Of a stretch of 64,000 nucleotides of DNA, positions 1-64,000 are shown piece after piece (positions within the stretch are counted from its first letter, which is position 1; the number at the start of each line of letters is the position of its first letter). The notes under the pieces are model-generated. The model was not told where the DNA came from and did not search any database. It worked only from the letters and a program-made list of their open reading frames with translations. The stretch comes from Eledone cirrhosa (Eukaryota): NCBI GenBank assembly GCA_964016885.1, contig OZ024742.1, forward strand, positions 178,002,001 to 178,066,000. Reading direction: 5' to 3'. Made by a program: the position numbers and the translations under genes.

Positions 1-1190
1 GTATCACAGTTGAAACTCTTAAGAGGTAGGCCAAAAAACTAACCAACTGGAAATCACCAGGCCCAAACAGTGCGGGAATTCTGAGGTGGAATGTTGCTGA
101 ACAAAAAGAAATGGATAGGAAGACTAGGAAGCTATTGACTATCTACAACATGTTCCACAAGAGGAGTGATATCTATAGACTCTACTTAAGGAGATCTGAA
201 GGTGGAAGAGGTCTTATCAGCAGAGAGGACTGTGTTCAGATGGAGAAAAACAACCTACACAAATATGTGACTGATAATAGGGAGCCAATGCTCAGAATTG
301 TACTAAAGGAGAGGACAATACAGCAGGGGATGTCCAAGGAGGAAATGACAACAAGGAGAAAGAGCAACCTTCATGAAAAATCCCTTCATGGTACCTTCTT
401 TGAGAAAACTGAATTCAGAGATCCACAGACATGGAACTGGTTAAAAAGGCTACAGAAGAAGGCTAATGGTCGCGGAAGAGCAGGCCCTCAAAACGAAGTG
501 GGTGAAACACCATATTAACAAGGAGGAGGTTAGCTCACTGTGTAGGATCTTGGGAGAGAGAGAAGAGACCGTGGTTCACATTGTATCCGAGTGTAAACAC
601 CTAGCCCAGACTCACTGTAAAGGCTGGAGACATGATGTGATAGGCAAGGTGATCCACTGGCACCTATGCAAAGTAAATAATTTACCACATTCTGAGAAGT
701 GGTATGAGCATAAGCCAGAGTCGGTGATAGAAAACGATCAGGTGAAGGTGCTGTGGGATTTTAGGATACAGACGGACAAGAAACTGAAACACAATAGACC
801 TGACCTGGTGGTTTTTGGACAAGGAAAAAAGATCGTGCCTGATTGTGGATGTAGCCTGCCCATTCAACACAAGAGTGCGAGAGAAGGAGATGGAGAAAAT
901 CAACCGATACCAGGACTTAAAGTGGGAGGTAAAAAGGATTTGGAACTGCCATGAAGTCAAAGTGGTCCCGATTGTCATAGGTGCATTAAGTACTATCTCA
1001 AAGAGTTTCCAAGGATAGTTAAAGAAAATTAGTCCAGCCCTGCTTTTTGGAACACTTCAAAAGGCATGCTTGCTGGGAACAGCAAGAACCCTCCGATACG
1101 TCCTGAATATCTGAGGCTGCAGGTAGTGGCTTGATATTCATTTCAACAAACTTTCCAGTTAAATAACTTCAATGACTGAAACTCAAAGAA
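1..1190 (+). mobile_element. 3' part of a Dong/R4-clade non-LTR retrotransposon with restriction-like endonuclease (RLE); decayed by frameshifts and a premature stop
   Basis: Overlapping ORFs 111-518, 466-954 and 815-1114 give CR..GE..ETV.HIVSEC (degenerate CCHC), RHD, VLWDF.IQTD..L.HNRPDLVV, IVDVACP, EK...YQDL, VVPIVIGAL and LQKACLLGTARTLR. A TAG at 1016-1018 interrupts the frame that ends at TGA 1112-1114. An (AAT)n tail follows, matching the known Dong preference for (TAA)n. Confidence 0.9.
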
Positions 1191-1215
1191 CAATAATAAT
1201 AATAATAATAATAAC

Positions 1216-1247
<32 letters not shown>

Positions 1248-1257
1248 TAATAGTAAT
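1191..1257. repeat. (AAT)n microsatellite, tail or target of the Dong-like element
   Basis: Direct reading of the sequence. Confidence 0.9.
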
Positions 1258-1934
1258 ATCAGTTTAGTAGTGAAGTAGATAACACATTTTCAACGTTGAG
1301 CCAACATGGTCGAATAAGTTAGGAGTTTGCTTCGTTATCATTAGGTACCTAGTTCGGTCGTACAGCGTGGTATATTGAGACTGTTATTTACCATACTCAG
1401 CCATATACGTAGTAAATTCACGACCAAACTGTACCATTTATCGAACTGGAACACACGTCCATCGATATATCCAACCTCAAGTTAGACGAGCCAAAAACTG
1501 AGAAATTTATTGAATTCAAAAAGTTAAAAATATAATGATAATTATAATAAATAAAACGAATATAGAAAAAAGAGAAAACAGTATTAAAATGTTACTTTTG
1601 TTGGCTTAGTAACCTTTTATATTTTTAATTAAATTTCACTAAATTAATATTATTTTATTTTATTTTATTTCTTTTCATTGTATGTCTAAATAGTGATATT
1701 GCATACTAAAATTATGGAGTAGCAATAGTATCATGTTCTTGAATGTGAAAGTGAAACTACAAATAATTTATATTTCTTTTCTATTTTCATTTTCTCTAAT
1801 TCTGTTACGAATTCACTTTGTCAATACACTTATTAAGATTAAAGGTTATCAACACATAGTCTTAGATAGATACAACAAGGGATAAAGCAACGTCAACAGA
1901 AAAACACAAATATAATGTAAAAAAACAATAAGTA

Positions 1935-2181
1935 TGTATGTGTATAGATACATATATATATGTATATATGTACATATACACATATATGTATATGTATGTG
2001 TGTGTGTGTGTGTGTGCGCAAGCGCGTGTGTGTTTATATATATATATATATATATACTTACACAAACTTATAATTATATATTCCTATATATATATACATA
2101 CACAAACTTATTATATATATATTCCTATATATATATATATATGTATATAGTTACACAAACATATATATATATATATTCCTA

Positions 2182-2239
<58 letters not shown>

Positions 2240-2333
2240 AATATATGCGTTTGTGTAAGTATATGTACGTATGTGTACATACCCACACACACACACATAT
2301 ATATATATATATACTAATGTATGTAATAACTAT

Positions 2334-2397
<64 letters not shown>

Positions 2398-2840
2398 TGG
2401 GGGGGTGTTTGTGTATATGTATGAGTGTGAGTATAGATGTATACACCCAAGGGGATCAATATATCGATAGAGAGAAAGCGGGAAAAAGAAGGAGGAGAGG
2501 GGGGGCGGTTGAGGTGGAGGAGTAGGGATGAGGAGGGAGGAGCAAGATTAGGGGAAGGAGGAGGCAAAGAACAAAAGGAGAAAAAAACAAGAACCACGTA
2601 ACACGAGCAATGTTAGCTGATTAATAACAAATAGTGACATGTTATTTGAAATATTCTGCCTACCTACCACCCCTCTTATTCCAGAATGAGTATATCCCCC
2701 AGAAGAATATCTATCGATGAATTAGAGAGGTTATCATCATTTGGCTGCAGTAAATACTGGTTTGAGGAGGGGTCATATTTTTTACTTTCGTTTTCGCTAG
2801 CTTTTTGTTATACATTATATATATATATGTGTGTATGTGC

Positions 2841-2923
<83 letters not shown>

Positions 2924-3157
2924 TGTGTGTGTGTGTGTGTATGTGTGTGTGTATATATATATGCGTGTGAATGTGTGTATATATATGTGCGTGTGTGTGT
3001 GTGTTTTTTGTGTATGTGTGTGTATATATGTGTGTGTATATATATATGCGTGTGTATGTGTGTATATATATGTGCGTATGTGTGTGTGTGTGTGTGTATA
3101 TATATGTGTGTGTATATATACATGCGTGTGTATGTGTGTATATATATGTGCGTGTGT

Positions 3158-3188
<31 letters not shown>

Positions 3189-3680
3189 AGTGTGTGTGTG
3201 TATGTATATGTGTATGTGTGTGTATATATATGTGTGTGTTTCTGTATGTGTATATATATATGTGTGTGTGCGTGTGTGTATGTGTGTTTGTGTGTTTGTC
3301 GATGTGTGGATGTGTGTATGTGTGTGTGTGTGTGTATATATGTGTGTATGTATGTGTGGGAGGTCTGTATATATGTGTGTGTTTCTTTGTGTGTGTGTGT
3401 GTGTTTGTGTATTGTCTGTATATATATATATATATATATATATACAGACAATACACAAACACACATACACAGTATATACATGCGTGTGTGTGTGTGCGTG
3501 TGTGTGTATATGTGTGTATGTATGTGTGTGTATGTATGTGTGAATGTTTGTGTGTGTGTGTGGTTGTGTGTTGGTCTGTGTGTGTGCAAGTATGTGCATG
3601 TGTGTGTGTGTGTGGGTGTGCAATATGTGTATGTGTGTATGCATGTGTATGTATGTGTGCATATGTGTGCGTTATTATTA
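1935..3680. repeat. Compound (TA)n/(TG)n microsatellite and low-complexity region
   Basis: Direct reading; accounts for the YI/CV/HT pseudo-ORFs. Confidence 0.95.
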
Positions 3681-3873
3681 TGGTGGATTGGCAGTATCGG
3701 TAGAGGGTCGGACGTCATGCTTTGACGTATAGAGTTACGGTCCTTTCCATTCTGTGTTCAAATCCCGCCGAGGTCAACTTTGCCTTTCATCCTTACAGGG
3801 TCGATAAAATAAAGTACCAGTAATGCACTGGATAATTTGCTGGCCTTGTGCCAAACGTAGAAACAATTATTAT
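3681..3873 (+). mobile_element. tRNA-derived SINE, family A
   Basis: A-box-like TGGCAGTATCGG, B-box GTTCAAATCC, conserved body GAGGTCAACTTTGCCTTTCATCCTT...GGTCGATAAAATAAAGTACCAGT, 3' GCTGGCCTTGTGCC..TAGAAACA and (ATT)n tail; more than 15 copies in the window. Confidence 0.85.
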
Positions 3874-4169
3874 TTACTGTTATTTATGTCCATCGCCTTT
3901 TTATCCCTCCTCTCTCCTCTCTTATTCTCTCTCTCTCTCTCTCTTTCTTTCTGTTTTATCCCTCTTTCTTTCTCCACCCTCTCTCCGTCTCCCTCCCTCC
4001 CTTTATCCACCTTTTCCCTCCCTTCCTCCCCCTTCACCCTCCCTTCCTCCCCCTTCACCCTCACTATCTCCATACCACCCCATCATATCCTCCGTTTCGT
4101 GTGAAGAAATATTATAGTATTGGCTATCATACTACAATCTAGCCTCTTGCTCTCCCTGATCTGGTTTTA

Positions 4170-4210
4170 CTGCTGTTGTTATTCTTATTCCTGTTAGCTT
4201 TGTTGTTGCT

Positions 4211-4249
<39 letters not shown>

Positions 4250-4386
4250 GCTGCTATTGTTGTTGATGTTGTCGTTGTTGTTGTTGTGGTTGTTGTTGCT
4301 GGTGTTGTTGTTGTTGTTCCTATTGTTGTTGTTGTTGTTGTTGTTGTCGTTGCTGTTGTTGTTGTCGTTGTCGTTGTTGTTGTTGC

Positions 4387-4422
<36 letters not shown>

Positions 4423-4429
4423 CGTTGTT

Positions 4430-4475
<46 letters not shown>

Positions 4476-5105
4476 TTATTAGTTTCCTTGTTGCTGTTGT
4501 AGGGTTGCTGTTATTTCAAATAAAGAGGTCATTATTACCATGATTATCATCATCATCATCATCAACGTCATCATCATCATAACTATCATCATCAGCATCA
4601 TCACCATCATCATCGTTATCATTATAATCATCATCATCATCGTCACCACTACCACTACCATCATCATCATCATCGTCATCATCGTCATCGTCATCATCAT
4701 CATCATCATCATCATCGTCATCATCGTCATCGTCATTATCGTCATTATCGTCATCATCACCATCATCACTATCATCACTATCATCAGTATCATCATCATC
4801 ATCATCATCATCATCATCGTCGCCGTCGTCGTCGTCATCGTCATCATCATCGCTATCATCATGATGATCATGATCATCATTATCATCATCATTATCATAT
4901 TCATTAGTATCCCCACCATCATCACCATAATCTTTCGAATCTCCTCCAACCACATCATCCACATCATCATCATCATCAACAACAACAACATCATAATCAT
5001 TAGAATTACCCCCACGACCACCATCATCACCATCGTCATCAGTAACAGCAGCATCGTTATCATTACCACCATTATAATTATCATTTTATCACCGCTACTA
5101 TTAGT
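4170..5105. repeat. About 930 bp compound trinucleotide tract, (GTT)n then (GTC)n then (ATC)n
   Basis: Direct reading. Confidence 0.95.
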
Positions 5106-5574
5106 AGTAGTATTATCAAAATCATTTTCTGTAGCTGTTATTAAGTCTGTATTTCCCTCATGCAACCCATTTTTAGAAAAGATAAGGTCATGCAGATAGC
5201 AAATAGATTTCATCTAAATTTCCAGGCACAAACCGACTTTCTTCTATGTTTCTAATAATTTGTGTTTTGTTTGTATTTTTCTGTTATGAGTAAAGGAGAC
5301 GAGGGAAGGGATCGGTACTAGCTAACCTCTTGATAAAGGTAATAACATTTTCTAGCATGGTTATGCGGCCACGTAATATTTACAGAACATTAAGTATATT
5401 CTATTATCTTATTCTGTTCATGACGACTACCACCGAAGCATTAACCAGCCAACATGTCCAGTTTGGTTGCTAGCATAAGAAGCATTACTCAGAATCATTG
5501 TGATCGTCATAATTACAGTTTAAAAAGTCGTTTATTTCTGTATAGTCTGTATATACATTATTTCACAGTATTAT

Positions 5575-5704
5575 ATTGCCATTCTGAGTTCAAATCCCGC
5601 CGAGGTTAACTTTGCCTTTCATCCTTATGGGGTCGATAAAATAAAGTACCAGTAATACACTGGGTAATTGCTGGCCGTGTGCCAAAAGTAGAAACAATTA
5701 TATT
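5575..5704 (+). mobile_element. SINE family A, 5'-truncated
   Basis: Matches the body and 3' end of 3681-3873. Confidence 0.8.
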
Positions 5705-6086
5705 GAATGTTACGATTTATCGAGTCGTTTGGATGATTTGAAATTTGAAACGTTGCAATACAAACATAGAATCGCTATAAATGCTAATAGCTTTGTAAAA
5801 TCGAATAAAATAACCTTATGGACAGAAAAAGTTGGTCAGCAGCCATTAAAACGAAACACACTCCGTATTTCTTGAATTCCACCCACTTTCTCACTGCCAA
5901 TAAGGGTATTTTAACCGATTTTCTAAAACTATTATCATTTATACTGATTCGATGTTTTGATTCCGACGTTTCAAGTTATTATAATGATTTTAATACGTTG
6001 CTATATAACTGTGTGGCTGAAAGCAGTTCTCGTTCTATCTCCTACTATAAATACATACCTTATACCACTTCTAACTCTAATCAATC

Positions 6087-6445
6087 GATCGGGAATTGCA
6101 CGTCGAGCTGTGGAGGCTAAACTCCTCAAATACCGGTCGTTCTCCGACAGGTTTGCGGTTGTACCCCTGGCAGTGGAGACTTCTGGTGTCATCGGCCCTA
6201 GGGCTACCTCCCTACTCACCACCATAGGCGCTGAGCTGGCCAGCCGCAAGTGTGAGTCCCGCGAGTTGGAGTGGCTTTTCCAGCTCGTCTCCCTGGCCGT
6301 CCTCCGGGAAACGCCTTCTCCATTCTGACCGCCGGGGCTGTGTGTGTGTGGGGGGGGGGGCATCGTGTATCATTCCATAGTTAAGTATGGCCGTATATGC
6401 TTCCCTCACAGTGCATGAGTAGGAAAAATCTACCATATTTTTTTT
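6087..6445 (+). mobile_element. 3' fragment of a CRE-clade non-LTR retrotransposon (RLE C-terminus)
   Basis: Translation ARRAVEAKLLKY...FAVVPLAVETSGVIGPRA..LL..IG..LA.......E..WLFQ.VSLAVLR(GNA, frameshifted) matches the typical CRE C-terminus; GC-rich island in AT-rich DNA. Confidence 0.75.
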
Positions 6446-6529
6446 AAACTGAATTTGCCTGTTATTAAAATGTATTAGAGATGCGTGAAGGAAGATTACT
6501 TTAAAGCAAGAGACTATATAAACCGCAAG

Positions 6530-6865
6530 ACTTGACTGGTAATTTATTTTATCGATCTCGGAAAATGAAATGCAAATTTCATATCGGTGGGATTTGAACT
6601 CAAAAGATAAAGTGTCGGAGCAATTAGTGCTAGAGCCTTGCCTGACGCTTTACTGATTCTGCCAAACACCTGCCAAAAGCTTTGAGAAGAGAAAGTCGAT
6701 TTTTTCGACCGCAGTACTCGGCTGGTACATTATTCTATCGAAACCGAAAAAATGAAACTCAAAGTTGACCACGGCGGAAGTTGAACTTATGACGTAAACA
6801 AAAAAAAGGTGGAACAAATACTACCAAGTATTTCTCCGACGCTCTAGCGGCTCTGCCAAACTACC
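6530..6865 (-). mobile_element. Two diverged SINE family A copies
   Basis: Reverse-complement motifs TTTTATCGA..GGA..ATGAAA.GCAAA.TT...GGGATTTGAACTC occur twice. Confidence 0.6.
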
Positions 6866-7544
6866 ATGTTAATTCTATCCTTAAATTATTTCTAGCATAG
6901 GCACAAGGTTATAGATGAAGGGTTCGGTAGATGAAAATGTAGCGATACAACAGGAGTAAAAGCTGCAGTAAATCCCGATTGGAAAAATTATTCAGATCCA
7001 AAGAAGAATGGAAAAGTTTATTCAAAAGAAATAGCCGTGCCTTGCTGATGTTTAGGAGATAAGTATGATGATGTTTTCTTGATATTTTCTGTATTTGATA
7101 TTATTTTTGTTTGCTAAGTTGTTTGTTTTGTTTTGTTATTATTTTACAGATGTTGCAGGAAAGATTTGCAATTCCTCTTTGAGTTATGTTTCCTCGGCAT
7201 TTGAGCCTCTGTTAATAGACTGAATGCAAATTCCAGATGTGGTATCTAGCTTGGAAGGGTGAGGAGGAAGATCAATGAAGGTTTATCGCAAATGCGTAAG
7301 AACGGGTGTTGCTGGATGCGACGGCAAATATGTTGTTGCCTTATAGAAGAAAGTGTGTGAGGGACACACCAGAACCCTGCCGCAATGTGTCAATACAGTG
7401 TAGGTTAGAATTCACCAACACATACTACGATGTTACCGTCGACCTGACAGAAAGGCTCAATTCAAGACATATGATACGAATGTAGCTCTAATATACGAAG
7501 TAATAAGCGATTATAATGTTTCATGTAATCCAAATATTCGCCGG

Positions 7545-7960
7545 TGTCACGTATTCACAGATATGTGTGAGACAAACCAAAGCTTTGCTTATATTTGCGT
7601 GTGAGCTAGTCTTAGTTTGTTGTCGTTCACCTGATTGGGGTCAGATATTAGTCATCAGTTTACAGGGCCCACCACAAGAAGGTTCACAAACTCAGTCCCA
7701 AAAGCTTTTCTTGTGTCTGTTAGATGATAAGTATTTATAGGCGAAGTTTGTGTCAGACAGTCCAAAGCTTTGTTGGTGTCGTATATGTTTGAAGTATTCA
7801 CAGGAGATCTGTGTGTCATACATTCCAAGGTGTTGATGGTGTGACGTAGGTAGGAAGTATTCACAGGAGATTAAAATGTCAGTCCTAAGCATAGTTGATG
7901 TCAATCAGGAGAAAAGTGTTGACACGGGATCTGTGTATCAGACAATCCAAATCTTTACTG
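7545..7960. repeat. Degenerate minisatellite with a period of about 60-63 bp
   Basis: AAGTATTCACAGGAGAT...GTGTCA.ACA.TCCAA recurs at about 7729, 7792, 7855 and 7913. Confidence 0.6.
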
Positions 7961-8570
7961 AAATCAAGGACAACAACATTGAATTCAAAACCGTTTTACT
8001 GGCCAGAATCTAATAAAAATATTTCGGCGCACTTGGTGCATAAACATATTTCGGTGCGCCATACGCTTAATAATTTTTAATGATTTTAAAATGTTAATTC
8101 GTATAGTTTAGCCCTTATATTTATATATTTTAAACTACGTAAAATTATTAATTATTTTCTCATTTATTCAATTAATCATGCATCATTGTCAATAAGAAAT
8201 ATGAGCATGATGAACTTTATGTCTGGCGTTGAACATACGCTCATTTTATCACTTAGTAATAAAACTCAAAACGTGGTACCGTTCCAATTATGTGTAATTT
8301 ATTGTTAGAAAATTGTTTTAAAGTTTATTCACACGTCTTCATATGCGCACATTATATTGATTTCAGCTTGATAAATGTATTGATTTGGCATTCCTTCTAA
8401 CATTATTTGATCAGCATTGAACATTTATGAGGAATTTTGAAGATATATGTACGCAAAATATACTTATATAAATATGTTTTTTTTCATTCAATAATAGAGA
8501 GAGAGAGAGAGAGTGGGGGGGGGGGGTATGTGTGTGTGTGTGTGTGTGTGTCATTACACAAAAACAGACA

Positions 8571-8603
<33 letters not shown>

Positions 8604-8680
8604 GACAAAATGTGCAACCCTCCTCCTCAGGAGCACAAAGACCGGGCTCCCTTCCTCTCCGCTTTCTTCTCCTCTCTCAC

Positions 8681-11600
8681 CTACAGATAGAGAGAAGGCC
8701 CATTCACTCGGGCCATTCTCGCCACTTTCACCCACCTTTCATAAAACTTGCTGGGGTAGAGCACCTCTCTCTCCATTTTGATCCTTCTTCTAAAAGGACA
8801 GTTGTTGGCCCGAGAGAAAAGTGTTTGACCTCAGCCCTTTCAACCTCGTCCACCATACATTATCTTTCGCCATAGCTATCACACAGAGGAAAACCGCTTC
8901 TCCTTCGTTTTTGAAGGGGGGAGGCGGTTTGATCGTGAAAATGTACACGGTGGGCCCACCAGCGACAGTAGTCGTTCCACATAGCCCCACAGGTCAGCAA
9001 CGCCCGGGCAGTGTATGATGTATGCGCGACGGTTTTCCTCGTCACTAACGCATCTCGGACAGATCTTCTTCGAGGGGTCCCTACCCGGGCGCCCGTGTCT
9101 CTAGAGCTTGTCCTGAACGGGTAGAGCTCCTGGGTAACACTGCCAAGCCAGGTACTTTTGTAAGTTGACTATCGGTCCCGGGCCAAATATCCTACCGAAC
9201 AGACTGGCTAGCTCGTCTTCCTCCATGCCCAGAGCCTCTCCTAGAGCGTCGTCGCACTTGCTGCGCACCAACTCTCTATAGAATGTTGAGGTTGAGTCTC
9301 CACTGATTGCCGGATCCGCTTGCCAGAGGTCTGTGAGCGCCTGGGCACATTCAATGTGTCAGTCGCCCATTTTTCTCGGTCTTTGCTTGACCAGGATTGC
9401 AGCTCGGTGAGTGAGACAAGTCTCGGAAAGGCTCGCCTCACAAAAGGGGCCCACACCGGCTGACCGGTGAGGAATACCTGGAGGTGCCGTAGCCTTAATG
9501 CGTGTCTACGCATCGTCAGCCACGGCATCCCAGCCCTCCGTTCGAAGGGTGTTGACAGCAGATGGATCTTCTCACCAAAGAGACCCGCTTTTTCCAAAGG
9601 AATCGGAAGAGCGTGCGCTCCATTTTGGCGAGCGTTTTCGCTGGGCAAGGAACGACGGTCAACCGGTAGTAGATGACGGACGCTATATAAGTGCTCGCCC
9701 CCTCCACTCAACCTTTCAGGGATAGTTTGCACTCGGCCCACTTCTGGGCGAGTGCAAACACCCTCCCCGTTACCTCGTCCCAGTTTTTCTCCACCTGGAG
9801 GTCCGGTCCGAACCAGACCCCGAGCAGCTTCACCGGTCCCTCCGTCCAGCATGCCGTCGGAGGGCATCGGTTTGCCTCTCCACGTTCCGAGTTGCAAACC
9901 GACGGACTTGTCCCGGTTCAGCTTGGCTCCTGTAAACCTTTCGTATTACTCCAGTAAGGTGCCGATCTGCCCGATTTCCGAGGCGCACCACATTACTGTC
10001 ACGTCATCGGCGTAGGCCGACGCCGCTTTCCGCAATCCCAGTTCCAAGGGGATTCACGGCAACAGCTCCAACTTCCGCAGTAGTGGCTCGAGAGCCAGCA
10101 CATACAGAAGGGATAAGAGAGGGCATCCCTGTCGGATGGATCGTGCGATTTGGAACGGCTCCGAGAGGTAGCCATTCACCTTGACCCTCCATTGCAGCAA
10201 TCCAGCCCCTGAAAACCGGTTCGAAGCCTGCCGCCGCGAGCACCGCATCCAGGAACCGATGATCGACCCTATCGAACGCCTTAGATTGATCCAAGTTGAT
10301 CAGGGCCCCACCAAAGCCGGGTTCGTTCCCTACACTCTCTACGATGTATCGCATGAGGTGGAGGTTGTCGTGTATGGACCTGGACGGGATTGCGCATGTC
10401 TGCGTCCTCCGACCAGGTTCCCGAGGACAAGCGCCAACCTTTTCGCTAACACCTTGGCCAAAATCTTTAACTCTTTAGCAGAGTTATGGGTCTGAAGTTA
10501 TCTATGTCATCCCCGTTGTGCTCGTCCAGCGTGACTACGCCCTTGGTCACAGAACTGGGAATTGTCCCGTTCTGTTGCCAGTTGCAGTAGACCGCCTCGA
10601 GGAGATTTGAGAATAAGTCCGGCATCGCTACATAAAGTTCGTATGGTAGACCATTGAGACCGGGAGATTTGCGTATGCCGCATTGGCTCAGCGCTTCCCC
10701 TATCTCAGCGGCTGAAATCGGCCTTTCGCAGGACTTCGCCTCCCCGTCCGAGAGCCGCGACAGACCGTCGAGGTATGGACCGAAATCCAAGGCCTCACCC
10801 GGCCCACCGCCCTTCCTGAGCGGTTGTGCAAAGCGCCGTTGAAAGGCCGCGCACATCCGCTCAGGTTCAAGGATCACGCGTCCATCCTGGTCCTTCAAAG
10901 ACCGAATCGTGGACTTGTTTCCACTTTTTGACTCTGTCACTCGCGCCCAGCTAACAGCTTTGGCTCTTTCGTTACCCAGAGCACGTATTTTACTTCTGAC
11001 AACGCAGCCCTTGTGCTTCGCGTCAAAGAACTGGTCTAGGGCCGTTCTTGATGCCAACACGCCGGCCACGTTGCCACTCCTAATCACCTCTTCTACTCTA
11101 TCTATCAATTCCCTTTCAGTTCTATTCCTATCTGATGCTAATTCCTGACTAAAACCTATCGATTCTATTCTAATTTCTCTCTTGAGAGAGCCCCATCACC
11201 TGCTGTTGACAATTTCCCCCGTCAACCGCTGTTTAACTAGAGTGCTAATCCGCTTACTGTAATCTTTGTTTGTCGGTAAGGACAAGTTTAGCTTCCAGTA
11301 ACCGGGTCCTTGTCTATGGGTTCTATCAAGGTTGACCACTCCGGTCACCAACTTGTGATCCGAATAGTCAACCATGAACATTCGTGGACAGCTTAATATG
11401 TCCCTATCCTTATTTCTAACTAAGAACATATCTAGGTACGACCTAGATGTTCCGCTAATATTAGTCCACGTCCACAGTGGCACAGTCGGAAAATCTAATC
11501 GATATCTATCGGCCAGATCAAATCTGCCGATTAACCGTTTGAGGCTGTTACACCCCCCTCTATCGGGACATGCCCCTACATAGTCCCATCGTGCATCCAG

Positions 11601-12035
11601 GATACCATTCCAGTCCCCCACTAAAAGCAAGGAGCGAGACGTACCCAGAAAAGTCTCTAGGCGTTGGAAGGAGTCCGGTCGCGGTGTCCCAGATTGGACA
11701 TACGCTGCCACCAGCCTGAAGGCTCCACCTTCACTACTGCCGACGTCTAGAACCACCAGTTGGCCCTCCGGGTGCAGGTGTACCTGCCGTGTTGCGAGGC
11801 CCAGGTGTTTTCGCAGCAGAAGGACCACCCCGCCCCCACCCCCTAGCTGCCAGAGAGATGCATAGATCTCAAAGTCGTCGAAGATGGGGGCCAGTTGGTG
11901 CTCGCTGCTGATCCTGGACTCGCAAATAGCTATCACATCCATTCTGTGCGACCTGGGGTGATTTAAGAGTTTGCCCTACTTCCAGGACATCCCCAGGCCG
12001 CGCACATTTAAACGTCCAACTCTTATAACAGCCAT
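8681..12035 (-). pseudogene. Tx1 ORF2 (AP endonuclease, reverse transcriptase, zinc-binding domain), fragmented
   Basis: MAVIRVGRLNVRG, DVIAICES, LVGDWNGILD, SYLD, SDHKLV, GPGYWKLN, KSPGLNGLPYELY, NFRPITLL, LDQSKAFDRVDH, IRQGCPL, YADDVTV (near 10000-10020), GGLG, CPRC...E...H..CP. Confidence 0.9.
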
Positions 12036-12175
12036 ATTGGTGGTGAAGAGTTTAGAATGGAGAAAAAGGAAAAGACACCTACATGTCCTTCTCCTGGGGA
12101 TCTGGCTGCATAATTTCCATGGGGGTGTCGGTGGGGTTGTTTGGTGGGGTGGTGGTTTGGGATGTGGTTGGGACA

Positions 12176-13678
12176 TCAGTGTGAAATGGGGACATCAGTG
12201 TGTGGTGGGGGAGAGGTGTCTGGGGTGGTGCTGTGGAAACATTTCAAGAGGATGCGGTTGCTAGGTCTAGTACAGGGGTTATCCACGTCCTCGGTAAAGT
12301 TCTGTTTGAGCATTGCGTAGGTGTCCCTTGGGACCCTAATCATTTTTAAATGCGGTTTAGTCGCCGCGTTGGTGAACATTTTAAACAATAGACAAAGACC
12401 CTTCGGTGGAAACCGAAGGGTCTTTGTCTATTGTTTACACAAGTGTTTTGTTGTTTGTGTTGATGTATGTATACTGTTTTTGTTGTGTTGTGTTTGTTTT
12501 TTGTTTGTTGTTCCTGTGTGTGTTTGCGCTTTGTAGTATGTGTTATGTTTTCGGGAGGGGTGGGTTTTTTTGTTTGTGATGTTTGTGATGTTTGTGCTGG
12601 TGGCTGTGTGTTTGTTGTATTTTTGTTGATGTGGTGCCTTCTTTTCTTTCTTTTTACCGGTTGAAAGGGTTCTCCCTCGTCGTCACCGGGTGACGCTGAT
12701 AAGGGGTCCTTGCGCGTGTTGTTGGGGAGGGATATATTTTGGGGTTTTGTTGTGGTTGCTTTTGTATTTGTTTTAGGTGAGGAGGGGTTGGGTGGGACAG
12801 TGTCTTGTGTTGTTATTTTTTCGTGTTGTTGTGGTTGTTTTGGTGGTGGTGGTGGTGGTGGTTGTGTGTGGGGTGAGCAGAAGCGTCTTTTTTTTTTGGG
12901 GGGGGGGGCATTTAAACGGGGACATGAAGCCCTCAGGTGACCACTACTTGAACATGGTAGCATGAAGGCCGCCTGCCCTCAACAGAAATGTTTATGAAGG
13001 CGGCTTCATCCAGGGACACACGCTGCGGTATTCTTGCTATCCGTTCTGGTCTCATTTGGACCAGAACTTCAAGGCTATTGCCGCCGAATACGCCCCCGGT
13101 GGGTTCGCCTATCGAAAGGATTGTGTCCTCATCTTCTAAGAACCCCGTTAGCACCCACCAAATGCTCGCATTTGGCCTGATGCCCGAGATTCTTATCTTT
13201 TGAGTTCTTTTCGACAAATATGTGGGTAAAAAGGTGTATGCTTTGGATACAATTGGAGACACAGAATATTTCCGTGCCGCCAATTCATCTTGTATTAAAA
13301 CAGATATGCTTCAATACAGTTTCTCTTTCTGTATGAAAGCGATATCCTTCCAGGTACTACTTAGGACCAGTTCAATTTCGCTTTGGGACAATTGAGCCGG
13401 TTTCCTAGTCGCGTTCGAAACTGTCCTAAGAATTACGGTCCTGATGATTGTGTCCCTTCTAATTTCTTCGGGGGAGGTAATTGTGAATTCCCCACCTTCC
13501 CCACCTTTGTTTGTGTAATTGTTACTTTTGGGGTTTTCACCCATTTCCACAATTTTTTCTTTTTCCGTGGTGTCTTTTGCGGGAGTAAGGTGGGAAGGCT
13601 TACAGCGTTGTGCTGCTACCCTCTCTCTATCACTTTCCTTGGGGGGGACGTGGCATGCGTCGTGTTAATGGCGTCCAT
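12176..13678 (-). pseudogene. Tx1 ORF1 (gag-like, CCHC knuckle), fragmented
   Basis: Pieces 13311-13550, 12933-13283, 12346-12963 and 12176-12388. VEGRRPSCYH plus CSSSGHLRASCP give a CX2CX4HX4C split by a frameshift near 12955; the C-terminal part is P/T/K-rich. Confidence 0.75.
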
Positions 13679-15984
13679 TGTCACTAAACGACTTTTTATC
13701 GATAACTTATAACTATCAAATCTCGCCCAAAAAAGGAGCGAAATTTATTTTACCCAACGTCTGCAGTCCCAGGCGAGGGGTTAAACACAACAAGTAACAA
13801 GTAGCTTAAACAAACCTACCGCTTCTCGTAATAAATTCCGACAAAATGCAGGAGCGAAACAAAAACACGTCTATCTTCTTCGAGATTGATAGATAGATAA
13901 AGAGATAGACAGGCAGGCAGACATACCAGAAGACATACCAGACAGATATACCAGAAGATAAATAGAAAGATATATGTAACATATATGTCATATATATTAA
14001 ATATTTGCGTGCGCAAACACTGTGTGGGTGGGAAGTGATATTATTGAAGATTAAATTAAAGAGAAAGGAGTTTAAAACTGTTGATGAATAAAATGCGTTT
14101 ATGATTAATACATGAGAGTAAATAAATGAAGGAACATGTGGAAAGTTATTATCATTTGTAAGAAACGTAATAGATGCTGTTATCAGAGCTAAGGATGGTC
14201 AACTAGTAATTAAAATTCTCATATTTTATTTACACAAAATCTTTATATGAAAAAGAATATATAATACTAATTAGATAAGAAAAAAAAATTAATCATGCAA
14301 TTCAATTTTTTTAATCTTTTTATTAGTGATTTTAAAAACATCTATTTTCATTCGAACTTTCAAAATGCAAAATTCTATTTATTTATCTATTTATTTACAC
14401 ATTTATTTATTCATTCATTCATTTTGTTACCTACTAATTCCAACATAAAGCACCAACTCACCTCACTCCGAATTTGGCTTGATCGACATACTTACCGTTA
14501 TATTTTCAAGCCGGCATATAATGGCATCGTTATATAGAAAATGATTTGTATTTTTCATTCAGACTCTTTGCGCTCTGATTTCATATCCCGGCGAGGTTTT
14601 GCTTACATTCTCGTGTCAAACTTTATTAACAGAAATAACATTCTAATAAAAAAAACAATACATATATTCATAAATATGTCTATATGATAAGACAGTAAGC
14701 ATGCACATACACGTACACCAGGTCCGAACACAAAGAAGCCGAAGTCCCACTGTCATCGCCTCGCTCTCTCTCTCTCTCGCCCTCCCCATCTTTCACTATT
14801 ATGAGCAGATGTGGTCCCACGTGCTGGCAGCCCCATGGCCCCGGCGGACAGAATGGAGAAGACGTTACCCCGGAGGATGGTAAAGGAGATGCGCTGGGAG
14901 AACCATTCCACCTCGCGAGGCATTCCATCTGCGGCTCCCTAGGTCAGTGCCTATGGTGGTAATTAAGGAGGTAGCTCCAGGGTCAAGTACACCAGAAGTC
15001 CACACTTCATGTCTACTTTTCGTTTTCGATAATTTATTTACCAATCAAGCAATGAGACTCAGCACAGCTTGCGGCACATCAGAGTGCGTCGGCGTCTCTA
15101 ACTATAACTGGCGGCACATCAGTAGTCTCTAACAAACTTATTTACATTCTGCGGCACATTAGAAAGCTACAACATACCAAATTACATATTATGAAGCCTC
15201 TAAGTGCTACAATACATCGTTTAAGATGTATTACACATTTCTTTACCAAAATACGCATACTTCTAAGGGTTTTAAATGGTCGGGGAATTAAGGACATATG
15301 TATATTGAACTTCTAATCATTATACACTTCATTCAGGCGGTCGATCTGGCAGAACCGTTAGAGCTTTGGATATTCGTTCAAGATCTCTGTTCTAAGAGGG
15401 CCACTTTGCCTTTCGCTTTTTCGAGGTCGATAAAGGAAGTACCCACCCAGTGCTTGTGCAAACCGTCTTTCCTTCCAGCTATCACATCCTGTATGTTTCG
15501 TTAGCTCAATAGAACGATTGTCGGTCGAACGGGTGTTTGTGTCTTCTCATGACTGCACCTAAAACTCGTATCAAACGCAGTTGAAAGATCATCAGATGAA
15601 CTGTACCTGTAATTCAAACGGCCAGCTTTCTCACACACTGTCACGCTGAATCTCCTGTAAACTAAGCTAAGGGTACACGTGTCTGTGGATGCTCATTCAC
15701 TTACATGTTAATTTCACGGGCAAGATATTCCATTGATTGAACAACTGGAACACTATTCGTCGAAACCGATGACAATTATATAAGCCAGTCTATTTCTGTA
15801 AACCACAATGTTGGTGACTTTTTGGTTTTGATAATGTGGCAGCATAACCAAGCATTAAATAAGATTGAAATGTGTTCCGTTTTTGTTAATGTTTTTTTGT
15901 TTTTTTTTATTTAAGTTAATAGCAATGTTTGTTGCTGATTCTTCTGTGTTGAGTAAGTAGCGCGTGTATTCATGTTTGCCATAT

Positions 15985-16330
15985 ATACTGATCTCCCGAT
16001 TTATGTTCAATAGAAAAAGTCTGATATTATATAAAAGAAAATATTTCTATATCTAAGCAGTTTTTGTATGTACAGTATTACAGTAATTGTAAAGGACTTA
16101 TTCGGCTATGCTCATCTCATGCTTCGTATTCAATAGAAAGGAAGTGATATTTTGTTGTTTATAAAAGAAATTTTCCAGCTTCTGCATGTATAGTATTATC
16201 ATATGATATGTAATTGTAAAGGACTTCTGCTATGCCGATCTATTTCTTTATATTCAACAGAGAACTACTGGTAGCTTGCTTTTTATGAAAGAAAAAAAAA
16301 TTGCTACCGCTATGCAGCTTTTGTGTTTAT
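15985..16330. repeat. Degenerate tandem repeat, about 3 copies of about 123 bp
   Basis: TTCAATAGAAA...TATAAAAGAAA...GTAATTGTAAAGGACTT...GCTATGC recurs at about 16007, 16130 and 16254. Confidence 0.65.
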
Positions 16331-16599
16331 TCATATGTGTTATCTATAAATGGCTTTTTTTATCCCTGATATATATGGTCATATCTACTACCAGGTGGTG
16401 TCAACATGTGATGTACGCTATATAAATTGTAAATTACATAAGTTTAACACATTATATAGTCACACTAACTTTCAGCTGGAGTTCACACGTCATATATGAT
16501 ATTTAACTGCAATTTACTTCTATTATAGCCTTGTTTTCGCGAGATAAATAAAAGCCTTCAAATTTTACCTTCGTTAACCAAGATACAGTGAAAGATAAT

Positions 16600-16764
16600 T
16601 GTTTCTACTATTGTCACAAGGCCAGCAATTACCCAGTACTTTATTTTATCGACCCCGTAAGGATGAAAGGCAAAGTTAACCTCGGCAGGATTTGAACTCA
16701 GAATTGCAAGGGCCGTAACTCTATCCGTCAAAGCATGGCGTCCGACCCTCTACCGATACTGCCA
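16600..16764 (-). mobile_element. SINE family A with 10-bp target-site duplication (TSD)
   Basis: GAAAGATAAT at 16590-16599 and 16765-16774 flanks the element. Confidence 0.85.
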
Positions 16765-17535
16765 GAAAGATAATGGTGGTTGGTGTCTAACGCTAAAGGC
16801 ATGGGTTGTTAAAATATACCAAACAGTCTTATTTTTTTCTAATTATTCTCTGCTAAATTGTGGTTACGTTTTGTATGCTCATGCCGTAATATGCCGTAAA
16901 ATACTCGACTTAAAATTAGTTTATTTTGCAAGTAACGAAGAATAATTAAAATACTTTAAGCATGATTTTTTTCGAAATATTTTTCATACCTTTATCTTGT
17001 GTTTTCATTTCTTTATTTTGTCATGTCTTTTTTATTTGACTTTTGTGCAGATTTTGTCTTCAATTTTGATTATTATTCTTTATGATTTGCTTCAAAGAAT
17101 TAGTTTTTAAAAGCAGGAAGTAATTCTAAATTGTAATATTGGCAATTGAATCTTCGATGTCTGAGACATTTTCAGAACTAGACATTATATTTTATTTATT
17201 TTTAAAATTTCTATTTGTTTTGAATTTTTAATTATTTCATTCTCGTTTTATGGGAGTTTTTCTTTTTCTTTGCGGTAATTGTTGCTGTTGTTGTTGGTTT
17301 GTTTTTTTTTTGTTTTTTGTCTTTTTGTCCTTCTTTTCAAAATGTTGATTGAAGTTAATAAAGTCTTCATTGGAGAAAATAAACCAAATAAATAGATAGA
17401 GAAGAAGAAGAAGAAGAAGAAGAAGAAGAAGAAGAAGAAATTATAATTTGAGAAGCATATAAAGAAAGGGGTTTTAAAGAATATAATGTATATTATTGCA
17501 TTTCGCTACGAAACAAAAGAATTCCATTGATAATG

Positions 17536-17746
17536 GTTCCTTATATAGTCACAAGGCCAGCAATTTTGGGGGAAAGGAAAGTCGATTAAATCGACCCCAG
17601 CTGCATGACTGGTACTTTATTTTATCGACCCCGTAAGGATGAAATGCAAAGTTAACCTCGGCGGAATTTGAACTCAGATCATACCGGGCCGTAACTCTAT
17701 GCTGCAAATCATGGCGTCCGACCCTCAACCGATACTGCCAATCCAC
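17536..17746 (-). mobile_element. SINE family A (long variant) with 14-bp TSD
   Basis: TTCCATTGA(T/C)AATG at 17522-17535 and 17747-17760. Confidence 0.85.
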
Positions 17747-17939
17747 TTCCATTGACAATGTCTGTTGTTATTGCTGTTGTTATTCAGTTATAGGTAATAT
17801 ATGAGCTACTCAGTTAATTAGTTCAGGAAGGTGTTGTCACCAACTAGTGCTGGTCCTTTCCTATTACCAAGCTGGTGCATTATAGATCAAGTACAGTACA
17901 TGTCTGGAGTAGAATAGGTAGAGTTGTAGACAATTGACA

Positions 17940-18210
17940 TTAATGAATTTCTCATGGGAATTGTTCTGATGAGCTTTCCTCTTTGTTGCCTCGTCTTCAC
18001 AAGTTTAAACAGAGCACCAGGTTTGCGGCTAGATCTCATCCTTTTCCAGCTGAACTTCCAAATTACAATCACAAATTCTATTCCAAGAAATCCTTCTCTC
18101 ACACATGTCGCCTATGGAATTCTTTTCTAGTGTTTTTTTTTTTTCTTTCCTAGCCGCTGCGACGTGCAAAAATTCAAAAGCAACCTCAATTGTCATCTTC
18201 TCTCTTTTTG
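17940..18210 (+). mobile_element. CR1/Zenon-like LINE 3' fragment (RT C-terminal region)
   Basis: A frame not in the ORF track reads HGNCSDELSSLLPRLHKFKQSTRFAARSHPF..ELP.....FYS..SFSHT.RLWNS, then FPSRCDVQKFKSNLN. Confidence 0.7.
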
Positions 18211-18812
18211 AATTATGTTCCTGCTGTATTCTCCTATTCCTTTTTCACTAACTTTTAGTATTTTAGTAGCTTTATTTTTGCTTTGCTTGGGGTGAGGAAA
18301 TTCAAAAGAAAATAAGGAAAATGTCACGACGGTAGGTTCCCAGAAGTAGTAGAGCGTTGGTATTCATTCAGACTATACGTTTTGAATGCAAATCTCAATT
18401 TACTTTACATCTTTCCGAAGTCGACAAAATAAAGTAGCAGTCATGTATCGGAGTTGACATAATCGAATACATCTTCCCCACTATTGCTGGCTTTCAGTCT
18501 AAATTAGAAACCAATAAAGGAAAATGTCAGCAAAGGTACATATAACTATTCACAAGTGTTGACAATAAACAATATATACTTACAAATACACAGTGTCGAA
18601 AATTGATTCGGCTTATTTATAATGTTTTTACATTCAGTGAAATATATATATATTTGTGAAACTGGAACAACGTCTGTTTCTCAAGGACACAACGCATCAC
18701 CCGATCTGAGAATAAAACTCACGACCTCCCGATTGCAATCCTTACGCTCTAACCACTAAGCCATATGCCTCGAGAAGCACAAAAATCAAACATATTTGTT
18801 GTTTTGATTCTT

Positions 18813-18850
<38 letters not shown>

Positions 18851-19172
18851 CATTATGAAGAGAGTATATATGTGTGTGTCCGCATGTATCTGTGTGTTTC
18901 TAAATGTATTAATAACTCCCTCTGGTCGAGCAATCTTTGAAGTGTGGGGACAACTGGAAAGCTTCCATTACTCATACTTCTCGCCTTCTTCACTACCTCT
19001 TCTACGGCCTCGATATGGATACCCCCTCCGCCTCCGTGGTATTTTTTTCGTGGTTATAAGAGGCTTAGCTCTGTTTCTCGACCGTTATATCGCGTGACTA
19101 TCTCCCCCTCCGCCTTTTGGGATTCTTTCTCACGTCGTGTAGACGCGTTCTTGAGACTAGTAAAATGAGGTA

Positions 19173-19260
19173 TCCTCTTGATAAGTCGGCAGACCTCGCA
19201 AGGACTCTATATCTTTGATATATTGTTTTTGTTTATGCCACGAAACTACGTAGTCGAGGA
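19173..19260 (+). ncRNA. Type I hammerhead ribozyme, U3-A8 core variant, long stem II
   Basis: TCCTC - TTGATAA - GT(C)GGCA...TGCCAC - GAAAC - TACGTA - GTC - GAGGA. Stem I is TCCTC/GAGGA and stem III is the palindrome ACTACGTAGT; predicted cleavage after 19255. Confidence 0.8.
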
Positions 19261-19763
19261 ATTCAGGAACAGTTTAGGTATGATACATTTTATTACTAAT
19301 TATATCTAAATGTTTCTTCTCTCTTCATAATGTATTTTTAACTCTGATACTGGTTCAGTCTGGTTCAAACTGAATTGGTCTGTCCCAGTCATTCATTGAG
19401 CAACATCGGTGAAGTTGGCACCCTTAACTCACAGTTGGGTGCGGATGCATTCATGTATATATGTGTGTGTCCGCATGTATCTGTGTGTTTCTAAATGTAT
19501 TAATAACTCCCTCTGGTCGAGCAATCTTTGAAGTGTGGGGACAACTGGAAAGCTTCCATTACTCATACTTCTCGCCTTCTTCACTACCTCTTCTACGGCC
19601 TCGATATGGATACCCCCTCCGCCTCCGTGGTATTTTTTTCGTGGTTATAAGAGGCTTAGCTCTGTTTCTCGACCGTTATATCGCGTGACTATCTCCACCT
19701 CCGCCTTTTGGGATTCTTTCTCACGTCGTGTAGACGCGTTCTTGAGACTAGTAAAATGAGGTA

Positions 19764-19851
19764 TCCTCTTGATAAGTCGGCAGACCTCGCAAGGACTCTA
19801 TATCTTTGATATATTGTTTTTGTTTATGCCACGAAACTACGTAGTCGAGGA
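19764..19851 (+). ncRNA. Type I hammerhead ribozyme, U3-A8 variant, second unit
   Basis: Identical to 19173-19260. Confidence 0.8.
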
Positions 19852-20085
19852 ATTCAGGAACAGTTTAGGTATGATACATTTTATTACTAATTATATCTAA
19901 ATGTTTCTTCTCTCTTCATAATGTATTTTTAACTCTGATACTGGTTCAGTCTGGTTCAAACTGAATTGGTCTGTCCCAGTCATTCATTGAGCAACATCGG
20001 TGAAGTTGGCACCCTTAACTCACAGTTGGGTGCGGATGCATTCATGTATATATGTGTGTGTCCGCATGTATCTGTGTGTTTCTAA

Positions 20086-20137
<52 letters not shown>

Positions 20138-20170
20138 GTATATATATATATATACATATATATATATACA

Positions 20171-20249
<79 letters not shown>

Positions 20250-20304
20250 TTATATATATATGTATATATATATATACATATATATATATACATATATATG
20301 TATA

Positions 20305-20358
<54 letters not shown>

Positions 20359-20445
20359 TACACACACATATTATAATTGAAATAGAAATAGATGCTTTGT
20401 CCGTAATATGGAAAACGCTCCTGCTTCTATTTCAATTCTAAACTT

Positions 20446-20536
<91 letters not shown>

Positions 20537-20654
20537 AAATGTGGGAATCCCAAACGCAGAAGTTAATTGTAACATACCTATATAGGAAAATGTGGCCAGA
20601 CATTAGTGCCTGTTAAAAGTACTCTACTTAAGTTACAGAAATCTATAAAATAAG

Positions 20655-20691
<37 letters not shown>

Positions 20692-21761
20692 GTGCGTAAT
20701 GGTTTGTATATGTGTATGTGCGTGTGTTGAGTTAGTATTAAGTATACATATAAAAGAGATTTCATTGCTGCTGCTTCAAGTAATACAACGTGTATCTTAT
20801 GCTACAAGAATAATCTCCACTCTACTAACCAGGCAGCTGCAAGGAGAAGATACATATTTTTATATCCCTTTATTACAAATTTACATATATAGATAGAAAA
20901 AATATTCTTTGCTTAGATTAGAATATTATGCCAGAATCACTTGCTTTATACGTCTGCATTCAAAGAAAGAATATATATATAAAATACAATAACAAGTTTT
21001 TGAGTGAATTAGAATATAAAAAAGAAACACCGAAGCAAGTGAGTTTTTCGCTGCATTTATTTAGCCAGACTATTGTTTGTTGAATAAAATGACAGTGTCA
21101 GAAGACTAAAGAGCGAACAGTTGATAGTGACAATTGCTGAAGAGAAGAATTATCTACGTTATTCCACTTCAGAAACACTGATTCTAACCTTTGATCTCTG
21201 CTGACAATGAAACTAAAATGGACGTGAAGATAGTCAGAGACCAAAGTTGGTTCTGTAAAGAAATCTAACAGTACTGTTATTGTAAGATCCATTTATCTGT
21301 TAGGTCAATATGTCTTAAATGTTAAAAAAAAGTTTTTTTCAGAATGAAATGTTTACCAGATTCTCGTATTCTTACGCTTACACATAACTTTAGATGCTTC
21401 TATGCAATTTATATGTATTTTAATATCGTCTAAATTCTGTATGTTTTATCTGTCGGTAATAAAAATAAGCTGTAACCCACAGTACGGTTGGAACGCGAAG
21501 AAATACTCTATTTCATCGATATATATATATATATATGTGTGTATGTGTGTGTGCGTGTGCGTGCGTGTGTGTGGGTGTGTGTGTGTGTGTACGTGTGTGT
21601 ATCCCGGGTTCAATTAGGGGTAACCACAGTAAGTAAGGTACTCAATACATAGCAGAGTATAAATATATAATATAGAAATGGCTTCTACAGGACTAGAATG
21701 TTTCATTCGAATGCGTATTCGTACAATTGTTTTTCCTTTTCTGTATAATCTCATTTACACA

Positions 21762-21798
21762 GAGCTGATGATCCGACTAATGTGAAACAATTGTTCTC
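21762..21798 (+). ncRNA. Degenerate minimal hammerhead motif (Penelope-like relic)
   Basis: GAG-CTGATGA-(12 nt, poorly paired)-GAAAC-AATT-GTT-CTC; palindromic stem III ACAATTGT. Confidence 0.45.
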
Positions 21799-22646
21799 GG
21801 AAATGGTGAATTAACTGTCGTAGATCTACTTCTACCAAACTCGTCCCATGGACTGAGTGGTCTACTACTACGGATATACCCATCAGCGTTCTACTATTAA
21901 TCCCGTTGCTTACAAATTGTTGAACAAATTCATTTGGATTAATTGTAAGACAATATTCCCAGTTAGAAGTCTAAGATATGAAGACAATGTAATTAATGCA
22001 TCAACATATTAACATATGAAAATGTTCAAGTCCTCACAATATCATCAATTGAAACAGTCAATATCCTCCTGGTTTACCACACAAAAACCTGCAGGAATAC
22101 AAAAATCCGCGTCAAAGATAGTACAGTACTGTTTCTAATTCTGTGGAGAATCCGCTGGTCATCGATTAATAATAAATCTATAACCTGCAAATTCCGGACA
22201 AGAGAACTTTTGTCAGCCAGCAGTCCTTTGAGAAGATTCCAATATATATACTGTATATATGGTTCAAGAATAAACGAGACAAACACAAAATGCAAAAACA
22301 AAAGTTTTATCAGGTTCACGCCTGGGAATGAAGTTAATGAAAAAAGAAAACAAAGTAAATAATGTTCTCAACGTATCGAACATAAGTCCTTCATCCGGAA
22401 AGATCAATGTTTGCAGAGATAGGAGGTTATAAAAACGGGGAGTGGAAGTTGGGAAATAAAAGATAAGGAGAGTGAGGAGAGTGGGTGAAGGCTGCTTTAT
22501 GGGCTATATTTTTACTGATCAGTCAGGGATAGAAAAGAAGTTCCTTGACACTTTCCTGGGATTTCAAAGAAGAAGTAACGAAGAGTAACGAAGAATAATT
22601 AAGATACTTTAAGCATGATTTTTTAGAAAAAAAAATCATGCTTATA

Positions 22647-22798
22647 GAAGAAGAAGAAGAAAAGAAGAAGAAGAAGAAGAAGAAGAAGAAGAAGAAGAAG
22701 AAGAAGAAGAAGAAGAAGAAGAAGAAGAAGAAGAAGAAGAAGAAGAAGAAGAAGAAGAAGAAGAAGAAGAAGAAGAAGAAGAAGAAGAAGAAGAAGAA
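22647..22798. repeat. (GAA)n microsatellite, about 50 units
   Basis: Direct reading. Confidence 0.95.
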
Positions 22799-23263
22799 CA
22801 CAATGATACCACCACCACCACGAGCAGCAAAAAGAAGAAGAATATTTACAGGAAACGTCGCTGCTTTTTCTAGCAGGTTAAATGGTAACCTAGAACCCCT
22901 TTACCCCCTTTCACTTCCTACACAATTTATTGGCTTATAAAAGGTTTAGATATGTTTTAATCGTTCATGAGTTGTAATATATGTTAAGAAAACGACTTGA
23001 ATATAACGTAGATCTATGAATACCATGAAAAGTGAATGGAACGGGTAAGCTGGTGGTCTAAAGAGTTAAGTAGAAAAGTAGAATATTTAGATAGAGCAGT
23101 CAGAATTAGTTTAATTTAGTGTGTAAAGTAATGCACCTGTGAATGCCGTAGGTAAAACTGCACAGCATAATTGCATTTGACACTTATTCCAGCAAATGTT
23201 TTACCAAAATTTCTCATTTTTTCATCAATTATTTTAAATGTTGTTCTTACCCACTTTGTATGC

Positions 23264-23305
<42 letters not shown>

Positions 23306-23378
23306 TACATACATTCATATATATATATATATATATATAATGTATGTATATATGTATGTTTATCTACACATACTCACT

Positions 23379-23409
<31 letters not shown>

Positions 23410-24407
23410 CTTTTATGAAATGGTTACATCGATGTTAATCTGCAAATGGATAAATTCTTTACTTACGTTGATTTATAAATATATGTGTATATATGTGTGT
23501 TTGTGTTTGTATGTATATGTGTGTATATGTGTGTATGTGTGTGTTAATGTGTATGTGCTTGTGTATATTTGTGCAGCGTTATTTAGTCAGAAAGGAGTAG
23601 AGTGTTTTATACGGTAGAAGAGCTTGTATATATATTTTATAAAGCTCATAAATTTGTATGGTAGACCGATTGTATTGCGTGTGAATTAGTCATTGCCTTG
23701 TGAAATTCTACATTATAGCCCTAATTACATGTTTCATGATGCCCCAAATTACAAATGGCCATTCGAAAATATACGTTAAACGTTGAGATTGCTTCAGGTC
23801 TGCCAGACGAAGAAGAGTTGGTGTAGGGGCAATAGCCGCGTCAATTTTTGATTACGGGTTGTTTCCATTTAATGTTTAAGAGAAGTAGTTTATACTAGTG
23901 CATACAATTAGGGGTTGGTTAGAAGAGGAAAGGGAAAGAAAGAGCAGGGCGGGGGGGGGGGCAGCAAAACCAGAGTGACAGAAATGTCAGAAGCTTTAAT
24001 TAAACGGGTTTTGATAATAATGTTCAAACAGAGTGGGGAAACGCCGAAGAAAGGTAAGTGGAATAGGTGAAAAGATGATAATCATAGTATCAGTTGGCTT
24101 ATGTAGCGAATGCTCCATATGTTTGGTTTTCTCGTTTTCCAAGAAGGTACTTCTCGATATGACGATAGTTGCTGAAGATATTCTGCTCTAGGTTACTATA
24201 CGCTGCTATAACTGAATTCGGCCTAAACAGTGACAAAATATTAAAAGATGTTAAGGTTGAAATCAGGAAGAAAACGGAAGAATAGGAATATAATAATAGT
24301 GAGGTTCACAAATAATCCAAGTAAACCAAAATCTAAGTACAACCTGTATAACATTGTGGGGTTTTACCACTTTAATATCAATATCCTTATTCATTAAGGC
24401 TTTAGAT

Positions 24408-24683
24408 CAGGCGTGGGCAACCTTTTTCGAGAAGCAGGCCGCATGAGATATGGCTCATCATCAAGCGGTAATTTACATTCGTGCCCACATTAACAAAATG
24501 GTGGTGACTCAGGTTGTTTTGATTTGTATCTTCAGAATTCGTACACGTTTTCCTCGATCGTAAAAATTATAGAAAGATAAATTACGACTGAAAAGTTGGG
24601 GTAAAAAAATCAGAAAGATTTCACTTAAGTGACTTAAGCGAGCCATTTAGAAATTATCGCGCGCCGCAGGTTGCCCGTGAGTG
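24408..24683. mobile_element. Non-autonomous hAT (Charlie-like) MITE
   Basis: Perfect 8-bp TSD CTTTAGAT at 24400-24407 and 24684-24691; degenerate TIRs CAGGCGTGGGCAACCT / AGGTTGCCCGTGAGTG. Confidence 0.8.
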
Positions 24684-24949
24684 CTTTAGATTTTGCTGGT
24701 TGAGTCGTTCCTTCGAATGACTATGAGAGGGATTTGATGTTGCCTTCACGCAAAACCCAACACTTTAATAACATCTCAACTAATCCTTCTGTTCAATTCA
24801 TTGTTGTTCTATTCATTTTTATGTTTCATCTGTTATTTACTTATTTCACACATACAGGTATATATAAGAATTTGAACACAGGAAGAGACACAAACACACG
24901 AATATACATAGATATATATACACACACACACACACACACACGCACACAC

Positions 24950-24988
<39 letters not shown>

Positions 24989-25053
24989 CATATATATGTA
25001 TATAAGTATATATATATGTATATATATATATATATATATGTATATATAGACAC

Positions 25054-25090
<37 letters not shown>

Positions 25091-25417
25091 GTAATAATCT
25101 GTTATTTTAATAAATACATATATATGTATGTATATTAATAAGAGGAATTCCATTAATATAATCTTCTATACACAATCATACACACCCGTGTATATTTATC
25201 TATCTATATATATATGTATATATATATATACATATATGTATACATATATATACATACATAGATACATATATATATATATATACATATATATATACATATA
25301 TATATATATACATATATATATATATGTGTGTGTGTGCATGAATGTCTATATGCATATATTCAGGAGAATATATATTCCGATCATGAGTTATTGTCTGAAT
25401 TGCAATTTCCTTCTTAC

Positions 25418-25521
<104 letters not shown>

Positions 25522-25970
25522 GTGTGTGTGTGTGCGTGTGCGTGTGCGTGTCTTCATATACGTATGTATTTATGTATGTATATATGTACGTATGCATGTA
25601 TATATGTATATTTGTATGTATATTTGTATGTATATTTGTATCTGCTTGTATGTATCTATACATGTATATATTGATGTATTTACGTATGTATATATGTACG
25701 TATGCATGTATATATAGATTTATTTGCGTATGTATATATGAAAGTATGCGTATTTCAATTCTGTTCGTGTGTTGAATTTGCCTTAATCAGAATGATGTTT
25801 GTCATTGTAAATTACATATTCGTGTATCACAGTTGTAAATTTAATGAAGTTCTGTCTTCAGAACTTAACAATATAAACACTAAGCGTGTAAATCTCCAGA
25901 GACAACATTCCATTCAACTTCTCAGCCATGTTCTTAGCAGACTGCCGCTGAGTTAACCTGCAGTCTACCT

Positions 25971-26037
<67 letters not shown>

Positions 26038-26154
26038 CTATCTCGCTCTCTCACTCTCTCTCTCTCTCGTTCTCTGTATATATGTATATATATATATGTG
26101 TGTGTGTTTGTATATTATGCATAGTTTTATTGTTCTACAATATTACTCACCTCT

Positions 26155-26202
<48 letters not shown>

Positions 26203-26333
26203 CATATATAAATATACACACACATATATATATATGTGTGTGTGTATAGTATATATATATATACATGTATAAACGTATGCATACTCGCGGATACACATAT
26301 ATATATATATGTATAAATATATATATATATATC

Positions 26334-26368
<35 letters not shown>

Positions 26369-26575
26369 GTGTGGGTGTGTGTATACATGTATATATGTAT
26401 GTGTGTGTGTGTATATATAAATGTATGTATGCATATAGTGGTACTTGCATGTGTGTATTACAGTATAATTTTTCCCCCGTCTGATTCTAATACCTACCTA
26501 TGCTTCAACATAACACTATCACACTTTCATGAGCAAATATATGCGGAGCTATAAGTATATATCTATTTACTACTT

Positions 26576-26682
<107 letters not shown>

Positions 26683-27909
26683 ACCACCACCACCACCACC
26701 ACCACACATACACACATACACACACGTGACAATCTCGCTGCTGGACTTTGTAGATCAGAAAGAAAGAAAGACGCGAGGAGATGCATATCTGGATAAGCAA
26801 TTTGAGTGAAATTTTAGTTTGTACATTGTAATTTAGCCTCTAACTGAGCAAAACATATACAAGACGAAATAGTAAAACTAATCTAAAAAAACAATGAGAA
26901 TTATTTTATCATAATCAGTAGCGTATTGGCGTTCGCTTGCCAATACAAATATACATACATACGAGTATACATTCATACATACAAACGTAGACATACATAC
27001 ATACATACATACATACATACATACATACATACATACATACATACAAACATACACACATACATGCACACATACATACATGTGTATATACATGCATACATCC
27101 ATACTGGTAAAAATGTATAAAATTATAAAACCAAAACATACATACATACATACATAAATACACACATAGATATACACATACATACATATATACTTACATG
27201 CATACATAGGCATACACATATATATATATATATATACATATATATGTATGTGTGCGTGAGTATGTGTGTGTGTATTTATGTATACACATAAATCTGAACG
27301 CATTAGCGTTTTTCTTATTTCATTAAAACATTCTTTCTATGTATGGTGATATATTTGCTTTATATATTCATGTAAATATATGATATTAAACATAGAATGG
27401 TATAGGAGCACTAATTTTTGGAACTTATATAGTGGCTGCACGGATAACGAAGAAAAAGACGTGCCACAGCGATGGCCAAAAATTGACAGACTTTCTTTAT
27501 TAGCATCAGTATTGATAGGTTCTATTTTTTAATGCAGCCGAAATTATTGTCTCTCTTCTGAGATGATGTGTTGATTCTACAATGCATGCTGTATGTATTC
27601 GACTGTTCTAATATTGTGTTGAATAGGACTAACGGAATAACACTGAATGAAAAGCTGATAACTGAAGTTGGCTACAACGAGATTTCAACTGAGAACATAG
27701 TGTGCCAGAACAAATACGGATGCATTTAATCCGACTTATTCAATTTAAGAGATTACAAAACACAGTTATTTGAATGTAAAGAGCATTATGTCTCTAAATC
27801 TTTTCAGCTTCTCTATTTTTTTTTTTTTTTTTTTGTGGTTTTATTCGTATTTTTTCACTTGTAATATCATGAAAATGTCATTTTATATGAATACATACAA
27901 CGAGAAATT

Positions 27910-28240
27910 GACGCAGCATGGCCTAATGGTTTAAAAGTCAGCTTCACAATCATTTTCTCTTGGATTCGATTCCATTGCGTGATGTCTTGGTCAAATGTAA
28001 TTTACTATAGCCTCAGATCGACACATGCTTACGAATGAAACAAGATAGACGGAAAATATTTTAAGGCCGTCAGATGAGCTCTATCTGTGACACAGTGTTA
28101 TGCTAAATTCCCTTGGGAATATAGTTAGCCGTACACGTCTTTAGAATGCTTAGCCACTTAGACGGTAATTTCACCAGCAGGTTGTCCCATTGATCAAATG
28201 ACTGGAACGTTTATATTCGAAACCGACGGAGGTCCATTTC
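27910..28240 (+). mobile_element. tRNA-derived SINE, family B, diverged
   Basis: A-box TGGCCTAATGG and B-box GATTCGATTCC; body and tail shared with about 1305-1475, 15480-15770, 47285-47660 and 32040-32270 (minus). Confidence 0.55.
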
Positions 28241-30264
28241 AATAGTATGTAGCTTTCGATATATTCGTCTATACGTTTAGTGCAAATTTTATCAAGATGT
28301 TAGTATTAAATAATTTACACCTTTCATCCTTACGAGGTGGATAAAATAAAGTACCAGTAACGCACTGGAGTCGATTTAATCGACTTTTTCCACCCCAATT
28401 TCTTAGGCATTGTGCTTAAATGGGAAATCGTAATTGAATAACTTACAGTATGTTGTCTTATCTCTACACGGTCTGAGTGCAAATCTAATCAGGTCAACTT
28501 GACTTTCTTTTAATAGTTGACTGCATTCATCAATTTCAACAAATGATTGGTGATTATTTCATAAATCTAATTACTGGATTTAATTATCATGTTATTCTGC
28601 TTTTCACATGCATCATTCCAGATGTATATTTTCCTGAACCGTGAAGATTCAAATGATCCAATCTGCTTTACAATTCATTGATTTGTGCGTAACAATACTC
28701 ATCAAATACACTGCATTCACCTTAGAAGTATGTGAATATGTGGTTACATGCATGATTTATACATGTAGGAGTTGCATTAACTTTTAACAGATAATCCAAA
28801 ATTGAAGAAACGATGCATGTTTTATGGTTAATTAATGCTAACTGCGAAAGTACACAGAGCTATATAATTAATATGAAAAATATTCATGTTTGTTCTCCTT
28901 TGTGTTTACTTTCACAGATAATCAAATAAAAAATATGTATATATCTCTTCAACTTTAGAATTGCTTCAAAACATGTAATTTATTGCTGATGTTATTGAGA
29001 ATATAAAAAATATAACTCGTCTATTCCCGTAACAATAAGAACTTTGAAGCCATAAGGAAATTTCTAAGTGAATGCATTAACTGCTTGAATGAGTAGCTAA
29101 ATCTCTATCACATATCACCTTACTACTTTAAACAAAGGAAGCATGCATTGAATAATATAGTCCTAGATACACTCAGTTTGAAAACAAAATCAACACGGGT
29201 ATTCGTGGTTAGAATGAATTCTCTTTTACTTGTTAGATATGGAAGGTGGTGCAGTGGCAATAGACTTCCTGGGGCCTCCGAGACCTGAAAGTGTGGTATG
29301 TGCGGGGGGGGGGGGTACGACTAAGCTTACTGTTATTGGCGAAGAGACGGAAGGATTATCCAGCGAGATCATTTATTTTATTTTTATTATATATGTGTGT
29401 GCGTATATATATATATATATGTTTGTCTTTGTGTGTCTGTGTATATGTGTGTGTATGTTTTTGAATGCATATGAGCGTGTCTATGTATTATAATTTCAGA
29501 GTTCCATTTTGTTGTTAGTTAAACAAGATAATATCAGACGAATATGACTGTTGGAAATAATACCGTAGAGTTAGTTGATACAACCCAAGTGGTATATCGT
29601 TTCATAGGGTTCCAATTGGTTAAATCCGTGATGGCGGTTAATTAACTTCCGGCATGACCGCCATTTACATCCGGTATTTCAGTCTGGTTTGAATACTTTC
29701 TTGAAAATGGCTAATTAAATTATTTTTCAGGCCGATATTTCTATTAATTAATATGTTCGTTTTTTTTTTTGTTTTAAATTAAAAGTGAGATTATATTGAA
29801 GAGAATTTGTGTCGCTCAAAAGAAGTGTGTTGTTGATATATGTATGGTTAAATGCTGCTAGCGACCGAGATATTTTAAAGTTGACTTTCCAGAGACGCAC
29901 ATTACCTAAACAAAATTATCAGGGTGATACCCTATGACATGTCCGCCCCTCTTATTTAGGAGTAAATTCCATCTGTCGGATCTTTAACTAATTTCAAACT
30001 ACCAGGCAAACATCCACCCAAGAGCCCACGATGTGGGATCGAGTCTTGGCCCAATTATTACTGCGTCTACATTCGCTTGATTATTCTCTATTGAATTCAT
30101 AACTCCTGGTTAAGTCATAGGGGCTCCATAGTGTTATGCAGCGTTTCTTGGACCTTTTTTCAAACCTGACAGAGCCCATCCTATCCCCAGACCTGAAGGA
30201 GGGAGAGGCAGAGAAATAGAATGTACATAATATAGACGAAGAGATATAGAGAAAGAAATGACCC

Positions 30265-30400
30265 CTGTATTCGGACTGGTACTGTCTTTATCGACCTCGA
30301 AGGGATGAAAAGCAAAGTTGATCTCGGTGGCATTTGAAGTAAGGAACAAATTCTGCAAAGCATTCTATCCGACATTCTAACGACTTCTCCCATTCGCCAG
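30265..30400 (-). mobile_element. SINE family A, diverged
   Basis: CTGGTACT..TTTATCGACC.CGAAGGGATGAAAAGCAAAGTTGATCTCGG. Confidence 0.6.
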
Positions 30401-31159
30401 CTTATCGGCCTGATTATTCACCAACAAACTCACAACGCCAGACAAAATAGTGACTACTGCACATTATTGGTAGATTAGAAAAACAGCTTTATTTAGAATA
30501 TACTTTTTCATACCGGTGTACTCTTAAACAGCTTTGTTTGTAATGTCCACCAATATATATGGGTCTAAATTACCATAGTGGGCCTAAATTACCATTGTTG
30601 AACATACGGTTTGTTTGTTTTTTTTATTTGTAGACAGTAATGGCTTCCCTCGATCGTGTATGAATGGTTAGCATGAATATAAGAAATACAAATATATTTA
30701 TCCGCCTTGTAGTTGTAATGTTTCTATATTTAAAGTGACATACTGGTGTTTTTATATAGAACACTGCGAATAAAAGATTATAAATGGAAGCAGAATGTTT
30801 GTAATATATCAAACAGATTACCATTTGAGGAGACGAGAGCTAAGAGTGCATATTACTGATATAAATAACATCACTGGCCATATATATATATATATATATA
30901 CAGAGAGAGGGAAAAAATAAAAAATAAAGTTATGCCCAAGCATAAATCAAACGAGGTGAAAAAACACTGTCCTAAGATAACAATATTTATTTTATATGGA
31001 CGCTGATTCTATTATAATAAAACAGTTAAATTGAGTTCAAATGTACCTATAATGTTTAAATATTATTTACTTCATGTCAAAATATATCGAAGAGAACTAA
31101 AATAAATGACATAGAAAATGTTGGCCGCACTCATCACATTCTTTTTCTCAGACATAGTC

Positions 31160-31620
31160 TCTTCTTCTTCTTCTTCTTCTTCTTCTTCTTCTTCTTCTTC
31201 TTCTTCTTCTTCTTCTTCTTCTTCTTCTTCTTCTTCGTTTGCATTCGGGATAGTATTCTTTAGGGGGTTACCCAAGGTTCATGACCATAGGTAAGGGTTG
31301 AAACAAATACCGAATTGAAGATAGTGGGTTTGGCTTTTACACAGCCCTCCCTTTTTCTGATTACTGAATGCTGAAGCTGGCGCATTACTGCACCAGCTCC
31401 TGCACTTTTTGCACTTAATTCGGCCTCCTGTTTCCCATCATTCGTGAACGCGGCCCCCAAAAGTCTCCGCCTGCTTCAGTCGAACTCCAATCACATGTAG
31501 AAGCGCTGATTTTCATTCCAGTCATTCAGCACTCGACATCAATCCTATTGAGTGCAAGTCGAAGATCACCTTCTGTCAATTTAAGTAACACCATGTTGTC
31601 TACAAATTCCAACCGACGTG
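31160..31620 (-). mobile_element. RTE-clade (Rex3/Expander-like) RT fragment next to a (GAA)n tract
   Basis: EFVDNMVLL (a YADD equivalent) and GAAFTNDGKQEAELS...AGAVMRQL..SVIRKRE...KAK..IFNSVFV.TLTYGHEPW. Confidence 0.7.
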
Positions 31621-31943
31621 TGTGTTTAGCCATAAATTATTCTTTTTGTTCTGATTATTCTAAGATTGTAGGGTTGTCTTACCAGTCTACGATGATTGTG
31701 TAGAATGACTTCAAAGATGATTCGATAGCTTGAATTGTATTGCGAGTAGTGAAGGAATTTGGTATATTAACCCTAACACGATTACGTTATTTATACACTG
31801 GGTAATTGCTGGCCTTGTGCCTAACGTAGAAACAGTTATTTATATGTAAAAAGTACTTTTTTAATTATCAGGTCTCTGGGTTCTTTTAAAGATAACAAGT
31901 TTGTTTCAGAAATACACACACACTCACACACACACACACACAT

Positions 31944-31981
<38 letters not shown>

Positions 31982-32818
31982 GTGTGTATGTGTGTGTGTG
32001 TGTGTGTGTGTCAGTACGCGCCCTCGTGTTTCTCGGCAAATACATACCTAAGAGTGTTTAGCGAACCCCCATCCATTTTGAAGATCAGTGTTCCACTTCT
32101 TCGAACAACCAGCTCCTGAAATGTACGTTTATGGGAATTAGTATTCTACAGATACTTCACGTAATTCTCAGGGAGATTCCGTGTTACGCAATCAGTGAAA
32201 AGAAGTCTGCCCCTTTGAATTAGAACAATCAATTCAGCGGGCTTCCCAATCGTTTCAGTCAACCCAAATTTCCGCACAGGTCAAAATAAACCCTGGCCTG
32301 TGAAAACCGATTTCTTCCAGAAATGAAGCGCTAAAGAGGTATAGAGGAAAGACTGACATAAGTACTGAACTGATACTTTTTTTTTTAGACCCTAAACGGA
32401 TAAAAGGCAAAGCTAAGCTCGACAATCTTTCACGTCAGCTAACCAGAACATATACGAGAAAGTATTCTATCCGACATTCTTTCGAAACTGCAAATTAGCC
32501 AGACGTTTGCCCAACCGCTAATGATATATAAATATATAATTCTAAATGTATATCAAGACATCCAAAGTCATAAAAAAGGAGATGCCTTCCCATAAATTAA
32601 TAACAAATTGAAACCAGAATTGTATTTCTCAACAGATGTTAAAGATACCGTCGAAAATATATTTTGAAACGTTTATTACACCTTTGATGATCCAAGAAAT
32701 ACTAAATAGGTATGCAAATGATATATGTACACATACACACACTGAAACACACACACAGGCGCGCGCGCATATATATATATGTGGTGGGGGGGTATATATA
32801 TATATATGTGTGTGTGTG

Positions 32819-32867
<49 letters not shown>

Positions 32868-32899
32868 GCCTGTGTGTGTGTGTATGTATATATATATAC

Positions 32900-32981
<82 letters not shown>

Positions 32982-33271
32982 GTGTGCATGTGTGTGTGTG
33001 TAATTAGAATTTAGCTTCGAACATAGGTGTATACAAATACGTATTTGAATTTCGCATTTCTAAAGAAATACGGTATGTTTATAAATAAATATTCTGAAAG
33101 CCATAGCTATGAATAACACTGGCAGCCAACGCTGCCGAGCGATGTTCGACAGAAGCAAGGGGGACAACCGTTGATGCATTTCGAACTCAACTGCTTCTCG
33201 ACAGGAGATCTCTCCCGCTCTTGCAACTGCCAGTCTTTGAAAGAGGCGAAAACATAGATTTTTTGACTGTG

Positions 33272-33326
<55 letters not shown>

Positions 33327-34104
33327 CATAACAAGCTATTTTTGCGAGCAATGAACCTTGACGTGGATTTAACCCCAAAAACTCTCTCCGAGCAATGTAA
33401 GGAACACTTTTGATTATTTATGCCCTTGAGAAGCCCAACTGGGCGAAACGTGACGGGTCAACAAGTGAGGGGCCAAAATACTAAAGAAACTACCACTAAA
33501 TAATAAATAAAGGTTTGTACCCCAGGCACAAGGCCAGCAACCACCCAGTGCAAAAAAATAAACTAATACGAAATAATAATTCAGAATCCCGAAAAAGAAT
33601 ACTAATACTATCTCTTAGGGTGCCGCCACGATACAAAAATTCTAGTGCAAACTACATAAATGCTCGTACGAAGTATATGTAAAATTTGATACGGAAAATT
33701 AATTCAGAATCCCCCCCCCCCAAAAAAAAAATACTGATATACAAGAAATTAAAGCAAAGATACCACTAAGAAATGTAGAAAGCACAGAAAAGGGGCAGCC
33801 ATCGGATAAGAAGGCAATTATCCGGGGTCTATCACATCTGCTATAAAAAGCGGAGTCGACCAAATCTATCATAGAATAGGGGAAGGGGGTGGGGGTACTG
33901 AGGCTACAAAGGAACGAGGGGCTGCCTCGGGTGGGCGAGAAAATGAAAAGGACGACGACAAAGAAAGAGGACTGGGGTGGAAGGACTAGAGAGGGATGGG
34001 AGGAAGAAGGAAATATAGAGGAAGCGATAAAAAGACATAAAAGAAGATCTTACGTCTACCTTTGCAAGCGGGGGTTACCCGTTACAAAATCGGCAAGTGG
34101 GGTG

Positions 34105-34635
34105 TTATAGCCCTAGTCTACCCACCCACCCACCCCCCGGGTCATTATGGGGTTTGAGGGCGAGGTAAGTCCTGCGCAATCTGTGTTTACATGCAGTAAC
34201 CAGTTCATCTTTCTTGTTTAGTAGTTGGTCCGTCGAAAACAGCATTTGTAAAGTTTCCTCCGAGCATAAATTGCACGGACGGCGTCCTCCCGTGTAAGAG
34301 TTGGCTCTGAACAGCAAGCTCCAAGTGAGATCATAGGTAATGTTGTTATCCTTGAGATCCCATATGTGGCCAGAAAGTGTAGTGGCATGATGCCGGGCCG
34401 GGTTTCGGAAGGTATGTCTGTGTTGGTATAGCCGGGTCTTGAAGTCACATGCGGTTAATCCTATATAAGCTTTGTTGGAGGTGTCCGTCCTCACGTTGCA
34501 CTGGTAGATCACATTACGATCTCTGCATCTGTTGTCGAGGGGGCAAATGGATCCATCAAGACAGTTGCACCTCCTGTTCGGCTCTCCACTGCTATTTAGG
34601 TTATTTCTTCCATAGGGGTTGAGTTTTTTGTTGTT
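34105..34635 (-). pseudogene. Penelope GIY-YIG endonuclease domain, 5'-truncated
   Basis: CNC....CPL...C..RNVIYQC.V......AYIGLT..DFKTRLYQH...F........T.LS.HIW.LK......TW..L.....Y......CNLC..E...M......LLNKKDEL...CKH. Confidence 0.9.
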
Positions 34636-35278
34636 AGTTTGCACTAGAATTTTTGTATCGAGATAGTATTAGTATTCTTTTTCGGGATTCTGAATTATTA
34701 TTTCGTATTAGTTTGTTTTTTTTTGCACTGGGTGGTTGCTGGCCTTGTGCCTGGGGTAGAAACCTTTATTTATTATTTCGTGGTAGTTTCTTTAGTATTT
34801 TGGCCCCTCACTTGTTGACCCGTCACCGTAAGATATACTCGGTTTATTACTTATACCTCTTAAAAGGGTCTCATTATAATTCCGTCCCACCTAGTAAACC
34901 TTTCTTTAGCCTAGCAGTACAAGTGAGAGACTTCATAGCTGTCCTTAGGTCGTAGTAAACAGAAATTGTTTTGTTTTTTTTACATTTAATTGCTTTTTAA
35001 CACTCTTGGTATTTTTCTATATATTTACCCCATATTGTTTTACTTATTGTTTCGACTTCCTCCCAATCCCCCTCCCTAGTATCTTCTTTGACCTCATGCC
35101 CAGTTGTAGTCGGCACTATCAACGCATGACTGGGTCTCCTCCACCCCTCTCCCTCTATCTCCTACTGGCAGGTTCAGCTACCCTTTCCCTCCACAAATTG
35201 CCATGATAGAGTTATTATGTCTCAACAACAAACGTTTGACCAATCCTTGTGACAATCACTTTTACCATATATGGAATT

Positions 35279-35374
35279 ACCCCTTGAGAAGCTCGGCTAT
35301 TCAAATACCAGGATAAAAATGTTCATTTAGTCCAGAATTAGCCGTCGAAACGGCTTGAGCTCAGCCGTCGGGGT
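35279..35374 (+). ncRNA. Type I hammerhead ribozyme, U3-A8 core, in a Penelope pLTR
   Basis: ACCCC - TTGAGAA - G..CGGCTA.TTC...GAA.TAGCCG.C - GAAAC - GGCT(T)GAGCTCAGCC - GTC - GGGGT; predicted cleavage after 35369. Confidence 0.8.
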
Positions 35375-35465
35375 CCTACTCGTTCCTATTACCCACTCTA
35401 CTACCCTAAGTATTGAGTACTTTGGTGCGTTATGGTCCACCTGGTACCTTACCACATTTCCTCCG

Positions 35466-35515
<50 letters not shown>

Positions 35516-36052
35516 ATATATATATATGTATATACACACATATATATATATACACACACATATTATATATATATATATATTGTGGGGGGAAGTGAATGTC
35601 TATGAGGCGCATATGGGTACGGATATACGTGTGTGTGTGTTTCGTTTCAGTAATTCCTGCTTGTTGATCTAAGGAATCAACTTACAATGGCATTATCAAT
35701 CATAAGCACACTACCCCATAGGTATTCATAAAAGTATTACGAATATGGTATCAGACGGAATTTTAATATTAAGTTAGAATAAGTGATAGTTTTACCTTTA
35801 TACATCAGACTATTGCCTTACATCACACCCATTATACACATCTCACATAAACCGCTTCAACAAAATCACTTCAGCAGTGGGCATATCAAAAACCAAAAAC
35901 AAAAACATTGTTTACATTTTCAACATCCGTCTAACGACAACGCATTAAATATCTATTATATAACATTGTAATGCATTTTAAATGACGTTTATAATGGGTG
36001 TGATGTAAGAAAATGAACTGAGGTGGAAAATGTAAAAACTTCTCTTCGTATT

Positions 36053-36175
<123 letters not shown>

Positions 36176-36313
36176 AGAGTGAAAGAGAGAGAGTTTGTGG
36201 TGCTTTGATCGAGGAGACCACTAATCATGTGAGTTGAGTACTCGAGACATTGGGACATGTAGAGTGGGTATAGGAATATGTAAAATTGGGATTTTACATA
36301 TCTATATATATAT

Positions 36314-36498
36314 AATTGTTTCTACTTTTGGCACAAAGCCAGCAATTATTCCAGTACATTACTGGTATTTATTTTATCGACGCCTTAGGGATGAAAGGCA
36401 AACTTAACCTCGGCATAATTTTCACTCAGATCCTAAAGGGCCGCAACTCCATGCTGCAAAGCATGGCGTCCGACCCTCTACCGATACTGCCAACCCAC
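36314..36498 (-). mobile_element. SINE family A
   Basis: Full-length match to the family consensus. Confidence 0.8.
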
Positions 36499-36722
36499 CA
36501 CCCTATATCCATATATATATATATAATATTGAAGCGAAGTCATCGGAAGAACCGATGTACCTCCAACCGTTTTCTCACTCACTCAATGCTTTAATTAATT
36601 CAGCATCATTAAGATACCAATCAAAAAGGAAAGCAGAGTGCACACTTATATGTTAAGTAGTGAGAGAAACGATTTTGTGTGGGAAGAGAGAGAGATAGAG
36701 ATAGAGATAGATACATATATAT

Positions 36723-36799
<77 letters not shown>

Positions 36800-37014
36800 T
36801 AAACACATATATACATACATAAACACATACATACTTACACATAAGCATACAGAGAAGTACATACATACACATATGTCTATAAATAAAGGCATCCAGTATC
36901 ATATTTCTTTGACTCAACAATAAAAAGGAAACTGCCACAAAATAAAAATAATGGTTTGTCAATTTTGTGCCTTGTGTCTCCGAGCGTACGCATACACACA
37001 TATAAATATTTTAA

Positions 37015-37647
37015 TATACATACATGCATACATACATGGTGGCTGCCAACTCGTTTTCGAGTACGGCCGCTACTTTATATCCATGTAGGAGAACCCCTAC
37101 CGATGCGTTGAACGAGTGTGACTTTTTAGTCCAGCCAGCGACTTGAAAACTCTGGTACAAACACTACACGTGTGACAATTATTGACACATAGTGCTGGGC
37201 CCATGGTACCATGTGACGACAAGTGCAGAGAGATCTCCAGATATAAAGCAATGCCTGTGCCGTGAAGCTTTTATAGTGAGCAAAGGCACTGCACAAAGCC
37301 AGTCCCACTCTCTTAACCAAGATGATATTTACCAAAAAGAAGAAGTCAACATCAATGGATACCATCAGGGTTGCAGGTGTTATATCAGAGTTTTCGTTCT
37401 CCTAGAATTCTGCCTTGACAAAGGCTAAGGGGTCATCTCTCCCGGTGATTTTGGATGGCCATTGACTCTTAAGAGCTCCTTTGCCCTTTTGACAGGTTTT
37501 GTTTTTAGTCCTGCAGGATGTCCAAAGTCACCCTCCTCACCAAGAGAACTTGGTGGGGTTGCCAGTTTAGTCGCCAACGACCCGACCATGAGACAGGTTG
37601 TACTGGGATACATGTTACCAGTAGCACCAACTGGTGACCTGACATAT
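37015..37647 (-). mobile_element. Non-autonomous bipartite RTE derivative (5' UTR fused to 3' end plus (TATG)n tail)
   Basis: 37240-37460 is homologous to the RTE 5' UTR at 41825-42050, including GGCAG..TTCTAGGAGAA.GAAAACTCTGA. 37035-37070 is homologous to the RTE 3' end at 37781-37820. Confidence 0.65.
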
Positions 37648-37764
37648 GCATACATACATACATACATACATACATACATACATACATAACTACACACATA
37701 CAATCATATGCACATTCATACATGCATGCATACATACCTACATACACACATGCATACATTCATA

Positions 37765-37929
37765 CATACATACATACATACATGATGGCTGCCCCCTCGT
37801 TATCGAGTATGGCCATTGCACCAGGAAAAGAAAAAAAAAAAATAATAATAATAAATAAATAAAAGGAAAATAAAAATTTAATAAAAAAAAGAAATATATA
37901 TATATATATTTACATATACATACACATAT

Positions 37930-37986
<57 letters not shown>

Positions 37987-40900
37987 CACACACACATACA
38001 TTAATAACAATAATAATAATAATAATAACGACAATAATAATAACGACAACAACAATAATAATATATTTCGTTTCTGAATTTGTTATTGGCAACATGACCC
38101 TCCCAAAGTATAACAATAATAATATACATATACATATATATATACACACACACACACACACATACGCATATCTACACACACACACACACGATAGCAACTA
38201 ACAGCGCTGCGATCGAGTGTGGCTTTTTAGCCCAGCCAATGATCTAAAATGTCTTGCACAGAGTCGGCAACCAAAACATTCACTGGGAATAGTCGGCTGT
38301 GGTTGGAGTTCGTGTACTTTTGCATGTCGCTTGAGCCCTCCTGCTGATTTACATTCTCTACCACATGTTTGGCAAGCATGATGAGTAGCATCTCCAACAG
38401 CAGCCTGGTAGTCAACCACTGGTCTTACTTTATGACTGCGAAGATGACTTTCGAGTCCAGCTTTGCTTAGGCAGAGTCTCGCACATACGCTGTATGTCAG
38501 CACCATAGGAGGACCCTCGCCGTCTGGAAGTGCAACAGCAATGCCCTTCCTCACATCCCGCTTTACTTTCTCGTATACGATTCGAGATGCCTCAAAGGCA
38601 ACTTTCCCCTCATCTCCATTTATTACGATCATCAGCAATATTCTCCCATGTATCAGCAGAGATGTTAGCGTCTTTCAGAGAGGCTTTCAAGGAATCCTTA
38701 TACCTCTTTTTTGGTTTATGTGGCGGTCGTTTTCCTTTAACCAACTCTCCATAAAAGAGTTGTTTTGGTATTCTTGAATGCTTCATCCTGGCAAGGTGAC
38801 CACTCCAACGGAGTCGTTGCTTAAGCACAAGAGCTTCTATACTGTCACACATAGAGCTTTCCAAAATCTCGACATCACTGATGTGGTCCCTCCAGTGAAC
38901 GCCATGGATCCGTCTGAGACACATCTGATGGAAACGCTCCAATTGCTTAAGGTGGTGTCGATATGTGACCCAGGTCTTGCAGGCATAAAGAAGACAAGAG
39001 AGCACACATGCCCTGTACACCTTTACCTTTGTCCTCCTGCATATGTCTCGCCGACCCCAGAGTCGCCTTTCTAGCTTTCCGAAAGCATCACTTGCTTTCC
39101 TAATCCTAAGTGAGATTTCACTGTCAAAGTTGCTGTATCAATTGACAGTGCTTCCCAGGTAGACAAACTGATCAACCACTCCAAGTCGTTTGCCATACAC
39201 ATAGATGTTTGGTTCAGTGTACTGCTTACCAGGGGCAGGTTGGTACATGACGACGGTTTTCTTGAGACTGACAGTCAGACCTAGGGCAGTGCAAGCGTCA
39301 GAAAATGCATTCAAAATGTGCTGCATATCACTCTCTGTGTGCGCTACAAGATCGCAATCATCTGCATACAAGAGGTCTCTTATGATTGATGTAAACACTT
39401 TTGTCTTCGCAGCAAAGCCCCTGATGTTAAATATGCTGCCTAAGGTTCGATATCGGATGTAAACACCATGCTCGCAATTCCTGAATGCAATACAGAAAAC
39501 CATTGCAAAGTATATGGCAAACAGGGTCGGTGCTGGAATATCCCCCTGCTTCACTCCATTTTTTACTGAGATAGGCTCCGACATGTTACCCCCCCAATTT
39601 AACCCAAGCCTTCATGTCGTCATGGAAAGACCTAACTAAAGCAAGGAACTTATCAGGGCAACCAAGTTTCTGGAGAACCTTCCATAATGCATCTCTGTTA
39701 ACAGTATCGAAAGCTTTTGTCAGATCGACAAAAACCTGATACAGATCCAAGCCTTGTTCCATGCACTTCTCCTGGAGCTGTCTAGCTGAGAAGATCATAT
39801 CAGTAGTGCCGCGTCCAGCACGAAACCAGATTGACTTTCAGGAAGAACACAATCTGCAATGTGTGTCAGCAGACGGTCCAGAAGCACCCTACATAAAACT
39901 TTCCCTACGACAGAAAGCAATGATATACCTCTGTAGTTCCCACAATCGTTCCTGTTACCCTTTCCCTTGTACAAGACCACCATTACTGCATCTCTCCAGT
40001 CCTCAGGTACGGATTCATTAGCCCATATCCTGCCAAACAAAGAGTGAAGATGTTGCAGGAGTCTCTCACCACCATATTGTAGGATCTCAGCATGTATGCC
40101 TCCATACCTGGAGATCTTCCACTGTTCAGCTTCGAAATAGCCACTGCAACCTCCACAAGCGTCGGAGGTTCTGCGAGAGCTACTTTCACAGGACTTTCTG
40201 GAATGAGATTGAGGAAATCTTCACTGACGACAGACGGCTGATTCAAAAGATCATCAAAGTGCTCTCGCCACCTTCGTAGAATTCCTTGTGAGTCACGAAG
40301 AAGTTCTTTGCCATCCTTGCTGCGAAGCGGTGTCACCAGAGAAGAAGACGGTCCATAAACCTCACGCAAGAGACTGTACAACAGCTTTGTGTTATTGGAA
40401 TCAGACGCAGTTTGTATCTCACCAGCCTTCTCACTCCACCACTGATCCTTCATCTGAGAAAGACTCCGCCTAACACGTGATTTTACATCCCTGAGTTCCT
40501 CGTGCAACGTATTCCTCTCCTGTGGTTTTGCCGTCAAGTAGCGTGACAGAGCACGCCTCTTATCAGCCAACAAGTCTTCTATATGTACATCATTCTCATC
40601 AAACCAGTCCTGATGTTTCCTCTGCGCCAATCCCAGAACACGCCTGCCTACATCATAAACCGACTTTTTAAGGGTCGGCCAATCCTCACCAATATCTGCA
40701 GCCTGCATCTCTTCTTCCAATGTCCTCTTCACGTTTTTATCCTTAAGACGAGCAGCATTCAATCTTTTAGACAGGGAAACACCAGGAGCCCGGATTTTAC
40801 GTTTAGTGATTAGTTTCACTTTTGCGCGTACCAGGCGGTGGTCCGTCCAGCACTCAGCTCTACGAAGAACACGAACACACTGCACATCCTGTCTGTCACG

Positions 40901-42100
40901 CATCCTGACTAGGACGTAGTCCAAAAGATGCCATTCCTTAGATGCAGGATGCATCCATGTGGTCTTGAATTTGTTCTTTTGTTGGAACATGGTGTTGGTA
41001 ACACACAGATCCAGCTCCTCACACATCTGCAGCAGGAACATACCATTGCTGTTACACTTTCCCACCCCATGCCTTCCAATTACATTCCATGTGTTAAAAT
41101 CTCTACCCACTCTAGCATTAAAGTTACCAAGCACGATGACTTTGTCTGCCTGAGGGATATTTCTTAAAACACCTTTCAAGGCATGGTAAAAGGACATCTT
41201 TTCCTCATCGACAGAACTCATAGTTGGAGCATACACACTCACCAGGGTAGCATATCTTCCCTTGTCCAGCGGAACTCTCATGGACATAAGACGCTCACTA
41301 ATCCCTACTGGGAATTCTACTAATTTGTTCACAAGAACAGTCTTAACAGCAAATCCTACCCCAGCCTCTCTTCTGGTTCCTTCATCTCTTCCTTTCCAGA
41401 AGAATGTATATTCTCCACAAAATTCCGTAAGATGACCATCTCCAGTTAGCCTCGTCTCAGATAAAGCCACGATGTCAAGATCGTAACGTCGAAGCTCCTT
41501 TGCAACAAGAGCGGTCCTTCGTTCAGGACGCCCCAAGGAATCCCTGTCAAGCAGCGTCCGTAAGTTCCAGCAGCCAAGACTAAATGCCTTGTTTGGCTCT
41601 ATTACAATGGCACGATGACGAGCGGGCCCAGGCTGTGATAAGCTGGGGCCCCTGCCCTTATTGCCAATGATCTTTTTTGTTCCAGAACCTAAATTGCCAA
41701 TTATCTCTTTTATATTGTTCTGGAACATCATTGAATAGAAAAAAAAAAAAAAAAAAGTAATAATAATAGTAATAATAATAACAATAATAATAATAGTACA
41801 CTATTAATGATTATTAATGCACTCGTGCAATGCCTGTGCGTGACGAATATTTTTAAAGTGAGGAAAGACTGTGCACTGAGCCAATCCCACTCTCTGAGCG
41901 ACAGTAGCTATAACCCGAAAAGAAGAAAACATCAACATCATCGGTAACTACTGAGCCGCAGGTTTTATGTCGGAAGTTAACCCAGTTTCCTGAGATGCCT
42001 TCTCCTAGAAGAATGCCCTGACAAGGGCTAGGGGTTCTTCACTCCCAGTGGTTTAACTGCGCGATCGGGCATCCAGCCCGATTATTTCTATGTCCCCGAG
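37765..42100 (-). mobile_element. Near full-length RTE (BovB-like) LINE, decayed; 3' end separated by a microsatellite insert (37825-38190)
   Basis: APE, RT and C2H2-like fingers; 3' end GGCCATACTCGATAACGAGGGGGCAGCCATC followed by (ATGT)n; RTE-type 5' UTR at 41815-42100. Confidence 0.9.
38198..41731 (-). pseudogene. RTE ORF (AP endonuclease, reverse transcriptase, C-terminal C2H2-like zinc fingers), frameshifted
   Basis: LGCWNLRTLLD, DIVALSETRL, SVYAPT, LGNFNARVG, HLLDYVLVR, TDHRLV, NYRGISLLS, FVDLTKAFDTV, GVKQG, LLYADD, YLGS, LRWSGHLARM, C..CGR.CKSAGGLKRH. Frameshifts near 40100, 39800 and 39585; stop at 39138. Confidence 0.92.
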
Positions 42101-42459
42101 CAAAAAAAAAAAAAAAAAAAAATCACCTATTGACACTTATACGTACGACATACATACATGCATGCATACATACATACAGACTGACAGACTGACATATGTA
42201 CATACATACATATGCACATACATACATACATACATACATACATACATACATACATACTTATATACATACATATAAACATACACACTCACATATCTACATA
42301 TATATACATACATATATGCTTACACATAAACAAGAGACACAAAAACTAATACACATACACACACACACACATACACACTCACATACCTACATATATATAT
42401 ACATACATACATGCTTACACATAAACAAGAGACACACAAACTAATACACATACACACAC

Positions 42460-42498
<39 letters not shown>

Positions 42499-43184
42499 TA
42501 CACACATACACATACACACACATACACATACATATACATACACGCAGACACACAAACACACACACACACACGTATGTGCCTTCATCTCCTCTTCTATTCC
42601 TTCGTCTTACTACCTTTGAAGCTTCATCAACAAAATTGATTATCTGATATAAGTTAACAATAGTTAGATAAGATGGCGACCAGTATATATAAACAAAACA
42701 GCATAAACTGATCATCACTGATGAGATGAAAAGCCTGTGAAATATATTTACCGTTTAAATGCTTGGTTGGTCAGAAGAAATTTACTTCTCGCTTTTCTTG
42801 TTGACGTGGTTTCTTATTGTCGGTAGTGTGGGGTTTTTTTTTAAGTGTGATTTGTGTGTGTTTGTGAGAGAGAGAGAGAGACAGTGTGTGTGTGTGTTAG
42901 GGAGAGAGAGAGAGTGTGTGAGTGTGTTTGTGTGTGTGAAAGAGAGAGAGAGAGTGTGTGTGAGTATGTTAGTGTGTGTGAAAGAGAGAGAGTGTGTGTG
43001 TGTGTGTCTGTGTTTATGTGTGAGAGAGAGATAGAGTGTGTGTGTGTGTGTTTGTGTGTGTGCGAGAGAGTGTGTGTGTGAAAGAGAGAAAGAGTGTGTG
43101 TGAGAGAGAGAGTGTGTGTGTGTGTGTGTGTGAGAAAGAGAGAGAGAGAAAGAGATTGTGTGTGTTTTTGTGTTTGCGTGGGAG

Positions 43185-43270
<86 letters not shown>

Positions 43271-43394
43271 TGTGTGTTTGTATATATGTGTGTGTATGTG
43301 ATATCAACTTTCTGGCAATACTAGATCATTAGATCGCAGCTAGTTGCCTTCTTGGCTCCTCACCACAAATGAATATCACACTACTAATCTGTAT

Positions 43395-44662
43395 ATTTCT
43401 CCTTTTGGCCCAAAACCAACAATTTGAAGGGAATGGAAGTGTCTATTAAATTGATCCTAGTGCTATAATGGAACTTTATTTTATCAACCCAGTAAAAATG
43501 AAAGGCAAAGATAACCGCGGCAGGATTTGAACTCAGATCGTAAAGGGACGTAACTATGCTGGAAAGCATGGCGTCCGACCCTCTACTGATACTGCCAGTG
43601 CTATAATGGAACTTTATTTTATCAACCCAGTAAAATTGAAAGGCAAAGATAACCGCGGCAGGATTTGAACTCAGAACGTAAAGAATCTGTACATTTACCG
43701 TAACGACACTCTCCCAAAACTGCTTGTCTACAATGGTTTCTTATATGGTTTCTTATATAGGCAGAGGGCCAGCAATTTGGGGTAGGGGAAAGTCGATTAA
43801 ATCGACCGCAGTGCCTGAAGGGTACTTTATTTTATCGACCCCGTAATGATGAAAGGCAAATTAACCTCGGCTGGAGTTGAACCCAGAATGGCAAGGGCCG
43901 TAACTTTATGCGTCAAAGCATGGTGTCCGACCCTCTACCGATACTGCCAACCCTAACCTAAACTATAATAAAGTAAGAAGTGTGGGACTGCGTCCAGAAT
44001 ATATGTTTTATCCCGGTTGTAAAATAAGTTGGATTACTTTGAATAAATAATTGTTTCTACGTTAGGCACAAGGCCAGCAATTACCCAGTTCATTACTGGT
44101 ACTTTATTTTATCGACCCCGTAAGGATGAAAGGCAAAGTCAATCTCGGCGGGATTTGAACTCAGATCGTAAAGGGACGTAACTATGCTGGAAAGCATGGC
44201 GTCCGACCCTCTACCGATACTGCCAATCCACTTTGAATAAATAATGAATGAATATTACATAATTTATCTACTAAATTTCGATATTCTTGATTGAATATAA
44301 ATAGTTTTGTTGTTTATTTTAAGATTCACTCGTTTAAAATTTTTAAATGTCAATACTTCCGGTAGTCGATTAAATTGACCCCAGTGCATTACAGGTGCTT
44401 TATTGTAGCGACCCCGTAAGGATGAAAGGTAATGCTAACCTCGGTAGGATTTGAATTCAGAGCAACAATAATAATAATAATTGTTTCTACTTTTGCCACA
44501 AGGCCAGCAATTATCCCAGTGCACTTCTGGTACTTTATTTTATCGACCCAGTAAGGATGAAAGGCAAAGTTAACCTCGGTTGGATTTGAACTAAGACCGT
44601 AAAGGGCTATAACTCTATGCTGCAAAGCATAGCGCCCGACCCTCTACTAATACTGCCAATCC
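43395..44662 (-). mobile_element. Cluster of at least 6 SINE family A copies or fragments, all on the minus strand
   Basis: Copies at about 43395-43597, 43598-43685 (partial tandem duplicate), 43733-43950, 44052-44229 (16-bp TSD ACTTTGAATAAATAAT at 44036-44051 and 44230-44245), 44360-44460 and 44480-44662. Confidence 0.85.
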
Positions 44663-46402
44663 GATTAGTGTTATACAAAAATCACCCTTGCTAGCTAAGG
44701 AAAGTATTATCTGTCGGAGGTCCATGGTGTGACTAGATAGGTGACTGAATATTTCAGTATATTAATCAGCTACACTGCGTGATGAAATGATAATACTGAT
44801 TCTGATAATGAAAGAATGTTGGCTGGCGGTTGATAAAATGACACTTTCGTAGCCTCCAGTTCTTAGAATTTGCTGACATTAAAAAGTGGTTTGTGTGTTC
44901 TACACATCATTGACACTTTTACATGATCATATAACCAATGACTCCACTTGATAAAAATAGCAACCAAATTTCCTTCAAATCACATACGTTCTGTCTTTAA
45001 GAAAGTGAATACTTTGGATAATGTAGACTTAGATAGACTATTTCTTTAAATAATAATAGGATGACCAAGGGTGGAACACGTTCGATCTTAGATCTACTTA
45101 ACTGAGGCTTACTGGAGCTATGCTACCATCTGCAGCAACAACACACAACACCTCCATCGACAACACGGACACAATAAATAGTATCACTAACAAACCAATG
45201 ACGAAGACTATATGTTTTGGTGAAACTGGCAAGTAATATTTTATTGTCCAAATTACGACATTGCATCTTTAGGAAAGAAAGGATTCATTGGATGACGCGT
45301 AATTTAGCACTAAATAGAAGGCTGTGGATTGACAGGGTGGTTATTTCTTTTACAAAGCTTTGATCAGCCTTAGGCTATAATAGAAGTCACAAAGACTCTT
45401 GAGAAAGGGGCCACAAAACGTGGATATGAGAACACGTTGTTGTGTATCTAACACTTAACCATACAGCCATGCATATATTCATGTTAGAGAAAAAATAATA
45501 ACATTATCCATAGTTTAATCATGCCCTGAAAGTATGTATGTATATACCCTAACTCCTGATGGGGTCGTACGGATACCCTAGTGACATTTGGCGTGTCTCT
45601 GACATTTTTAATCTTGTAGATCCATCGCTGTACCAAATCTAAACAGCCAATTTTATTTTTCCAGAGGAGATAGAGTTAGGTAGAGAGGAAGCGAAAGAGA
45701 AATTTGGAGGAAGAATCTACCCTAGAACAGGTATATTTTTATCGACCTCGAACGAATGGATGGCAAAGGTGACCTCGGTTTTATTTGAACTCAAAGCACA
45801 GAGAGCCTGCACGAATAATCTGTCCTGAAATAATAATATTCGAATATCAACATTTATTAAAGGGTCCCAATATAACTGATTTTGTTAATGTATTTTACTC
45901 CTACACCAAATCTCAAATGTTAACTATTATCACAAATATCAATTTTTCATGTGGGAAAACTTACAATTTTTTTATTAATATTTTTTTTTTTTAATTCAAA
46001 AATATGTTAGACAGAAAAATTTTGTTTTTAATAATTTTATAATTTCCTGTTTGTTGAAAGTTGTTCTTCAACAAATGTTCATTTTAATTTTCTTACTGAA
46101 CTGGAATGAATAGAAAGTATGCGCTGCCTTCCACATTGATAATTTACATGCTAAAATTGCAAATGTCATTTTCTGCTCCAAGTGGTTTTTCCCTTTTCAA
46201 AGAAAACTTTACATTTAAATAAGCTTAAATAGGTCTTCAGGTCAAGAATTTTAAATAAACTTTGTTCTCTGTATCAATGATATAACCTTTACAATCTCAA
46301 GATACACACTTATACACACACAGACACATACACATATTATATATACATATATATATGGAGAGAGAGAGAGTGAGAGAGAAATAGAGATGGATAGATAGAG
46401 AG

Positions 46403-46449
<47 letters not shown>

Positions 46450-46606
46450 ATATTTTAGATGTGAACTCGTTCTAAAAAAATAATCAAAGGTTACATTTTT
46501 CATTTTGTTTCAAACAAATTCACAGCATATATTTATTGTATTTGACGAAATTATATTGCATTATTTGTTTTCATTACATTGTTATTATTTTTATTAATAT
46601 CATTAA

Positions 46607-46673
<67 letters not shown>

Positions 46674-47679
46674 TGGGATTTATGCCATTTAAGTTCATTG
46701 CATTCGGAAATTTACTCAGGTTTCTCATCTTTACGCATTGTTTGCATTAAAATTAAGATAAAGTTATAATTTCCCACCCCACCTCTTTTTTCTCCACTAC
46801 CAATAAAACATTAATATATGCTACGATGATCGAAATATTATGCTTTCTTATTTTTTTTCTTTCTTTTTTTTCTTTCCTTATTTGTTGTTTTATTTTATAT
46901 ATTCATTTTATTTATTTATTCATTTTATAGTAGAGGGAAGGAAAAAAATTTAAGAATGAAGTCCAATATTTATGTCTTTATATGTGTACAAATCTGTCTT
47001 CTTTTTTCCTTTTCTTTCTGTTCAGAATTCCTGACCTTTATAATGCTCCATGGTAAAAATGAGATGTATATTGAATTACTCAAATGTTAAAATTACTGAA
47101 ATCAGATACCTTCTCAGGGCTTATATAGTGTAGAAATATAGCACATCTACAGATAAGTAGAACAGCTATACTTGAACACTATCTTTATGAGTATAAAAGA
47201 TTAGTTTTGAAATTTGTACTTCTTCCATCGGAAGAATTAAATCATTCGGCGAATTTATTGCTCTTCAGAGTAGACACAGTATGATTAAACGATTAAGGAG
47301 TTTGCTTCGCAATCATTATATCTCGGCTTCAATACCACTGCGGGGAGCTAGTGTCATTTATTGGGTCATCAAGTATGGAATTTGTAGAAACTTCTTTTTT
47401 TTCCTACAAGTTTCTACAAATTTCATACTTGACGATCCAATAACATAATTTCGGGTTGATGCATGGTTTGTGAGTGAAATTGGCTGAACTGAAACCGTTT
47501 AGAAGCTCGATTGTACCTAAAATTCAAAAGGTTAGTGTTTCCACACACTGTGTCACTCTGGATCTCTCTGAGAATTACTTATCCGTGTAGTCCTTCGCCA
47601 CTTACACGTTAATTTCATGAACAACTGGAACTAACATGCGAAACCGACGGAATTCCATTGAAATAAAAATGAAACGCTA

Positions 47680-47830
47680 GTTGATTGGCAAAATCCTTAG
47701 AGCGTCGAGCAGCATGCCTGGGGCATTTAGTTACGGCCCTTTACGCTCTGTGTTCAAATCCCAGTGAGGTCAATTTTGCCTTCCATCCATTCGAGATCGA
47801 TGAAAATGTACCAGTCTAATACTGAGGCCG
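47680..47830 (+). mobile_element. SINE family A, diverged
   Basis: TGGCAAAATC...GTTCAAATCCC..TGAGGTCAATTTTGCCTTCCATCC. Confidence 0.6.
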
Positions 47831-48337
47831 ATTCCTTCTCTATATCTTTTACTCACTTACTTCCTCTCGCTTTCTATCCTTCTGTGGAAGAAATCGGCTG
47901 CATTCAGACATGGAGAGGAATTGAGCTTTGCCAGGCTTTAAAATTCCCAACAAACGCTTTATGTCAATATGGTTCCCCTACGACTCTATCAGGATCCATA
48001 CATAACCACCACCACCCACCTAATATGCAGGCTCTGTGCCTTAATTAGAAAAAAATTTAAAAGCCAGAAAAGTGGGAAACTGACAGAAGAGCAATCAATT
48101 GCGTCTTTCCTAGAGATTTAGATAGAATATCTAAATGAAAAAATATGAGATGTTTGCTCAAGAAAAGAGATTTATAAATCATTAAATTAGCAGACAGCCA
48201 GTAAAGGGTTTAGATGTTCAGATCTAGGCAGTTGATGTTCTTATATCTACTTAAATCCAGGGTCAGTTATAATTGAGAAGACAATCCACCCACGACCAAT
48301 CTGTTTCTATATCAGACAATTTATTGAGAAATGTATG

Positions 48338-48376
<39 letters not shown>

Positions 48377-48529
48377 GCTTGTAACCCCTGTTAGAGTCAC
48401 AGGGGTGCGGCAGTGACATTTTAAACCTGGTGGAGTGCATCCTCTAACTATCTGTGAACACAGCCGATTTCTTCCAGAGGAGGAGAGTGAGAGTAACAAA
48501 GATAATTTGAGAAAGGGATATAGAGGCAG

Positions 48530-48680
48530 AATCGACCCCAGTCCTGGAATAATAATGTTCTATCGGCCTAGAAAGGATGAAATGAACCTCGGTGGGATTT
48601 GAACTCAGTGCGTAGAGAGTCTGTACGAATACTCTAAACCATTCAGTTTGTTGTTCTAACGACTTTGCCAATTCGCAGTC
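48530..48680 (-). mobile_element. SINE family A, diverged
   Basis: ATCGACCCCAGT...GGATGAAA...CCTCGGTGGGATTTGAACTCAG. Confidence 0.6.
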
Positions 48681-50479
48681 ACTAAGAATATGTTTATAAA
48701 ATGTCATCATGTATTTTAAGACAGTAGGCTGTAATTGGTGAGAGCTTTCTCGCAGATCCCTCGTTGTTTTGCTATAGTCAGAGTTAAACTAATTACATTT
48801 CAGTGAGATATGAATAATAAGTAGCTGTCAGACGGTGAGGTGAACACGATTGCAGACATCGCTAAAACTAAAAAATTTATAGACGTTTTGTTATTTCACT
48901 ATTCTGAGTCCGTTTTCTTTTGTGGACTTGGGTCATAATAGACAAATCACTAACAACTAACAACTATTTTCATTTCTAATTCATCCACACTCCAATTGTC
49001 TCAAAAGAGAAAGTCTTTTATATTATAGCATAACTAATATTTCCAACATTTACCATTAATCTAGAATGCTTTTATCTTAATCAAAGTGATGGGAAAATGA
49101 AATAGAAATATTGTAAATGTCCTTTAAACCAGTCAGCATCGCAGCTAATTTGTAGTCTGTGAGAATACTACAAAATCCCATTGAGAGATTTTGTAATTGT
49201 GAACAAGCAACAAGGGGTCCTACACAACCGATAATTTAATAGATTCTGAAATGGTATGTCAGTTCTTCATTACTTTAGTTGATAAATGACAATTATTCTT
49301 TGTTCAGACTTTACTACTTGTGACATCTGCCATAACCTTAAAATAGCAACAGCAAATATTGCTTAACGTCCTTTCAATAACTTTCTTCTGGTTTTTATTA
49401 TCTTGCAGTGCAAATGTGGAGGCCATTCCAACTACATGTATGGAACTGTCAACATTAATAAATCCAAAAATTAAGAATTTCACTCAAGACAAACATTGAT
49501 TTCGAATCTGTGAAGAATAATAGAAAGTTGTTCCTGGAAACTTTCCATGAACTTTCTACTGGACATATTGTAGAACGAAATAGGTATTAATATTAAACAA
49601 GAAACATGGCATAAGTTCACCCAACAACCGTTCCACCATAAGCTGGAAGGACATATTTGAATTTATTTCAAGAGTAATATTCGAACAAATAGATTTCCAA
49701 GTAGCATTTATTTGTAAATGCTAAAGGTTATTATATTGAATTGAAAGTTCTTAGGAGTGAATTATAAAGCTTTTAATTGAAAGGGGATTTTCAGTTGCAT
49801 AAAACAGTAATAAACCTTTCGTGCTGTATTGGTGTGGTGTTATGGGATATAAAGCGGTTGATAGAAAATAATTTACGCCATGTTGTATAGAAACATAATC
49901 AGCTGTTGAGAAACCAAAATATACATTCTGATTTCAATTCCAGGTTCACATCACTTGTATCAAAACGAGACAACGAATGAGTCCCTACCAGGTGAATCAA
50001 CCTGCTAGAAATAGCAGCCAAATCTTCCGCAAATGACACCTTATTGTGTTTTAAAAAGGCCAAATAGAATAATGTATTTTTAAATGTGTAACAAAACAAT
50101 GTGAACACAGCAGTAAACATTCTGATCATAGTTCTGCTTAATCAGAGATTATCTAGAGCTAAGTAGTACGTGTATTTATATTATAGATGGTCGTCGAAAA
50201 TGTTATTATTACAAACGCCATTATATTTTCATTCTACATTGGTTAAATCCAGTGACATGTACGTATGTAGTATTAATTAGGAAAGCGAAAAAGAGATTCT
50301 CCGAATGGTCTTTGGGGTAATATTACTTGATAGCATGCGTTGGTTGGAGATCGGGGAGTCGCTCCTGATAGAACTGCTAATTCTCTAAATCGGGAGACCA
50401 AAGCTCCGATGCTACGAGCAGGCATTATGGATCTCTCTACATGTATATAGATATATATGTGTGTATATATATATATATA

Positions 50480-50495
50480 TATAAATGATTGTAGG

Positions 50496-50558
<63 letters not shown>

Positions 50559-51046
50559 GTAAATGACAATTAGAGAATGTTTAAACTTTCACACATTTAA
50601 TCAGTGACGATCGTTTCATCCTAGCACAAGGCCGGATTCATCGGAGTTGATAACAATAGCCAAACATGAATATAAAATCAAAACTTTCTCACAAGAACAT
50701 TAGGAGGATACATAATTGGGAGGTTAGATAAACATAAGTATGTTTTTTTATTTTTTTATTTTTCAGTTTTTATTGCTTTTATCTGCTCCTAAATTTTATT
50801 GCATTTATCTACTCCTATTCTTCATATATTTTTTCCGCCTCTGTTACATTATATAAATGTTGATGCGCATGCTTATCTAACCTCCCATATTATGTATCCG
50901 CCTAATGTTCTTGTGACAAAGTTTTGATCTTATATTTGTGTTTGACCTTTGTTATCAACTCCGATGTGTCCGACCTTGTGGTAGGATGAAACAATGTTCA
51001 GTTATTAAATGTTTGAAAGTTTAAACATTCTTTGATTGTCATTTAC

Positions 51047-51082
<36 letters not shown>

Positions 51083-51094
51083 TACATACCTACA

Positions 51095-51098
<4 letters not shown>
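50480..51098. mobile_element. Diverged inverted-repeat element (arms about 190-250 bp), each arm with a degenerate hammerhead; Penelope pLTR-like
   Basis: 50555-50737 is the reverse complement of 50872-51050. The minus strand at 50602-50648 reads AACT-CCGATGA-ATCC..GGAT-GAAAC-GATC-GTC. Confidence 0.7.
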
Positions 51099-51175
<77 letters not shown>

Positions 51176-51177
<2 letters not shown>

Positions 51178-51379
51178 TAGAAATAGAAGCTTTCACTGTA
51201 TTTTTGACTGAAAAAATTTTAGCCTGATAATGGGGTTTAGAACCCTCAGATAAATGGAAAAAGGTGAGTATTGGTACGTCAATACTCATCTTTTTCCATT
51301 TATCTGAGGGTTCTGAACCCCATTATCAGGCTAAAATTTCTTTAGTAAAAAAAATACGGCGAAAGCTTCTATTTCTAAT
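51176..51379. repeat. Near-perfect palindrome, arms about 98 bp, 6-nt spacer
   Basis: ATTAGAAATAGAAGCTTTC...GAGTATTG gtacgt CAATACTC...GAAAGCTTCTATTTCTAAT. Confidence 0.9.
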
Positions 51380-51569
51380 TTCAAACTTGCTCACTGTTTC
51401 AAAACATACTTATACATATATATTCCGCCTCCGTGGTATTTTCTTCGGGGTTATAAGAGGCTTAGCTCTGTTTCTCGACCGTTATATCGCGTGACTATCT
51501 CCCCCTCCGCCTTCTGGGATTCTTTCTCACGTCGTGTGGACGCGTTCTTGAGACTAGTAAAATGAGGTA

Positions 51570-51659
51570 TCCTCTTGATAAGTCGGCAGACCTCGCAAGG
51601 ACTCTATATCTTTATGATATATTGTTTTTGTTTATGCCACGAAACTACGTAGTCGAGGA
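51570..51659 (+). ncRNA. Type I hammerhead ribozyme, U3-A8 variant, third copy
   Basis: As 19173-19260, with a 2-nt insertion in the terminal loop of stem II. Confidence 0.8.
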
Positions 51660-52164
51660 ATTTAGGAGCAGTTTAGGTATGATACATTTTATTACTAATT
51701 ATATCTAAATGTTGCTTCTCTCTTCATAATGTATTTTTAACTCTGATACTGGTTCAGTCTGGTTCAACTGAATTGGTCTGTCCCAGTCATTCATTGAGCA
51801 ACGTCGGTGAAGTTGGCACCCTTAACTCACAGTTGGGTGCGGATGCATTCATGTATATATGTGTGTGTCCGCATGTATCTGTGTGTTTCTAAATATATTG
51901 TTAATAACTCCCCCTGGTCGAGCAACCTTTGAAGTGTGGGGACAGCTGGAAAGCTTCCATTACTCATACTTCTCGCCTTCTTCACCACCTCTTCTACAGC
52001 CTCGATATGAATACCCCCTCCGCCTCCGTGGTATTTTCTTCGGGGTTATAAGAGGCTTAGCTCTGTTTCTCGACCGTTATATCGCGTGACTATCTCCCCC
52101 TCCGCCTTTTGGGATTCTTTCTCACGTCGTGTGGACGCGTTCTTGAGACTAGTAAAATGAGGTA

Positions 52165-52254
52165 TCCTCTTGATAAGTCGGCAGACCTCGCAAGGACTCT
52201 ATATCTTTATGATATATTGTTTTTGTTTATGCCACGAAACTACGTAGTCGAGGA
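52165..52254 (+). ncRNA. Type I hammerhead ribozyme, U3-A8 variant, fourth copy
   Basis: Identical to 51570-51659. Confidence 0.8.
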
Positions 52255-52343
52255 ATTTAGGAGCAGTTTAGGTATGATACATTTTATTACTAATTATATC
52301 TAAATGTTTCTTCTCTCTTCATATATATATATATATATATATA

Positions 52344-53210
52344 TAGTATAAAAAAACGAAAAATCAGTGATGCATCTGGACTCAGTTTATTGCGTGTTAC
52401 AATTGTTTCGTCGGCAGGTAGCTCGAGACATGATCATAGTATGGATTTGGCTGATTCTACGGCTGCAGGTTCCTTCGGTCACAGGCAATTCGTTCGGAGC
52501 AAATTTTCTCACTGGGGTGTTATCGTCAAAAAACACCTTCAAAAAACATCTTCCACTCTTGTCATGCCATTGGCCGTTGTTATTCTACGTCATCATAAGT
52601 TCTGGTCACTATTTTTTACTGCTACACGGGTCATCAGACATTTTCCGTCCGACACACTTCAATGGAGCCATGCTGGGTTTGGTATCTCACACGTCTGTTC
52701 ACACTCCAGAGTATGTACCCACATATACACACACACATATACACACACACATGCAGGCACACACACATGCATGCATGCATACACATATGTACGCATACTT
52801 GTATAGACACACATACCCCCATGCACATATATACACGCACACACTCTCCCTCTCTTCCACAAACCCAGGCACACCCACATCCACAATCCGACCGCCACAT
52901 GCCTATTGGAGCCTGCCTAAACTGCGCATCTCACACGCACGCATACGCGCACACACGCGCAGACACACCACACGTCCACGCATACAAAGAGACATATCGG
53001 CGTTCATGTATACACAAACACTCTCATACATATACATGGATATACATGCACATACACGCATGTCCTTATGGATAGGCATCTATCTGCAGCCATAGAATCA
53101 GCCAGATCCATACAGTGATCATCTCTCGAGCTACCTGTGGGTGAAACGATTGTAATCACGCAATAAACAGAGTCCAGATGCATCACTGATTTCTCCTTTT
53201 TTATATACTA
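52344..53210. mobile_element. Element with diverged inverted arms of about 125 bp (Penelope pLTR-like or MITE)
   Basis: 52344-52468 versus 53084-53210; the arms contain GAAAC-AATT-GTA followed by AATAAA. Confidence 0.6.
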
Positions 53211-53292
53211 TTCACACTCTACTCTGTATGAATATTGAGTTCTAATTTTGGCATACCGCCTATGGAAGCGCCATAACTACCATTATACACAC

Positions 53293-53348
<56 letters not shown>

Positions 53349-53447
53349 TTGATTGTCATTTACATTGTATTTCGGTTCTGTATTATACTTGTTATTTTAT
53401 ATCGAGCTATTTTTATACTTGTAACTGGGTAATATTTATTATTACCC

Positions 53448-53518
<71 letters not shown>

Positions 53519-53523
<5 letters not shown>

Positions 53524-54386
53524 GATTGGTGCTCTGAAATAGCGATGTATACATGAATGTATGTATAGTATATCTGGCAATATACTGTATGTTTAATTAA
53601 AAACATTTTGAAGACCTTGCACTATTATTTTAAAGTAGTGACTATGTCACTTACTTCTTTTTTCAGCTAAGGAAATGTGATAAGCGGAGAGATCTGTTTC
53701 ACACTGTCGGTGTTCCTCAGAGCCTAGCACTCGCCGACCTTTACCGAAACTTATAGAGGCTGGATTCTTATAGAATTCCAGTAATATTCAGGAACTGATT
53801 ATACAGCGCGATTGCCGGTCCAGCAACAATTGAAAATTAGGATTGGTGCTCGGAAATAGCGATGTATACATGAATGTATACATCGCTATACACTGATTAT
53901 ACAGGGCAGCAAGTGCTTGGCTCTGATGAACACCAACAATGTGAAACAGATCTGTCAGCTTATCTCCCTTCCTTTACTGAAAAAAGAAGTAAGTGACATT
54001 GTCACTACTTTAAAATAATAGCACAAGCTCTTCAACATACAGTATATTTCCAGATGTACTATACATACATTCATGTATACATCGATATTTCAGAGCACCA
54101 ATACTAATTTTCAATTTTTGTTGGACCGGCAATCGCTCTGTAAAATCAGTTCATGAATATTACTGGAATTGTATAAGAATCCAGCCTCTATAATTTTCGG
54201 TAAAGGTCGGCGAGTGCTAAGCTCTAATGAACACCAACAGTGTGTAACAGATCTATCAGCTTATCTCCCTTCCTTTGCTGAAAAAAGATGTAAGTGACAT
54301 AGTCACTACTTTAAAATAATAGCGCAAGGTCTTCAAAATGTTTTTAATTAAACATACAGTATATTGCCAGATATACTATACATACA

Positions 54387-54390
<4 letters not shown>
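53519..54390. mobile_element. HHR monomer of about 318 bp, arranged as an inverted (minus) unit plus about 1.5 tandem plus-strand units
   Basis: Direct repeats at 53519/53837 and 53923/54224; 53519-53850 is the reverse complement of 54070-54390; (TA)n on both sides. Confidence 0.85.
53917..53962 (+). ncRNA. Minimal type I hammerhead ribozyme, canonical core
   Basis: GGCT-CTGATGA-ACA..TGT-GAAAC-AGATCT-GTC-AGCT with stem III palindrome ACAGATCTGT. Sister copies at 54218-54263 (+) and 53681-53726 (-) carry core mutations. Confidence 0.85.
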
Positions 54391-54451
<61 letters not shown>

Positions 54452-54459
<8 letters not shown>

Positions 54460-54900
54460 GACGTAAATAAGAAAGTTATGAAAATTGACTTACTTACTAA
54501 AATTTCGCTCCAACTAATTAGTTTCTGTAAGGGGATAAATATGGTTACGGAGCGTATCCACAGAGAAACCTTACGTCATCAGGGAGTCTATTCTCAGCTA
54601 AGCTTCCAGGCAATGCGAGGACACTGGGAACTTATATAAAAATAATTCAGTGGATGGAAAAAAGAGAGCGGGAACTAGATTCCAAGACACTGAAAAATTC
54701 ACTGCCTACTTGGTCAAGTGGCAAATTCAAAAGAATCAATCACTATATTTATCCCCTTACAGAAACTAATTAGTTGGAGTGAAATTTTAGTAAGTAAGTC
54801 AATTTTCATAACTTTCTTATTTACGTCTTTCATATAATTGTTCTGCATCCCCTTGCATAGAACCACAATGTTACTAAGACAAAACATATATATTTGCTAG
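54452..54900. mobile_element. Inverted-repeat element (near-perfect arms of about 90 bp) carrying a hammerhead; Penelope pLTR-like
   Basis: 54452-54542 versus 54745-54836; in (TA)n context. Confidence 0.75.
54508..54586 (-). ncRNA. Type I hammerhead with extended stem II
   Basis: Minus strand: CTCC-CTGATGA-cGTAAGG...CCTTACa-GAAAC-TAATTA-GTT-GGAG; stem III palindrome ACTAATTAGT. Confidence 0.7.
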
Positions 54901-54938
54901 CATAGGTATGTATACATATGTTGGTAGATATACTAATT

Positions 54939-55119
<181 letters not shown>

Positions 55120-55604
55120 TAATTGGCGGACCAGGCGTATTTAACAATGCCAGGACCGGTTGCATTTCATCGTATTCAATAGATAATGTAGAATACATTC
55201 CAGAATATACAAATAGTTATTCGCTTCAACACAACACATGTAAACGTGTGTCTATATTAGTTCCCGGACTCGAGTTTCAGCCACACTTAATGCAGCAATA
55301 GGGTGCACTGCACCCTCTGTCTGCATATATTATGCAACAATGCATAATCAGCGCATGTGGGTTCATCAGCGGGTATCGCCTAATTCATCGACAATCGATC
55401 CTCAGAGTTCAACCCCTGTCCAGGCCGGCTATGACTATATGTGACGTCCGACACAGTAAAGTGATTAGCAACTGGAATCTAATACAACTCCGTCCCCCGA
55501 TCAGCGACCGATTTACAAATTTACGTGGTGGCAGGAGATTAGAAAATAAATATTTCCGCTCCCGAAAATACCAAACGATATTATTATCCACTCTTATATA
55601 TACT

Positions 55605-55670
<66 letters not shown>

Positions 55671-55671
<1 letters not shown>

Positions 55672-55772
55672 AGGGTGTCCCAAAAAATGTATACACACTT
55701 CAATAGCATTCTAATAAACATTTACAGTACAGGTAATCAATGTGTGTGTATACATTTTTGGAAGACACTCTG
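55671..55772. mobile_element. Tc1/mariner-type MITE (102 bp)
   Basis: TA on both flanks; TIRs CAGGGTGTCCCAAAAAATGTATACACAC / GTGTGTATACATTTTTGGAAGACACTCTG. Confidence 0.8.
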
Positions 55773-55806
55773 TATATATATATATATAGATATATATAAT
55801 ATATAT

Positions 55807-55865
<59 letters not shown>

Positions 55866-55867
<2 letters not shown>

Positions 55868-56135
55868 AAATGGAATTGGTAACTTCACCGTATTTTTCTA
55901 TTGCAGAAAATAGTCTAATAATAACAGACCGCATAAAACCTTACATCTAATCACAATGGGCATTAGCGTGCACGAGAATCGAACCCACGCCTCCTATTTT
56001 CGCGATTAGTGTATTATCCGATTACATCAACTTGCTAATGCCTATTGATTTTCGTTGTAGGCTCTTATACTCTATGTCATTGTTATACTATTTTCTTTAA
56101 TAAAACAAATACGGTGAAGTTACTAATTCAATTCA
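55866..56135 (-). mobile_element. tRNA-like sequence (55965-56036, minus) enclosed by diverged inverted repeats of about 95 bp
   Basis: A-box-like TGATGTAATCGG and B-box GGTTCGATTCT; arm ends GAATTGGTAACTTCACCGTATTT / AAATACGGTGAAGTTACTAATTC and GGCATTAGC / GCTAATGCC. Confidence 0.6.
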
Positions 56136-56178
56136 ATGTTTCAACTCCACCACCTCTTTTAATCACGTGATGTTTATA

Positions 56179-56213
<35 letters not shown>

Positions 56214-56221
56214 AAACATAT

Positions 56222-56313
<92 letters not shown>

Positions 56314-56789
56314 CCCTATCAATTTATGAAATTAACCACAGGAAACTACGAGCTAAATATCACAAAAGAACCAGAGAATCCATTGTATTTAACCGTATCA
56401 CTGTATCACCATTCTATATTTCTGTTGTTTTTCAAACGAAATGTACTGGATATAGATATTTATTCATAAATGTCAAGGCTAAAAGCAAAGAACGACATGG
56501 CATGATGACAGTTCCTGTGGTTTCTAAATCTTAACTGGAAACTTGTTACTCGGACTCGTTCACCATTATATCAACAACCACCACCACCACACCTGCACAC
56601 GTAGAAACACACTAGCTATTGTTTGGAGTTTCGTACAAAGAATATAAGTTAACATGAGCAGAACAACATCGATTGTAATATATTTCTTTTACTAAGAAAT
56701 ATGGTAGATAATAATATCGTTTGGTATTTATGAAGTCACGCATTCGATCTCATTTCGCGGCATTTGGGGCAAATGTATGTACCGTTGAA

Positions 56790-57045
56790 TCGAGTAAAAC
56801 TAAGACTTTTGAGTGAAACTGAGCAGACGGAAACTGAATTGTACAAGATTCCGCCTTGGATGGAAGCTAGTCCCTTGCAGGGTTAATTCACCCCACCACC
56901 AGCTATCGCTGGTACTTAGTTTCAGCTGAGTGTAATGAAGTAAACTGAAATGAACTGTTTTGCTCAAAAACACATCATGACACCTGGTCCAGGAATCCAA
57001 TCCACGGGATGATGATCGTAAGTCCAGCACGCACCCTAACCACAC
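56790..57045 (-). mobile_element. tRNA-derived SINE, family C, diverged
   Basis: Minus strand GTGTGGTTAGGGTGC.TG.ACTTACGATCAT...GGATTGGATTCCTGGACC..GTGTTTTTGAGCAAAACA.TT.ATTTCA; related piece at about 18640-18765. Confidence 0.55.
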
Positions 57046-57606
57046 GCGCAGGTTTACATGTGTCTAAAAAATATGCAAACTATAACCATGTTAATTCACG
57101 AATTACCTGTTCCGGTGATCGAGCAAATGAATGCTCATCGTCGAAAACAACGACAGTTCCATCATTATATTTATCTCAAAGAAACAAGGAGAAAACCTCT
57201 CACCATCAACTTTGTTAGTTAAATATTCGACCAAATAATGTTCAGGATAGATTCTTAAGGAACATAATATAAATGAATCCAATGCTATTTTTAAGCTATA
57301 GTACATTTTTCGAAATGCCTGTAAGAAAGATGAAGGGAACATTGATAAGGTAGTAATCACAACAGATGGACAATTGGAAGACCACGAGCAAGATCATAAA
57401 CTCGGGTGGTCTCACTGGCGTATAAGATCATATTATTTGCAGATGGTTGCTTCCGAAAGGAACCTCATAAAAGTATGTCTGAAGACTCAACTCCCACCAC
57501 ACTCCCAGGTAGAAGAAGAAGAAGAAGAAGAAGAAGAAGAAGAAGAAAAAGGTATATATATATGTGTGTGTGCAAATATATACATATATGCAAATATATA
57601 CACCTG

Positions 57607-57965
57607 TAGTGGCGGACTGGGTCTAAAAATATTGGTTGCCAGGAGATGAAGGGTTCACACCTACATATAGAATGTTATCATTTAATTTTTATAATGAATA
57701 AATAACATTTTCAAAAAATACATAAGTGGAAACAAAACAGAGCAATCAAATTTTTGTGGGAAAAATATCTTACCTTCTCCAATAAAAGATATTATGTATT
57801 TTGCGAAATCCAGAGACTTTTAATAATGACCTTTGATCTTTCACACTAACTCAATATATATATATATATATGGGAGTGCGTGTACATGTGTATATATAGA
57901 GAGATTTATATATATGTATACATGACGTTTTCAACTTGTACAAAAATTCCAGAGATCTAATTGAT

Positions 57966-58017
<52 letters not shown>

Positions 58018-58427
58018 AAAGAATAGAGGTGTATCACACGAGTTGTGATATATTAGTAAAAGGAAAAAAAATGCTGACAACTTTTTCCCAATGAAAAATA
58101 GTTTAATTAGGAATAAGTAAAAATGAGTAATAAGTATTGGTTAGTATTCATTTTTAGCTTTAAGTTTTTACCGGTTGCGCATTTCTAATGCTTTTCAAAA
58201 ATAATTTTGAGATAGAGCGCCCGTGATGTTTGCTCTAATCCAGATTAGAGCAAACATCACGGGCGCTCTATCTCAAAATTATTTTTGAAAAGCATTAGAA
58301 ATGCACAATCGGTAAAAACTTAAAACTAAAACTGAATACTAACCAATACTTATTACTAATTTTTACTTATTCCTAATTAAACTATTTTTCATTGGGAAAA
58401 AGTTGGCAGCATTTTCTTTTCCTTTTA

Positions 58428-58466
<39 letters not shown>

Positions 58467-58811
58467 TTGAATGTCTGTGTTATATATGTATGTTTGCATG
58501 CATGTATGAATACACTACGCTTTAGATTTAGTAGAATGTAGAACCTCTGATTCCAGCTATTTGCGCTATCATATATTTCGGTTTCTATTAATTAACTGGA
58601 GAATTAGTTGATCAAATGCTTTGCTTAATTATTTTATTTATTTTTAAAAAATGTTTATTCATTCTCTTAGACTTCAAGTATTTTTTCAAAGCTCACCATT
58701 GGCCCCTAAAACACTACAGTGGGCCCTGCAATGCTACCGCGGGCCCCTGCAAAGCTATCGTGGGGCCCTGGGGCCCACTTACCATTGGGCAACCTGGCCG
58801 GTCCGCCATTA
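57607..58811. mobile_element. Putative non-autonomous hAT element with nested insertions
   Basis: TIRs TAGTGGCGGACTGG / CCGGTCCGCCATTA (12 of 14 match) and clustered subterminal GGGCCC motifs; no clear TSD. Confidence 0.5.
58048..58435. repeat. Long palindrome, arms about 193 bp, 2-nt spacer (58241-58242)
   Basis: ...GTTTGCTCTAATC ca GATTAGAGCAAAC...; the inner about 60 bp are perfect. Confidence 0.92.
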
Positions 58812-59913
58812 TATATATATATTATTTGTTTGTTAGAATAATCAAATTAAATTAATTCAATAGTTAAACACAAATGGAAATAATAAGACTCTCCAAAGAG
58901 CCAGAAGATTGACATGTCGACACTAAGTATCACTAATAGCTCTAGGAAAGCCACATCATCTTATCTTTGATTTTGAAAGTAGGGTTATAATTATTAATTT
59001 TCATAATATCTTTGTAGCTGTCTCGGCGGCCTAGTTGGAGGAATCTTAGACGGTGGTGATCCTGGTCTGATGTTCGATCCTGGTCGAGAGTAGGGTTCCC
59101 ATTAAAACTTTTCAATTTTTTCTATGGGATGTAAAATAAAAACTGAAAAAGATTACATGAACCCAAGATCAGTATCTCCACCGTCTCTTGTACCTATCGC
59201 TAGTCCTATGAGACAGCTACCAAAATCTATTGAAAATTCATACTTAGAAACCTACTTTTAAAATGTTCAATAGAAAATCATGTGGTGTTGTTCGTGTATT
59301 TCTTAATGTTATTGCCCCTACGTAAGGTCGACTTCTAAATCATTTAGGTGTTCCATAAACTACATCCTCGTTTTGTTTCTCATCTATCTAGACTATATGT
59401 TAACCTATAATCCATGTTTCATTTCTGTTGCACCTCATCTCTCTCCCTCTCTTCCCCTCTCTCTCTCTCTCTATCTCTCTATCTCTCACTATTTCAATCT
59501 ACTATGATTTGAGTTTACTTTATTCATACATATATGTTTTTGCATTATCAGATTCACACTTACAATGAGTGGGATTATATATACATATATATTTTTAAAA
59601 AAAGGAAAAGAATGACTTCACTTGTAGTGTTAAGCAATTTTTGATTTAATTTCATAATATTATAATATTATGAGTTGGAAGATCCAGTAAGTTCAGTACA
59701 GCATAGACGAAGCTCTAGTATACGGCCAATCTAGCGTGTATGCTTATTCAGTCTGTAGCTTTAGCACTCGGATGAGGTAAGACCCCAGAGTAATAACATT
59801 ATGTTCAGACAGCTTAGCAAATCAGATATAGCAGTCGGCAGTCCGACCGCATTACCAGAGCAACGAAAATACAATATATATATGTTAACCTATAATCCAT
59901 GTTTCATTTCTGT

Positions 59914-59984
<71 letters not shown>

Positions 59985-60099
59985 TGAGTGATGGAGAGAG
60001 AGAGACTGATTGAGATAGGGGGAGAGATTGGAAATAACACGGAAATATATATTGAAGGGGCTGAGGGGCTGTTTTCTTTTTTTCCTTTCTTTGATTCAT

Positions 60100-62132
<2,033 letters not shown>

Positions 62133-62134
<2 letters not shown>

Positions 62135-62665
62135 AGTCTGAGGCCCGTACATCAGCACAGACTTCACTACAGCAACGAAGAGACGAATCTTCAGATCTTT
62201 ACGAAGGTCCGACTTCCACACCGCTCTCAAACTGCGGCATAACGCCCAGGCTTTGCTCTTCCTCTCGACCACATCATCTTCTGTATTCCCAATCTTTGCT
62301 CCCTGATACAGGAAGTCCTCAACTAATTCTAGCGGCTTCCCACCTACACTAATAATCATCTCTGGCTTCTTAATATTCTCTACCAGATACTTTGTCTTAA
62401 TTTCATTCATTCTCAGCCCCACACTCATCGACATAGTCTCAGCCTCCTTCATCAACTCCTCTGCCTCCTTCACTATTTATCACCAGAACTATGTCGTCGG
62501 CAAATTCAGCATGAACACACTGGAAGAGGAAACCGCGGATGACATATGTTGATGCTCTAAGAACAGACACTGGTCTCTTTGAGACGTAGGACATGGCAGC
62601 GATGATGAGGGACAGAGACCGCTAGAGAGAACTCGTCCATGGATCTCGAGAATTTTACCCACCCT
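62133..62665. mobile_element. RTE-X-like LINE 3' fragment with 5' inversion
   Basis: Minus 62133-62508: EFADDIVL...VGLRMN..KTKY...LELVEDFLY.G......DV..RKSKAW.....L..VWKSDL...LKIRLF.A.V.SVL.YG. Plus 62510-62665: RKPRMTYVDALRTDTGL...MAAMMRDRDR*R. Confidence 0.75.
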
Positions 62666-62666
62666 A

Positions 62667-62701
<35 letters not shown>

Positions 62702-62704
<3 letters not shown>

Positions 62705-62833
62705 ATTAAAAAAACAGATTAAAGTTTAAGCAAAGAATCGGTGCTTTCACCCTTAACGGGATCTTTCAGAAGATCCCGTTAAGGATGAAAGCACCGATTC
62801 TTTGTTTAAACTTTAATTTGTTATTTTAATAAA
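62702..62833. repeat. Palindrome, arms about 64 bp, 4-nt spacer
   Basis: ...CTTTCACCCTTAACGGGATCTT tcag AAGATCCCGTTAAGGATGAAAG... Confidence 0.85.
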
Positions 62834-62995
62834 TATTTGCTCTACGGTTCTTATATATTTGATATATATTTATCCTTATCGAGCCCTCTTTGGATTTTAG
62901 TCTTGAAATGTATTCAGTCTGTGGGAATGTTGTGAACTTATATATATAAATATATATATATATAAATATATATATATATAAATATATATATATAC

Positions 62996-63077
<82 letters not shown>

Positions 63078-63315
63078 GATGTATGTCTGTATATCGACCG
63101 GTGCGTATAGATGTGTTTGTGTGAGCTGCCTTACTTCTGAATTATCCCTGAAGCTGCATATGTTGTTTTAAAGCCGTAGGAAAAACGTGTAAAACAAGTT
63201 TGTTGTTTACTGGTTGCGGAAATGTAATACAAAGGGGAACAGTTTTACTTATAAATAATACTTCTTATACATCAATGTATCATGTATACACACACACAGA
63301 CCCATACACACACAG

Positions 63316-63425
<110 letters not shown>

Positions 63426-63470
63426 GTATGTGTGTATATTTACACACAGAAATATAGGCATATGTGTGTG

Positions 63471-63565
<95 letters not shown>

Positions 63566-64000
63566 ATATTTACACACAGAAATATAGGCATATGTGTGTA
63601 TGTAGGTATGTATATAAATATATGTTATTTTTGTTTTGCTTTGTTTTTAAGTATCTGTTGTTTCGGTTTATTTTTATATTTCTGGAGTTGTTTGTTCCTA
63701 AGTAATTTTTCCTTTGATATTTCTGATATTTCTGTTTAGGGAAAATTTCATTTCTTTCTGAGAAAGATGCAATGTAATATTTTATTGAATTTCTTTAAAT
63801 TTCTTGAAGAAATGTTATTTGCGAGTATCTTATATAAACTTATATTCAAACTTGCATCCATTGGATGTTTTTCACAAATAATTCCTTTTTCAATTGTTAT
63901 GGATTTAAGAAGGAAATTGCAGCTACTTGAAAAGCTGTAGATCTATACTTATTATATGAAGAACTAAAGCTGTACAACTTTGTACCGTTTCCCTATATAA

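What the first reader, a model, noticed from the sequence alone, without database searches (positions are those of the whole stretch)
51424..52323. Second, independently permuted insertion of the same HHR monomer, with the ribozyme spared from mutation
Seen: 32 kb away the same family occurs as about 1.5 units (595-bp period) that start and stop at different points of the monomer. Substitutions and indels between the loci are scattered, but within the ribozyme the only change is a 2-nt insertion in the terminal loop of stem II. Inference: different permutation endpoints favour copying from a circular or multimeric RNA over segmental duplication, and the mutation pattern is compatible with selection on the fold, although numbers are small.
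Basis: partly seen in the sequence, partly recalled or inferred. Interest (0 to 1): 0.7.

Follow-up and report, generated by a model that had tools for sequence, protein, structure and literature searches.

The report
Penelope-type retrozyme with RNA-editing scars
This is one of thousands of young copies of a 595-base non-coding repeat with a predicted self-cutting RNA motif; its copies end at two fixed sites and repeat the same A-to-G changes in every unit, which likely means a Penelope-type jumping-gene enzyme copied one edited, probably circular, RNA round and round into the chromosome.

Summary
The repeat is real: 51424-52323 holds 1.5 units of a 595-nt monomer with two type I hammerheads (U3-A8 core). 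It is 96.8% identical to 18864-20091 and has unrelated flanks.

The 'independent permutation' is only half right. 5' ends vary, but 179 of 188 sampled 3' ends fall at two sites (A, B; 165 nt apart) before (TA)n, and the two window copies end at A and B. All 58 classifiable head-to-head doubles in two samples pair A with B. This is Penelope-like (PLE) target-primed insertion anatomy; autonomous PLEs here show it too.

Changes shared by all units of an insertion are dominated by sense-strand A>G (79 vs 12 T>C); single-unit changes are not (19 vs 31). Best reading: ADAR-edited RNA, one monomer read repeatedly, probably a circle.

'Ribozyme spared' is not significant for the pair (P 0.1-0.3) and is modestly supported family-wide (P 0.011, second test).

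It is a new member of the metazoan non-LTR retrozymes. No RNA was seen and no partner PLE was identified. This scan noted the same pattern before in other families of this genome.

The parts
51424..52323 (+). Single-armed insertion of the 595-nt retrozyme, 1.51 units (monomer 1-595 then 1-305), 5'-truncated, ending at family end site A
   Evidence: L001
51570..51659 (+). Type I hammerhead 1: stem I 51570-74/51655-59, core UUGAUAA 51575-81 (U3-A8 covariant), long branched stem II 51582-51640, GAAA, palindromic stem III, predicted cleavage after 51654
   Evidence: motif scan; folds; cleavage predicted, not tested
52165..52254 (+). Type I hammerhead 2, identical to the first; predicted cleavage after 52249
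51655..52249 (+). Predicted cleavage-to-cleavage monomer RNA (595 nt), strongly folded and non-coding
   Evidence: z = -6.3 linear, -7.3 circular; longest ATG-started frame 76 codons
51613..51614 (+). 2-nt TA insertion relative to the other locus, in the terminal loop of the distal hairpin of stem II (also 52208-52209); a subfamily length marker
51726..51736 (+). End site A in unit 1 (read through here; used as the 3' end at 52323), at the foot of a long hairpin that starts at the cleavage site
51893..51906 (+). End site B (read through here; used as the 3' end of the other locus at about 20091)
51538..51538 (+). A>G change at monomer position 115 (UAG context), present in both units (also 52133); candidate editing scar
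   Evidence: seen once in each of four subfamilies
52321..52350 (.). (TA)n target tract at the 3' end; a short TA run also precedes 51424
18864..20091 (+). Other locus: main arm of 2.08 units, 591-nt subfamily, ending at site B before a 270-bp (TA)n tract; hammerhead cores at 19178 and 19769
18848..18864 (-). 17-nt inverted arm (monomer 295-311) ending at site A in (TA)n; makes the other locus an A+B head-to-head insertion

Best explanation
This is a young, non-coding, roughly 3,000-insertion repeat family whose copies sit in (TA)n tracts, end at two fixed sites and carry a predicted hammerhead ribozyme; it is likely a non-autonomous Penelope-like retrozyme that is likely copied from a single, probably circular and likely ADAR-edited, RNA monomer. 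Shown: two fixed 3' ends, variable 5' ends, arms up to at least 6 units, A+B pairing of head-to-head arms, junction microhomology, and haplotype and A>G changes shared by all units and both arms. Inferred steps: (1) A copy with two hammerheads is transcribed, self-cleaves to a 595-nt monomer and is ligated to a circle. (2) ADAR edits some adenosines in its stems. (3) A Neptune-type PLE protein (RT plus GIY-YIG, probably a dimer) nicks both strands of a (TA)n tract. One nicked end primes at site A and the other at site B of the same sense-strand RNA. (4) Each RT runs round the circle for a variable distance, reading inosine as G on every pass. (5) The two cDNA ends join by microhomology (two-armed insertion), or one cDNA joins the target (single-armed, as at 51424). 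Odds by step: PLE-type insertion 0.9; one monomer read repeatedly 0.8; ADAR as source of A>G 0.75; covalent circle 0.65.
For: Copy number: 4,910 exact matches to a 22-mer and 6,003 to a 23-mer, both alleles; 58 loci in the first 66 Mb of C1. Ends: 84 of 89 and 95 of 99 outer 3' ends lie at A or B, followed by (TA)n; the TA-rich internal tract at 426-436 is not used. Doubles: A+B in 25 of 25 (P 3e-8 against 50%) and 33 of 33 classifiable cases, three of which look like DNA duplicates of another. Junction overlap of 4 or more nt in 26 of 78 doubles, against about 1.6% for random joins (BLAST overlap vs exact-match null, so approximate). One template: unit pairs discordant at 14 of 2153 marker comparisons, opposite arms at 7 of 553, different loci at 24%. 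Spectrum: all-unit changes A>G 39 vs T>C 6, single-unit 9 vs 22. Replicate sample with the ascertainment site removed: 47 vs 6 and 10 vs 9. Site 175 is G in 1,053 of 6,003 genome matches, yet all-G in 25 of 29 multi-covered loci picked for one G (about 10% expected for two independently edited units). At A>G sites with any G: same arm all-G in 100 of 110, both arms in 52 of 55. Sites 175, 185, 362 and 573 recur in all four subfamilies, with four-gamete patterns. G follows the changed A at 13 of 30 sites vs 25 of 115 background. The cleavage junction is crossed 319 times with 12 substitution-only deviants and no indel; 2 of 225 arm 5' ends lie at 229-235. Autonomous PLEs with RT + GIY-YIG, DKG and CxxxCxxC motifs, U3-A8 hammerheads, (TA)n targets and two ends 37-65 nt apart are in the genome; five of their inverted doubles that I read by eye are A+B (L125, L131, L132, L134, L139).
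Against: No RNA was observed, so cleavage, circularity and editing are all inferred from DNA. No autonomous PLE shares detectable sequence with the monomer: 50 PLE loci compared, and a hammerhead pattern search returned only 5 family variants. Counted as distinct sites the A>G excess is smaller: 30 vs 14 T>C all-unit, 19 vs 26 single-unit, P 0.019; many A>G events are inherited repeats of one event. Three of 29 loci are mixed G/A at site 175 (a fourth mixed case is a gap), more than back-mutation at 0.24% per base would give. The 5' neighbour preference of ADAR is weak by distinct sites (G at 5 of 30 vs 28 of 115). One A+A-like double exists among the 16 readable doubles of the best-hit set (L012, second end without TA flank). 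5' ends are mildly enriched just after the cleavage site (17 of 225 at 228-251, about 9 expected). In the anole PLE, uncut RNA was the main substrate in vitro and no RNA-seq reads ended at the cleavage site (PMC11167929).
Confidence: 0.65

Rival explanations
1. Same PLE machinery, but the template is a cut linear monomer that the RT re-reads by jumping precisely from its 5' end to its own 3' end; no covalent circle.
For: Explains all-unit A>G and shared haplotypes equally well. There is a mild excess of 5' ends at 228-251 (17 of 225).
Against: 319 crossings of the cleavage site without an indel and with fewer deviants than the median 10-nt window (3.8% vs 8.6%). Only 2 of 225 ends at 229-235. 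End-to-end jumps by non-LTR RTs usually leave added or lost bases (recalled). Jumps between different molecules would give about 24% marker discordance; 0.65% was seen.
Confidence: 0.15
2. The template is an uncut linear read-through transcript of an already homogeneous genomic array, as for autonomous PLE tandems; unit identity is simply inherited.
For: Accepted model for autonomous PLEs; uncut RNA was the dominant substrate for the anole element (PMC11167929). 74 of 144 insertions hold two or more hammerheads in one arm and could be sources.
Against: Editing of a multimer should hit units independently, yet single-unit changes show no A>G excess (19 A>G vs 31 T>C, as base composition predicts), while all-unit changes do (79 vs 12). 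Arrays could only shorten over generations, yet arms reach at least 3.7 kb.
Confidence: 0.1
3. The A>G bias is not editing but selection on fold (A-U to G-U keeps pairing) or a few expanded lineages, so it says nothing on the template. The element is still a PLE-mobilised retrozyme of undetermined template.
For: Most hot sites are A-U pairs in the predicted circle. The distinct-site excess is modest. Subfamily S1b carries 175G, 362G and 573G almost throughout, which is inheritance.
Against: C>T keeps pairing too (C-G to U-G) but is not enriched: distinct sites 13 all-unit vs 39 single-unit, against A>G 30 vs 19, P 0.0003. The same sites recur in four subfamilies. An autonomous PLE coding region shows no clear bias (A>G 31, T>C 13 on 736 A, 401 T).
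Confidence: 0.12
4. DNA-level origin: segmental duplication of the two window loci, or satellite-like expansion by unequal crossing-over after monomer insertion.
For: Proposed for vertebrate retrozyme arrays (10.64898/2026.07.22.740005, Discussion). It would also make units share variants. A few sampled loci are DNA duplicates (L040, L152, L179/L180).
Against: The flanks are unrelated and the two loci belong to different subfamilies. Insertions have fixed 3' ends, random 5' truncation and non-integer unit numbers. Inverted arms share variants (52 of 55). Units differ by only 0.24%.
Confidence: 0.03

Closest known systems
Metazoan non-LTR retrozymes (Cervera and de la Pena 2020, PMC7229834; Li, Clavereau and Pollet 2026, 10.64898/2026.07.22.740005)
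   Same: Non-coding tandem units each with a type I hammerhead, GC under 50%, dispersed monomer-to-oligomer copies, coexistence with PLEs. Circular RNA template and PLE mobilisation are proposed in those papers.
   Different: The monomer is 591-595 nt against 170-400 nt in the 2020 paper (within the 51-972 range of the 2026 preprint). It has a U3-A8 core and a 59-nt branched stem II. Two fixed ends, an A+B rule and all-unit A>G changes are not described in the parts I read. Expression, cleavage and circles are shown there and untested here.
Endonuclease-bearing Penelope-like elements, Neptune type (PMC8557442, PMC3846280, PMC4209133, PMC11167929)
   Same: 5' truncation, partial tandems, head-to-head inverted arm, a 'tail' on one end only, two internal RT start sites, AT-rich or (TA)n targets, U3-A8 hammerhead variant with palindromic helix III.
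   Different: No ORF. The tail is about 165 nt against 30-40 nt in print and 37-65 nt in five autonomous families here. The start sites are AU-rich and blend into the (TA)n target, whereas the anole element starts at sites without homology to the target. A>G on the hammerhead strand points to a sense template, against the antisense self-priming idea in PMC3846280.
Non-autonomous PLEs such as MRC1 of Chlamydomonas (PMC8557442)
   Same: Non-coding, pLTR-forming, multicopy head-to-tail insertions moved in trans.
   Different: Those resemble their autonomous partner at the 3' end; no such likeness was found here.
L1 twin priming (recalled, not from a call)
   Same: Two target-primed cDNAs in opposite orientation, joined by microhomology.
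   Different: Here both priming sites are fixed, the arms overlap in sequence and each can exceed one unit.

Membership tests
Metazoan non-LTR retrozyme | At least two consecutive units each with a complete type I hammerhead | tested here: met
   Two complete motifs in each window locus; active fold within 1.1 kcal/mol of the minimum; 74 of 144 insertions have two in one arm
Metazoan non-LTR retrozyme | Non-coding, no LTR architecture | tested here: met
   Longest ATG frame 76 codons; arrays are permuted monomers only; PBS and PPT were not searched for separately
Metazoan non-LTR retrozyme | Dispersed multicopy family | tested here: met
   4,910 and 6,003 exact word matches
Metazoan non-LTR retrozyme | Self-cleavage of the transcript | not testable with these tools
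   Motif, fold and modest purifying selection only
Metazoan non-LTR retrozyme | Expressed as linear and circular monomer RNA | not testable with these tools
   No RNA run was available to lay; circularity is inferred from DNA
Penelope-like element, insertion anatomy | Fixed 3' ends with an optional tail, variable 5' truncation | tested here: met
Penelope-like element, insertion anatomy | Inverted 5' arm with the tail on one end only | tested here: met
   58 of 58 classifiable doubles A+B; one A+A-like case in the best-hit set
Penelope-like element, insertion anatomy | Target-site duplication | tested here: inconclusive
   Both flanks are (TA)n, so a duplication cannot be read
Autonomous Penelope-like element | ORF with RT and GIY-YIG endonuclease | tested here: not met
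   No ORF in the monomer; such ORFs lie elsewhere in the genome
Non-autonomous derivative of a named PLE family | Sequence likeness to the pLTR or 3' end of an autonomous family | tested here: inconclusive
   None found in 50 PLE loci out of more than 10,000 candidates or by pattern

The most novel reading that the evidence does not exclude
The genome keeps a fossil record of rolling-circle reverse transcription. A PLE dimer loads on one ADAR-edited, sense-strand RNA circle at two fixed sites, one for each nicked strand of a (TA)n tract, and both enzymes run round it, writing the same inosines as G into every unit of both arms. Editing may even continue during copying: at 10 of 13 mixed sites the first-made copy has A and a later one has G, including all three at site 175. 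ADAR would then be a main source of heritable change in this element family.
Probability: 0.5. Interest if true: 0.8.

Novelty: new member of a known kind. Interest (0 to 1): 0.62.

Why it matters
Copying of circular retrozyme RNA by PLE enzymes was proposed in 2014 and 2020 (PMC4209133, PMC7229834), and the 2026 preprint calls the mechanism unresolved. The origin of the PLE tail and inverted arm, and even the strand of the template, are open (PMC8557442, PMC3846280). This family gives a quantitative genomic test of all three. The strict A+B rule ties the two known RT start sites to the two target strands. All-unit, sense-strand A>G changes argue for one sense monomer read repeatedly. They also name exact positions to check in RNA and a defined 595-nt substrate for an in vitro assay. 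It would also be a case of RNA editing becoming heritable DNA change at scale.

Tried and rejected
- Rfam at gathering score: 0 hits in the window. ARAGORN: no tRNA. Bacterial promoter scan: at chance level and not relevant.
- An apparent fixed end at monomer position 50 in the first genome search was a search artefact; direct mapping showed ends at 311 and about 476.
- Ribozyme conservation: not significant in the window pair or in 83 loci; only the later all-unit test was. A contiguous window at 292-337 is equally conserved.
- A direct genome-wide count of two adjacent units in one long-gap pattern could not be run. Concordance therefore rests on fetched loci: 52 of about 1,050 G-allele matches' loci plus the first sample.
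- Partner PLE: not found. The cleavage-to-A distance of one family (82 nt) is close to the monomer's (80 nt), but four others are 111-206 nt; I treat it as coincidence.
- Sequencing runs: no RNA holder listed. Two runs filed under other organisms each hold one contig of 620-621 nt, a monomer plus overlap, at depth about 8. A collapsed tandem repeat gives the same shape, so it is not evidence of a circle.
- Rows dropped before counts: L089 (not part of the consecutive sample); the second copy of L040, L152 and L180 as duplicates; four old, diverged copies (L064, L078, L081, L081b); microsatellite-like and indel-prone positions 186-193, 340-346 and 424-483; and 19-20 subfamily marker sites from the event-level spectra. 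Markers were kept in the distinct-site count.
- The host was not identified. An octopus-like genome is a recalled impression, also used in earlier notes, and was not tested.
- Paper searches for editing scars in retrozyme or PLE copies listed no such paper. The library lacks most subscription journals, and I saw no supplements (for example Fig. S9 of PMC7229834 and those of the 2026 preprint), which may bear on novelty.

Full report
OBSERVATION. A self-comparison of the window shows 51424-52323 matching 19027-19920 at 96.8%, with internal repeats of 595 bp and 591 bp. Pairwise alignment gives 15 substitutions and 3 indels per monomer between the loci, 2 differences in 305 bases within this locus and 1 in 637 within the other. 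A motif scan found four type I hammerheads, all on the + strand, with core UUGAUAA. This U3-A8 covariation is described for PLE hammerheads (PMC4209133, parts 1-2 of 4 read). Rfam gave nothing. The TA insertion lies in the terminal loop of a hairpin at the tip of a 59-nt stem II arm. The flanks are unrelated. Absence of substitutions in the ribozyme between two loci is within chance (P 0.33 or 0.10).

FAMILY AND ENDS. A 22-mer has 4,910 exact matches in the genome. Sample 1 was all 58 loci that hold the first 100 matches, on C1. Sample 2 was the 52 further loci from the first 100 matches of the G allele at site 175, plus 8 loci from the A-allele list. With 51424 as position 1, outer 3' ends fall at A (303-313) or B (470-483) in 84 of 89 and 95 of 99 cases and run into (TA)n. 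5' ends are spread over the monomer, with clusters near 397-415 and 566-591. This locus ends at A and the other at B, so their different stop points are the family's two fixed sites. About half of the insertions are head-to-head doubles, and every classifiable one joins an A arm to a B arm: 25 of 25 and 33 of 33. The best-hit set adds 15 A+B and one A+A-like case. The other window locus obeys the rule through a 17-nt inverted A arm. Junctions often overlap by several bases. 116 of 225 arms exceed one unit and the longest is at least 3.7 kb. Single-unit changes are 0.24% per base, so the family is young.

PLE SIGNATURE. Partial tandems, an inverted 5' arm, a tail on one end and microsatellite targets are PLE features (PMC8557442 and PMC3846280, passages read). 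The anole PLE starts reverse transcription at two internal sites that define the tail and is predicted to be a dimer (PMC11167929, parts 1-2 of 4 read). This genome has many GIY-YIG matches (150 scored of 10,596 candidates). They include RT + GIY-YIG frames with DKG and a CxxxCxxC linker typical of Neptune/Nematis, U3-A8 hammerheads and two (TA)n-flanked ends 37-65 nt apart. Five inverted autonomous doubles read by eye are also A+B. None of 50 PLE loci resembles the monomer in sequence, so the partner is unknown.

ONE TEMPLATE, READ REPEATEDLY. Four subfamilies differ at marker sites (24% discordance between loci), but units of an arm disagree at 14 of 2153 comparisons and opposite arms at 7 of 553. 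I split substitutions at multiply covered positions into those in all copies of an insertion (present before insertion) and those in one copy (mostly later DNA mutation). Sample 1 with the best-hit set: all-unit 39 A>G and 6 T>C of 72; single-unit 9 and 22 of 143. Sample 2 without site 175: 47 and 6 of 84; 10 and 9 of 111. The bias is on the hammerhead strand. Hot sites recur across subfamilies and break four-gamete compatibility, mostly in predicted A-U pairs and often before G. Site 175 is G in 17.5% of genome matches yet all-G in 25 of 29 multiply covered loci. Over 25 A>G sites, 100 of 110 arms are all-G and 52 of 55 doubles share the G; those sites were chosen from the all-unit class, so the single-unit spectrum is the fairer control. 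A-to-I editing by ADAR is the simplest cause (established knowledge; inferred here). Editing of a linear multimer would mark units one by one, and the single-unit class shows no excess. Against: by distinct sites the effect is smaller (30 vs 14, against 19 vs 26; P 0.019), part of it is inherited, and fold-preserving selection could contribute, though C>T is not enriched. The cleavage junction is crossed 319 times without an indel, which favours ligation over end-to-end jumping but does not prove it. At 10 of 13 mixed sites the first-made copy has A: a weak hint that editing continues during copying. This locus carries one candidate scar in both units (51538, 52133).

SELECTION ON THE RIBOZYME. 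The first test (variants shared by four or more of 83 loci) gave 1 of 45 core sites vs 29 of 550, P 0.32. The second (all-unit variants, 144 insertions) gave 2 of 45 vs 84 of 475, P 0.011, while single-unit events are as frequent in the core as elsewhere (29 in 45 sites vs 238 in 475); the site-level contrast gives P 0.026.

COMPARISON AND NOVELTY. The element meets the testable criteria of metazoan non-LTR retrozymes (PMC7229834, passages and Discussion seen; 10.64898/2026.07.22.740005, parts 1-3 of 5 read). Both papers propose circular templates or PLE mobilisation without showing the insertion step. Five searches listed no paper on editing scars in such copies; supplements were not seen. 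My reading was written down before I opened the scan's notes. Those notes report the same two-armed anatomy, and in some cases editing marks, for 310-, 422-, 467- and about 500-nt families of this genome and for other genomes. They are unchecked and not independent support. No note matched this sequence.

VERDICT. The value lies in the mechanism evidence, which is strong for PLE-type two-site priming, good for a repeatedly read monomer, and indirect for circularity and ADAR. Interest 0.62.

Noticed in passing
window 51176-51379; 50436-50735 with 50869-51181; 52343-52468 with 53084-53211: Palindromic and inverted-repeat elements flank this insertion (MITE-like); the 51176-51379 palindrome is very high-copy in run X1.
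   Followed up: no
window 3681-3880, 5569-5712, 16585-16764, 17531-17748, 36308-36500, 43416-44662, 47679-47850: A dispersed SINE-like repeat of about 190 bp with at least ten copies, several clustered at 43.4-44.7 kb.
   Followed up: no
window 9244-12978 (-) and 39986-41800 (-): Fragments of non-LTR retrotransposons; endonuclease/exonuclease/phosphatase domains hit at 11199-11975 and 39986-41800.
   Followed up: partly
L120 (G000:C1:145869500-145878000, - strand): Apparently intact Neptune-type PLE: 938-codon frame with RT and GIY-YIG between two pseudo-LTRs that each carry a U3-A8 hammerhead; close relatives are about 98% identical, so the family is young.
   Followed up: partly
L131, L126 and L132 pseudo-LTRs: Hammerhead-like motifs of two autonomous PLE families depart from the consensus core (GCAA for GAAA in one; an altered first core in the other), shared by several copies.
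   Followed up: no
   Followed up: partly
L060, L066, L089: In a few doubles both arms stop at the same monomer position (576, 406, 399), a fold-back junction of the kind noted for rotifer PLEs (PMC3846280).
   Followed up: no
runs X4 and X5 laid on window 50900-52700: Runs filed under two other organisms each hold one low-depth contig of one monomer length of the 591-nt subfamily; contamination or a related species is not told apart.
   Followed up: no
L040, L152, L179/L180: Whole two-armed insertions occur twice, either 2.5 kb apart or 0.56 Mb apart: DNA-level duplication or assembly duplication.
   Followed up: no
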